Positions 1 through 32,000 of a stretch of DNA of 32,000 nucleotides are shown here, piece after piece. Location: contig NZ_LN649255.1 in NCBI RefSeq assembly GCF_000953295.1, positions 150,001-182,000 on the forward strand, read 5' to 3'. Source of the stretch: Candidatus Portiera aleyrodidarum. GTDB taxonomy: Bacteria; Pseudomonadota; Gammaproteobacteria; Johnevansiales; Johnevansiaceae. The notes beneath the pieces were generated by a model. It was not told the origin of the DNA, did no database searches, and saw only the letters and a program-made list of their open reading frames with translations. How positions within the stretch are numbered: position 1 is the stretch's first letter; every line of letters starts with the position of its first letter. The position numbers were made by a program, and so were the translations under genes.

Positions 1-527
1 TAGCCAAAATGCTTAATTTAGATTATCCAGGAGGGAAAAAATTATCTAATTTAGCTAAAGTAGGAAATAATAAAAAATTAATATTTCCTAAATCTTTTTT
101 ATATGAAACTAATTTAAAGTTTAGTTTTTCTGGAATTAAAACATATATTTTTAATATATTAAAAAATAAAAAAAACAATTCTCAATATAAAGCTAATTTA
201 GCAAAATCTTTTGAAGAATATATTATTAATATACTAAGTATAAAATCTTTTCATGCTTTAAAAAAATATGGTAGAGTTAATCTTTTAGTTTCTGGAGGAG
301 TAAGTGCAAATAAGAATTTACGTAATAAGTTAAAAAAACAATTAAAAAAATATATAAATAAATTAAAAATTTATTTTCCAAATAAAAAACTTTGTACAGA
401 TAATGCGGCAATGATTGCTTATCTAGGTGCTCTTCGTATAAATTCAGGAGAAAAAGTATATAAGAATATTAAGATATTTCCTAAATGGCCTTTAGAAAAA
501 CTAAAATATCCTTTATATAATAATTAG
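1..527 (+). CDS. tsaD: tRNA N6-adenosine threonylcarbamoyltransferase TsaD, C-terminal part (5' end lies outside the window)
   Basis: The frame is open from base 3. The translation carries TsaD/Kae1 C-terminal motifs: LDYPGG, FSFSGIK, GGVSAN, CTDNAAMIA, PKWPLE. TAG stop at 525-527. Confidence 0.9.
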   Translation, partial: AKMLNLDYPGGKKLSNLAKVGNNKKLIFPKSFLYETNLKFSFSGIKTYIFNILKNKKNNSQYKANLAKSFEEYIINILSIKSFHALKKYGRVNLLVSGGVSANKNLRNKLKKQLKKYINKLKIYFPNKKLCTDNAAMIAYLGALRINSGEKVYKNIKIFPKWPLEKLKYPLYNN

Positions 528-1310
528 TTAATTTAATTCTATTATTTTATTAGTTAATTTTACAAATTCATTTATACTTAATGTTTCTGCTCTTCTTTCT
601 GGATTAATTTTTAATAACTTCAGATTAAAAGAATCTATTAATCCTTTTAAATTATTTTTTAAGGTTTTTCTTTTTTTTGAAAAAGATTTTTTTACTATAA
701 AAAAAAATCTTTTTTTATTAGTTACAATAAAAGGCAATTTTTTATATGGGATTAATTTAATCAGAGTCGAATCTACTTTAGGTTTTGGAATAAAGTTTTC
801 AGAACTTAAATCAAATATTTTAAAAACCTTAAAATAATATTGTATAATTACAGTAAGACCTCCCCAATATTTTTGTCCTTTTTTTGCTAAAATTCTCATT
901 GCTACTTCTTTTTGAAACATTAAATACATATCTTTTATATTTTTTTTATAAATTATTAATTTAAATAAAATTTTTATAGATATATTATATGGTAAATTGC
1001 CTAAAACTCTAATATTATTAATATTTAATTTATTTAAATTTAAATTAATAATATTTTTTTTATAAAGATAATAATTAGGATAAAAATAAAATTTATTTAA
1101 TAACATAATTATTAAATCATTATCAATTTCTATTGAATATAATTTATTTGTAATATCTAAAATTTTTTGTGTTATTAAACCTATACCTGAACCAATTTCT
1201 AAAATATTATCATATTTATTAATCTTAATTATCTTTATCATATTTATTATTATTTTTTTATTAATAATAAAATTTTGACCGAACTGTTTTTTTATTTTTA
1301 AATTCAACAT
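528..1310 (-). CDS. rsmA: 16S rRNA (adenine1518/1519-N6)-dimethyltransferase RsmA/KsgA
   Basis: 260-aa ORF with FGQNFI, the EIGSGIG SAM-binding loop and NLPYNIS. Its stop codon abuts the tsaD stop. Confidence 0.9.
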   Translation of the reverse strand: MLNLKIKKQFGQNFIINKKIIINMIKIIKINKYDNILEIGSGIGLITQKILDITNKLYSIEIDNDLIIMLLNKFYFYPNYYLYKKNIINLNLNKLNINNIRVLGNLPYNISIKILFKLIIYKKNIKDMYLMFQKEVAMRILAKKGQKYWGGLTVIIQYYFKVFKIFDLSSENFIPKPKVDSTLIKLIPYKKLPFIVTNKKRFFFIVKKSFSKKRKTLKNNLKGLIDSFNLKLLKINPERRAETLSINEFVKLTNKIIELN

Positions 1311-1311
1311 C

Positions 1312-2676
1312 TTATTTTAAATTTTCAAATTTAGTATATTTACCTATAAATCCTATATTTATGACACCAATTGGCCCATTTCTTTGTTTCCCTATTATTA
1401 TTTCTGCTATTCCTTTATTATCTATCTTATCTGTATTATATAATTCATCTCTATAAATAAATAAAATTAAATCTGCATCTTGTTCTATTGCACCAGATTC
1501 TCTTAAATCTGAAATTATTGGCCGTTTATTTATACGTTGTTCTAAAGATCTATTTAATTGTGATACCGCTAATACTGGACAATTAAATTCTTTAGCTATA
1601 CTTTTTAAAGATCTAGATATTTCTGATATTTCAGCAGTTCTGTTATAAGATAATCCAGAAATATGCATCAGTTGTAAATAATCTATCATTATTAAACTTA
1701 TTTTTCCTGTTTCTCTTATAAATCTTCTTATTTTATTTCTGATTTCTATAGGTGAAAGCATAGGAGTGTCATCTACATATAATTTACAATTTTTAATTAA
1801 TTTTAATGATTCCGTTAATTTTAACCAATCATCTTCTCCTATTTTACCTTTTCTTATATTATTTTGATCTATACGACCCAATGAAGACAACATTCTTAAT
1901 ATTATTTGTTCAGCAGGCATTTCCATAGAAAATATTATTACAGGATCTTCTTTATTATTGAGGATTATATATTCTACAATATTCATTGCAAAACTAGTTT
2001 TGCCCATTGAGGGCCGTCCCGCTATTATTATTAAATCTGATTTTTGAAAACCAGATGTTAGTTCATCTAAATCTGTAAAACCAGTAAATAAACCTGTCAG
2101 GTAACTCTTTTTATTATACATTTTATTTATACGATCAAGAGTTCTATTTAATAAATCATTAATATTTAATATATTATTACCTCTAAATCTTGATTCTGAT
2201 ATTTTAAATATTAATTTTTCTGCTTGATTTATAATTTCTTGTATACTTTTCCCATCTCTATTAAAAACATCTTCTGATATTTTATTTGCTATCGTTATTA
2301 ACTTACGTAATATTGCACGCTCTCTTACTATATCTGCATATGCTACTATATTATTTATAGAAGGAATATTTCTAGATAATTCTGCTAAATAACTAATACC
2401 ACCAATTTTTTCTAAATTATTTTTTTTTTTTAAATATTCTGCAACTGTTACTATATCTATCGTATTATTTTTTGAAGCTATATCTTTAATAGCTTCAAAA
2501 ATATATTTATGTTCTATACTATAAAAATCTTCATTTATAATAATTTCTGATATTTTATTCCATGCTTCATTATCAAGCAGCAAGCCACCTAATATTGATT
2601 GTTCTGCTTCTAATGAATGAGGAGGAATTTTTAATTTAATTAAATCTTTATCAGAAATTATTTTTTTCATTAACAT
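1312..2676 (-). CDS. dnaB: Replicative DNA helicase DnaB
   Basis: 454-aa ORF with PHSLEAEQSILGG, Walker A GRPSMGKTSF, IDYLQLM, SQLNRSLEQR and RESGAIEQDAD. The start overlaps the rplI stop in ATGTTAATG. The ATG at 2670 is an alternative start. Confidence 0.95.
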   Translation of the reverse strand: MLMKKIISDKDLIKLKIPPHSLEAEQSILGGLLLDNEAWNKISEIIINEDFYSIEHKYIFEAIKDIASKNNTIDIVTVAEYLKKKNNLEKIGGISYLAELSRNIPSINNIVAYADIVRERAILRKLITIANKISEDVFNRDGKSIQEIINQAEKLIFKISESRFRGNNILNINDLLNRTLDRINKMYNKKSYLTGLFTGFTDLDELTSGFQKSDLIIIAGRPSMGKTSFAMNIVEYIILNNKEDPVIIFSMEMPAEQIILRMLSSLGRIDQNNIRKGKIGEDDWLKLTESLKLIKNCKLYVDDTPMLSPIEIRNKIRRFIRETGKISLIMIDYLQLMHISGLSYNRTAEISEISRSLKSIAKEFNCPVLAVSQLNRSLEQRINKRPIISDLRESGAIEQDADLILFIYRDELYNTDKIDNKGIAEIIIGKQRNGPIGVINIGFIGKYTKFENLK

Positions 2677-3104
2677 TTTACATTTATTATTATATTTATT
2701 TTTTCATATAATTTTATTGTATATTTTCCAATTTTTTTTATTATATTCTTATTTAGATTTATTTCGTTTTTATTTATTTTTATACCATATTTTTCATAAA
2801 AAAAATTAGATAAATAGCGTCTTCCTATTGAACCAAATAATTTTCCAGTTGGTCCCGATTTTAAAAATAAATTTATATTTAATTTTTTTAATTTTTCTAA
2901 AATTTTTTTATTTTTTTTTATACGCAACTTATATAAATTTATAAATGAATTACGTTTTTTATTAAAAAAATCTATATTTAATTTATTTGCAATTATTGCT
3001 AACTTTTTTTTTAGTAAATAATTTCTAGCATATCCTTTTTTTACATTTACTAAATCACCTAACTTTCCAAGTTTAAGATTTTTTTCAAGTAATATAACTT
3101 TCAT
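2670..3104 (-). CDS. rplI: 50S ribosomal protein L9
   Basis: The N-terminus MKVILLEKNLKLGKLGDLVNVKKGYARNYL matches the L9 consensus (MQVILL..LG.LGD.V.VK.GYARNFL). An AAGGAA RBS lies upstream. Confidence 0.9.
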   Translation of the reverse strand: MKVILLEKNLKLGKLGDLVNVKKGYARNYLLKKKLAIIANKLNIDFFNKKRNSFINLYKLRIKKNKKILEKLKKLNINLFLKSGPTGKLFGSIGRRYLSNFFYEKYGIKINKNEINLNKNIIKKIGKYTIKLYEKINIIINVKC

Positions 3105-3121
3105 ATACTTAATTTCCTTTT

Positions 3122-3343
3122 TTATATTTTTTTATCAATATAAGGTAATAAACCTAAATATCTTGCTTTTTTTATTGCTTTTGTTAATTTTCTTTGATAT
3201 CTTGCTTTTGTACCTGTTATTCTACTTGGAATTATTTTTCCATTTTCAGAAATATATATTTTTAATAGATCTACATTTTTATAATCTATTTCTTTTATTT
3301 TTTCAGCAGTAAATCTACAATATTTTTTTTTTCGAAATAACAT
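3122..3343 (-). CDS. rpsR: 30S ribosomal protein S18
   Basis: 73-aa ORF with [45 protein letters not shown], the classic S18 core. Confidence 0.95.
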
Positions 3344-3355
3344 TAATTTTTCCTA

Positions 3356-3643
3356 TTAATTTTTTTTTAACAAAACAATTATATGTCTAATTATAAATTC
3401 ATTATATTTTATTATTTTTTCTAATTTTTTTATAACATTTTTATTACATTCTATATTTAATATTATTAAATTAGCTTTTTTTTGATTTTTAATAAAATAA
3501 TATAAATTAATATTTCCTAAATCTTCACAATTTTTTATTAATCCTTTATATTCAATAATTAAATTTATTATTTTTTTTATAATCTCAGATTTTATTATAT
3601 TTTTATTTATATAAAATAAAATAACTAATTCATAATTAATCAT
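3356..3643 (-). CDS. rpsF: 30S ribosomal protein S6
   Basis: 95-aa ORF starting M.NYELV and containing EDLG, which parallels E. coli S6 (MRHYEIV...EDWGRR). It sits upstream of rpsR-rplI. An AAGGAAG RBS at 3652-3658 lies 8 nt before the ATG. Confidence 0.85.
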   Translation of the reverse strand: MINYELVILFYINKNIIKSEIIKKIINLIIEYKGLIKNCEDLGNINLYYFIKNQKKANLIILNIECNKNVIKKLEKIIKYNEFIIRHIIVLLKKN

Positions 3644-3645
3644 TT

Positions 3646-4467
3646 TTATAACTTCCTTATAATAATTTTATTGACGGATCGGACGGGACTTGAACCCGTG
3701 TTTTCGGTTCGACAAACCGATATTCTATCCTTCTGAACTACCGATCCTTTTTTGGGTAGTGCAAGATTCGAACTTGCGACCCTCAGTTTGTAAAACTGAT
3801 GCTCTTCCTTCTGAGCTAACCACCCTTGATTTAATAAATTATATAATGCTAAACGAATAATATAATTTGATTCTGGGAGACGTTCTATATCTAAGATTTT
3901 TATATATTTATTTATTTTTTTTATTCTATTTAAATATAAAACTCCTCTTCCTGTACAAACAAATTTTTTTAAAATAATGTTTTTTATATTATTTTTTTTA
4001 TTTATATTTATTTTTTTTTCTTTAATTAAAGATATAGGTATATAATAAAAAAAGTTTTTTTTTAATTCAAAAAAACCTATATTATATATATTTTTTTTTA
4101 TTTTAATAACACTAATTACATACTTATAATTATAATCAAACCATACACCTAAAGCCAGAGCTTTTAATTTTGAAATTTCTAATATTGGGATATTTAATAT
4201 ATATGATATTCCTTTACTTATACATTTTATTATTCTAATACATTTTATATCTCCTATTAATTTCCCATAAATAATATAATTAATTTCTGATAAATTAATT
4301 TTTTTTTTATTTAAAAAATTTTTTAAAAAAATAAAAAATAAAATCTTATTTTTATATATATTTTTTTTATAAAATCCAATTATATTTATAAATTTCTTTT
4401 TTTGAAATTTAAATAAAGATATAGAATAAACATTATAAGTATAATCAATAGATAAAAATATTTTCAT
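3646..4467 (-). CDS. tsaB: tRNA threonylcarbamoyladenosine biosynthesis protein TsaB (YeaZ-like). The ORF lacks its own stop and reads through tRNA-Val and tRNA-Asp.
   Basis: Codons 1-214 (4467-3826) are collinear with TsaB. MKIFLSIDYT matches ILAIDTAT, LSEINYIIYGK..IR matches LTDI.ALAYGRGPGSFTGVR, and the tail is LPESNYIIRLALYNLLNQG. The first in-frame stop is TAA at 3646-3648. The remaining 59 codons are encoded by the two tRNA genes and the rpsF leader. Confidence 0.7.
   Translation of the reverse strand: MKIFLSIDYTYNVYSISLFKFQKKKFINIIGFYKKNIYKNKILFFIFLKNFLNKKKINLSEINYIIYGKLIGDIKCIRIIKCISKGISYILNIPILEISKLKALALGVWFDYNYKYVISVIKIKKNIYNIGFFELKKNFFYYIPISLIKEKKININKKNNIKNIILKKFVCTGRGVLYLNRIKKINKYIKILDIERLPESNYIIRLALYNLLNQGWLAQKEEHQFYKLRVASSNLALPKKGSVVQKDRISVCRTENTGSSPVRSVNKIIIRKL
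3652..3658 (-). promoter_or_regulatory. Shine-Dalgarno site of rpsF (AAGGAAG)
   Basis: AAGGAAG on the minus strand, 8 nt upstream of the rpsF ATG (3643). It lies inside the last codons of the tsaB read-through ORF. Confidence 0.5.
3675..3747 (-). tRNA. tRNA-Asp (anticodon GUC)
   Basis: I folded the cloverleaf by hand. Acceptor GGATCGG/CCGATCC, anticodon stem TCGGT/ACCGA with loop TT-GTC-GA, T-arm ACGGG-TTCAAGT-CCCGT. No encoded CCA. Confidence 0.9.
3753..3825 (-). tRNA. tRNA-Val (anticodon UAC)
   Basis: Acceptor GGGTGGT/ACTACCC, anticodon stem TCAGT/ACTGA with loop TT-TAC-AA, T-loop TTCGAAT. Separated from tRNA-Asp by 5 nt. No encoded CCA. Confidence 0.9.
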
Positions 4468-4483
4468 ATTAATGATATGATTT

Positions 4484-5635
4484 TCAATAAATAATTACAT
4501 TACGAATATCAATTAATAATTTTATTATAAAATTAATAAATTTTGCCGCATATACACCATTTATAAATCTATGATCATAAGATATAAAAATAGGTAATAT
4601 TATTTTTGGTTTAAATTTTTTCCCATTCCAGATTGGTTTTATTTTACTTTTTCCAATACCCAATATTCCTAATTCTGAATTATTTATTATTGGAGTAAAA
4701 CCTTTTCCACCAATTGATCCTAAATTTGAGATTGTAAAACAACTTCCATTCAGATCTTCAAGTTTATTTTTTCCTAATAAAGTTCTTTTTGTTAAATTCT
4801 TTAATTCTATTGCAATATCAATTATATTTTTTTCATCTACATTTCTTATTACAGGAACTAATAAACCTTTTGATGTATTAATTGCAATACTAATATTTAT
4901 ATATTTTTTTAATAAAATTTTATTTTTTTTTATATCATATGACATATTAAATTTTTTAAATTTTTTCAAAGCACAAGAACATATTTTAATTAAAAATGAT
5001 AATAATGTTATTTTTATCCCTCTTTCATATTTTATTTTTTTTCTAAATTCTTCTAATTTTGTAATATCTACCTCATCAAAATGTGTTACATGTGGTATAG
5101 TTATCCAACTCTCATGCAATTTTTTAGCATTTATACTTAATATTTTATTTATATTTTTTTCTTCTATAGAACCAAAATTATTACTTATACTTTTTTTATC
5201 TTTTTTGTTATTTTTTATAAAATCTTGTAGATCTTCTTTTAAAATACGATTTTTTTTTCCAGTCCCGATTATTTGATTTTTTTCTAAATCAATGCCTAAT
5301 TTTCTAGCCATTAATCTAACAGAAGGACCAGCATGAACTGTTATATTTTTATTATTTTCTTTTTTTAAATCAATTTTATTAATTTTTTTATTAACATTAA
5401 CAATATCTTCTTCTATTTCTATTATTGAATTACCTGAATAAATCTTATCACCTTCTTTAATTAAAATTTTTTTTATTTTTCCTGATTTAGGTGTTGGTAA
5501 ATCAATAGTAGCTTTTTCTGATTCTAATACAACAATAATATCATCTTTTTTTACATAATCATCTATTTTTACTAATATTTCTATTACTTCAACTTTTTTA
5601 TTTATATCACCAATTTCAGGTAGTTCAATTATCAA
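4484..5635 (-). CDS. aceF: Pyruvate dehydrogenase E2 (dihydrolipoyllysine-residue acetyltransferase) with a single lipoyl domain
   Basis: Contains a lipoyl domain with VLESEKAT, the E3/E1-binding motif GPSVRLMARKLGIDL, and a catalytic domain ending in SYDHRFINGVYAAKF. TTG start, with AAGGAA 10 nt upstream. Lies directly downstream of aceE. Confidence 0.9.
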   Translation of the reverse strand: MIIELPEIGDINKKVEVIEILVKIDDYVKKDDIIVVLESEKATIDLPTPKSGKIKKILIKEGDKIYSGNSIIEIEEDIVNVNKKINKIDLKKENNKNITVHAGPSVRLMARKLGIDLEKNQIIGTGKKNRILKEDLQDFIKNNKKDKKSISNNFGSIEEKNINKILSINAKKLHESWITIPHVTHFDEVDITKLEEFRKKIKYERGIKITLLSFLIKICSCALKKFKKFNMSYDIKKNKILLKKYINISIAINTSKGLLVPVIRNVDEKNIIDIAIELKNLTKRTLLGKNKLEDLNGSCFTISNLGSIGGKGFTPIINNSELGILGIGKSKIKPIWNGKKFKPKIILPIFISYDHRFINGVYAAKFINFIIKLLIDIRNVIIY

Positions 5636-5651
5636 TTTTTTTCTTTTCCTT

Positions 5652-8324
5652 TTATACCACTACTGGATTGATTTTATTTGTATTTATATTATATTTTTTT
5701 AAAGCTTTTTTTACAATTGATATATCTAGAAGCCCTTTATTATTAAGTGCTTTTAACGCTATTATAGTTATAAAATATCTATCTACTTCAAAAAAATATC
5801 TTAAAGTTTTACGAGTATCTGATCTACCATAACCATCAGTCCCTAAAACATAATAATCATTTGGAACCCAAGCACGTACTTGGTCTGCATATAATTTTAT
5901 ATAATCTGTACTTGCTATTATTGGACATTTATCTTTTTCTAAACATTTTGTTATCCAAGGTTTTAAAACTTTTTTTTCACACAGTAAAAATTTTTTTCTA
6001 TCTAATTCCACCGCTTCCCTCCTTAACTCATTAAAACTTGTTACACTCCAAACTTTAGAAGAAATATTAAAAGTATCTTTTAAAATTTCAGAAGCATATT
6101 CAACTTCTCGTAAAATACTACCAGATCCTAATAAGTGCACTTTTAACTTTTTATTAGTTTTAATTTTTATTTCACGTAACAAATACATTCCACGTATTAT
6201 ACCTTCTTCACTATTTTCAGGCATTTGAGGATGTAAATAATTCTCATTCATTAAACTTATATAATAATAACAATTTTCTTTATTTACATACATTTTTTTT
6301 AAACCAGTTTGTAAAATTACAGCTAACTCATAAGAATAAGTAGGATCATAAGAACGGCAACTAGGTATAATCGATGCCAATAATTGTCCGTGTCCATCTT
6401 GATGTTGTAAACCTTCTCCATTTAAAGTAGTTCTTCCTGATGTTCCACCTAATAAAAAACCTCTTGATTGCAAATCTCCTGCTGCCCAAGCTAAATCTCC
6501 TATTCTTTGAAAACCAAACATGGAATAATAAATATAAAACGGGATTAAGGTATAACCATGATTTGCATATGAAGTTGCAGCAGCAATCCAGGAGCACATA
6601 GCCCCTAACTCATTTATTCCTTCTTCAAGAATTTGACCTTTTTTATCTTCTTTATAATAAATTAATTTTTCAGCATCCATTGGTATATATTTTTGTCCGA
6701 CTACTGAATAGATTCCTACTCTACTAAACATAGTTTCCATTCCAAATGTTCGAGCTTCATCTGGACATATCGGTACTATTCTTTTACCTAAAGTTTTATC
6801 TTGCATTAAATTGTTTATTATACGTACACAAATTAATGTAGTTGATATTTTTCTATTACCTATATTTTTTATAAAATTCTTAAAAATTTTATTTTCTAAT
6901 GTAGGAATTTTTAATTCAACAAATTTTCCATTCCGTTTTGGTAAATACCCATTAAGTTTTTTCCTACAATTGTGTAAATACTTTATTTCTGGTGAATCTT
7001 CATCAGGCTTGTAATAAGGGATATTATTTTCTTTTATATTTTCATTATTTATAGGTATATCAAATCTATCCCTAAACATTTTTAATGTTTTATAATCTAT
7101 ATATTTTATATTGTGAGCTTCCATACTTGATTCACAATTATAAATACCGTATCCTTTTATTGTATGTGCTAAAATTACTGTTGGTTTTCCAAAAGAATTA
7201 TGAACTGCCTCATAATATGCAGCATATACTTTTTGAGGATCATGTCCCCCTCGATTTAAATTATAAATTTCTTTATTCGATAAATTTTTAACTATTTTTG
7301 CTGTTTCTTCATATTTCCCAAAAAAATGTTCTTTTGTATATTTTCCACCTAATGCTTGATATCGTTGATATTCACCATCAATTGTTTCATTTATACATTT
7401 CTGTAAAAAACCTTTCTTATCTTTTTTTAATAACTTATCCCATAAACCTCCCCAAACTACTTTGATCACATTCCAATTAGCTCCTTTAAATATTCTCTCT
7501 AAATCATCTATTATCCTACCATTTCCACGTACAGGACCATCTAATCTTTGTAAATTACAATTTATTACAAATATTAAATTATCTAATTTTTCTATGCTAG
7601 CAACATTTATTGCACCTAGAGTTTCAACTTCATCACATTCTCCATCTCCTAAAAACGCCCAAACTTTTCTATCTTCCATATTTTCAATTCCCCGAGAATG
7701 CATATACTTCATTAACCTGGCTTGATATATAGCTTGAATTGGACCCAAGCCCATTGAAACTGTTGGAAATTCCCAATAACTTGGCATTAAATATGGATGT
7801 GGATATGAGGATAAACCTTTTCCTTTTATTTCTTTCCTAAAATTATCTAATTGTTTTTCTGTAATCCGACTTTCCAAATAGGACCTGGCATAGATTCCTG
7901 GGGCAATATGTCCTTGAAAATATATTAAATCTCCTTTAAAAAAATTATTTTTTCCTCTAAAAAAATGATTAAATCCAACTTCATATAACGTACAACTTGA
8001 CATATAACTTGAAATATGTCCACCTAAATTATGTTTTTTATTGGCTCTAATTATTAAAGCTATTGTATTCCATCTTACTGCAGATCGTATCTTTCTCTCT
8101 AAATATTTTTTACCAGGAAAAAGTTTTTCACAATTTTCTGGGATTGTATTTTTATAACTACTAAAATTATTAATGAGATTATCTTTAACAAGATAAGAAT
8201 TATTAATATAATTTACCATACTATTTAATAAATATTTTACACGAAATATTCCCTCTCGATCCATTACTGAAATTATAGAGTCAATCCATTCTTTCGTTTC
8301 TAAAGGATCAAGATCTTTTATCAT
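5652..8324 (-). CDS. aceE: Pyruvate dehydrogenase E1 component (homodimeric AceE type)
   Basis: 890-aa ORF, well conserved and noticeably less AT-rich than its neighbours. Contains GGHISSYMS, the ThDP motif GDGECDEVE...NCNLQRLDGPVRGN, and GTDGYGRSD. AGGAG RBS upstream. Confidence 0.95.
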   Translation of the reverse strand: MIKDLDPLETKEWIDSIISVMDREGIFRVKYLLNSMVNYINNSYLVKDNLINNFSSYKNTIPENCEKLFPGKKYLERKIRSAVRWNTIALIIRANKKHNLGGHISSYMSSCTLYEVGFNHFFRGKNNFFKGDLIYFQGHIAPGIYARSYLESRITEKQLDNFRKEIKGKGLSSYPHPYLMPSYWEFPTVSMGLGPIQAIYQARLMKYMHSRGIENMEDRKVWAFLGDGECDEVETLGAINVASIEKLDNLIFVINCNLQRLDGPVRGNGRIIDDLERIFKGANWNVIKVVWGGLWDKLLKKDKKGFLQKCINETIDGEYQRYQALGGKYTKEHFFGKYEETAKIVKNLSNKEIYNLNRGGHDPQKVYAAYYEAVHNSFGKPTVILAHTIKGYGIYNCESSMEAHNIKYIDYKTLKMFRDRFDIPINNENIKENNIPYYKPDEDSPEIKYLHNCRKKLNGYLPKRNGKFVELKIPTLENKIFKNFIKNIGNRKISTTLICVRIINNLMQDKTLGKRIVPICPDEARTFGMETMFSRVGIYSVVGQKYIPMDAEKLIYYKEDKKGQILEEGINELGAMCSWIAAATSYANHGYTLIPFYIYYSMFGFQRIGDLAWAAGDLQSRGFLLGGTSGRTTLNGEGLQHQDGHGQLLASIIPSCRSYDPTYSYELAVILQTGLKKMYVNKENCYYYISLMNENYLHPQMPENSEEGIIRGMYLLREIKIKTNKKLKVHLLGSGSILREVEYASEILKDTFNISSKVWSVTSFNELRREAVELDRKKFLLCEKKVLKPWITKCLEKDKCPIIASTDYIKLYADQVRAWVPNDYYVLGTDGYGRSDTRKTLRYFFEVDRYFITIIALKALNNKGLLDISIVKKALKKYNINTNKINPVVV

Positions 8325-8352
8325 AAAAATATCTCCTAATATTTTTATTAAT

Positions 8353-9231
8353 TTATTTTAATACTTCTAATAATTGCAATGTTTTTAATAAGGTTGAGTG
8401 ATATTTATTTGCTAACCATGTTAAAGGTAATCTTATTCCTTTTTTTACTAAACCCATTTTATTTAAAGCCCATTTTACTGGTATAGGATTTGATTCGATA
8501 CTTAAAGCATAATGCAATGGCATTAATTTTTTATTTATTTTATAAGCTAATTCAATATTACCTTCTATTGAAGCAATACATAATTCATGCATTTTTTTAG
8601 GAACTATATTTGATGAAACAGAAATTACTCCGTGACCACCAGATAATAAAAATTCACAAGCTGTACTATCATCCCCTGAATATAAAGCAAAATCTTTATA
8701 TTTTAATTTTTCAATTAACTCTACAGCTCTTTCTAAATCACCTGAAGATTCTTTTATTCCTATAATATTTTTAATTTCTGATAATTTTAAAATTGTTTCA
8801 TTATAAATATCTACACCCGTTCTTTTTGGCACATTATAAATTATTATTGGAAGGCCTACAGAAGCTATTTCTTTAAAATGGTCTAACATCCCACATTGAG
8901 TAGGTTTATTATAATAAGGAGTTACAGATAAACCAGAATGAGCACCAGCTTTTTTTGCAGATTTTGTTAAATTAACTGCTTCACTGGTTGAATTAGCACC
9001 TATTCCCGCAATTACTGGAATCTTATTATTTACCTCATTAACTATAGTACGTATTACTTTAAAATGTTCTTCTAAATTTAGTGTGGTTGTTTCACCTGTT
9101 GTTCCTGCTGCTACTATTGCATCTGTATTATTTTCTAAATGAAACTTTACTAAAGTTCTCAAAGATTCCCAATCTATTACACCATTTCTTTTCATGGGTG
9201 TAGCAATTGCAACTATGCTTCCCCTTATCAT
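8353..9231 (-). CDS. dapA: 4-hydroxy-tetrahydrodipicolinate synthase
   Basis: Collinear with E. coli DapA. Contains GSIVAI.TPM, GTTGE, TPYYNKP, YNVP.RTG, the catalytic-Lys motif IGIKES, and NPIPVKWA. Confidence 0.95.
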
Positions 9232-9245
9232 ATTTAACCTCTTAT

Positions 9246-10340
9246 TTAAATTTTATTTTTTTTTAAAAATATTAGATTTAATAATATCATTTCTAATCCT
9301 GATTTTAAATCTGATAATTCTAACATAGTTTTACGTCCTTTTAATATTATTTTATAATATATCTTTATTTCTTCTATAGTAAAATTTTTAGAAAAATAAA
9401 TTAAATCTTCATCTAGATCTTCATTTATTAATTTAAAATAATTTGGTAGAAGTTTTGATAAAAATATTTTATGAAACAAAATAATTAACTCATCACATAT
9501 ATAAATAAAATCTACACCTAATTCATAGAAATTTATTATTAATTCTAAGATTTTATATATATCATTTTTTATTAAAGCTTTTACTATTAAATAAATATAA
9601 TATTTATCTATTACTCCTAAAATATTAATTATATTTTTTTCTTTAATTTTTTTACCACAAAAAATTATAGCTTGTTCTATTAAAGATAAAGCATCTCTCA
9701 TAGAACCTTTTGAAAGTTTACATATTAAATTTAAAGCATTATTTTCTATTAATATATTTTCTAAAAACAAGATTTTTTTTAAATATTTAACCATTAATTT
9801 AAAGGGGATTAATTTTAAATTAAATTGTAAACATCTTGATAAAATTGTAATTGGAATTTTTTTAAATTTTGTAGTAGCTAATAAAAATTTTATATATTCA
9901 GGTGGTTCTTCTAAAGTTTTTAATAATGCATTAAAACTATATAAAGAAAGCATATGTACTTCATCAATTAAATATATTTTATACCGTCCTTTAATTGGAG
10001 GATATTTTATATCTTCTAATAATTCTTTTGTTTCTTCAACTTTTGTTCTTGAAGCAGCATCTACTTCAATTAAATCACTAAATTTTCCTAGATTTATTAA
10101 TTTACAATTTTTACATTTTTCACATGAATTTATTAATATCCCTTTTTCACAATTTAAACATTTTGCAAAGATTCTAGCTAGTGTAGTTTTCCCAACCCCT
10201 CTACTGCCTGTAAATATATAGGCATGATGTAATCTAAAATTTTTTATAGAACTTTTTAAAGATTTTATTACATGATTTTGTCCTATTAAATCATCTAATT
10301 TTTTTGGTCTTAATTTTAGAGCTAAAATTTTATAGCTCAT
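9246..10340 (-). CDS. dnaX: DNA polymerase III clamp-loader subunit DnaX, gamma-length only (364 aa)
   Basis: Contains Walker [10 protein letters not shown], the Zn module [21 protein letters not shown], and sensor SRCLQF. The ORF ends where domain III ends, so there are no tau domains IV-V. Confidence 0.9.
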
Positions 10341-10361
10341 TATTTTTATGTCCTTATAAAT

Positions 10362-11291
10362 TTAATTTTCTAAATGTCCTCCAAATTGCTTACGCATTGC
10401 TGACAATAATTTCTCTCCAAATTTTTTTTTTATTCTTGATCTAAATCTAATATATAAAGATGTTGTTAAGACTTCTAACGGTATTGATTCTTCTAATGCT
10501 GTTTTTACTATCCATCTGGCTTCACCAGAATCATTAACCTTACCATTAAATTCATTAAGTTTAATATCATTAGCTAATGATATTGAAATTAAATCTAATA
10601 ACCATGAACTTATTACGCTACCAACACGCCATGTTGAAGATATATAATATAAATTTAAATTATAACGATTTTTATATGAGACATTTTTTTTATTAAAATT
10701 TTTCATAAAATTAAAACCTTCAGAATATGATTGCATCATTCCATATTCTATTCCATTATGTATCATCTTAACAAAATGTCCTGAACCTATTTTTCCACAA
10801 TACATATAACCTTTATTTTTTTTATTTTTTGGAGATAAAACATAAAAAATATTATTATTTTTTTCAAAAATTTTTTGATTTCCTCCTATCATCATACAAT
10901 AACCTCTTTTTAATCCCCAGATTCCACCTGAAACACCTACATCTATATAATTAATTCCTTTTATAAATAATTTTTCAGATCTAATAATATCGTTTTTAAA
11001 GTATCCATTACTCCCGTCGATTAATGTATCACCAATTTCCATATACTTTATTATTTTTATAATTACTTCTTCTGTTATTTCACCTGCCGGTAACATCAAC
11101 CAAATTGTTCTAGGATTTTTTAATTTTAAAACCAAATTTTTTAATGATTTTACTCCTTTCCCTCCTTTTTCTTCAATTTTTTTTATATTTTTTATATTTT
11201 TATCATAAATATAACATTTATATTTATTTCTTATTAATCTTATAGAAATATTACCCCCCATTTTTCCTAAACCAATAATCCCAATATTCAC
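10362..11291 (-). CDS. gnd: 6-phosphogluconate dehydrogenase (decarboxylating), short ~300-aa form
   Basis: Contains the Rossmann motif IGIIGLGKMGGN, DGSN, GVSGG and GSGHFVKMIHNGIEYGMMQSYSEGF. GTG start preceded by AGGAG. Confidence 0.85.
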   Translation of the reverse strand: MNIGIIGLGKMGGNISIRLIRNKYKCYIYDKNIKNIKKIEEKGGKGVKSLKNLVLKLKNPRTIWLMLPAGEITEEVIIKIIKYMEIGDTLIDGSNGYFKNDIIRSEKLFIKGINYIDVGVSGGIWGLKRGYCMMIGGNQKIFEKNNNIFYVLSPKNKKNKGYMYCGKIGSGHFVKMIHNGIEYGMMQSYSEGFNFMKNFNKKNVSYKNRYNLNLYYISSTWRVGSVISSWLLDLISISLANDIKLNEFNGKVNDSGEARWIVKTALEESIPLEVLTTSLYIRFRSRIKKKFGEKLLSAMRKQFGGHLEN

Positions 11292-11324
11292 TTAATAATC
11301 TCCTAACAAATTTAATTTTATTTA

Positions 11325-11408
11325 AGGAGAGAGAGGGATTCGAACCCTCGAAGTTTATAACTTACACACTTTCCAGATGTGTTCCTTCAGCCACTCGGAC
11401 ACCTCTCC
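11325..11408 (-). tRNA. tRNA-Ser (anticodon GGA), long variable arm
   Basis: The 5' end GGAGAGGTGTCCGAGTGGCTGAAGGAA and anticodon region CACAT-CTGGAAA-GTGTG are near-identical to E. coli tRNA-Ser(GGA). T-arm GAGGG-TTCGAAT-CCCTC. Confidence 0.9.
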
Positions 11409-11415
11409 AATCTTC

Positions 11416-12189
11416 TTAACTATGTATACCTTTTCCTTTTATTAATAATTTTATTGATATTGAATATAATAATATAATAAATATTATTATTGCTACTAAT
11501 GATTTCTCTATAACTATATCTGATATCCCTAATATTCCATATCTAAAAATATTAACCATATAAAGTATTGGATTTATTAATGAGATTTTTTTCCAAAAAT
11601 CAGGTAATAAATTTATAGTATAGAATACCCCACCTAGATAACTCAAAGGAGTTAATACAAAAATAGGAATTATTGAAATATCATCAAATTTATTAGCTAT
11701 TAAAGCATTTATAAATCCTGCTAATGAAAATAATATAGATGTTAAGATTATTACCAATATAGTTAAAAAAGGATGTATAATTTTTATTTTTATAAAAAAC
11801 ATTGAAACAAATGTAACTATAAAACCTACTAATAAACCTCTAAATAAACCACCTATAATAAAACCATCTAATATTACCCAATCTGGCATTGGGGAAATTA
11901 TTAATTCTTCTATAGATCTTTGAAATTTATTACCAAAAAAAGAAGAAGCCACATTAGAAAAACTATTTGTGATAACTGCCATCATTATTAATCCAGGAAT
12001 AATATAAGTTATATAACTTACCCCACCCATCTTACCTAATCTAGAACCTATTAAATTTCCAAAAATTATAAAATACATAGTACTTGTAATGGAAGAAGGC
12101 AATAATGTTTGAGGCCAAATACGTATAAACCTACGAATTTCTCTTTTTATTAATGTAAATAACGCTATAAATAATTTTTTATTTTTCAA
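11416..12189 (-). CDS. yadH: ABC-2 type transporter permease (YadH-like)
   Basis: 257-aa hydrophobic ORF with about 6 predicted TM segments. It lies immediately downstream of the matching ATPase. Its size and pairing match E. coli YadG/YadH. The symbol is assigned from recollection of that pair and has not been searched. Confidence 0.75.
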   Translation of the reverse strand: MKNKKLFIALFTLIKREIRRFIRIWPQTLLPSSITSTMYFIIFGNLIGSRLGKMGGVSYITYIIPGLIMMAVITNSFSNVASSFFGNKFQRSIEELIISPMPDWVILDGFIIGGLFRGLLVGFIVTFVSMFFIKIKIIHPFLTILVIILTSILFSLAGFINALIANKFDDISIIPIFVLTPLSYLGGVFYTINLLPDFWKKISLINPILYMVNIFRYGILGISDIVIEKSLVAIIIFIILLYSISIKLLIKGKGIHS

Positions 12190-12206
12190 TTTAATTTAAA
12201 TACTCT

Positions 12207-13130
12207 TTATTTATCATTATCTATTAAATTTAAAAACATTTCTTCTAATCTCTTAGATTTATTACGAATAGATAAAATTTCTATTTTTTTCTTATAAAAG
12301 ATATTAAATATCTCATTTATATTTATTCCTTTTTTTATTGATAATAAAATTTTATAAGAATCTTTAATTTTTAATTTTACCCCATTTATTACTGGGAATT
12401 TTTTTAAAGGTTTTTTTATTTCTAGTAAAAAAGTATTAACATCTAATTGTGTCAATAAAGAATGCATACTAGTATTTTTTATTATTACACCTTTATTTAT
12501 AATAGCTACATTTCTACATAATCTTTCAGCTTCTTCTAAATAATGAGTTGTTAATATAATAGTTTTTTTTTCATTTTTATTTATATTATACATATAATTC
12601 CATATAATTCTTCTTAATTCAATATCTAATCCTGCTGTAGGTTCATCTAAAATTAATAAATTTGGATTATGCACTAAAGACCGTGCAATCATTAAACGTC
12701 TTTTCATTCCTCCAGATAAATTTCTTACTATCATTTCTCTTTGTTTAAACAACCCTAAATCGTTTAACAATTTATAAATACGTATTTTTGAAAAAATTTT
12801 AGATAAACCATAATATCCAGCTTGTGTAAAAAGAATATTTTCAACTTTTTCAAATTGATTTAAATTATATTCTTGAGATACAATTCCTAATTTGTATTTA
12901 GCTTTTGAAAAATTTTTATCTATATCTATATCAAAAATTTTTATTTTTCCAAATGTTTTTTTTATTAAAGAACTTATTATCCCAATCGTTGTTGTTTTGC
13001 CTGCGCCATTAGGTCCTAATAACGCAAAAAAATCTCCACTTATAACATTTAGACTTATATCTCTTAAAGCATAATTTTTATTATTATAAATTTTTGTTAA
13101 GTTTTTTATACATAAAGCTATATTTTTCAT
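12207..13130 (-). CDS. yadG: ABC transporter ATP-binding protein (YadG-like)
   Basis: Contains Walker A GPNGAGKTTT, signature LSGGMKRRL, Walker B LLILDEPTAGLD, and H-loop TTHYLEEAE. The C-terminal SIRNKSKRLEEMF resembles YadG. Confidence 0.8.
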   Translation of the reverse strand: MKNIALCIKNLTKIYNNKNYALRDISLNVISGDFFALLGPNGAGKTTTIGIISSLIKKTFGKIKIFDIDIDKNFSKAKYKLGIVSQEYNLNQFEKVENILFTQAGYYGLSKIFSKIRIYKLLNDLGLFKQREMIVRNLSGGMKRRLMIARSLVHNPNLLILDEPTAGLDIELRRIIWNYMYNINKNEKKTIILTTHYLEEAERLCRNVAIINKGVIIKNTSMHSLLTQLDVNTFLLEIKKPLKKFPVINGVKLKIKDSYKILLSIKKGININEIFNIFYKKKIEILSIRNKSKRLEEMFLNLIDNDK

Positions 13131-13145
13131 ATTTTAAGTTACCTT

Positions 13146-13217
13146 AGCGGGAAACGAGATTCGAACTCGCGACCTTCACCTTGGCAAGGTGACACTCTAC
13201 CGCTGAGCTATTCCCGC
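13146..13217 (-). tRNA. tRNA-Gly (anticodon GCC)
   Basis: Acceptor GCGGGAA/TTCCCGC, anticodon stem TCACC/GGTGA with loop TT-GCC-AA, T-loop TTCGAAT, discriminator U. Confidence 0.9.
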
Positions 13218-13231
13218 AAACATATAGATGA

Positions 13232-13303
13232 TGTCCCATAGGAGGATCGAACCCCTGTTGTCACCGTGAAAGGGTGATGTCCTAACCACTAGACGAATGG
13301 GAC
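13232..13303 (-). tRNA. tRNA-Glu (anticodon UUC)
   Basis: GTCCCATTCGTCTAGTGGTTAGGACATCACCCTTTCACGGTGA... parallels E. coli tRNA-Glu. Anticodon loop is CT-TTC-AC. Confidence 0.9.
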
Positions 13304-13342
13304 TATTTAATAATTTTTTTATTATTATATTAATAATCTTAC

Positions 13343-13370
13343 TTGTCAATATTAACTATATTAATATAAA
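13343..13370 (+). promoter_or_regulatory. Candidate sigma70-type promoter for infA-mnmA (TTGTCA-16 nt-TATAAA)
   Basis: TTGTCA at 13343-13348 and TATAAA at 13365-13370, in the divergent spacer between tRNA-Glu (-) and infA (+). -10-like hexamers are abundant in DNA this AT-rich, so support is weak. Confidence 0.25.
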
Positions 13371-13394
13371 GATTACGATATAATTAATATATTT

Positions 13395-13399
13395 AGGAG
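13395..13399 (+). promoter_or_regulatory. Shine-Dalgarno site of infA (AGGAG)
   Basis: AGGAG lies 8 nt upstream of the infA ATG at 13408. Confidence 0.55.
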
Positions 13400-13407
13400 A
13401 AGAAATT

Positions 13408-13626
13408 ATGATAAAAGAAGAAAATATTGAAATGGAAGGATTAATTATAGAAACATTACCAAATACTATGTTTAGAGTAAAATTAGAAACTGGTCATATA
13501 ATTCTAGCTCATATTTCAGGTAAAATTAGAAAAAATTATATTAGAATTTTAACTGGAGATAAAGTAAAAATAGAACTTACCCCTTATGATCTTACAAAAG
13601 GTCGTATAATATATAGATCACGTTAA
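13408..13626 (+). CDS. infA: Translation initiation factor IF-1
   Basis: 72-aa ORF with [58 protein letters not shown], the canonical IF-1 sequence. Confidence 0.95.
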
Positions 13627-14714
13627 TGAATAAAAATAAAAAAATTATTGTTTGTCTGTCAGGAGGAATTGATTCTTCTATATGTGCTTTTTTATTAAAA
13701 AAAAAATACCTTATTGAAGGATTATTTATGAAAAACTGGGAATTTATAAATAATTCAAAGAAATGTACAATAAAAAAAGATTATAAAGACGTAATTTATA
13801 TATGTAAAAAATTAAAAATATTTTTACATATTGTTAATTTTTCAGCTGAATATTGGAATAAGGTGTTAAAAAGAACTATTAAAGAATTTATTTATGGGAA
13901 TACACCAAATCCAGATATATTATGCAATAAAGAAATAAAATTTAAGTTATTGATTAAATATGCATTTAATATATTAAATGCAGATTATATAGCTACTGGT
14001 CATTATGTTAGATCAACAAATAATTTTTTAATAAAAAGTATTGATTTAAATAAGGATCAAAGTTATTTTTTATATAATATAAATAAAAAATTTATAAAAA
14101 AAATTATCTTCCCAATAGGAAGTTATAAAAAATTTGAAGTAAGAAAAATTGCAAAAAATAATTTATTTAAAATATATAATAAAAAAGACTCTTTTGGAGT
14201 TTGTTTTATACAAAATAAAAAATTTATTTCTTTTTTAAAGAAATTTATTCCTTTAAATTTTGGAAAAATACAAACAAGAAATAATTTTTTTATAGGTAAA
14301 CATATCGGTTTTTCTTTTTATACTATTGGTCAACGTTATGGTTTCAATATAAATAAAAAATTTAATACTATTTATTGGTATATTATAAAAAAAAATTTAA
14401 AAAAAAATCTTTTATATGTAACAAATAAAAATAATAAATATTTATATAAAAATTCATTAATTACAAAAAATATACATTGGATTTATAATCCTTTTAATAG
14501 AAAAATAAAAAATCCAATAATTTTATCTGCTAAAATTAGATATAGACAAATAGATCAAAAATGCCTAGTTTATAACTTTATTAATTATATCAAAGTATAT
14601 TTTTTATATAAACAAAGATCAATAACTGAAGGACAATCCATTGTATTATATAAAAATAATATTTGTTTAGGAGGAGCTCTTATAAAATCAGCATATAATA
14701 GAAAAGAAAATTAA
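13626..14714 (+). CDS. mnmA: tRNA 2-thiouridine(34) synthase MnmA
   Basis: Contains the PP-loop CLSGGIDSS, catalytic-Cys motifs NPDILCNKEIKF and KDSFGVCFI, ATGHY, and KDQSYFL. The start overlaps the infA stop (TAATG). Confidence 0.9.
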   Translation: MNKNKKIIVCLSGGIDSSICAFLLKKKYLIEGLFMKNWEFINNSKKCTIKKDYKDVIYICKKLKIFLHIVNFSAEYWNKVLKRTIKEFIYGNTPNPDILCNKEIKFKLLIKYAFNILNADYIATGHYVRSTNNFLIKSIDLNKDQSYFLYNINKKFIKKIIFPIGSYKKFEVRKIAKNNLFKIYNKKDSFGVCFIQNKKFISFLKKFIPLNFGKIQTRNNFFIGKHIGFSFYTIGQRYGFNINKKFNTIYWYIIKKNLKKNLLYVTNKNNKYLYKNSLITKNIHWIYNPFNRKIKNPIILSAKIRYRQIDQKCLVYNFINYIKVYFLYKQRSITEGQSIVLYKNNICLGGALIKSAYNRKEN

Positions 14715-15955
14715 TATAAAAAAATTTTTATAATTTTTTTTAAAAAATTAACAAAAAGTTTAATTTCTTCTAAAGAATTATAAATTGCAAAAGAAATTCT
14801 ACAAACTGTATTTATTCCATAATTATTTAACATAGGTTGGACACAATGATTTCCTGTCCTAATAGCTATCCCATATTGATCTAATAATAATCCTATATCA
14901 TGTGAATTAATACCTTCTATTATAAAAGATAATACTGAAATTCTTTTATTTTTTCCTAAAATATGAATATTTTTTATATTATTTAATTTTTTTATTAAAT
15001 AAAAAATAAGTATTTTTTCCCAAATTTTTATAAAATTTAAATTTTTTTTTAACCATTTTAATGATGTATAAAATGCTATAATATTACATATAGCTTGTGT
15101 ACCTGCTTCAAATTTATAAGGAACTTCTGAAAAGTTAATTTTTTTTTTAAAAAAAGTAAAATTCCTTACCATCTCTCCACCAAATTGCCAAGGAACCATA
15201 CATCTTAAGATATCTAATCTTACATATAATATTCCTACACCTGTTGGCCCGTAGCTTTTATGTGAAGAAAAAACATAAAAATCTACATTTAATTTTTGTA
15301 CATCAATTTTTTTATGAGATATTGCCTGAGCTCCATCTACTAAAATTAATGATTTTTTTTTATGAGCTATAATTGATAATTTTTTTATAGGATTTATTAC
15401 CCCTGAAACATTAGAAACATGAGTAATAACTACTAATTTTGTTTTTTTAGTAAACAACCTTTTATATTTTTTTATATCTACTAAACCTTTATCATTTACA
15501 GGGATTATTTTTAATTTTAATTTTTTTTTTTCAGATAATATTTTCCAAGGAATTATATTTGAATGATGTTCCATAATAGAAATTAAAATTTCATTTCCTT
15601 TTTTTAATTTAAATCCATAACTATTAGAAACCATGTTTATAGATTCTGTTGTTCCTTTTGTAAATATAATCTCTTCTTTATATTTTGCATTTATAAATTT
15701 ACAAACAATTTTTCTTGTACGTTCATACGCTAAAGTAGCAGAATTTGATAAATAATGTGTTCCCCTATGAATATTAGAATTATAATAGATGTTATATTCA
15801 TTAATTACTTTTATTACATTATTTGGCATTTGAATTGTAGCTGCATTATCAAAATATATTAAATTATATATTTTATATATAATTCTTTTTAAGAATGGAA
15901 AATCTTTTCTTATTTTTATAATTTTTTTATTTAGAAATTTATAATTTATTAACAT
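14711..15955 (-). CDS. sufS: Cysteine desulfurase SufS
   Basis: Contains the PLP-Lys motif FSSHKSYGPTGVGILY and the catalytic-Cys motif RTGNHCVQP. It is the last gene of the sufBCDS string. Confidence 0.9.
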   Translation of the reverse strand: MLINYKFLNKKIIKIRKDFPFLKRIIYKIYNLIYFDNAATIQMPNNVIKVINEYNIYYNSNIHRGTHYLSNSATLAYERTRKIVCKFINAKYKEEIIFTKGTTESINMVSNSYGFKLKKGNEILISIMEHHSNIIPWKILSEKKKLKLKIIPVNDKGLVDIKKYKRLFTKKTKLVVITHVSNVSGVINPIKKLSIIAHKKKSLILVDGAQAISHKKIDVQKLNVDFYVFSSHKSYGPTGVGILYVRLDILRCMVPWQFGGEMVRNFTFFKKKINFSEVPYKFEAGTQAICNIIAFYTSLKWLKKNLNFIKIWEKILIFYLIKKLNNIKNIHILGKNKRISVLSFIIEGINSHDIGLLLDQYGIAIRTGNHCVQPMLNNYGINTVCRISFAIYNSLEEIKLFVNFLKKIIKIFLY

Positions 15956-15964
15956 ATCATATGT

Positions 15965-17056
15965 TTATAACATATATTTATCTTTAAAAGAATTTATTTT
16001 TTTTGATATATTTTTTATTATTTTTAAAAAAAAATATTTTTTTAATGAAATATTTTTTATTTTTTTAAAAAATTGATTAATGATACTTAATAAAATTAAA
16101 TTTTTTGCGATTTCTTTTTTTATACCTCTAGTTCTTAAATAAAAAATATAATCTTTATTTATTTTTCCTGTAACTGTGCTATGTGTACAAAATACATCTT
16201 TTGATTTAATTTTTAATTTTGGATTTGTTTTAATAATAGAATTATTAGATAATAAGATATTATTATTTTTTTGAATTCCATATACATTTTTTATATTATT
16301 TCTTATCATAATATAACAATTAAAAATACCTTTACCATTATTATCTATTATTCCTTTAAAATCTATATTTGAACTTGTAAAGTTATAATTATGATTAATA
16401 ATTATATTATTTTTTATAAAATTTTTATATTTAGGATAAAACAACCCTAATAATATACATTTACTATACTTTTTATTTAAATTTATTATTAATTTATTAT
16501 ATAATAAATAACAAAATAAATTTATATTATAAAAATAATATTTACTAAATTTTTTTTGATTTACAATCATATTTGACAGATGAATATCTAAGATATTTAA
16601 TTCTTCTAACTTATAAAAGTCTATTTTTGTATTATTATTTATATTTATTTCAAAAAATATATTATTTATATTTTTTATATTATTTTTATTTATATAATGT
16701 TCTATTATTTTAATATTTATATTTTTTTCAATATAAATTAATATTTTTAAATTATTTTTTTTTATATAAATTTTTTTATTTGATATATATAAAAAATATA
16801 TTGGTTTTTTTATTTTTATATTCGATTTAATATAAAGTATTAAGCCATTAAATCTATTTAATTTTATAAAACCTTGTTTTATTTTATATTTAATATTATT
16901 TAATATAATATTTTTTAAATAAATTATTTCTATCCCATATAATTTATTTATAGTTGAATATTTTTTTGATAATCTGCCATCTATAAAAACTATCAAATAT
17001 GCATCAATATTTAAAATACTTTTTTTTATATTACTAAACATATTTTTCATAACCAA
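15965..17056 (-). CDS. sufD: Fe-S cluster assembly protein SufD (highly diverged)
   Basis: Lies between sufC and sufS. The C-terminus KSKDVFCTHSTVTGKINKDYIFYLRTRGIKKEIAKNLIL matches the SufB/SufD family motif (DV.C.H..T.G..D....FYL.SRGI). The ORF-track start is TTG. ATG codons at 17050 or 17041 are more likely starts. Confidence 0.75.
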   Translation of the reverse strand: MVMKNMFSNIKKSILNIDAYLIVFIDGRLSKKYSTINKLYGIEIIYLKNIILNNIKYKIKQGFIKLNRFNGLILYIKSNIKIKKPIYFLYISNKKIYIKKNNLKILIYIEKNINIKIIEHYINKNNIKNINNIFFEININNNTKIDFYKLEELNILDIHLSNMIVNQKKFSKYYFYNINLFCYLLYNKLIINLNKKYSKCILLGLFYPKYKNFIKNNIIINHNYNFTSSNIDFKGIIDNNGKGIFNCYIMIRNNIKNVYGIQKNNNILLSNNSIIKTNPKLKIKSKDVFCTHSTVTGKINKDYIFYLRTRGIKKEIAKNLILLSIINQFFKKIKNISLKKYFFLKIIKNISKKINSFKDKYML

Positions 17057-17774
17057 ATAATTCTAAATCATTAACTAAATTTTTCTCACCAGATTTTATT
17101 AATTTTCCATTTAATAATATATGTATATAATTTGGTATTATATAATTTAATACACGTTTATAATGAGTAATTAAAATAATTGAACAATTAGTTTTTGATC
17201 TTATCAAATTTATACCTTTTGATACTATTTTAAGAGAATCAATATCTAAACCTGAATCTATTTCATCAAGTAAAATTATTTTTGGTTTTAACATTAACAT
17301 TTGTAAAAGTTCATTTTTTTTTCTTTCTCCACCTGAAAAATTTTCATTTACAGATCTTTTAAAAAGTTTTTTATCAAATTTTAAATATTCCATATTTTTT
17401 TTTATTTTTTTTATAAAAGTATAAATACTTATTTTATCTTTTCTTAAATAAATTAATTTTTCATTTAATGCTGTATGTAAAAAATATATATTTTTTACAC
17501 CTGGAATTTCTATTGGATTTTGGAAACTTAAAAAAAATCCTAATTTTGATCTTTCTTCTATATTTAAATTAGTAATATTAATATCATTAAAAAAAATTTT
17601 ACCTTTAGTTATTGTATTTTCTTCTTTTCCTGCTAATGTTGATAATAAAGTAGTTTTGCCAGACCCATTTGGGCCCATTATTACATGGGTTTCACCTTGA
17701 TTAATTTTTATATTAATACCTTTTAAAATTTGAGTTTTTTTTATTTTAACATTTAAATTTTCTATTTTTAACAT
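17034..17774 (-). CDS. sufC: Fe-S cluster assembly ATPase SufC
   Basis: Contains Walker A GPNGSGKTT, FSGGERKKNELLQM, Walker B ILLDEIDSGLD, and ITHY. Confidence 0.95.
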   Translation of the reverse strand: MLKIENLNVKIKKTQILKGINIKINQGETHVIMGPNGSGKTTLLSTLAGKEENTITKGKIFFNDINITNLNIEERSKLGFFLSFQNPIEIPGVKNIYFLHTALNEKLIYLRKDKISIYTFIKKIKKNMEYLKFDKKLFKRSVNENFSGGERKKNELLQMLMLKPKIILLDEIDSGLDIDSLKIVSKGINLIRSKTNCSIILITHYKRVLNYIIPNYIHILLNGKLIKSGEKNLVNDLELFGYEKYV

Positions 17775-17787
17775 ATATAATTTTTTA

Positions 17788-19215
17788 TTATCCTAAAGAA
17801 CCTTCTAAAGTTATTTCTAATAAAGATTCTGCTTCAACTGCAAATTCCATTGGTAAATTTTGAAATACATCTTTACAAAACCCATTAACTATCAGATTTA
17901 TAGTATCTTCTTTTTTTATTCCTCTTTGCATACAATAAAAAATTTGATCTTTATTTATTTTATAAGCTGTCGCTTCATGTTCTAATATCGATGTTTTATT
18001 TTTTATATTTTGATAAGGGATAGTATATATGATACTATTATTGCCTATTATTAATGAATCACATTGGGTATAATTTCTTGATTTGATAGAATTTTTTGTT
18101 ATTTTTACTAAACCTCTATACGCTTGTTTTGATTTTCCAATTGCTATGCCTTTCGCTATTATCGTTGATTTAGTATATTTACCAACATGAATCATTTTTG
18201 TCCCAGTATCTGCTATTTGTTTATTTTTAGTTATAGTTACTGAATAAAATTCCCCCTTAGAATTATCTCCTTTAAGTATACAAGAAGGATATTTCCATGT
18301 AATGGCTGAACCTATTTCTAATTGTATCCAACTAATTCTAGATCTCAAACCATTACATAATCCACGTTTAGTTACAAAATTATAAATACCGCCTATACCT
18401 TTTTCATTACCTGGATACCAATTTTGTACTGTAGAATATTTTATATAACTATCTTCAAAAGCTATTAATTCTACTACAGCAGCATGTAATTGATTTTCAT
18501 CATAAATTGTTGCAGTGCATCCTTCCAAATATGAAACACTTGATCTTTTTTCACATATAATTAATGTTCTTTCAAATTGTCCTGTCTTATTAGTATTCAT
18601 TCTAAAATAAGTAGATAATTCAATAGGACATTTTATGCCTTCCGGTATAAAAACAAAAGTTCCATCTGTAAAAACTGCTGAATTTAACGCTGAAAAATAA
18701 TTATCATCTTGCCGAACAACAGAACCTAAATATATTTTTATTATATAAGAATATTTTTTTATTGCTTCTGAAATAGAACAAAAAATAATTCCTAAGTTAT
18801 ATAATTTTTCTTTATAAGTAGTAGCAATTGATACAGAATCAAATACTGCATCTACTGCTATTCCTTTAATTTTATTATTTTCATATAAATTTACACCTAA
18901 TTTTTTATAGGAATATAAGAATTTTTTATTTAAATATTTTTTTTTTGGAGAACTAAAAAAAGAAATTTCTTTATAATTTATTTTAGGTGTTTTAAATATA
19001 GCCCAAAAAGGTGGTTTCATATTTAACCATTTATAATAAGATCTTAATCTCCATTTTAACATCCAGTTTGGTTCTTTTTTATATTTTGATATATTATTTA
19101 TTATTTTTTTATTTAATCCAGGTAATTGTATATTACAATCTATATTTATTTTAAAACCATGTTTATATTTTTTTTTATATAATTTTTTTAAAATCTTATT
19201 ATTTGTATTTATCAA
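17788..19215 (-). CDS. sufB: Fe-S cluster assembly scaffold SufB
   Basis: 475-aa ORF collinear with SufB. Contains EPNWMLKWRL, AVFTDGTFVFIP, TGQFERTLII, NWYPG and a HEAT.. region. TTG start at 19215. Confidence 0.95.
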   Translation of the reverse strand: MINTNNKILKKLYKKKYKHGFKINIDCNIQLPGLNKKIINNISKYKKEPNWMLKWRLRSYYKWLNMKPPFWAIFKTPKINYKEISFFSSPKKKYLNKKFLYSYKKLGVNLYENNKIKGIAVDAVFDSVSIATTYKEKLYNLGIIFCSISEAIKKYSYIIKIYLGSVVRQDDNYFSALNSAVFTDGTFVFIPEGIKCPIELSTYFRMNTNKTGQFERTLIICEKRSSVSYLEGCTATIYDENQLHAAVVELIAFEDSYIKYSTVQNWYPGNEKGIGGIYNFVTKRGLCNGLRSRISWIQLEIGSAITWKYPSCILKGDNSKGEFYSVTITKNKQIADTGTKMIHVGKYTKSTIIAKGIAIGKSKQAYRGLVKITKNSIKSRNYTQCDSLIIGNNSIIYTIPYQNIKNKTSILEHEATAYKINKDQIFYCMQRGIKKEDTINLIVNGFCKDVFQNLPMEFAVEAESLLEITLEGSLG

Positions 19216-19226
19216 AATTCTAATCT

Positions 19227-19384
19227 CTAAATATTATTTTTTAATATAATAGTATCAGTTCTTACAGGTCCAGTAGATATCCCTATTTCATTTTCTATAC
19301 CTTTAGTAGGTTTGATTTCTTTATCTCTAACCCTGTGTCCCTTTACTTATGTCTTCCTATTATTACTATATTTTTACCAATCAT
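19227..19384 (-). pseudogene. purA: Relic of adenylosuccinate synthetase (purA): N-terminal and C-terminal codons only, in different frames
   Basis: The ATG at 19384 gives MIGKNIVIIGRHK*, compared with PurA MGKNVVVLGTQWGDEGKGK. A second frame (19346-19230) gives ..IKPTKGIENEIGISTGPVRTDTIILKNNI*, compared with the PurA C-terminus ..[28 protein letters not shown]. It lies directly downstream of hisZ, as in the canonical hisZ-purA arrangement. Confidence 0.75.
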
Positions 19385-19406
19385 ATTTTTCTTAATTTTA
19401 TTTTTT

Positions 19407-20588
19407 TTATAATGATATTACTTGCCATTCTTTATTTATCAAACATAATTTTCTATTACAATTATTTTCATTTAAATTAATAATTTGATTTGGTAATTCT
19501 TGTATTACTTTTTCACCATAAAATCTTAATTCCTCAATTTTTTGTTTTAATTTTAAATCATCTAAATCTGGAGCCCAGATTCCTTCTATATTATTTTTTT
19601 TTTCATTTAATAATGTCAATAAATTTAAATCCATAGTACAACCCGTCGAAGGTCTTTTTTTTCCATAATTTTTTCCAATATCATATCTACCTCCTTTAGC
19701 TATAGATTGTACAATTCCTGATACATAAACTGTAAATATTATACCATTATGATATTGATAACCTTTAAAATCAGACAAATCAAAATATATTGATATATTT
19801 TTATAATTTTTCTTAATAAATTTATATATAATTATTAACTGATCCAAAGCAATTTTAATATCTTCCAGAAAGGATATTTTTTTATATGCTGATTTAAGCA
19901 TATTAAAATCACCATGTAATCTTGGTAATATTTTTAATATTTTACTTATATTTAAATCTATATTTATTTTTTTTATTATATTTTCAACATCTGTATATGA
20001 TTTATTTTCTATTGATTCAAATAAAATATTTAAATATTCTTTTTCTATTTTAGATTTTTTTATTAATATCCTATATATACCTAGGTGCCCAAAAGATAAA
20101 TTTATTTTTTTTGCTCCAGATAATCTTAAACTTTTAATAGTAAGATTTATTATTTCTATATCTGCTTCAATCCCAATATAACCTAATAATTCTATGCCAA
20201 CTTGTATAGGATTTCTTCCTAAATCATTTTGTTCCTCAACTGTAAAAGCTCTAAAAACATTTGTACAATAACATATTCTATATGGACCTTGATTTTTTAA
20301 TATACGAGAATCTAACCTTGCAATTTGTGGAGTTGAATCTGCACTTAAACCAATTAATTTCCCACTTAATGTATCTATTAATTTGAATGTCTGTAATTCT
20401 AAATCAGATCCTACATTATTTAATAATGTTTCTAAATATTCGATTTGTGTAGTAATAACAAAATTATAACCATATTTATAATATAAATCTAATAAATCTC
20501 TTCTTGTTTTTTCTAATTTTATTGCTTGATTTGGTAAGATTTCATTTATCCCATCCGGTAATAAAAAAGTTTTCATAATTTTTTTCAT
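19407..20588 (-). CDS. hisZ: ATP phosphoribosyltransferase regulatory subunit HisZ (HisRS paralogue)
   Basis: 393-aa class-II aaRS-like ORF with LLPDGINEILP, TFKLID..GKLIGLSADSTPQIARLD and GGRYD. It lacks an anticodon-binding domain. A genuine hisS lies elsewhere in the window. It sits upstream of the purA relic. Confidence 0.8.
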   Translation of the reverse strand: MKKIMKTFLLPDGINEILPNQAIKLEKTRRDLLDLYYKYGYNFVITTQIEYLETLLNNVGSDLELQTFKLIDTLSGKLIGLSADSTPQIARLDSRILKNQGPYRICYCTNVFRAFTVEEQNDLGRNPIQVGIELLGYIGIEADIEIINLTIKSLRLSGAKKINLSFGHLGIYRILIKKSKIEKEYLNILFESIENKSYTDVENIIKKINIDLNISKILKILPRLHGDFNMLKSAYKKISFLEDIKIALDQLIIIYKFIKKNYKNISIYFDLSDFKGYQYHNGIIFTVYVSGIVQSIAKGGRYDIGKNYGKKRPSTGCTMDLNLLTLLNEKKNNIEGIWAPDLDDLKLKQKIEELRFYGEKVIQELPNQIINLNENNCNRKLCLINKEWQVISL

Positions 20589-20610
20589 AATTTTATATTA
20601 TTTATTTTTA

Positions 20611-21555
20611 TTATATATTATATTTTTTTATCCAATATCTTGAAATATTACTTTTTAATAAATATATGAAATAATCACTTATTTTTGGATTACAAGCATC
20701 TAACCAAAAAGCATCATTAAATTTACGTAACCATAATTTTTGTTTTTTTGCTAAATTTCTATTAGCAGCTAATAATTTTTCTTTTAATATAAAAAAATTA
20801 TATTTCCCATCAATATATTCCCAAACTTGACGATAACCTATACTTTGCATAGCTGGTAATTCCAAATACATATTTTTCATATTTTTTAAAAATTCTACTT
20901 CTGTAATCAAACCACTTTCTAACATAAAATTTAACCTAAAAAAAATATTTTTATATAAAATATCTTTATTATTATGTGTTACTATAAATTTTATTACCTC
21001 ACATGGAAAATTTTCTTTATTTTTTTTTTGCCAAAAAAAATTAATAAATTTATTAGTATTTAAATATACTTCTAAAAATCTTTTATTTCTATAAATATCA
21101 TTATTATTTATTTCTTTTTTTATAAATTTATTTTTTTTAAATATTTTTTTTAATAATAAAAAATAATATTTATCATAATGTTCTATTTTATATTTTAAAA
21201 CCGGTATTTTAGCAATTCCTTCCAATAAAATATTAAAATAAAACATAGAACCACCAACTAATATTGGAATTTTTCCAGAAGTACTAATTTTTTTCATTGC
21301 TTTTAATGCATCATTTCGAAAATTCCAAACTGAATATATTTCATAAGGATATCTTATATCTATTAATTCATGATATATCTTTTTAGGTTTTGCTGTACCG
21401 ATATTCATATATCTATAAACCATAGCTGAATCAACACTAATTAATTCACAATTTAATAACTTTTTTAATTTTATAGCTAATTCTGTTTTTCCTGATGCAG
21501 TTGTCCCCATTAAAAAAATAGCAATTGGTTTTTTATTATATATTTTCATAATCAA
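20611..21555 (-). CDS. miaA: tRNA dimethylallyltransferase MiaA
   Basis: Contains the P-loop LMGTTASGKTELAI, DSAMVYRYMNIGTAKP, GGSMFY, and QSIGYRQ. The ORF-track start is TTG at 21555. The ATG at 21549 is the more likely start. Confidence 0.9.
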   Translation of the reverse strand: MIMKIYNKKPIAIFLMGTTASGKTELAIKLKKLLNCELISVDSAMVYRYMNIGTAKPKKIYHELIDIRYPYEIYSVWNFRNDALKAMKKISTSGKIPILVGGSMFYFNILLEGIAKIPVLKYKIEHYDKYYFLLLKKIFKKNKFIKKEINNNDIYRNKRFLEVYLNTNKFINFFWQKKNKENFPCEVIKFIVTHNNKDILYKNIFFRLNFMLESGLITEVEFLKNMKNMYLELPAMQSIGYRQVWEYIDGKYNFFILKEKLLAANRNLAKKQKLWLRKFNDAFWLDACNPKISDYFIYLLKSNISRYWIKKYNI

Positions 21556-23222
21556 CGTTTACGTAAAAATAAATTATCTAGTTTCTTATTAGAAATTTTA
21601 ATCCAAGTGGGTCGGCCATGATTACAAATTTTTATATTATTTGTTAATTCCATTTCACGTAAGAATGAATTCATTTCTATGATTGTTAATTTTTTATTTG
21701 ATCGTATACTATTATAACAAGAATATTTTATAAAAATTTTCTTTAAGTTATTTAATATATTTTTCTCAGAATCAATAATTTTTAATTTTTCAAAAATTTT
21801 TTTAATTATTAAATAAATATTTATATTTTTTAAAAAATAATTAGGTATTTCTTTTATTAAAATTATATTTGAATTTATTATTTCTAACGTTATTCCTAAT
21901 TTTAAAAAAATTTTTTGGTTTTTTTTTATTAAATAAATTAATTCATTATCTAATTTTAAATTTATAGGAAATAATAATTTTTGTTTTAAAGTTTTATTAT
22001 TAAATTGTTGTTTTTTTATTTTTTCATAAATCATTCTTTCATGAGCCGCATGTATATCTACAAGAATTAAACCTTCTTTATTTTGTGATATAATAAATTT
22101 TTCTTTATATTGACCTATAGCAAATCCTAAATAATTTTTATTATTTATTTTTTCTAAATTTAAATTTTCTTTTTTTTGATTTTTTTTTATTTTATTATTT
22201 TTTAATTTACAATTACTTTTTAATAAATTATAAATATTTTCATAAATAAAATTACTTATTATTTTTTTATTTACAAAATTAACTTTATACTTATTAGGAT
22301 GTACATTTATATCTAACATACTTTTTTTTATACTTATATATAAAATATATGATGGTTTTAAACCTTTAAACATAGTTTCATTATAAGCATTTAATATAAT
22401 TTTTTTTAAAAAAGGATCTTTTATTATTCTTCTATTTATAAAAATATATTGTTTATTTTTTCCAAAAATATAATTTGGTAAAATAAACCATCCTATAATT
22501 TTTATTTGATTATATTTATCAAGTTTATTTATAAACAAACTATTTTTTATAAAATTTTTACCAAAAATATTACTAATTCTATTTCGACATTCATTTATAT
22601 TTAAACAAGGTAATAATTTATATATATTTTTTTTATTTATAAAAGTCCAACAAATATCAAAACTTGATAAAACTAAATTATAAAACATTTCAACAATTTT
22701 ATTTTTTTCAATTCTATCACTAGATAAATTATTTAATTTTATAGGATTATTATAAAATAAATCACTTACAGATACAGTCGTACCTTTCAAATGTGGATAA
22801 GGAAAAATATCTATTCTTCCAAAATTTTTAGATATTCCATATCCTTTATAAGTTTCATTATAAGGATTAGATAATAAAGAATAATTAGATATTGATCCTA
22901 TTGCTGATAAAGCTTCACCTCTAAAACCTAATGTTTTAATATTATTAATCTCATAAAAATTACTTATTTTACTTGTTGCATTTTTTAAAAATACTAATTT
23001 TAAATCATCTTGATTTATTCCACAACCATTATCAACAACTTTTATTAATTTTTTCCCCCCTTTTTCTATATTTATTTTTATATTTTTACTTCCAGCATCT
23101 ATAGAATTTTCAACTAATTCTTTTAAAACATATGATGGATCTTTAATAAGTTCACCAGCTGAGATTTTATTTATTAAATGTTTATTTAGTATTTTTATTC
23201 TATTAAAGTTTTTTTCAATCAT
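21552..23222 (-). CDS. mutL: DNA mismatch repair protein MutL (endonuclease-type C-terminal domain)
   Basis: GHKL ATPase motifs are ELVENSIDAG, DNGCGI and GFRGEAL. C-terminal motifs are DIHAAHERMIYE, SCYNSIRSNKKL, CNHGRPTW and FLRKR. TGA stop at 21552-21554. Confidence 0.9.
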   Translation of the reverse strand: MIEKNFNRIKILNKHLINKISAGELIKDPSYVLKELVENSIDAGSKNIKINIEKGGKKLIKVVDNGCGINQDDLKLVFLKNATSKISNFYEINNIKTLGFRGEALSAIGSISNYSLLSNPYNETYKGYGISKNFGRIDIFPYPHLKGTTVSVSDLFYNNPIKLNNLSSDRIEKNKIVEMFYNLVLSSFDICWTFINKKNIYKLLPCLNINECRNRISNIFGKNFIKNSLFINKLDKYNQIKIIGWFILPNYIFGKNKQYIFINRRIIKDPFLKKIILNAYNETMFKGLKPSYILYISIKKSMLDINVHPNKYKVNFVNKKIISNFIYENIYNLLKSNCKLKNNKIKKNQKKENLNLEKINNKNYLGFAIGQYKEKFIISQNKEGLILVDIHAAHERMIYEKIKKQQFNNKTLKQKLLFPINLKLDNELIYLIKKNQKIFLKLGITLEIINSNIILIKEIPNYFLKNINIYLIIKKIFEKLKIIDSEKNILNNLKKIFIKYSCYNSIRSNKKLTIIEMNSFLREMELTNNIKICNHGRPTWIKISNKKLDNLFLRKR

Positions 23223-23229
23223 AAGATTT

Positions 23230-23655
23230 TTATTTTATATATTTATTTAAATAATATAATTTATATAATTTTATATTTCCTAAAAATAAATTTATTAATA
23301 AATTTATTTTATAAATTTTTTTATATTTTTTTAAATATATATATTTTTTTATTCTTATAAAATTATATATATATAATTTTTTTAAATATATATATTTAAT
23401 AATTTGTATTTTATTTATCTTTTTTTTCAAAATATATATTTTTTTATATTTGATAAAATATATATCAATATTAAAAATATTATTTTTTTTTAATAAATTA
23501 TAATTAATTAAAATTTTTTTTATAAGTTTTATTTTTTTTATATTTCCTAAAATATATATTTTTTTTAAATTTTTTAAATTTATATTAAATATTTTTTTTA
23601 TAATATATTTTTCACTTAATTTTAGTTTATTTATTGGAAATAAAATTTTTTTCAT
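23230..23655 (-). CDS. Hypothetical 141-aa K/I/Y/N-rich protein, possibly a degenerate TsaE (YjeE)
   Basis: A 141-codon ORF with no stops is unlikely by chance in DNA this AT-rich. It lies immediately upstream of mutL, where tsaE(-amiB) sits in many proteobacteria. [19 protein letters not shown] aligns positionally to TsaE [20 protein letters not shown], and IFNIDIYFI aligns to VYHFDLYRL. There is no other recognisable similarity. Confidence 0.35.
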
Positions 23656-25480
23656 TTTTATATATTTTTCTTATAGCACCTGTATCAGCAGACCTTGCAA
23701 AATATGAATATATTTTTAAAGCTTTTGTTATTATTCTATTCCGATTATTTTTTGGTTTCCATAAATTTTTTTTATATAATTTATTCATTTTATTTCTACG
23801 ATTAATTAATCTATTTTTATTAATTAATAAATTTATATATCTTTTATTTATATTAATACTAATTAAATCATCATTTTTTATTAAACCTATATTCCCTCCT
23901 GAAGCAGCTTCAGGCGAGACATGTCCAATTGATAAACCAGACGTCCCACCAGAAAATCTTCCATCTGTTAATAAAGCACAAAATTTATCTAATTTTTTAT
24001 ATTTCAAATAAGAAGTAGGATATAACATTTCTTGCATTCCTGGTCCCCCTTTAGGACCTTCATAACATATAATTAATATATCCCCTTTCTTTATTTCATT
24101 ATTTAATATACTTTGAACTGCTAATTCTTGTGAATTAACAACTTTAGCTCTACCTTTAAATTTTAAAATTTTTTTATTTACTCCTGCTGTTTTTACAACA
24201 CATCCATTTTTAGCGATATTTCCAAATAATATTGCTAATCCGCCATCTTTAGAATAACAATATTTTTTCTTACGAATACAACCATTTTTTCTATCTAAAT
24301 CTAAAGGCCATTTATTATTTTGATAATAAGATTTATTTGTTATAATTCGACCTGGAGCTGCTTGATAAAAATTTAATATATTTTTATCAAATGAATACAT
24401 AATATCCCACTTATATAATGCTTCTTTTAATGTTTTACTATATATAGTAGGAACAAATGTATTTAATAAATTTAATTTATTTAATTCCCCTAAAATTCCA
24501 AATACCCCACCAGCTCTATGAAAATCTTCAATAAAATATTTTTTTGTATTAGGAGATAATTTACATAATTGTGGTACTTTAGTTGATAATTTATCTATAT
24601 TTTTTAATTTAAATTTTATATTTGCTTCTTTTGCTATGGCTAATAAATGAAGTATTGTATTTGTTGAACCACCCATAGCGATATCCATTATTATTGAATT
24701 TTCAAATGATTCTTTTAAACATATATCTAACGGTAAAATTTTTTCATTATTTTTATAAAATTTATTTGTTATTTCTACAATTTTTTTTCCTACTTTATTA
24801 AATAATAATTTCCTATTTACATGAGTTGATAATAAAGTTCCATTACCTGGAAATGCTAATCCTAAAACTTCTAATAAACAATTCATGGAATTTGCAGTAA
24901 ACATCCCAGAACAACTTCCACAAGTTGGACAAGCATTTTTTTCTATTTCTAATATTTTTTTACTATTTTTAGTTTTTGATCCACTTATAATAATAGCATC
25001 TACTAAATTAATATTTTTTTCTTTTATTTTTCCTGCTTCCATAGGACCACCTGAAATAAAGATTGTAGGAATATTTAATCTAAAACAAGCTATTAACATA
25101 CCTGGCGTAATTTTATCACAATTAGAAATACATACTAGGGCATCAGCACAATGAGCATTTACCATATATTCAACTGAATCTGCTATAAGTTCTCTAGACG
25201 GTAAAGAATACATCATCCCACTATGTCCCATAGCAATCCCATCATCTATAGCAATAGTATTAAATATTTTAGCATTTCCACCATTTTTTTTTATTGATTT
25301 TTTTATAACTTTTCCTACTTTATCTAAAAGTATATGACCTGGAACAAAATCAGTATAAGAATTTGCAATAGCAATTATTGGTTTATCAAAATCATTATCT
25401 TTCATACCAGTCGCACGCCATAACGCTCTCGACCCTACCATTTTTTTATTTGTAGTTTTATAAGATCTATAATTTTTCAT
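23627..25480 (-). CDS. ilvD: Dihydroxy-acid dehydratase
   Basis: 617-aa ORF, strongly conserved. Contains [59 protein letters not shown], and the C-terminal SADTGAIR. Confidence 0.95.
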
Positions 25481-25502
25481 TTTTTACCTAATAATATTTT
25501 TT

Positions 25503-27815
25503 TTAAAAAACTATTTTTGCTATATCTTTATAATTTTTAACAAAATGAATTTTTATATTTTTTTTTAAATAATTTGGTAAATTTTCAAAATCTATTTTAT
25601 TATCTTTTGGTAATAAAATTTCAAAAATTTCACTTCGTCTTGCTGCTACAATTTTTTCTCTAATACCACCTACTGGTAAAATTTGACCTGTTAATGTAAT
25701 TTCACCAGTCATTGCGAGTTTACTATTTATACTTTTTAATTTAGCTAATGATATTAAAGCTGTTGTCATTGTTACTCCTGCAGATGGTCCATCTTTTGAT
25801 ATTGAACCTTCCGGGATATGTAAATGTATAAAATAATTATTAAAAAATTTTTTATTTATATTATAATAATTAATATTTGCTAATGTATAACTATATGCTA
25901 TATTTGCTGATTCTTTCATTACATTACCTAAGTTTCCTGTAAGTTTTAAGCCATTTTTAAAATTCTGAATTCTAACAGCTTCAATTGGCAAAGTAACACC
26001 ACCTAGAGAAGTCCAAGCCAATCCTGTTACTACTCCAATACCGTTTAATAATTTTTCTTTTTTAAAAAGAGGTGTTCCTAAATAATCTTTTAAATTATTA
26101 ATTGATATATTTATAATATTATTTTTATTTATTAATAATTTAACTACTGATTTACGAACAATCCGATGTAATTGTTTTTCTAAATTTCTAACACCTGCTT
26201 CTCTAGCGTATCCTTCTATAATTTGTTTCAATGCCGCTGATGTAATTTTTATACTTTGTTTTGGTAAATTATCTTTTTTTAATAATTTAGGCCACAAATG
26301 ATTTTTAGCAATCTTATATTTTTCTTCAGATAAATAACCATATAACCTAATAGGTTCCATTCTATCATATAAAGGTATTGGTATAGTATCTGTTTTATTT
26401 GCTGTACATATAAATAATACTTTAGATAAATCTATATGAATATCTAAATAATTATCAAAAAACTCATTATTTTGTTCTGAATCTAAAACTTCTAATAAAG
26501 CAGAAGCTGGATCATTATTATATGTTTGACTTATTTTATCAATTTCATCTAACATAATTACAGGATTTAAAACCTTTGTTTCTTTTAATGCTTGAACAAT
26601 TTTACCTGGCATTGAACTTACATAGGTTCTACGATGCCCTTTGATTTCAGCTTCATCACGTATTCCACCTAATGATATTCTATAAAATTTTCTTCCTAAT
26701 GCATTTGCTATTGATTTGCCGATTGATGTTTTTCCAACTCCTGGAGGACCTATGAATAATAAGATTGAACCTCCTATCGTCCCTTTAAATGTACATTCTG
26801 CTAAAAATTCTATAATTCTTTCTTTTATATCATTTATCCCATCATGATATTTATTTAATAATTTACGTGCATAACTTATATCTATTCGATCTTTAGATAA
26901 AACACCCCATGGTATTTTTGTTAACCAATCTAAATAATTACGAGTTGTACTATATTCTGGGGATCCTATTTCTAAGATTTTTAATTTATTTAATTCCTCT
27001 TTTATCTTTTTTTTAACTTTTTTTGATATTAAAAAGTTTTTTATACGTATTTTAAACTTTTTTATATCATTTATTCTTTCATCTTTTACAATACCTAATT
27101 CTTTTTGTATAAATTTTAATTGTTCTCTTAAAAAAAATTCTCTTTGCCGTTCATGTATTTGTAAATTTACTTTTTGTGATATTTCATTTTGTAACTTAGC
27201 TATTTCTATTTCTTTTCTTAACATTGGTAAAACTAATTGCATTCTATTTAATATAGATAAAGTCTCTAAGATTTTTTGTAATTCTTTTCCTTTATTTGAT
27301 GTTATCGCTGCAGCAAAATCTGTTAAAGGACCTGGATCATTTGGACTAAATCTATTTAAATAATTTTTTAAATCTTCACCATATAAAGGATTAATTGGTA
27401 ATAACTCTTTTATACTATTTATTATTGCAATGGCATAAGCACGTGTTTCATCAGATTCTTTATTTAAAATTTCTTTTGGATATATAACTTCTACAAAAAA
27501 TGGGGGATTTTTTGATATCCAATTTCTTATTTTAAATCTTTTTAAACCTTGAGCTATAAATTGTATTTGATCTCCATCTGTTCGATGAACTTTTACAATA
27601 GTACCTATTAAAGGAAAATCACTCTTATTAAATATTTCTTTATTCTTAACATAAACTAATCCTAAACAATTTTGTTTTGTCTCACCTACTCTTTGTATTG
27701 TTTCAATCCATTTATTTTTATTTATTACTAATGGTTGTATTTGAGCCGGAAAAAATGGCCTATTATTTATAGGAAGTAAATAAATACTTTCTGGCAAGAA
27801 ATCATTTTTAGACAC
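25503..27815 (-). CDS. lon: ATP-dependent Lon protease
   Basis: Contains Walker A GPPGVGKTS, Walker B MLDEIDK, catalytic Ser DGPSAGVTMTTAL, and catalytic Lys in PVGGIREK. GTG start with AAGGA upstream. Confidence 0.95.
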   Translation of the reverse strand: MSKNDFLPESIYLLPINNRPFFPAQIQPLVINKNKWIETIQRVGETKQNCLGLVYVKNKEIFNKSDFPLIGTIVKVHRTDGDQIQFIAQGLKRFKIRNWISKNPPFFVEVIYPKEILNKESDETRAYAIAIINSIKELLPINPLYGEDLKNYLNRFSPNDPGPLTDFAAAITSNKGKELQKILETLSILNRMQLVLPMLRKEIEIAKLQNEISQKVNLQIHERQREFFLREQLKFIQKELGIVKDERINDIKKFKIRIKNFLISKKVKKKIKEELNKLKILEIGSPEYSTTRNYLDWLTKIPWGVLSKDRIDISYARKLLNKYHDGINDIKERIIEFLAECTFKGTIGGSILLFIGPPGVGKTSIGKSIANALGRKFYRISLGGIRDEAEIKGHRRTYVSSMPGKIVQALKETKVLNPVIMLDEIDKISQTYNNDPASALLEVLDSEQNNEFFDNYLDIHIDLSKVLFICTANKTDTIPIPLYDRMEPIRLYGYLSEEKYKIAKNHLWPKLLKKDNLPKQSIKITSAALKQIIEGYAREAGVRNLEKQLHRIVRKSVVKLLINKNNIINISINNLKDYLGTPLFKKEKLLNGIGVVTGLAWTSLGGVTLPIEAVRIQNFKNGLKLTGNLGNVMKESANIAYSYTLANINYYNINKKFFNNYFIHLHIPEGSISKDGPSAGVTMTTALISLAKLKSINSKLAMTGEITLTGQILPVGGIREKIVAARRSEIFEILLPKDNKIDFENLPNYLKKNIKIHFVKNYKDIAKIVF

Positions 27816-27852
27816 TATTTTATGTCCTTTATAATTATATATTGGTAAATTA

Positions 27853-29094
27853 TTATTTATATATTGGGATTTTTTTACAAAGTTTATTAACTTTAATATT
27901 AATTTTTTTTTTTATAATATAAAAATTTTTTTTATTTTTTATATTATCTAATATATCACAAATCCATATAGCTAGATTTTTACATTCTTTTTCTTTAAAA
28001 CCACGTGTTGTTATTGCTGAGGTACATAATTTAATACCAGATGTAATAGCAAGATTTTTTGAATAATTTGAAATAAAAAATATATCTACTAAAATATTAA
28101 TTTTTTTTAAAATATATTTTATATATTTACCTTTAATCCCATATTCTATTAACGATATTAAAAAAAAACTATTTTTTTCATTATTTAATATGATTTCATA
28201 ACCTCTATTAATAAATATCTCAATCATTACTTTTACATTTTTTCTAATTTGTAGTTGATAATTTTTAAAATTTAAATCTAAAGCTTCTTTAAAACATACA
28301 GATTTAGCTACTAAACTATTTTTTTTATAAATACTTTTATTATTAATAAATAAAAAAGAATCAATAATATTACAAATATCTGGATTATTTTTAGATAAAA
28401 TTAATCCCCCAATTGGACCACGTAAATTATTATTAGTTGAAGTAATTACTATATGAGCATAATTTATTGGAGTAGGATATTCATTTATAATAATTAATCC
28501 TGTTATTTTACTAATATCTATTATTAAATAACTATTAATATAATTAGATATTTTTCTAAAAATTGCCCAATCTATATTTAAAATATATTCATATAATATA
28601 ATTTTTATTAATTTGGGTTTATATTTATTTATTAATTCTAATATTTTATTTTTTTTTATTTCATTATTTAATATTTGATATTTTATATATATAATTTTTC
28701 TACCTAAAAAATTATAATGATTTTCAATATCTGAATTATAATGATTAATACTTATACAAATAATTATATCTCCACTATTTGTTAATGCTTTATATATTAA
28801 TTCATTAGCTTCATTATATGAATCAAATATAATATTTGCATAATCACAACCAAACAATTTACAAGCACGTTTTATTGCTAATTTTTCTATATTATTTAGA
28901 TAATATATATTACTTCTATTTTTATTTATTAATTTACAATTTTGTAATTCAATTATTTTTAAACTTGAATAATTAATCGAAGATAATAATTCAATTTTAT
29001 TTTCTTGTAAAAATAATTCTTCTTTCACAAAAGAAAATAATTTTTTATCATATTTTTCAATATTATTAAAAACCATAAAAATTCTCTTATACAT
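27853..29094 (-). CDS. glyA: Serine hydroxymethyltransferase-derived ORF lacking the PLP-binding lysine (probably not catalytic as an SHMT)
   Basis: Collinear with E. coli GlyA along its whole length. Shared stretches include LFGCDYAN, KPKLI, DWA, YAHIV.T.T...L.GP.GGLILSK, FK.YQ.Q, RGYE, TSGI and TRGFKE. The active-site TTTTHKTLAGPRGG reads ITSTNNNLRGPIGG here. Confidence 0.8.
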   Translation of the reverse strand: MYKRIFMVFNNIEKYDKKLFSFVKEELFLQENKIELLSSINYSSLKIIELQNCKLINKNRSNIYYLNNIEKLAIKRACKLFGCDYANIIFDSYNEANELIYKALTNSGDIIICISINHYNSDIENHYNFLGRKIIYIKYQILNNEIKKNKILELINKYKPKLIKIILYEYILNIDWAIFRKISNYINSYLIIDISKITGLIIINEYPTPINYAHIVITSTNNNLRGPIGGLILSKNNPDICNIIDSFLFINNKSIYKKNSLVAKSVCFKEALDLNFKNYQLQIRKNVKVMIEIFINRGYEIILNNEKNSFFLISLIEYGIKGKYIKYILKKINILVDIFFISNYSKNLAITSGIKLCTSAITTRGFKEKECKNLAIWICDILDNIKNKKNFYIIKKKINIKVNKLCKKIPIYK

Positions 29095-29167
29095 TATTCT
29101 AATTTTTTATTAATATATTATATTTATAATAATAAAAATTTTAAATACTTAATTAATATAAAAAATT

Positions 29168-30481
29168 ATGAAAATAATAAAATCTATTAAAGGAATGAAA
29201 GATATTTTACCTAAAAAATCTTTTATTTGGCAATACATAGAAAATAAAATAAAAATTATTTTATATAAATATTCTTATCTAGAAATAAGAACCCCAATAA
29301 TTGAAAAAACAAAATTATTTAATATATCTTTAGGAAAAACAACAGATCTAATAAATAAAGAAATGTATACATTCAAAGATAAAAAAAATAATTCTTTAAC
29401 ATTGAGACCTGAAAATACTACATCTATAATTAGATGTATATTAGAAAATAATATTTTCTTTAAAAATAAAAAACAAAAATTCTGGTATTTTGGACCAATG
29501 TTTAGATATGAAAATACTCAAAATGGAAGGTATCGACAATTTTATCAATTTGGGGTTGAAACATTTAATATGTCAGGTCCTGATATTGATTCAGAAATAA
29601 TTTTAATAACAAATAGAATTTTTAATATCTTAGGAATAAAAAAATATATAACATTAGAAATAAATACTTTAGGAAATAAAAAATCTAGAATAATATATGC
29701 TAATATATTATTTAAATATTTAAAAAAATATAAAAATTATTTAAATAAAAATATATTTTATAAATTATATAAAAATCCCTTACGGTTATTAGATAATAAA
29801 AAAAATAATATAAAATACATATTTAATAATACTCCTAAAATTATAAGCTGTATAGATATAGATTCTATAAAACATTTTGAATATTTAAAAAATATTTTAA
29901 ATTTTACAAATATAAATTATAAAATAAATACAAATTTAGTAAGAGGATTAGATTATTATTCTCGTACTGTTTTTGAATGGACTACAATTTTTTTAGGTAG
30001 TCAAAACACTATTTGTGCTGGAGGAAGATATGATTATTTAATAAAATATTTAATTGGAAAAAATATTCCTGCAATTGGTTTTGCTATAGGTATAGAAAGA
30101 ATAATATTATTATTAGAAAAAATAAAAAAATTACCAATTAATATAAAATTTAAAATAAATATCTTATTTATTATAATTTCAAATGAAAAATATTTAAAAA
30201 TAAACTCAATAAAAATTGCAGAAAAAATTAGAAATGAATTACCTAATTTAATTCTAAAAATTAATTTTTGTAATAAATCTTTAAAAAAACAATTATCTGA
30301 GGCAAATAATAAAGGTATATATATTATATTAATTTATGGTATAAATGAACAGAAAAAAAATAAAATAACTATAAAATATTTATATAAAAGAAAAAAACAA
30401 AACTTATTAAAGTTAAAAAACTTAATAAAAGAACTAAAATTAATATTTTATCATGAATCAAATTATTTCAATTATTGGTAA
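29168..30481 (+). CDS. hisS: Histidine--tRNA ligase
   Basis: Contains the class-II motifs LRPENT, FRYENTQNGRYRQFYQFG, GGRYD and AIGFAIGIERI, plus a C-terminal anticodon-binding domain. Confidence 0.9.
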   Translation: MKIIKSIKGMKDILPKKSFIWQYIENKIKIILYKYSYLEIRTPIIEKTKLFNISLGKTTDLINKEMYTFKDKKNNSLTLRPENTTSIIRCILENNIFFKNKKQKFWYFGPMFRYENTQNGRYRQFYQFGVETFNMSGPDIDSEIILITNRIFNILGIKKYITLEINTLGNKKSRIIYANILFKYLKKYKNYLNKNIFYKLYKNPLRLLDNKKNNIKYIFNNTPKIISCIDIDSIKHFEYLKNILNFTNINYKINTNLVRGLDYYSRTVFEWTTIFLGSQNTICAGGRYDYLIKYLIGKNIPAIGFAIGIERIILLLEKIKKLPINIKFKINILFIIISNEKYLKINSIKIAEKIRNELPNLILKINFCNKSLKKQLSEANNKGIYIILIYGINEQKKNKITIKYLYKRKKQNLLKLKNLIKELKLIFYHESNYFNYW

Positions 30482-31739
30482 AACAAATGTAGGGAAATCT
30501 ACTTTGTTTAATTGTTTAACAAAAAAAAATAATTCAAGAACAAATAATATTCCTTACTTTACTAGAGATAGAAAGTATGGAATATTAAAAATAAAAAATA
30601 AAAATATAAATTTAATAGATACAGCTGCAATTTTGAATGATTTTTTTTCTTATAAAAAAAATAATATAAATTATTCTATTAATAAACAAACCAGAATAGC
30701 TATTCAAGAATCAAAGATAATTTTATTTTTAATAAACTCATATACAAAAATTGATTTGTTTTATAAAAAATTTATCAATTATTTAAAACTAAAAAATAAA
30801 AAAATTATATTCATTATAAATAAAATTGATTATTTTAATAAATATATTATTACTGATTTTTATAAATTTAATTTAAATCATCCTATTTTTATATCTGCTT
30901 TAAAAAAAATAAATATAAAGAAATTATTATTTAATATAAAAAAAAATTTATATAACTATAGAATTTCTATAAAAAATAATAAAAATTTAATTAAGATTTG
31001 TACAATAGGAAAAACAAATGTAGGTAAATCTACATTAATTAATAGTTTATTAAAAGAAACACGTTTAATTATTGATAAAAATCCAGGGACTACAAGAGAA
31101 AATATAAAAATAAAAATAAATTATAAAAATAATTTATTTATTTTAACTGATACTGAAGGAATAGATAAGAATATAAAAAAAAATAAAATATTAAAATTAA
31201 TTAATATATATAATATTATTTTATATATTATTGATGCTAATATAGGATTAGTTGAAATAGATTTATATTTAATAAAAAAAATATTTTTATTAGGTAAATT
31301 TTTAATTTTAATTATTAATAAATGGGATCTTCTAAATATTCATAAAAAAAAATTAATAAAAAATGAATTAAATTTAAAATTAAAAAAATATAAAACTTTC
31401 TTAAGTTTACATTTTATTTCTGCTTTATATTTATATAATATAAAAACTATATTTAATTCTATTGAATATTTTATTTATTTAAAAAATAAAATTTGGTCTA
31501 TTAAAAAATTAACTAATTTAATTAATTTAGCGATAAAAAAAAAACCACCATTAATTTATAAGAATAAAAAAATTAAATTTATATTAGCTAAACAAATAAA
31601 TCAAACTCCAATAAATATTATTATTTTTGGAAACAAAAAAATTAAATGTTTATCAAAAAATTACAAAAAATATTTATTAAATTTTTTTATAAAAAAATTA
31701 AATATAAAAAATATTTTATTAAAAATAACTCTTTTATAA
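30453..31739 (+). CDS. der: Ribosome-biogenesis GTPase Der (EngA), two tandem G domains
   Basis: Two P-loops (IIGKTNVGKSTLFN and TIGKTNVGKSTLIN), two NKxD motifs (INKID, INKWD), and DTAA/DTEG at G3. The start overlaps the hisS 3' end by 29 nt. Confidence 0.9.
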   Translation: MNQIISIIGKTNVGKSTLFNCLTKKNNSRTNNIPYFTRDRKYGILKIKNKNINLIDTAAILNDFFSYKKNNINYSINKQTRIAIQESKIILFLINSYTKIDLFYKKFINYLKLKNKKIIFIINKIDYFNKYIITDFYKFNLNHPIFISALKKINIKKLLFNIKKNLYNYRISIKNNKNLIKICTIGKTNVGKSTLINSLLKETRLIIDKNPGTTRENIKIKINYKNNLFILTDTEGIDKNIKKNKILKLINIYNIILYIIDANIGLVEIDLYLIKKIFLLGKFLILIINKWDLLNIHKKKLIKNELNLKLKKYKTFLSLHFISALYLYNIKTIFNSIEYFIYLKNKIWSIKKLTNLINLAIKKKPPLIYKNKKIKFILAKQINQTPINIIIFGNKKIKCLSKNYKKYLLNFFIKKLNIKNILLKITLL

Positions 31740-31741
31740 GA

Positions 31742-31815
31742 AACGCCCGAGAGGATTTGAACCTCCAACAGTTTGATTCGTAGTCAAAAACTCTATCCAA
31801 TTGAGTTACGGGCGC
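31742..31815 (-). tRNA. tRNA-Arg (anticodon ACG)
   Basis: GCGCCCGTAACTCAATTGGATAGAG... with anticodon stem TTTGA/TCAAA and loop CT-ACG-AA, and T-arm GGAGG-TTCAAAT-CCTCT. The acceptor pairs G1 with U72. Confidence 0.85.
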
Positions 31816-31830
31816 TTTATAAAAAAATTA

Positions 31831-31918
31831 TGGAGAGAGAGGGATTTGAACCCTCGATAGATACTTGATCTATTTTCCTTTAGCAAAGGAACGCCATAAA
31901 CCTCTCGGCCACCTCTCC
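31831..31918 (-). tRNA. tRNA-Ser (anticodon GCU), long variable arm
   Basis: GGAGAGGTGGCCGAGAGG... with anticodon stem TTCCT/AGGAA and loop TT-GCT-AA, a long variable arm, and T-arm GAGGG-TTCAAAT-CCCTC. Confidence 0.9.
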
Positions 31919-31925
31919 AAATTTT

Positions 31926-32000
31926 TTATAGTTCTTCTTTTATATTTTTTTTATCTAAACAAAAAGCTGTATGTAATGAATTTATTGCTAAGTGTACAAA
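31926..32000 (-). CDS. 3' end of an unidentified CDS that continues beyond the window
   Basis: The minus-strand frame is open to the window edge and gives ...FVHLAINSLHTAFCLDKKNIKEEL*, with TAA at 31926-31928. It is too short to identify. Confidence 0.3.
   Translation of the reverse strand, partial: FVHLAINSLHTAFCLDKKNIKEEL

Follow-up and report, generated by a model that had tools for sequence, protein, structure and literature searches.

The closest precedent for the arrangement described here is found in Alphaproteobacteria, where the selB ORF contains the whole tRNA-Sec gene (selC), with partial overlaps occurring in Dyella/Luteibacter and in Nitrospirae (Mukai 2021, PMC8124441). By the account of its authors, no tRNA nested in a bacterial ORF had been reported before that study (PMC8124441). 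The tsaB locus of the whitefly symbiont Candidatus Portiera aleyrodidarum resembles the selB-selC pair in several respects. In both, a protein ORF has same-strand tRNA lying wholly within its 3' portion; translation of that tRNA yields the C-terminal extension, whose first residue is a Gly encoded by GGN; the end of the ORF coincides with or adjoins the start of the next gene; some relatives show a partial overlap (stop in the tRNA) or a new stop ahead of the tRNA; and the outcome proposed for tRNA excision is a non-stop mRNA. Like the tsaB case, that of selB-selC is bioinformatic only. The two systems also differ. The tsaB ORF holds two tRNAs and the selB ORF one; TsaB, unlike SelB, does not act on its nested tRNAs; and the extent of the tsaB overlap is not conserved, differing across all five lineages that show it. 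Whereas regulation was invoked for the large genomes of Rhizobiales, compaction and drift would suffice in Portiera, an obligate symbiont with a 290-kb genome. The tsaB locus would be the second, independent bacterial case of whole tRNA genes in a protein frame; it would also be the first to hold two tRNAs and the first known from a tiny symbiont genome.

Overlaps of coding sequences with tRNAs are also found in organelles, examples being Blastocystis rps12-trnN (7, 38 or 69 bp; PMC5203790) and, as cited in PMC8124441, a tRNA-Lys inside cox1 of Armadillidium vulgare. As in those cases, the length of the tsaB overlap jumps between relatives via small frame changes. As in mitochondrial tRNA punctuation, same-strand tRNAs adjoin or overlap the protein genes of a putatively polycistronic string, and tRNA excision would make mRNA ends. 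Unlike mitochondria, Portiera is bacterial and its RNase P is of the ribozyme type; after the cut, the tsaB message would end in a full sense codon, CAA, and not in U or UA; and rescue would be by tmRNA-SmpB. Animal mitochondria are not known to have tmRNA-SmpB. An RNase P cut at 3825 would yield the substrate class of trans-translation, an mRNA without an in-frame 3' stop. In model bacteria such messages are accidental, whereas tsaB would be expected to give rise to one per processed transcript. In tiny symbiont genomes (Carsonella and others), gene overlaps and fusions arise through stop-codon loss, usually between two coding sequences. The window shares with these genomes a high coding density, many short same-strand overlaps and probably drift-eroded boundaries, but what lies downstream of tsaB is a structural RNA, which must be excised from the transcript.

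The tsaB/tRNA/rpsF junction

The window is the whole 32,000-nucleotide stretch that was analyzed, from Portiera strain AD-CAI of Aleurodicus dispersus. In it, the tsaB ORF (3646..4467, minus strand) extends over 273 codons; in the ORF list with translation, its C-terminal region reads ...RLALYNLLNQ followed by GWLAQKEEHQFYKLRVASS...PVRSVNKIIIRKL. The features of the junction are collected in Table 1.

Table 1. Features at the tsaB/tRNA/rpsF junction (positions in the window)
Feature	Position	Strand	Basis or remark
aceF (pyruvate dehydrogenase E2)	4484..5635	-	Pfam, NCBIfam; upstream, 16 nt from tsaB
tsaB (yeaZ) core	3826..4467	-	214 codons; ATG at 4467, final homologous codon CAA 3828-3826
Out-of-frame TAA inside TTATTAAA	3831..3833	-	sequence
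tsaB frame extension, 59 codons (3825-3649) + stop TAA (3648-3646)	3646..3825	-	translation and frame analysis
tRNA-Val(UAC), CCA not encoded	3753..3825	-	ARAGORN, Rfam, fold
AAG codon; TAG in sister strain	3808..3810	-	3810 = tRNA-Val nt 16, D-loop
Inter-tRNA spacer AAAAA	3748..3752	-	5 nt in Aleurodicus strains
tRNA-Asp(GUC), CCA not encoded	3675..3747	-	ARAGORN, Rfam, fold
rpsF leader, 31 nt, Shine-Dalgarno-like AAGGAAG	3644..3674	-	contains end of extended tsaB frame
rpsF (ribosomal protein S6), next same-strand gene	3356..3643	-	PF01250 53.8 bits, TIGR00166 48.2 bits

An earlier note on this DNA, made from the letters alone, had placed the end of TsaB homology at the CAA codon, the 5' end of tRNA-Val on a codon boundary and the first in-frame stop at the TAA next to rpsF. 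All three statements are borne out: orthologues with a stop of their own end 3-7 codons past a conserved R-L-A motif, G1 of tRNA-Val is codon position 1, and the translation contains 59 additional codons. These correspond to 73 + 5 + 73 + 26 nt, that is, tRNA-Val, the spacer, tRNA-Asp and the part of the rpsF leader that bears AAGGAAG. Both tRNAs lie inside codons 215-265, on the coding strand, and the extended frame stops 2 nt short of the rpsF ATG, with no overlap. The tRNA calls of the note are sound as well. ARAGORN finds tRNA-Val(tac) and tRNA-Asp(gtc), and Rfam RF00005, whose gathering score is 29, gives them 69.9 and 67.3 bits; in minimum-free-energy folds both are cloverleafs (tRNA-Val -26.2 kcal/mol, z -3.8). 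With two programs scoring both tRNAs high, miscalled tRNAs do not account for the long frame.

Neither does a sequencing slip that hides an ordinary gene end. The TAA at 3833-3831 is present and out of frame, as the note had it; the frame and the TTATTAAA string around it match relatives base for base, and the conservation of this string in three other lineages (L002, L003, L009) argues against a local frameshift error. This TAA is possibly a relic of an ancestral stop. A programmed frameshift onto it was considered and rejected, there being no slippery motif and no equivalent in the lineages of other phases.

What is specific to the window is one T-to-A change at 3810, by which a TAG becomes AAG. 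The lost TAG had been the sole in-frame stop over both tRNAs when stops were listed per frame, and the change does not lower the tRNA model score (69.9 bits in the window versus 68.2). A further TAG, at U8-A9-G10 of tRNA-Asp, is set out of the tsaB frame by the 5-nt spacer, so that, given the substitution, the frame runs on to the TAA ahead of rpsF. The probability of an open frame over the tRNA pair by chance is about 0.05 for 50 codons at that composition; with the D-loop stop gone, an open frame over this relatively G+C-rich pair is unremarkable.

The 273-aa product is 100% identical, tRNA-encoded C-terminus included, to GenBank CEI58732.1 from the Portiera AD-CAI genome (290,195 bp), and the AceF of the window is 100% identical to CEI58734.1. 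The read-through ORF is therefore already in GenBank as a CDS. No paper found in our literature search mentions tsaB/yeaZ in Portiera or a tsaB-tRNA overlap.

A drifting overlap in Portiera lineages

We compared the window with seven other Portiera lineages, whose orthologous loci were fetched via an aceF homologue search. A contig search with AceF gave a sole match, in a distant MAG (37% identity), and a metagenome scan with the conserved tsaB 3' pattern gave zero matches. The earlier note had presented tsaB as lacking a stop codon. This is so in the window, but it is not unique: a tsaB stop before tRNA-Val is absent from five of the eight lineages (AD-CAI, A. floccissimus, T. vaporariorum, Pealius mori and L009), four compact lineages thus sharing the condition with AD-CAI. 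The other three (Bemisia, Singhiella and one ENA contig) all have expanded spacers and stops of their own 2-13 nt ahead of the tRNA.

In the lineages without their own stop, the tsaB frame crosses into the tRNA in all three phases. The first in-frame stop in L009 is U8-A9-G10 of tRNA-Val (nt 8-10), leaving a tail of 2 aa. In the sister strain AF-CAI of A. floccissimus it is a TAG at nt 16-18 in the tRNA-Val D-loop, reached after 5 codons, and in P. mori it is likewise at D-loop nt 16-18. In T. vaporariorum all of tRNA-Val is read through and the stop lies in the D-loop of tRNA-Asp, for a tail of 29 aa. The strains thus form a series that goes from an own stop through overlaps of 10, 18 and 95 nt to one of 180 nt. 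Full nesting of both tRNAs is seen in AD-CAI alone and of one tRNA in T. vaporariorum alone; the remaining lineages have an overlap of 10 or 18 nt, or none. The inter-tRNA spacer, 5 nt long in the Aleurodicus strains, measures 7 nt in T. vaporariorum, P. mori and L009, and the context of tRNA-Val nt 16 is cagAagg in the window and cagTagg in L002, L003, L006 and L009. Read together, these comparisons show the AD-CAI read-through to be the most recent step in the drift of an old overlap between gene and tRNA, and not an error.

The D-loop carries TAGG in four of the five lineages without their own stop and in none of the three with one, a pattern that amounts to just one or two independent phylogenetic contrasts. 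The in-tRNA stop could be under selection, in which case its loss in the window would not be neutral. We did not adopt selection for the D-loop TAG as a tsaB stop, as T. vaporariorum and L009 keep TAGG even though it is out of frame there.

Proposed translation, tRNA excision and ribosome rescue

We favor, with somewhat better than even confidence, the view that the overlap results from neutral erosion of the stop codon in an extremely compact genome, and that it is tolerated rather than used. The Portiera genome is 95% coding. The comparison shows that tsaB lost a stop of its own long ago in the compact-genome lineages; its frame enters the abutting same-strand tRNA-Val, and the first in-frame stop is whatever the tRNA sequence happens to supply. 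At rps12-trnN in Blastocystis organelle genomes, the length of the overlap is documented to drift in an analogous way, by changes of frame (PMC5203790). Drift probably fixed the change at 3810 after the split of the two Aleurodicus strains, which dates back roughly 18-20 My, and no regulatory purpose would be required for the overlap.

How such a gene might be expressed depends on its transcript. The claim that tsaB sits in an unbroken string of same-strand genes is confirmed in the ORF list, where spacers measure 1-17 nt, and co-transcription of the string is plausible from this layout. In a promoter/terminator scan, the minus strand between tsaB and rpsF had no site resembling a terminator, and the final ~215 nt of tsaB had none resembling a promoter; the scan gave no informative signal, and it yielded fewer promoter-like matches than expected from shuffles. 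A perfect TATAAT 12 nt ahead of G1 was considered as a tRNA promoter and set aside, being by eye not conserved in the other lineages. The tRNAs may nonetheless have an internal promoter in sequence of 80% A+T. The layout fits a putative polycistronic unit of the tRNA punctuation type, in which same-strand tRNAs directly flank protein genes.

Under the erosion view, a single precursor transcript would carry aceF, tsaB, tRNA-Val, tRNA-Asp, rpsF and beyond. Any ribosome arriving at the end of tsaB ahead of tRNA excision would probably unfold the tRNAs, and the TsaB that it makes would bear a tail encoded by them. TsaB would have to tolerate such tails, of 59 aa in AD-CAI and of 2, 5 and 29 aa in relatives. 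RNase P would presumably also cut at G1 (3825), since tRNA-Val and tRNA-Asp are needed, and would leave stop-less tsaB messages ending in ...AAU CAA; ribosomes stalled on these would be freed by tmRNA-SmpB. ARAGORN detects no tmRNA in the 32-kb window. The rescue machinery that the earlier note proposed to look for is nevertheless encoded according to Portiera genome papers, as is the RNA of RNase P: one tmRNA per genome and rnpB (RNase P RNA) are reported for all Portiera genomes (PMC5322561; PMC7821994 Table 1) and smpB is among the listed Portiera genes (PMC13637331). The note's two fates, a tailed TsaB or a non-stop message with rescue, are the right alternatives. It went too far in stating that a single transcript cannot yield both a terminated message and mature tRNAs, as translation could come first and processing afterwards. 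Its suggestion that 3' A-addition might complete a stop fails altogether: on a message cut after ...AAU CAA, added A's give AAA (Lys) codons and poly(A) makes no stop. Against the erosion view it can be said that a dimerisation subunit of 214 aa might be harmed by an added tail of 59 aa.

It is tempting to take the analogy with organelles further and to suppose that, in all compact Portiera, a fast RNase P cut at G1 of tRNA-Val sets the 3' end of the tsaB mRNA. In this scenario, which we consider rather unlikely, TsaB would routinely come from an mRNA that lacks a stop and be freed by tmRNA-SmpB (tagged, yet working) or by another route, and the in-tRNA stops would be irrelevant bystanders. 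The position of the first downstream stop is indeed not conserved, falling in three phases and at four places, and tsaB shows no visible decay in the window although the in-tRNA stop is gone. Moreover, a 290-kb genome has kept tmRNA, rnpB and smpB, and the tRNAs must be excised from any transcript that carries them. In studied bacteria, however, trans-translation marks its product for proteolysis, which would make it a wasteful route to a needed protein; and with translation coupled to transcription, the first ribosomes would probably precede the folding and cutting of the tRNAs. If this scenario were true, tsaB would have had no need of a stop codon for tens of millions of years in several lineages.

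Whichever holds, the AD-CAI/AF-CAI pair, in which one base decides between a 59-aa and a 5-aa tail, constitutes a natural experiment. It bears on the competition between translation and tRNA excision for a single transcript, on how much sloppiness a protein of an essential pathway tolerates, and on whether trans-translation is by now a routine step of expression in organelle-like bacteria.

Identity of TsaB and constraint on its frame

The tsaB sequence is extremely A+T-biased and divergent. Its product scores 23.6 bits against TIGR03725 (TsaB), under the cutoff of 69.3, with positions 40-203 of the 212 in the profile covered, and 20.9 bits against Pfam TsaD, under the cutoff of 24.8. The six best PDB matches of a profile built from the 8 Portiera orthologues are nonetheless all YeaZ/TsaB (3zet, 2gel, 4wq4, 1okj, 4y0w, 5br9), with E values of 1.8e-4 to 1.1e-3 over the N-terminal domain, which is weak but specific. 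AlphaFold2 run on the 8-sequence alignment gave a mean pLDDT of 41 and a pTM of 0.36, too poor for a search aimed at an ASKHA-type fold. The depositors' name for the product is t6A37 modification protein.

It could be argued that tsaB is inactivated or becoming a pseudogene in AD-CAI, loss of the stop having produced an unstable or misfolded protein whose core is intact only because the event is recent. The HMM scores far under curated cutoffs can be read in this way, as can the lack of a RefSeq WP_ accession for the 273-aa product when the 219-aa product of the sister strain has one, and the high dN/dS in deep comparisons. Such a loss of function seems improbable to us. Every Portiera orthologue has a similarly low HMM score, and yet the orthologues are mutually conserved, being 53-99% identical and intact in 8 lineages that span the deepest Portiera split. 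With the sister strain, the core shares 99% identity (2 nonsynonymous and 3 synonymous changes), with no frameshift and no internal stop, and in the Portiera of T. vaporariorum the core is intact despite a 29-aa tRNA-encoded tail. The tsaD gene is retained: it adjoins rsmA in L002, L003 and L006 (product matching PF00814, about 340 aa), and the corresponding ORF ends at window position 527. A 214-codon frame would be open by chance in this 80% A+T genome with a probability of about 3e-11, which implies that the frame is maintained by selection. The constraint is weak to judge by Nei-Gojobori dN/dS of 0.5-0.95 in deep comparisons, values that are inflated by saturation of A+T-biased synonymous sites; dN/dS is in any case of limited use here, given the extreme A+T bias and the 5 substitutions alone in the close pair. 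We regard tsaB as remaining a gene.

We are very doubtful of a regulated either/or of the kind proposed for selB-selC, in which folding and excision of the nested tRNAs would switch off full-length TsaB, with a leader-dependent effect on rpsF, and the overlap would be kept as a homeostatic device. The layout does fit Mukai's model of whole tRNA(s) in an ORF that ends beside the next gene start (PMC8124441), and some overlap persists in five lineages. However, its extent is different in every lineage, full nesting of both tRNAs is limited to one strain and is at most ~20 My old, and lineages with intergenic room have simply separated tsaB and tRNA. A functional link like that of SelB with tRNA-Sec is lacking too: published abstracts place t6A on ANN-decoding tRNAs, and the anticodons UAC and GUC decode GUN and GAY, so that the nested tRNAs are not t6A substrates.

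Finally, a base-call error at 3810 (the sister strain's TAG then being the true sequence here too, with an ORF of 219 codons) is extremely unlikely: although the whole difference hangs on a single base and an independent assembly of the AD-CAI strain was not found, the genome was covered about 90x (454) and 1,500x (Illumina) (PMC5322561), further strain-specific substitutions at tRNA-Val nt 32 and at two sites of tRNA-Asp make real divergence evident, and even such an error would leave tsaB overlapping tRNA-Val by 18 nt.

The overlap also has a consequence for annotation, in that deposited proteins of 273, 243, 221 and 219 aa have translated-tRNA C-termini.

The tsaB frame and the tRNA genes downstream

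The earlier note described tsaB as a gene without a stop, its frame open through two tRNA genes on the same strand, and its anatomical details are borne out in the window. The ORF continues for 59 codons past ...LLNQ, so that in translation the core ends in ...RLALYNLLNQ and is followed by the tail GWLAQKEEHQ...NKIIIRKL. The first base of codon 215 is G1 of tRNA-Val, placing the 5' end of this tRNA on a codon boundary. The added codons consist of tRNA-Val (73 nt), AAAAA, tRNA-Asp (73 nt) and 26 nt of rpsF leader; the frame closes at a TAA (3648-3646), which the rpsF ATG follows after two bases, and the TAA at 3833-3831 is indeed present, out of frame. Both tRNA calls are genuine, scoring against a model threshold of 29 bits as listed in the table and each folding singly into a cloverleaf at minimum free energy. 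The read-through is real, and is an artefact neither of tRNA calling nor of a local frameshift.

Features of the tsaB region in the window
Feature	Position	Strand	Basis
tsaB ORF	3646..4467	-	273 codons, ORF list
tRNA-Val(UAC)	3753..3825	-	ARAGORN; Rfam tRNA model 69.9 bits
tRNA-Asp(GUC)	3675..3747	-	ARAGORN; Rfam tRNA model 67.3 bits

Nucleotide 32 of tRNA-Val (window 3794) is U in AD-CAI and A in all other lineages. With U32 the minimum-free-energy fold pairs 32-38 and 33-37, giving a 7-bp anticodon stem and a 3-nt loop; this stem is probably an artefact of the folding program.

We read tsaB as a genuine gene under weak constraint. Its product is only a weak match to family models: TIGR03725 scores 23.6 bits (cutoff 69.3), though the alignment covers positions 40-203 of the 212 in the profile, and Pfam TsaD scores 20.9 bits; the best six PDB matches of a profile built from eight Portiera orthologues are all YeaZ/TsaB chains (E ~2e-4 to 1e-3). 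The predicted structure (pLDDT 41) is too poor for use. Orthologues, 53-99% identical to the window's protein, are intact in 8/8 lineages examined, and the chance of a 214-codon open frame at the window's composition is ~3e-11. The core differs from that of the sister strain AF-CAI by two nonsynonymous and three synonymous changes, and tsaD is kept in Portiera (loci L002, L003 and L006). In the window, tsaD, the catalytic partner of tsaB, lies only 3 kb from it; this plus-strand gene extends past the window start and ends at 527, converging with zero spacer on the rsmA stop at 528 (minus strand).

The read-through ORF is already public, since GenBank CEI58732.1, deposited as 'tRNA(ANN) t(6)A37 threonylcarbamoyladenosine modification protein', matches its 273-aa product at 100% identity (cluster look-up). 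AceF, encoded next to tsaB, is 100% identical to CEI58734.1 by the same look-up, and a homologue search matches it to a Portiera aleyrodidarum protein at 97% identity. Both records come from one 290,195-bp genome, that of Portiera AD-CAI of Aleurodicus dispersus (Table 1 in PMC5322561), accession LN649255 (PMC13637331). A literature search found no published comment on the read-through ORF. The 273-aa product is also UniProt A0A8D9NAX2 but is listed without a RefSeq WP accession; one is given both for the neighbouring AceF and for the 219-aa TsaB of AF-CAI. RefSeq may treat AD-CAI tsaB differently from that of other strains.

The junction across Portiera lineages

Orthologous junctions were retrieved through AceF and TsaB homologues and their sequences read directly.

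The tsaB-tRNA junction in other Portiera lineages (own stop, a tsaB stop ahead of tRNA-Val)
Lineage	Junction	Stop	Product
AF-CAI, A. floccissimus (L002)	...AAT CAA GGG TGG TTA GCT CAG TAG; window's phase	tRNA-Val nt 16-18, D-loop	219 aa
Pealius mori (L006)	window's phase	D-loop, as in AF-CAI	221 aa
Logan contig (L009)	G1 = codon base 3	TAG at U8-A9-G10	214 aa
T. vaporariorum type (L003/L004)	G1 = codon base 2; tRNA-Val without stop	TAG in tRNA-Asp D-loop	243 aa, deposited
Singhiella simplex (L007)		own stop, 2 nt ahead of tRNA	219 aa
B. tabaci (L005)		own stop, 7 nt ahead of tRNA	214 aa
ENA contig (L008)		own stop, 13 nt ahead of tRNA	214 aa

Lineages without an own stop occur among the symbionts of both whitefly subfamilies. 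In the published tree Aleurodicus branches first, followed by Trialeurodes, Pealius and Singhiella plus Bemisia (PMC7821994). Together these points lead parsimony to favor slightly an overlap already present in the Portiera ancestor, the alternative being independent losses. Expanded intergenic DNA is known for the Singhiella and B. tabaci lineages (PMC7821994). In B. tabaci, tRNA-Val and tRNA-Asp stand ~940 nt apart (L005 5859-6801), separated by non-coding DNA that is A/C-rich and contains repeats, CTGCTACTGCTACTGCTA and CAGCAACCAGCAACCAGCCACCAGCC among them; the gap is 5-12 nt in the window, L002, L003/L004, L006, L007 and L009, where both tRNAs were found. The T. vaporariorum-type gene is an independent case of full nesting: its deposited TsaB (AGI27154.1 / CEI59131.1; L003 5099-5830) encloses the entire tRNA-Val, in a phase unlike the window's.

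Over the stretch from tsaB to rpsF, 11/833 positions distinguish the window from AF-CAI. At tRNA-Val nt 16 (window 3810) the window has A and AF-CAI, T. vaporariorum, P. mori and L009 have T. The T-to-A change converts TAG to AAG in the tsaB frame, and in the Aleurodicus strains no stop other than this D-loop TAG falls in frame across the two tRNAs; with an inter-tRNA spacer of A5, not A7, the TAG at U8-A9-G10 of tRNA-Asp is out of frame. Once the D-loop stop is lost, an open frame over ~50 codons of tRNA-like composition is not improbable (~0.05). Nucleotide 16 is a variable D-loop position, and the tRNA model score is not lowered (69.9 versus 68.2 bits). The two strains split ~18-20 My ago (PMC5322561, PMC7821994), which sets an upper bound on the age of the change. 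Between them, the two tRNAs (window 3675-3825 versus L002 5812-5962) show 4 substitutions in 146 nt and the tsaB core 5 in 642 nt, the tRNAs thus evolving at least as fast as weakly constrained tsaB. One tRNA-Asp change restores a U4-A69 pair in AD-CAI at the place of a U-G in AF-CAI.

Expression, alternatives and precedents

The genes between 13130 and 528 follow one another on the same strand as a single string, spaced 1-17 nt apart. A promoter/terminator scan found no terminator-like site between tsaB and rpsF on the tsaB strand and no promoter-like site within the final ~215 nt of tsaB. The simplest reading is therefore that one precursor would carry tsaB, both tRNAs and rpsF. The anatomy and the evolutionary series are shown directly; how tsaB might be expressed we infer. 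Both tRNAs would necessarily be excised from the precursor; RNase P RNA is encoded in Portiera genomes (PMC5322561, PMC7821994), and its cut at G1 would leave a tsaB message ending ...AAU CAA. Stop completion by A-addition in mitochondrial fashion, which the earlier note had entertained, is excluded by the sequence, as A's added after CAA yield Lys codons. Cut messages would need rescue, and genome papers report both tmRNA (PMC5322561, PMC7821994) and smpB (PMC13637331) among Portiera genes. Ribosomes arriving ahead of the cut would translate on into tRNA sequence and halt wherever the frame permits, with tails of 2 (L009), 5, 29 or, in the window, 59 residues.

The stop position varies in nearly every lineage and is lost in the window with the core intact, from which we conclude that sequence past ...LLNQ is probably under little selection. 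We lean towards regarding the read-through as tolerated erosion of a gene boundary rather than a device, and this neutral account is the likeliest. It is possible, though unlikely, that expression is organelle-like, with the RNase P cut always winning and TsaB routinely made from a non-stop message: the lack of conservation of stop positions fits, but trans-translation is degradative in studied bacteria. That AD-CAI tsaB is an incipient pseudogene is quite improbable, given its intact core and the long-standing 29-aa tail of T. vaporariorum. Nor does a regulatory either/or switch, as proposed for selB-selC, seem at all probable, given an unconserved overlap and the fact that neither tRNA-Val nor tRNA-Asp is a t6A substrate. 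A base-call error at 3810 is very unlikely, coverage being 90x/1,500x (PMC5322561), the two tRNAs carrying three further strain-specific changes, and an 18-nt overlap remaining regardless.

The closest precedent for the tsaB-tRNA nesting is selB-selC. In diverse Alphaproteobacteria the selB ORF encloses an entire tRNA-Sec gene and ends at the start of the next ORF (Mukai 2021, PMC8124441), a layout described there as the first bacterial ORF with a tRNA nested inside; relatives have partial overlaps or new stops, and tRNA-Sec excision was proposed to yield a non-stop selB mRNA (PMC8124441). Portiera tsaB matches it both in layout and in the range of variants seen. Unlike selB, it holds two tRNAs, these have no functional link to their host gene, and it resides in a genome where compaction and drift suffice as causes. 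Organelles offer parallels in the Blastocystis rps12-trnN overlap of 7, 38 or 69 bp, which jumps via frame changes (PMC5203790), and in Armadillidium cox1 with tRNA-Lys inside, as cited in PMC8124441. The earlier note described the stopless gene correctly, but the significance of the feature is more modest than the absence of a stop codon would suggest: the window's tsaB frame is one base away from an 18-nt overlap, old and variable in this symbiont. The junction still offers a clean natural test of how translation and tRNA processing compete, and of how far tiny genomes use trans-translation.

Gene boundaries in the AD-CAI genome are commonly eroded, as several same-strand ORF overlaps of 4-29 nt attest (2670-2676, 17034-17056, 21552-21555, 23627-23655 and 30453-30481; 7 nt for rplI/dnaB). 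The plus-strand ORF 30453..31739 runs with zero spacer up to the antisense gene for tRNA-Arg(ACG) (31740..31816, minus strand), its stop touching the tRNA 3' end. At the window's only other same-strand ORF-to-tRNA junction, ORF 11416..12189 keeps its own stop 7 nt ahead of tRNA-Ser(GGA) (11325..11408).

Follow-up and report, generated by a model that had tools for sequence, protein, structure and literature searches.

The hisZ-sufB spacer of Candidatus Portiera aleyrodidarum is very probably a remnant of purA

Results

The hisZ-sufB locus

The locus described here lies in the window, the whole stretch of 32,000 nt (32 kb) that was analyzed, from the whitefly symbiont Candidatus Portiera aleyrodidarum. 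According to NCBIfam models, the minus strand carries, in this order, mutL, miaA, hisZ, a 191-bp spacer, sufB, sufC, sufD and sufS, with the following coordinates around the spacer:

21552-23222, minus strand: mutL (NCBIfam model)
20611-21555, minus strand: miaA (NCBIfam model)
19407-20588, minus strand: hisZ, ATP phosphoribosyltransferase regulatory subunit, the upstream neighbor (NCBIfam NF008935, E 6e-114)
19216-19406: hisZ-sufB spacer, 191 bp
17788-19215, minus strand: sufB, the downstream neighbor and first gene of sufBCDS (NCBIfam NF008773)

HisZ scored above the cut-offs of NF008935 (380.9 bits; cut-off 350) and NF009086, both of them HisZ models of NCBIfam, and SufB scored 747 bits against the NF008773 cut-off of 717. 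The original prediction, which read the spacer as a relic of the adenylosuccinate synthetase gene purA, had described it as the longest non-coding stretch in the window and as less AT-rich than other spacers, and both descriptions held. At 191 bp it is the longest stretch of the window with neither an ORF nor an RNA gene, the second-longest being 104 bp (13304-13407), and its GC content is 24.1%, compared with 0-18.5% in the other spacers and 20.4% in the whole window.

The HisZ protein of the window is 99% identical to that of Portiera P0001 (LN734649, a 290,376-bp chromosome; locus L007); its identity is 70-75% with HisZ from other Portiera and 41-46% with HisZ from Halomonadaceae. A HisZ peptide-pattern scan of genome contigs confirmed no relative. 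The free-living Halomonadaceae Carnimonas and Halomonas have the gene order mutL-miaA-hfq-hflX-hflK-hflC-hisZ-purA, in which the predicted adjacency of hisZ and purA was indeed found, and the hisZ-sufB spacer therefore lies at the place expected for purA.

Two purA-like peptides in different frames

Translation of the minus strand recovered both peptides from which the relic had been predicted. An ATG at 19384 opens MIGKNIVIIGRHK, followed by a TAA at 19345-19343, and another frame reads VKGHRVRDKEIKPTKGIENEIGISTGPVRTDTIILKNNI (tail IENEIGISTGPVRTDTIILKNNI) up to a TAG stop at 19229-19227; the two recognizable purA pieces thus lie in different frames. A functional PurA ORF (~430 codons) is absent, and the minus strand of the spacer is without a listed ORF of at least 20 codons. 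The C-terminal frame contains no ATG, GTG or TTG, and no second purA was found in the 32-kb window. The GTP-binding P-loop GDEGKGK is also absent, with the relic reading ..IIGRHK and then a stop where intact copies read ..IIGIQWGDEGKGK; what might be left of this motif is at most a doubtful AGTAAAGG trace.

Intact purA at the same position in other Portiera lineages

Rather than an unrelated gene, it is purA that occupies this position in relatives, where an intact copy was found exactly between hisZ and sufB in three Portiera lineages (loci L008, L009 and L010/L011). The predicted PurA protein has 439 aa in L008, 428 aa in L009 and 437 aa in both L010 and L011. The DNA of L008 is 98.7% identical to that of Portiera PeMo (NZ_LR744089; 277,700 bp), and its PurA belongs to a protein cluster that includes an annotated adenylosuccinate synthase from Portiera PeMo, WP_320412034.1; a scan of DNA patterns for the purA 5′ end matched Portiera PeMo only. 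PurA of L009 starts with MIGKNIVIIGIQWGDEGKGK, which the start of the relic matches at 10/10 residues. Over the last 28 residues of the L009 protein, the relic is identical at 20/23 positions after a 5-codon deletion and has the same stop. These matches to L009, together with the orthologous intact genes in three lineages, bear out the predicted identity of the relic. The intact copies agree at 93-96% of first and second codon positions and at 73-86% of third positions, a pattern by which intact Portiera purA is judged to be under purifying selection.

The ancestral purA stop TAG has become AAG in L008 and L010 (L008:4098-4114, L010:5298-5314), where PurA is 9-11 residues longer and overlaps the start of sufB by 17 nt. 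The purA remnants of the Trialeurodes vaporariorum and Bemisia tabaci symbionts, described below, share the TTAAGAGA variant with L008 and L010.

Anatomy of the relic

Of the 1287 nt of purA, 158 are left, meaning that ~88% of the gene was lost, and ~42 of its 428 codons remain, split over two frames. From the hisZ end to the sufB end, the spacer is made up as follows:

19385-19406, minus strand: hisZ-purA leader, in which AAGAAA, 5 nt ahead of the ATG, is what was once the ribosome-binding region of purA
19355-19384, minus strand: purA codons 1-10 (MIGKNIVIIG), 10/10 residues as in L009 PurA
19326-19354, minus strand: core with the large-deletion junction, 41% GC, no purA match above shuffles
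19299-19325, minus strand: probable purA codons ~364-369 and 379-381 (DKEIKP-TKG), DKEIKP corresponding to DKNIKP
19278-19298, minus strand: purA codons 401-407 (IENEIGI), 16/17 nt as in L009, within the tblastn HSP (E 9e-8)
19227-19277, minus strand: purA codons 413-428 and original stop (STGPVRTDTIILKNNI), with the STGPVR motif, placed by profile HMM
19216-19226, minus strand: purA-sufB spacer, containing AGAGA as the ribosome-binding region of sufB, identical in L007

Aligned to the intact L009 interval, and counting along the minus strand with window position 19406 as spacer position 1, the matching segments were these:

Spacer nt 20-53, minus strand: four leader nt, codons 1-10 and 1 nt, 33/34 identical
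Spacer nt 91-108, minus strand: IK(P/Q)TKG, 15/18 identical
Spacer nt 109-125, minus strand: IENEIG, 16/17 identical
Spacer nt 126-183, minus strand: from the G/I codon boundary (the rest of IENEIGI) through STGPVRTDTIILKNNI and TAG to 3 nt beyond, 49/58 identical

In the intact loci L009 and L008, the leader has its aligned counterpart in the hisZ-purA spacer of 21-22 nt; the leader has a GC content of 4.5% and is identical in L007. From the ATG at 19384, the residual ORF runs past codons 1-10 to the TAA at 19345-19343, 13 codons in total. At spacer nt 53-81 (29 nt) no purA segment could be assigned, and local DNA alignment of nt 53-90 to intact purA scored 10, compared with 11.3 ± 1.5 for shuffles. 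MAFFT aligned the core with the GKG codons of the P-loop (AGTAAAGG), and codons 70-73 offer an 11-mer match of the same quality; these two candidates and a third, GTNTGR, were all rejected as ambiguous, with a score below the shuffle mean.

The C-terminal remnant probably extends back to codons ~364-381 (DKEIKPTKG), on the basis of a match that is suggestive only: ACTAAAGGT in 19299-19325 matches L008 at 9/9, and 16-28 of 2000 shuffles reached the DKEIKP score (P ~ 0.01). A resemblance of the relic's VKGHR to VKGWR of L008 is not colinear with the DKEIKP match and competes with it. Farther downstream, an in-frame 51-nt deletion (IVDYKKLPKKAKNYIRL) sits upstream of the IENEIGI codons and an in-frame 15-nt deletion (PIDII) upstream of codons 413-428. 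The STGPVR of the relic is a version of the STGPDR motif that ends 6/6 intact PurA sequences compared, the TAG at which the relic ends is that of L009 purA, and the TT(T/A)AGAGA motif at the purA-sufB spacer is kept in 7/7 aligned loci.

As judged from these alignments, the relic is the product of at least three deletions, one large, one of 51 nt and one of 15 nt, and possibly of a third small one (33 nt between DKNIKP and TKG). The original prediction that roughly nine-tenths of the gene had been removed is thus upheld, as is the series of deletions that it considered, while the single deletion that it offered as an alternative is not. Four-nt direct repeats flank the deleted segments in L009 (TATT..TATT for the 15-nt and ATAG..ATAG for the 51-nt segment), which would fit an origin of the small deletions by slippage, with modern L009 standing in for the ancestor.

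Comparison of the PurA similarity with chance expectation

Six-frame Smith-Waterman comparison of the spacer with Halomonas and Carnimonas PurA gave scores of 57 and 60, compared with 26.5 ± 3.2 (maximum 42-46) for dinucleotide shuffles, none of which (0/1000) reached them, and 0/2000 shuffles reached the score of the N-terminal peptide against PurA residues 1-15. We built a custom profile HMM from 117 non-Portiera PurA sequences and ran it with the HMMER filters off. The profile match foreseen by the original prediction was obtained for the C-terminal piece, which was placed on positions 406-428 of 430 (10.5 bits, E 1.4e-4) with a score above all 300 of 300 shuffles (maximum 8.9); the N-terminal piece was placed on positions 2-11 and alone was non-significant (E 0.44). 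A tblastn search of the C-terminal region of the relic against L009, likewise foreseen as a check, gave E 9e-8, and colinear DNA alignment of the spacer to the intact L009 interval scored 149, compared with 50.5 ± 6.0 for shuffles (0/300).

Searching with the relic peptides by hmmscan, we found no PurA or PF00709 match in Pfam or NCBIfam, and a PDB-wide phmmer search with either peptide returned nothing at E <= 10. A match of the relic peptides to UDP-g_GGTase was sub-threshold and was rejected as spurious. The empty searches are explained by fragments of only 10-25 residues and very large search spaces, and the case for purA thus rests on the targeted comparisons.

Divergence from a sister strain

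Between the window and L007 (LN734649), 13,182 nt could be aligned with 0 indels and 98-99% identity. The relic differs at 8/191 sites (4.2%), compared with 1.1-6.3% (about 3.5% overall) at third codon positions of 12 neighboring genes and 0-1.4% at their first and second codon positions; none of the other short spacers has changed. In the C-terminal frame, five changes are nonsynonymous and two synonymous, and two of them (P>A and V/E) hit the otherwise conserved STGPDR motif. Small as a sample of eight changes is, this substitution pattern indicates neutral decay at the silent-site rate. All eight differences fall within spacer nt 54-172, with none in the first 53 or last 19 nt, a clustering for which (119/191)^8 = 0.023 under a split chosen post hoc; given these substitution-free flanks, a degree of constraint might act on the ends of the relic.

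Since the two sister strains have the same 191-bp structure, the deletions are older than their split. Compared with L009, the 34 retained codons show eight synonymous and three nonsynonymous differences, an excess that points to purifying selection on purA through most of the period after these lineages separated. Inactivation of purA would accordingly seem to have come late, yet before the sister strains split.

A separate feature of the C-terminal remnant is that its frame (19227-19346, minus strand) runs for 39 codons without a stop (P ~ 0.011 for random sequence of the same composition), and that each deletion within it (15, 51 and perhaps 33 nt) has a length divisible by three. Purely neutral decay predicts neither, and both count against it.

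Other stages of purA decay in Portiera

Alignment of the spacer across related symbionts yielded the kind of intermediate stage that the original prediction had expected, as well as a smaller relic. In the Portiera of B. tabaci (CP007563, L003:7177-8408), the spacer is a 1232-bp full-length purA pseudogene with many stops and frameshifts, which matched L008 PurA by tblastn at E 1e-31 and in which 42 bp over TYPYVTSS are duplicated in tandem (TYPYVTSSTTIYLW, two copies around spacer nt 667-750). In T. vaporariorum-type Portiera (L001:7174-7276), the 103-bp hisZ-sufB spacer is a smaller purA relic: the exact 12-mer TGATGAGGGTAA, which represents the GDEGK codons of the P-loop (12/12), follows immediately on the hisZ stop, purA has kept its final ~51 nt, and the start codon and codons 1-12 are lost. 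Its colinear alignment scored 62, compared with 25 ± 5 for shuffles (0/300).

The closest relative of B. tabaci Portiera is L010 (94% nt identity in hisZ), and that of T. vaporariorum Portiera is the PeMo-like L008. Because both relatives keep an intact purA, the two losses were independent of each other. As regain of a lost gene is impossible, Portiera has lost purA on at least three independent occasions. The near-full-length B. tabaci pseudogene resembles the relic of the window in gene, position, conserved 3′ end and sufB ribosome-binding region, and differs from it in being almost full length, in its stops and frameshifts, in the 42-bp duplication and in its independent loss. Its length fits the expanded intergenic regions described for that lineage (PMC5322561, PMC7821994).

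The original prediction had also called such a scar rare in a genome from which other lost genes vanished without trace. Within the window this is apt: the ~4.4 kb of hfq-hflX-hflK-hflC found in free-living Halomonadaceae have gone from the miaA-hisZ spacer (20589-20610; 22 bp, 0% GC) without recognizable trace, in contrast to the adjoining purA scar. Within the clade it is not, given the purA remnants of T. vaporariorum and B. tabaci Portiera.

Discussion

Origin of the relic

It is very probable, from the comparisons above, that the hisZ-sufB spacer is what is left of purA, the gene for adenylosuccinate synthetase, and that this remnant has no function and evolves neutrally. Set beside intact PurA (PF00709; Portiera PeMo WP_320412034.1 and Halomonadaceae), the relic lies at the same position downstream of hisZ, is identical to it at the N-terminus (MIGKNIVIIG), and shares its C-terminus (STGP(D)R..DTII(L/F)KN), stop codon and flanking spacers; unlike intact PurA, it lacks the P-loop and the whole catalytic core and evolves at the silent-site rate, which makes it a remnant and not a functional member of the family. 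The Portiera ancestor would have carried purA between hisZ and sufB, and the gene would have been inactivated in the lineage leading to the window genome and its sister LN734649. One large and at least two small deletions would then have reduced ~1287 nt to 158 nt, leaving the native leader, the start codon, codons 1-10 and a mosaic of codons ~364-428 with the original stop. We infer that the ends persist for geometric reasons, since a deletion that removes them must stop within the true spacers of 22 nt and 11 nt or else damage hisZ or sufB.

Alternative explanations

A rival explanation, which we regard as unlikely, is that the ends of purA are selected as cis-regulatory DNA, the 3′ ~50-80 nt as promoter and ribosome-binding site of sufBCDS and the 5′ ~50 nt as signals that end hisZ. 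Where purA is intact, sufB begins 11 nt after it or overlaps it by 17 nt, and any sufB-specific promoter must therefore lie inside purA. Consistent with such a role, each of the three independent decays has spared the last ~50 nt of purA, the TT(T/A)AGAGA motif and, ~35 nt upstream of sufB, a TATATT/CATATT element are conserved across lineages, two sigma-70-like matches lie on the gene strand (19272-19243 and 19244-19217, both 9-of-12), and the first 53 and last 19 nt carry 0 substitutions relative to L007 (P ~ 0.02, post hoc). However, promoter-like matches are no commoner in the spacer than in shuffles (9 compared with 6.0 ± 2.7), and TATATT simply spells codons of DTIIL, a conserved motif, in a genome rich in AT. 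The minus (gene) strand of the spacer contains no terminator-like hairpin, the spacer RNA folds no better than shuffles (z = -0.5), and Rfam gave no spacer match at E <= 1. In T. vaporariorum Portiera, the loss of the start codon and codons 1-12 argues that the 5′ block is dispensable there, and in B. tabaci the ends of the pseudogene are no better conserved than its interior (sliding identity to L010). The suggestion in the original prediction that the ends persist because they hold the hisZ terminator or the sufB promoter is therefore not supported by the hairpin and promoter searches. If the ends were regulatory, this would explain the segment kept in three decays, the in-frame small deletions and the substitution-free flanks; that selection holds these dead ends as regulatory DNA, for example as a sufBCDS promoter in the last ~50-80 nt, nonetheless appears quite improbable from the sequence comparisons.

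Far less plausible is that translation of the 13-codon ORF (MIGKNIVIIGRHK, 19384-19343) continues from the native ribosome-binding region and that the ORF serves as a small peptide or leader ORF. Its Shine-Dalgarno-like AAGAAA and ATG are intact and its first 31 nt are identical in L007, but its sole internal difference from L007 is nonsynonymous (R/T), it has no counterpart in the micro-relic of T. vaporariorum Portiera and is disrupted in that of B. tabaci, its stop lies 127 nt from the sufB start, which is no coupling distance, and its sequence is fully accounted for as the purA N-terminus. That the PurA likeness arose by chance in AT-rich, lysine- and isoleucine-rich translated spacer DNA, as the empty peptide-alone searches of Pfam, NCBIfam and PDB and the low-complexity PurA matches elsewhere in the window (E 5e-4 to 0.2) might suggest, can be dismissed with near certainty, since no shuffle reached the observed scores (0/1000, 0/2000, 0/300), both pieces match the correct PurA ends in the correct order, strand and orthologous position, intact loci have the same stop codon and the same flanking spacers, and the intact orthologous loci L008, L009 and L010 already refute it.

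Precedent and implications

In Buchnera aphidicola, pseudogenes reportedly disintegrate under a deletional bias, as Mira, Ochman and Moran (2001) and Gomez-Valero et al. (2004) are said to have described. Such remnants and the neutrally decaying purA remnant proposed here have in common that a dispensable gene was inactivated and shortened by successive deletions, leaving a faintly similar spacer between conserved neighbors whose order is frozen; unlike the Buchnera example, Portiera presents four stages of purA in one clade (intact, 1232 bp, 191 bp and 103 bp). The purA scar is a clean and instructive example of the well-known gene disintegration in reduced endosymbiont genomes, and involves no new mechanism. 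Coupled with dated host divergences, the four stages form a natural series for deletion size, rate and the fate of dead DNA, and permit the stable lineages to be contrasted with the unstable B. tabaci lineage.

To judge from its sequence, the hisZ-sufB locus encodes no PurA activity. AMP would then come from the host or by another route, and a putative dependence on imported adenine nucleotides can reasonably be supposed. Models of adenine-nucleotide supply should treat the window strain and its sister as PurA-negative, and annotation should label the spacer as a purA remnant. The Portiera ancestor had purA. A 2015 comparison found the ancestral metabolism basically unchanged in Aleurodicinae (PMC5322561); if the lineage of the window is that of Aleurodicus, as inferred, at least purA was lost there after the subfamilies split. 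Those parts of the Portiera literature that concern purA or adenylosuccinate yielded no description of a purA relic, and the gene losses in Figure 5 of one paper may include purA (PMC7821994).

Other observations in the window and its relatives

The miaA gene is a single ORF in the window (20611-21555, 314 codons) and in L007 (310 codons), and is represented by two ORFs (184 and 103-104 aa) in T. vaporariorum-, PeMo- and L009-type Portiera (L001:5060-6004, L008:675-1595, L009:1961-2905). Its pseudogene status in strain TV-BCN had already been noted (PMC5322561).

At 3646-4467 (minus strand), a 273-codon ORF has a weak, sub-threshold TsaD/TsaB-like Pfam match (E 3e-4), and its last ~60 codons run across the genes for tRNA-Val and tRNA-Asp, which share its strand (3675-3747 and 3753-3825). 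Either a gene overlaps two tRNA genes here, or the 3′ end of the ORF is an artefact or part of a decayed gene.

Between ilvD and mutL lies a 141-codon ORF (23230-23655, minus strand) that overlaps the 3′ end of ilvD by 29 nt. It has no Pfam match and is conserved in L007, where its 426 nt differ by two substitutions, each at a third codon position.

Follow-up and report, generated by a model that had tools for sequence, protein, structure and literature searches.

A probable serine hydroxymethyltransferase pseudoenzyme under apparent purifying selection in Portiera of Aleurodicus whiteflies

Candidatus Portiera aleyrodidarum AD-CAI (AD), the primary symbiont of the whitefly Aleurodicus dispersus, carries a full-length homologue of serine hydroxymethyltransferase (SHMT, GlyA) from which the Schiff-base lysine and most other ligand contacts have been lost. 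The open reading frame (ORF) lies in the window analyzed here, a stretch of 32,000 nucleotides of the AD genome (Table 1). Judging from its pattern of substitution, purifying selection has continued to act on it for tens of millions of years since the active site was lost. The product is thus a homologue of an active enzyme family that lacks the catalytic residues of that family and shows purifying selection afterwards, and we consider it probable that it is an SHMT-derived pseudoenzyme, selected for a noncatalytic role. The genome holds about 280 genes, and one of its proteins is apparently still selected although its enzyme chemistry has been erased; something besides catalysis must pay for it.

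The 413-codon ORF matches SHMT from end to end, as a sequence-only reading of the window had proposed. Residues 12 to 378 span positions 1 to 399 of the 399-position Pfam SHMT profile PF00464 (E = 5.3e-59), and the E. coli and Salmonella SHMT structures in the PDB match the product with E values of 1e-73 to 1e-75 (lowest, 2.5e-75). Identity to any SHMT is at most about 40%. Against the NCBIfam SHMT profile NF000586/PRK00011, the product scores 259.7 bits and fails the curated cutoff of 335, which is why RefSeq names it a "hypothetical protein"; the RefSeq product has 407 amino acids and begins at the second Met (position 29076). The SHMT fold, a fold-type I PLP-enzyme architecture, is predicted to be retained. 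An AlphaFold2 model has a mean pLDDT of 83.9 and a pTM of 0.83, a confidence driven by the alignment of genuine SHMTs, so that the fold is a prediction, and Foldseek matched this model to E. coli SHMT (1dfo) with a TM score of 0.85. The G+C content of the region is about 15%. Within the ORF, GC1, GC2, and GC3 are 0.215, 0.205, and 0.041, with the first two codon positions at about five times the third, a distribution that resembles those of hisS and mutL and differs from equilibrium. A genome-contig collection, which is without Portiera, returned only unrelated SHMTs (Nonlabens and a Mycoplasma MAG) when searched with the glyA-like protein.

At the Schiff-base site, both HMMER and MAFFT placed AHIVITSTNNNLRGPIGG against AHVVTTTTHKTLAGPRGG. 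AD residues 221 and 222 read N-N where 115 of 115 compared SHMTs have H-K, and the three AAT codons fall exactly at the positions claimed for them from the sequence. The closest lysine is 12 residues downstream, with none within 11 residues. An indel shift has no room here, because the flanking motifs YP.P..YAH and L.GP.GG are identical; retention of the L.GP.GG flank also fixes the register of the surrounding segment. The alignment therefore places no lysine at this position, and the claimed loss stands, with the alternative of a shifted alignment excluded. Since a change from lysine to asparagine is AAA to AAT, AT pressure does not explain it, and the protein, which is very basic, still holds 55 other lysines. 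We checked the loss in a sister strain, AF-CAI (AF) from A. floccissimus, which likewise reads N-N-N. Engineered SHMT mutants at this lysine (PDB 1yjs and 1yjy) are reportedly essentially inactive in steady state.

For the other ligand contacts we used a list of residues that follows the E. coli SHMT literature and was not taken from coordinates. The AD protein keeps 3 of these 22 positions (D200, S35, and S97) versus 77 of 132 (58%) other conserved positions (Fisher p = 1.2e-4). Among 154 columns that are at least 95% identical in the 115 SHMTs, it keeps 80 and loses 74. The lowest genuine homologue keeps 128 of the 154 (at most 26 are lost in any homologue), and the SHMT of an AT-rich beetle symbiont retains 139. 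By these counts, the loss of the active site exceeds chance or general AT bias. From the PLP-binding set (G98/S99, H126, S175, D200, A202, H203, T226, R235, Y55', G262'/G263'), only D200 is kept, plus the adjacent S97; from the substrate and folate set (S35, E57, Y65, R363, N347, L121/L127, P258), only S35.

The loop changes listed in the sequence-only reading (NRSNIYYLNN, DSYNEAN, INHYNSD, DISK, and Arg to Lys in SGIR) all hold in the alignment. Beyond that list, the FPGGQGGP loop, N347, S175, and all conserved histidines of the family, seven in number, are lost as well. Folate-binding N347 aligns with F339 of the AD protein, S175 has become Tyr and P258 Ile, and G262 and G263 are replaced. 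If any lysine has "migrated" into the pocket, the sole conceivable one is K196, at the H203 position. Conservation between Portiera lineages is lowest in the loop at 28030..28086, which contains in-frame indels. With the Schiff-base lysine and 19 of the 22 ligand-contact positions gone and the profile score below the NCBIfam cutoff, SHMT catalysis by this protein is, on residue-level evidence, very unlikely, in line with the earlier view of its canonical chemistry.

Table 1. Features of the glyA-like ORF and its surroundings in the 32,000-nucleotide window
Feature	Position	Strand	Description	Basis
SHMT-homologous ORF	27853..29094	-	Published "glyA"; RefSeq "hypothetical protein"; 413 codons, ATG start	
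Spacer to divergent hisS	29095..29167	.	73 bp; presumed promoter(s)	One AD-AF substitution
KNRSNIYYLNN loop	28891..28923	-	Nine-residue deletion; replaces K-YAEGYPGKRYYGG-CEY; Y55 to N, E57 to S, Y65 lost	Alignment; AlphaFold2 pLDDT 56-67
DSYNEAN	28804..28824	-	For HSGSQAN (PLP-phosphate loop); S97 kept, G98 to Y, S99 to N	Alignment
INHYNSD	28729..28749	-	For HGGHLTHG/LAHGGHL region; G125 to N, H126 (ring-stacking His) to S, L127 to D	Alignment; pLDDT 71-74
DISK	28507..28518	-	For DMAH; D200 (pyridine-N partner) kept, A202 to S, H203 to K	Alignment
ITSTNNNLRGPIGG	28405..28446	-	Counterpart of TTTTHKTLAGPRGG; T226 to S, R235 to I; L.GP.GG flank kept	Alignment
Three AAT codons, N221-N222-N223	28426..28434	-	Replace E. 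coli His228-Lys229-Thr230; Schiff-base Lys absent	H-K in 115/115 homologues
FINNKSIYKKN	28318..28350	-	For FPGGQGGPLMH, partner-subunit phosphate-binding loop	Alignment; pLDDT 63
DIFFISNYSKNLAITSGIK	28030..28086	-	For a segment of 20 residues; N347 to F, R363 to K (SGIR to SGIK)	Alignment
AITTRGFKEKECKNLAIWICDILDNIK	27937..28017	-	C-terminal-domain patch, residues 360-386	26/27 positions identical in L004
Spacer to lon	27816..27852	-	37 bp; conserved AAAGGACA Shine-Dalgarno-like element	Sequence
HisZ	19407-20588		Catalytically dead HisRS paralogue regulating HisG	Same window

AD and AF split about 18 million years ago (PMC5322561), and the ORF is intact in both, with all 413 codons open. The two copies show zero indels and 11 nucleotide differences, and the selection test between them rests on just these 11. 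Codon positions 1 and 2 changed at 5 of 826 sites (0.6%) versus 5 of 70 fourfold sites (7%; Fisher p = 4.7e-4), and NG86 dN/dS is 0.18. Neutral rates were taken from protein-guided codon alignments. The 5 changes observed at positions 1 and 2 compare with about 100 expected from the fourfold rates of the neighbors (observed/expected, 0.05) and with about 20 expected from AD-AF intergenic divergence, a conservative lower bound on the neutral rate. The G+C content of the "intergenic" gaps, 25%, is an unclean neutral reference, as these gaps hold tRNA genes. In neutral simulations over the AD-AF path, about 12 premature stops were expected and the ORF stayed intact in fewer than 1 of 5,000 runs, with P(intact) at 0.03 under the lowest plausible rate. 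These results support the argument, made at the outset, that so long an open frame in AT-rich DNA betrays selection. One of the three explanations offered with that argument, a very recent inactivation, is refuted. The dN/dS of the ORF is three to four times that of lon and ilvD, and the constraint on it, as gauged from these ratios, is real but modest.

A deeper Portiera-like branch (L004) extends the comparison for the C-terminal third only, the lysine position being outside its fragment. In this fragment, the C-terminal 135 codons form an open frame with 73% identity to AD and five in-frame indels. Fourfold G/C sites are saturated between AD and L004, dN/dS is 0.45, and the neutral expectation on this path is about 12 stops within the C-terminal third. 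Conservation singles out the patch of residues 360 to 386 as the strongest candidate for a surface with a retained function. As judged from substitution patterns, purifying selection acts on both the amino acid sequence and the frame in no fewer than two lineages, and in three for the C-terminal third. Sequences from two further lineages, L005 and L006 (Lon 86% identical), reach only 60 bp upstream of lon, and an exhaustive search of representatives with residues 100 to 290 found nothing closer than the self cluster. In Portiera of Bemisia tabaci, the hisS-lon slot is a gene-less spacer of 1.9 kb, in which no SHMT similarity was detectable. Aleyrodinae Portiera have lost glyA (PMC5322561), and any role of the gene is therefore dispensable in some backgrounds. 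Portiera other than those of B. tabaci show extreme genome stasis, with few deletions (PMC5322561).

The glyA-like ORF heads a co-directional glyA-lon-ilvD-...-hisZ array. Promoter-consensus matches around it were not above chance (16 promoter-like sites versus 23 expected), and a terminator scan was uninformative in such AT-rich DNA. In L004, a 13-bp deletion in the spacer to lon brings the glyA-like stop into overlap with the lon start (TAGTG). Nearby enzymes keep their catalytic residues, namely the Ser-Lys dyad of Lon, the PLP Lys and Cys of SufS, and Lys161 of DapA; IlvD scores above its equivalog cutoff, and Lon is 64 to 67% identical to that of free-living Halomonadaceae. A Lys-to-Arg change in Lon (GGIREK versus GGIKEK) was considered as a loss of the catalytic lysine and rejected, as that residue is the second K, 43 residues from the Ser, and is retained. 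Within the window, SufD and an ORF of 4% G+C are also heavily eroded. The earlier claim that erosion is gene-specific stands with respect to Lon, SufS, and DapA but not with respect to these two ORFs; from the residues compared, the erosion of the glyA-like ORF appears to be largely gene-specific, and not unique to glyA.

If the ORF encodes a pseudoenzyme, its translated product would be an SHMT-fold protein no longer capable of holding PLP as an internal aldimine or of canonical serine, glycine, or folate binding. In ancestral Portiera, glycine and one-carbon units may have been supplied by the host and later by co-symbionts, a history under which catalysis would have become dispensable. Drift could have replaced almost every active-site position, with constraint persisting on the scaffold, above all at residues 360 to 386; in the Aleyrodinae, the gene would then have been lost altogether. 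Complementation by the host or a co-symbiont, as suggested earlier, is compatible with the loss of glyA in the Aleyrodinae and with the presence of Arsenophonus and Wolbachia as co-symbionts (PMC5322561), and it probably explains why catalysis became dispensable. We infer that the protein is expressed, and by analogy with HisZ its role may be structural or one of binding, for example as the partner or regulator of another protein. A literature search for expression or protein data on Aleurodicus Portiera, or for a partner of the glyA-like protein, found none.

The same open frame could belong to an expressed relic without a function of its own, which would still be transcribed and translated because of its place at the head of the array, with selection acting indirectly, against polar nonsense mutations and against a misfolded, costly product. 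The location of the ORF, 37 bp ahead of the co-directional lon and with its stop overlapping the lon start in L004, would suit such a relic, as would the stasis and few deletions of non-B. tabaci Portiera (PMC5322561), a dN/dS above that of lon and ilvD, and the loss of the gene in Aleyrodinae without obvious replacement. We nevertheless regard this explanation as unlikely. Polarity selects for an open frame, not for amino acids, yet codon positions 1 and 2 diverge about 10 times less than fourfold sites, and lon is preceded by its own conserved Shine-Dalgarno-like element. At saturated fourfold divergence, a useless and costly gene should have been deleted, as it was in the Aleyrodinae, and the near-identity of the 360-386 patch (26 of 27) beside a freely varying loop looks site-specific rather than like generic foldability. 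A plain pseudogene in neutral decay, uninterrupted so far by chance, would account for the lost catalytic residues, the RefSeq name "hypothetical protein," the loss of the gene in related lineages, and the low G+C of 15%. However, two species separated by about 18 million years both have an intact ORF, with dN well below dS, whereas simulated neutral decay yields about 12 stops between AD and AF and, for the C-terminal third by itself, about another 12 on the way to L004; every indel is in frame, G+C at the first and second codon positions is five times that at the third, and the released locus of B. tabaci Portiera is unrecognizable. By these comparisons, the pseudogene reading is effectively refuted.

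Catalysis might also have been rewired rather than lost, through a relocated K196, a noncovalent external aldimine of PLP, or a PLP-independent reaction. In favor of this, D200 and S97 survive, and a Lys stands in place of H203 in both AD and AF; the cell also uses PLP, as the retained PLP lysine of SufS indicates. Migrated catalytic residues are recorded in reviews of pseudoenzymes (PMC10211241). We find a rewired enzyme very improbable all the same, given that G98, S99, G262, G263, Y55, H126, T226, H228, and R235 are replaced, several by bulky residues, and that the substrate carboxylate Arg, E57, Y65, and folate Asn347 are gone. Model confidence, moreover, is low in the pocket loops, one of which varies by indels between lineages.

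From the residues lost, it is almost certain that the glyA-like gene gives Aleurodicus Portiera no route to glycine or 5,10-methylene-THF. If the gene is inactive, glycine and one-carbon supply would have to come from the host, Arsenophonus, or Wolbachia, as in the Aleyrodinae. This corrects the published metabolic map of Portiera. Santos-Garcia et al. (2015) called the locus glyA, counted it as functional with "glycine [is] synthesized within Portiera cells," and took the absence of glyA to abolish glycine synthesis and folate transformations (PMC5322561). Residue-level evidence, in contrast, suggests that the Aleurodicus copies cannot synthesize glycine either.

Full-length SHMT homologues without the lysine also occur in other reduced bacteria, among them "hypothetical proteins" of Ca. 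Hodgkinia cicadicola (P0325 cluster, TTTHESLKGP), a protein from a 32% G+C bacterium (P0246, STNNTLRGP), and P0256. A GlyA that may still carry the lysine was among the abundant proteins of the original Hodgkinia proteome (PMC2704378). The same loops as in the Portiera protein are degenerate or deleted in the homologues without the lysine (YAEGYPGKRYYGG, HSGSQAN, HGGHLTHG, GGQGGP, and NKNS.PNDP), but they are only 27 to 33% identical to it and come from unrelated lineages, and they are therefore independent events. Tentatively, SHMT-fold proteins without the lysine may form a recurrent, independent class of selected pseudoenzymes in reduced genomes, with a shared noncatalytic job as scaffold, regulator, or nucleic acid binder. 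Its proposed members are the proteins of Aleurodicinae Portiera, cicada Hodgkinia, and the 32% G+C bacterium, with others in metagenomes. Were such a class real, metabolic maps of tiny symbionts drawn from gene presence and absence would systematically overcount pathways, and "dead enzymes" would be a class to screen for before pathways are reconstructed from gene presence.

Compared with SHMT GlyA itself (EC 2.1.2.1; 1DFO), the Portiera protein is collinear over its full length, with the predicted fold, D200, S35, S97, L.GP.GG, and TTRGFKE retained; it differs in having no Schiff-base Lys, 19 of 22 contacts replaced, and a nine-residue deletion in the Y55-Y65 loop. HisZ, encoded in the same window, is likewise derived from an enzyme, has lost catalysis, is selected for a noncatalytic, protein-binding role, and persists in a 290-kb genome. 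Unlike the glyA-like gene, a sole copy gone dead, HisZ arose by duplication and has a defined partner and function. Eukaryotic SHMT1 and SHMT2 are examples of the SHMT fold in roles that need no PLP chemistry. SHMT1 acts as an RNA-binding protein. The PLP-free SHMT2 dimer is a scaffold for BRISC (PMC10211241). These eukaryotic proteins, however, moonlight with an intact active site, whereas the Portiera protein has lost its own.

The SHMT-like ORF lies in an extremely AT-rich window (11 to 29% G+C per kb) of the 290,195-bp genome of Portiera AD-CAI (AD), symbiont of the whitefly Aleurodicus dispersus (PMC5322561; accession LN649255, PMC13637331). It covers the whole Pfam SHMT profile (E = 5.3e-59), bearing out the sequence-only reading of a 413-codon SHMT homologue, and it matches the E. 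coli and Salmonella SHMT structures at an E value of about 1e-74, with identity to any SHMT of at most about 40%. In the original submission, the product is named serine hydroxymethyltransferase; in the NCBI RefSeq re-annotation, it has become a "hypothetical protein", for AD-CAI and its sister strain AF-CAI (AF) alike, because its score against the NCBIfam SHMT model (259.7 bits) falls below the cut-off of 335.

Coordinates of the features discussed, on the window and on compared contigs
Feature	Sequence	Position	Strand	Remarks
SHMT-like ORF	window	27853-29094	-	413 codons
AAT AAT AAT codons (Schiff-base site)	window	28434-28426	-	SHMT-like ORF
sufD	window	15965-17056	-	11% G+C
ORF between ilvD and mutL	window	23230-23655	-	141 codons, 4% G+C
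ORF overlapping tRNA genes	window	3646-4467	-	273 codons
tRNA-Asp	window	3675-3747
tRNA-Val	window	3753-3825
Part with TsaD-family match	window	3828-4467	-	Pfam E = 2e-4, below cut-off
der (EngA)	window	30453-31739	+	428 aa
der	L003 (AF)	7341-8642		433 aa
SHMT-like partial ORF	L004 (ERR13328196)	1-411
P0246	L007	2008-3270
Gene-less spacer, hisS to lon	L009 (CP016343)	3076-5000		1,925 bp; slot of AD/AF SHMT-like ORF
Region upstream of lon	L008 (GCA_902713745.1)	1-5000		5 kb

The Schiff-base lysine was reported lost from the sequence alone, at three successive AAT codons, and two alignment methods agree: AHIVITSTNNNLRGPIGG stands opposite AHVVTTTTHKTLAGPRGG in HMMER and MAFFT alignments of the SHMT-like protein with SHMT, and the protein has N-N where 115 of 115 full-length homologues have H-K. 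The K229 to N change (AAA to AAT) is neutral as to AT pressure, and the protein contains 55 other lysines. Every remaining substitution listed in that reading was found in the ORF, and the protein has also lost the conserved histidines, seven in all, along with the GGQGGP loop, N347 (now F), and S175 (now Y). Among 154 family-conserved columns (at least 95% identical among 115 SHMT homologues), the protein keeps 80, compared to 128 in the most divergent genuine homologue and 139 in the SHMT of an AT-rich Donacia beetle symbiont; thus, AT bias and genome reduction alone are insufficient to produce this pattern. We compiled 22 positions that are PLP, substrate, and folate contacts according to the E. 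coli SHMT literature, numbered through alignment with E. coli SHMT. Only three survive (S35, S97, and D200), versus 77 of the 132 remaining conserved columns (Fisher p = 1.2e-4). By these alignments, the losses cluster in the active site. The AlphaFold2 model (confident overall, pLDDT 83.9) superposes on E. coli SHMT with a TM score of 0.85, and its regions of low pLDDT coincide exactly with the loops of the former active site (residues 51-70, 111-130, 251-260, and 341-350).

AF-CAI, whose host is A. floccissimus, split from AD about 18 Ma ago (95% HPD, 12 to 25 Ma; PMC5322561). Its SHMT-like ORF has 413 codons and the same N-N-N, and differs from that of AD by 5 amino acids and 11 nucleotides, with no indels. 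The NG86 dN/dS is 0.18 (neighbours, 0.04 to 0.22), with changes at 5 of 70 fourfold sites and 5 of 826 sites at codon positions 1+2 (p = 4.7e-4). Fourfold divergence of the neighbours is 31% at G/C and 7% at A/T, and per-gene dS between window 17788-32000 and the AF sequence L003 follows G+C, from 0.10 in lon down to 0.017 in der, so standard dN/dS under- or overstates constraint unless composition is modelled. Given the neighbours' fourfold rates and the gene's own composition, about 100 differences are expected at positions 1+2 where 5 are observed, and this ratio of 0.05 equals that of hisS, der, and lon. Even the much lower intergenic rate (15/613) predicts about 20. Neutral forward simulation along the AD-AF path, using the fourfold-site substitution matrix, gave about 133 substitutions and about 12 premature stops, with an intact ORF in 0 of 5000 runs; at 27% of the fourfold-derived rate, the probability of an intact ORF is 0.03. 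GC1/GC2/GC3 values of 0.215/0.205/0.041 resemble those of hisS and mutL and are far off the equalised values expected from long neutral drift. The proposal that the open frame implies selection therefore holds, and the comparison with a sister strain that was suggested along with it shows a low dN/dS and a shared loss of the lysine; the interpretation as a whole is supported except for recent inactivation, which is ruled out. In the same comparison, A-T transversions are the commonest substitution class (32/73), der carries AD-AF indels (37 gap columns), and in the alignment of the whole region sufB has 59 gap columns.

A Lon search of Logan assemblies of SRA runs recovered two more Portiera-like Lon proteins at 89% and 86% identity, above the 80 to 81% of Aleyrodinae Portiera. 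The 4.7-kb contig L004, from a deeper Portiera-like lineage, starts inside the ORF directly upstream of lon, which corresponds to the C-terminal 135 codons of the SHMT-like gene. The fragment is open and 73% identical to AD, and its five indels are all in-frame, along a path on which 89% of G/C fourfold sites have changed, which amounts to saturation, and 35% of A/T fourfold sites. Its dN/dS is 0.45, versus 0.14 for lon and 0.18 for ilvD; it departs from neutrality (binomial p = 0.02), and about 12 stops are expected in a neutral simulation of 123 L004 codons. The AITTRGFKEKECKN[L/I]AIWICDILDNI patch is identical at 26 of 27 positions, while the adjoining segment, equivalent to the N347...R363 substrate/folate loop of real SHMTs, has freely diverged, including indels, and the R363 position is K in both lineages. 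Such patchy conservation is what one would expect if the protein's scaffold is important and its old active site is not, and suggests that inactivation is older than the deep AD-L004 split. A 13-bp deletion in L004 removes the AD/AF stop, and the ORF runs 8 codons further to a TAG overlapping the lon GTG start (TAGTG), an arrangement that may couple its translation to lon.

Portiera of B. tabaci keeps the synteny der-hisS-[ ]-lon-ilvD, and tblastn found no SHMT remnant (E > 1) in the spacer at the vacant slot. The loss of glyA has been placed on the branch to Aleyrodinae (PMC5322561). Once released from selection, the gene vanishes. In the draft Portiera contig L008, the 5 kb upstream of lon contains no called genes, and SHMT similarity is likewise absent. 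Its genome could be among the Portiera genomes that are unstable and repeat-rich; alternatively, the gene calls may simply be missing from the record.

An exhaustive HMMER search with residues 100-290 against 1.84 billion representatives found no relatives above 37% identity outside the protein's own cluster. The Schiff-base lysine is absent from 9 of the 149 next-best matches, a sample biased in that a degenerate query draws degenerate matches. These include a cluster (P0325) with ten members, annotated as "hypothetical proteins" in MAGs of Candidatus Hodgkinia cicadicola and reading TTTHESLKGP, and P0246, from a bacterium of 32% G+C, in which HK is replaced by NN as in Portiera and whose contig also encodes recR, murB, rplA, rplV, rpsC, murG, and fabF. 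The others are P0256, P0344, P0368, P0380, P0386, P0388, and P0390; in P0380, the SHMT domain is fused to a long N-terminal region of hydrophobic or membrane-like appearance. By alignment, the same active-site loops are degraded independently in Portiera, Hodgkinia, P0246, and P0256, and control SHMTs keep them, which suggests that a lysine-less SHMT is a recurrent outcome. GlyA is among the abundant proteins of the first Hodgkinia proteome (PMC2704378).

Erosion had been described as gene-specific, and this is largely so. Most neighbours, namely RsmA, DnaB, AceE, DapA, DnaX, Gnd, MnmA, SufS, SufB, SufC, HisZ, MiaA, MutL, IlvD, Lon, HisS, and Der, exceed a curated NCBIfam cut-off; SufD, a short AceF, an ABC ATPase, and two ORFs of no family do not. 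Lon (64 to 67% identical to Lon of free-living Halomonadaceae) keeps its Walker A motif and Ser-Lys dyad, DapA keeps K161, Y133, and T44, and SufS, also a fold-type-I PLP enzyme, keeps H-K and the catalytic Cys. An apparent change of the Lon catalytic Lys to R was rejected, as the changed residue is the first K of KEK, which is not catalytic. SufD is heavily eroded (186 bits versus a cut-off of 222), and the adjoining SufB, SufC, and SufS pass; SufD, too, may be a protein that survives far under family thresholds. The 141-codon ORF has no match among Pfam or NCBIfam families and consists almost wholly of K, I, L, N, Y, and F; it looks like a real, constrained gene because AD and AF show 0 differences at positions 1+2, where about 23 are expected neutrally. 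A short stretch in it could be a ruined TsaE P-loop; in E. coli, tsaE and amiB lie upstream of mutL-miaA. The 3' part of the 273-codon ORF is spurious, given its overlap with two tRNA genes, and the remainder, with its weak TsaD-family match, may be a degenerate TsaB-like gene.

The best-supported reading is that the SHMT-like protein is a selected, non-catalytic SHMT-fold protein, i.e., a pseudoenzyme. Plain neutral pseudogenisation is effectively excluded. The chief competing explanation is an expressed relic, in which the ORF, as first gene of a glyA-lon array, is held open and foldable by indirect selection; this accounts for frame maintenance but less well for site-specific amino-acid conservation. 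A rewired enzyme could draw on K196, a lysine at the H203 position, but is unlikely, since the protein has lost its phosphate pocket, the His that stacks, and every substrate contact.

For the pseudoenzyme, catalysis would probably have become redundant through host supply of glycine and one-carbon units; Arsenophonus and Wolbachia of these whiteflies also make PLP and folate (PMC5322561; PMC6167482). A 2015 paper has glycine synthesised within Aleurodicus Portiera and "folate transformations" lost only in Aleyrodinae (PMC5322561); both claims should be revised, and the ORF thus corrects a published metabolic reconstruction. Literature searches turned up neither a bacterial SHMT pseudoenzyme nor a report that the Portiera glyA-like gene is inactivated. 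That tiny symbiont genomes hold degenerate proteins is no surprise in itself; what appears new is an SHMT-family member without the family's defining catalytic features, yet under selection. Within a genome of about 280 genes, it is a pseudoenzyme case that can be tackled experimentally, and its lysine-less homologues hint at a recurrent phenomenon. We favour a current role that would be structural or binding, centred on the conserved C-terminal patch, for which HisZ, encoded in the same window, provides a conceptual precedent.
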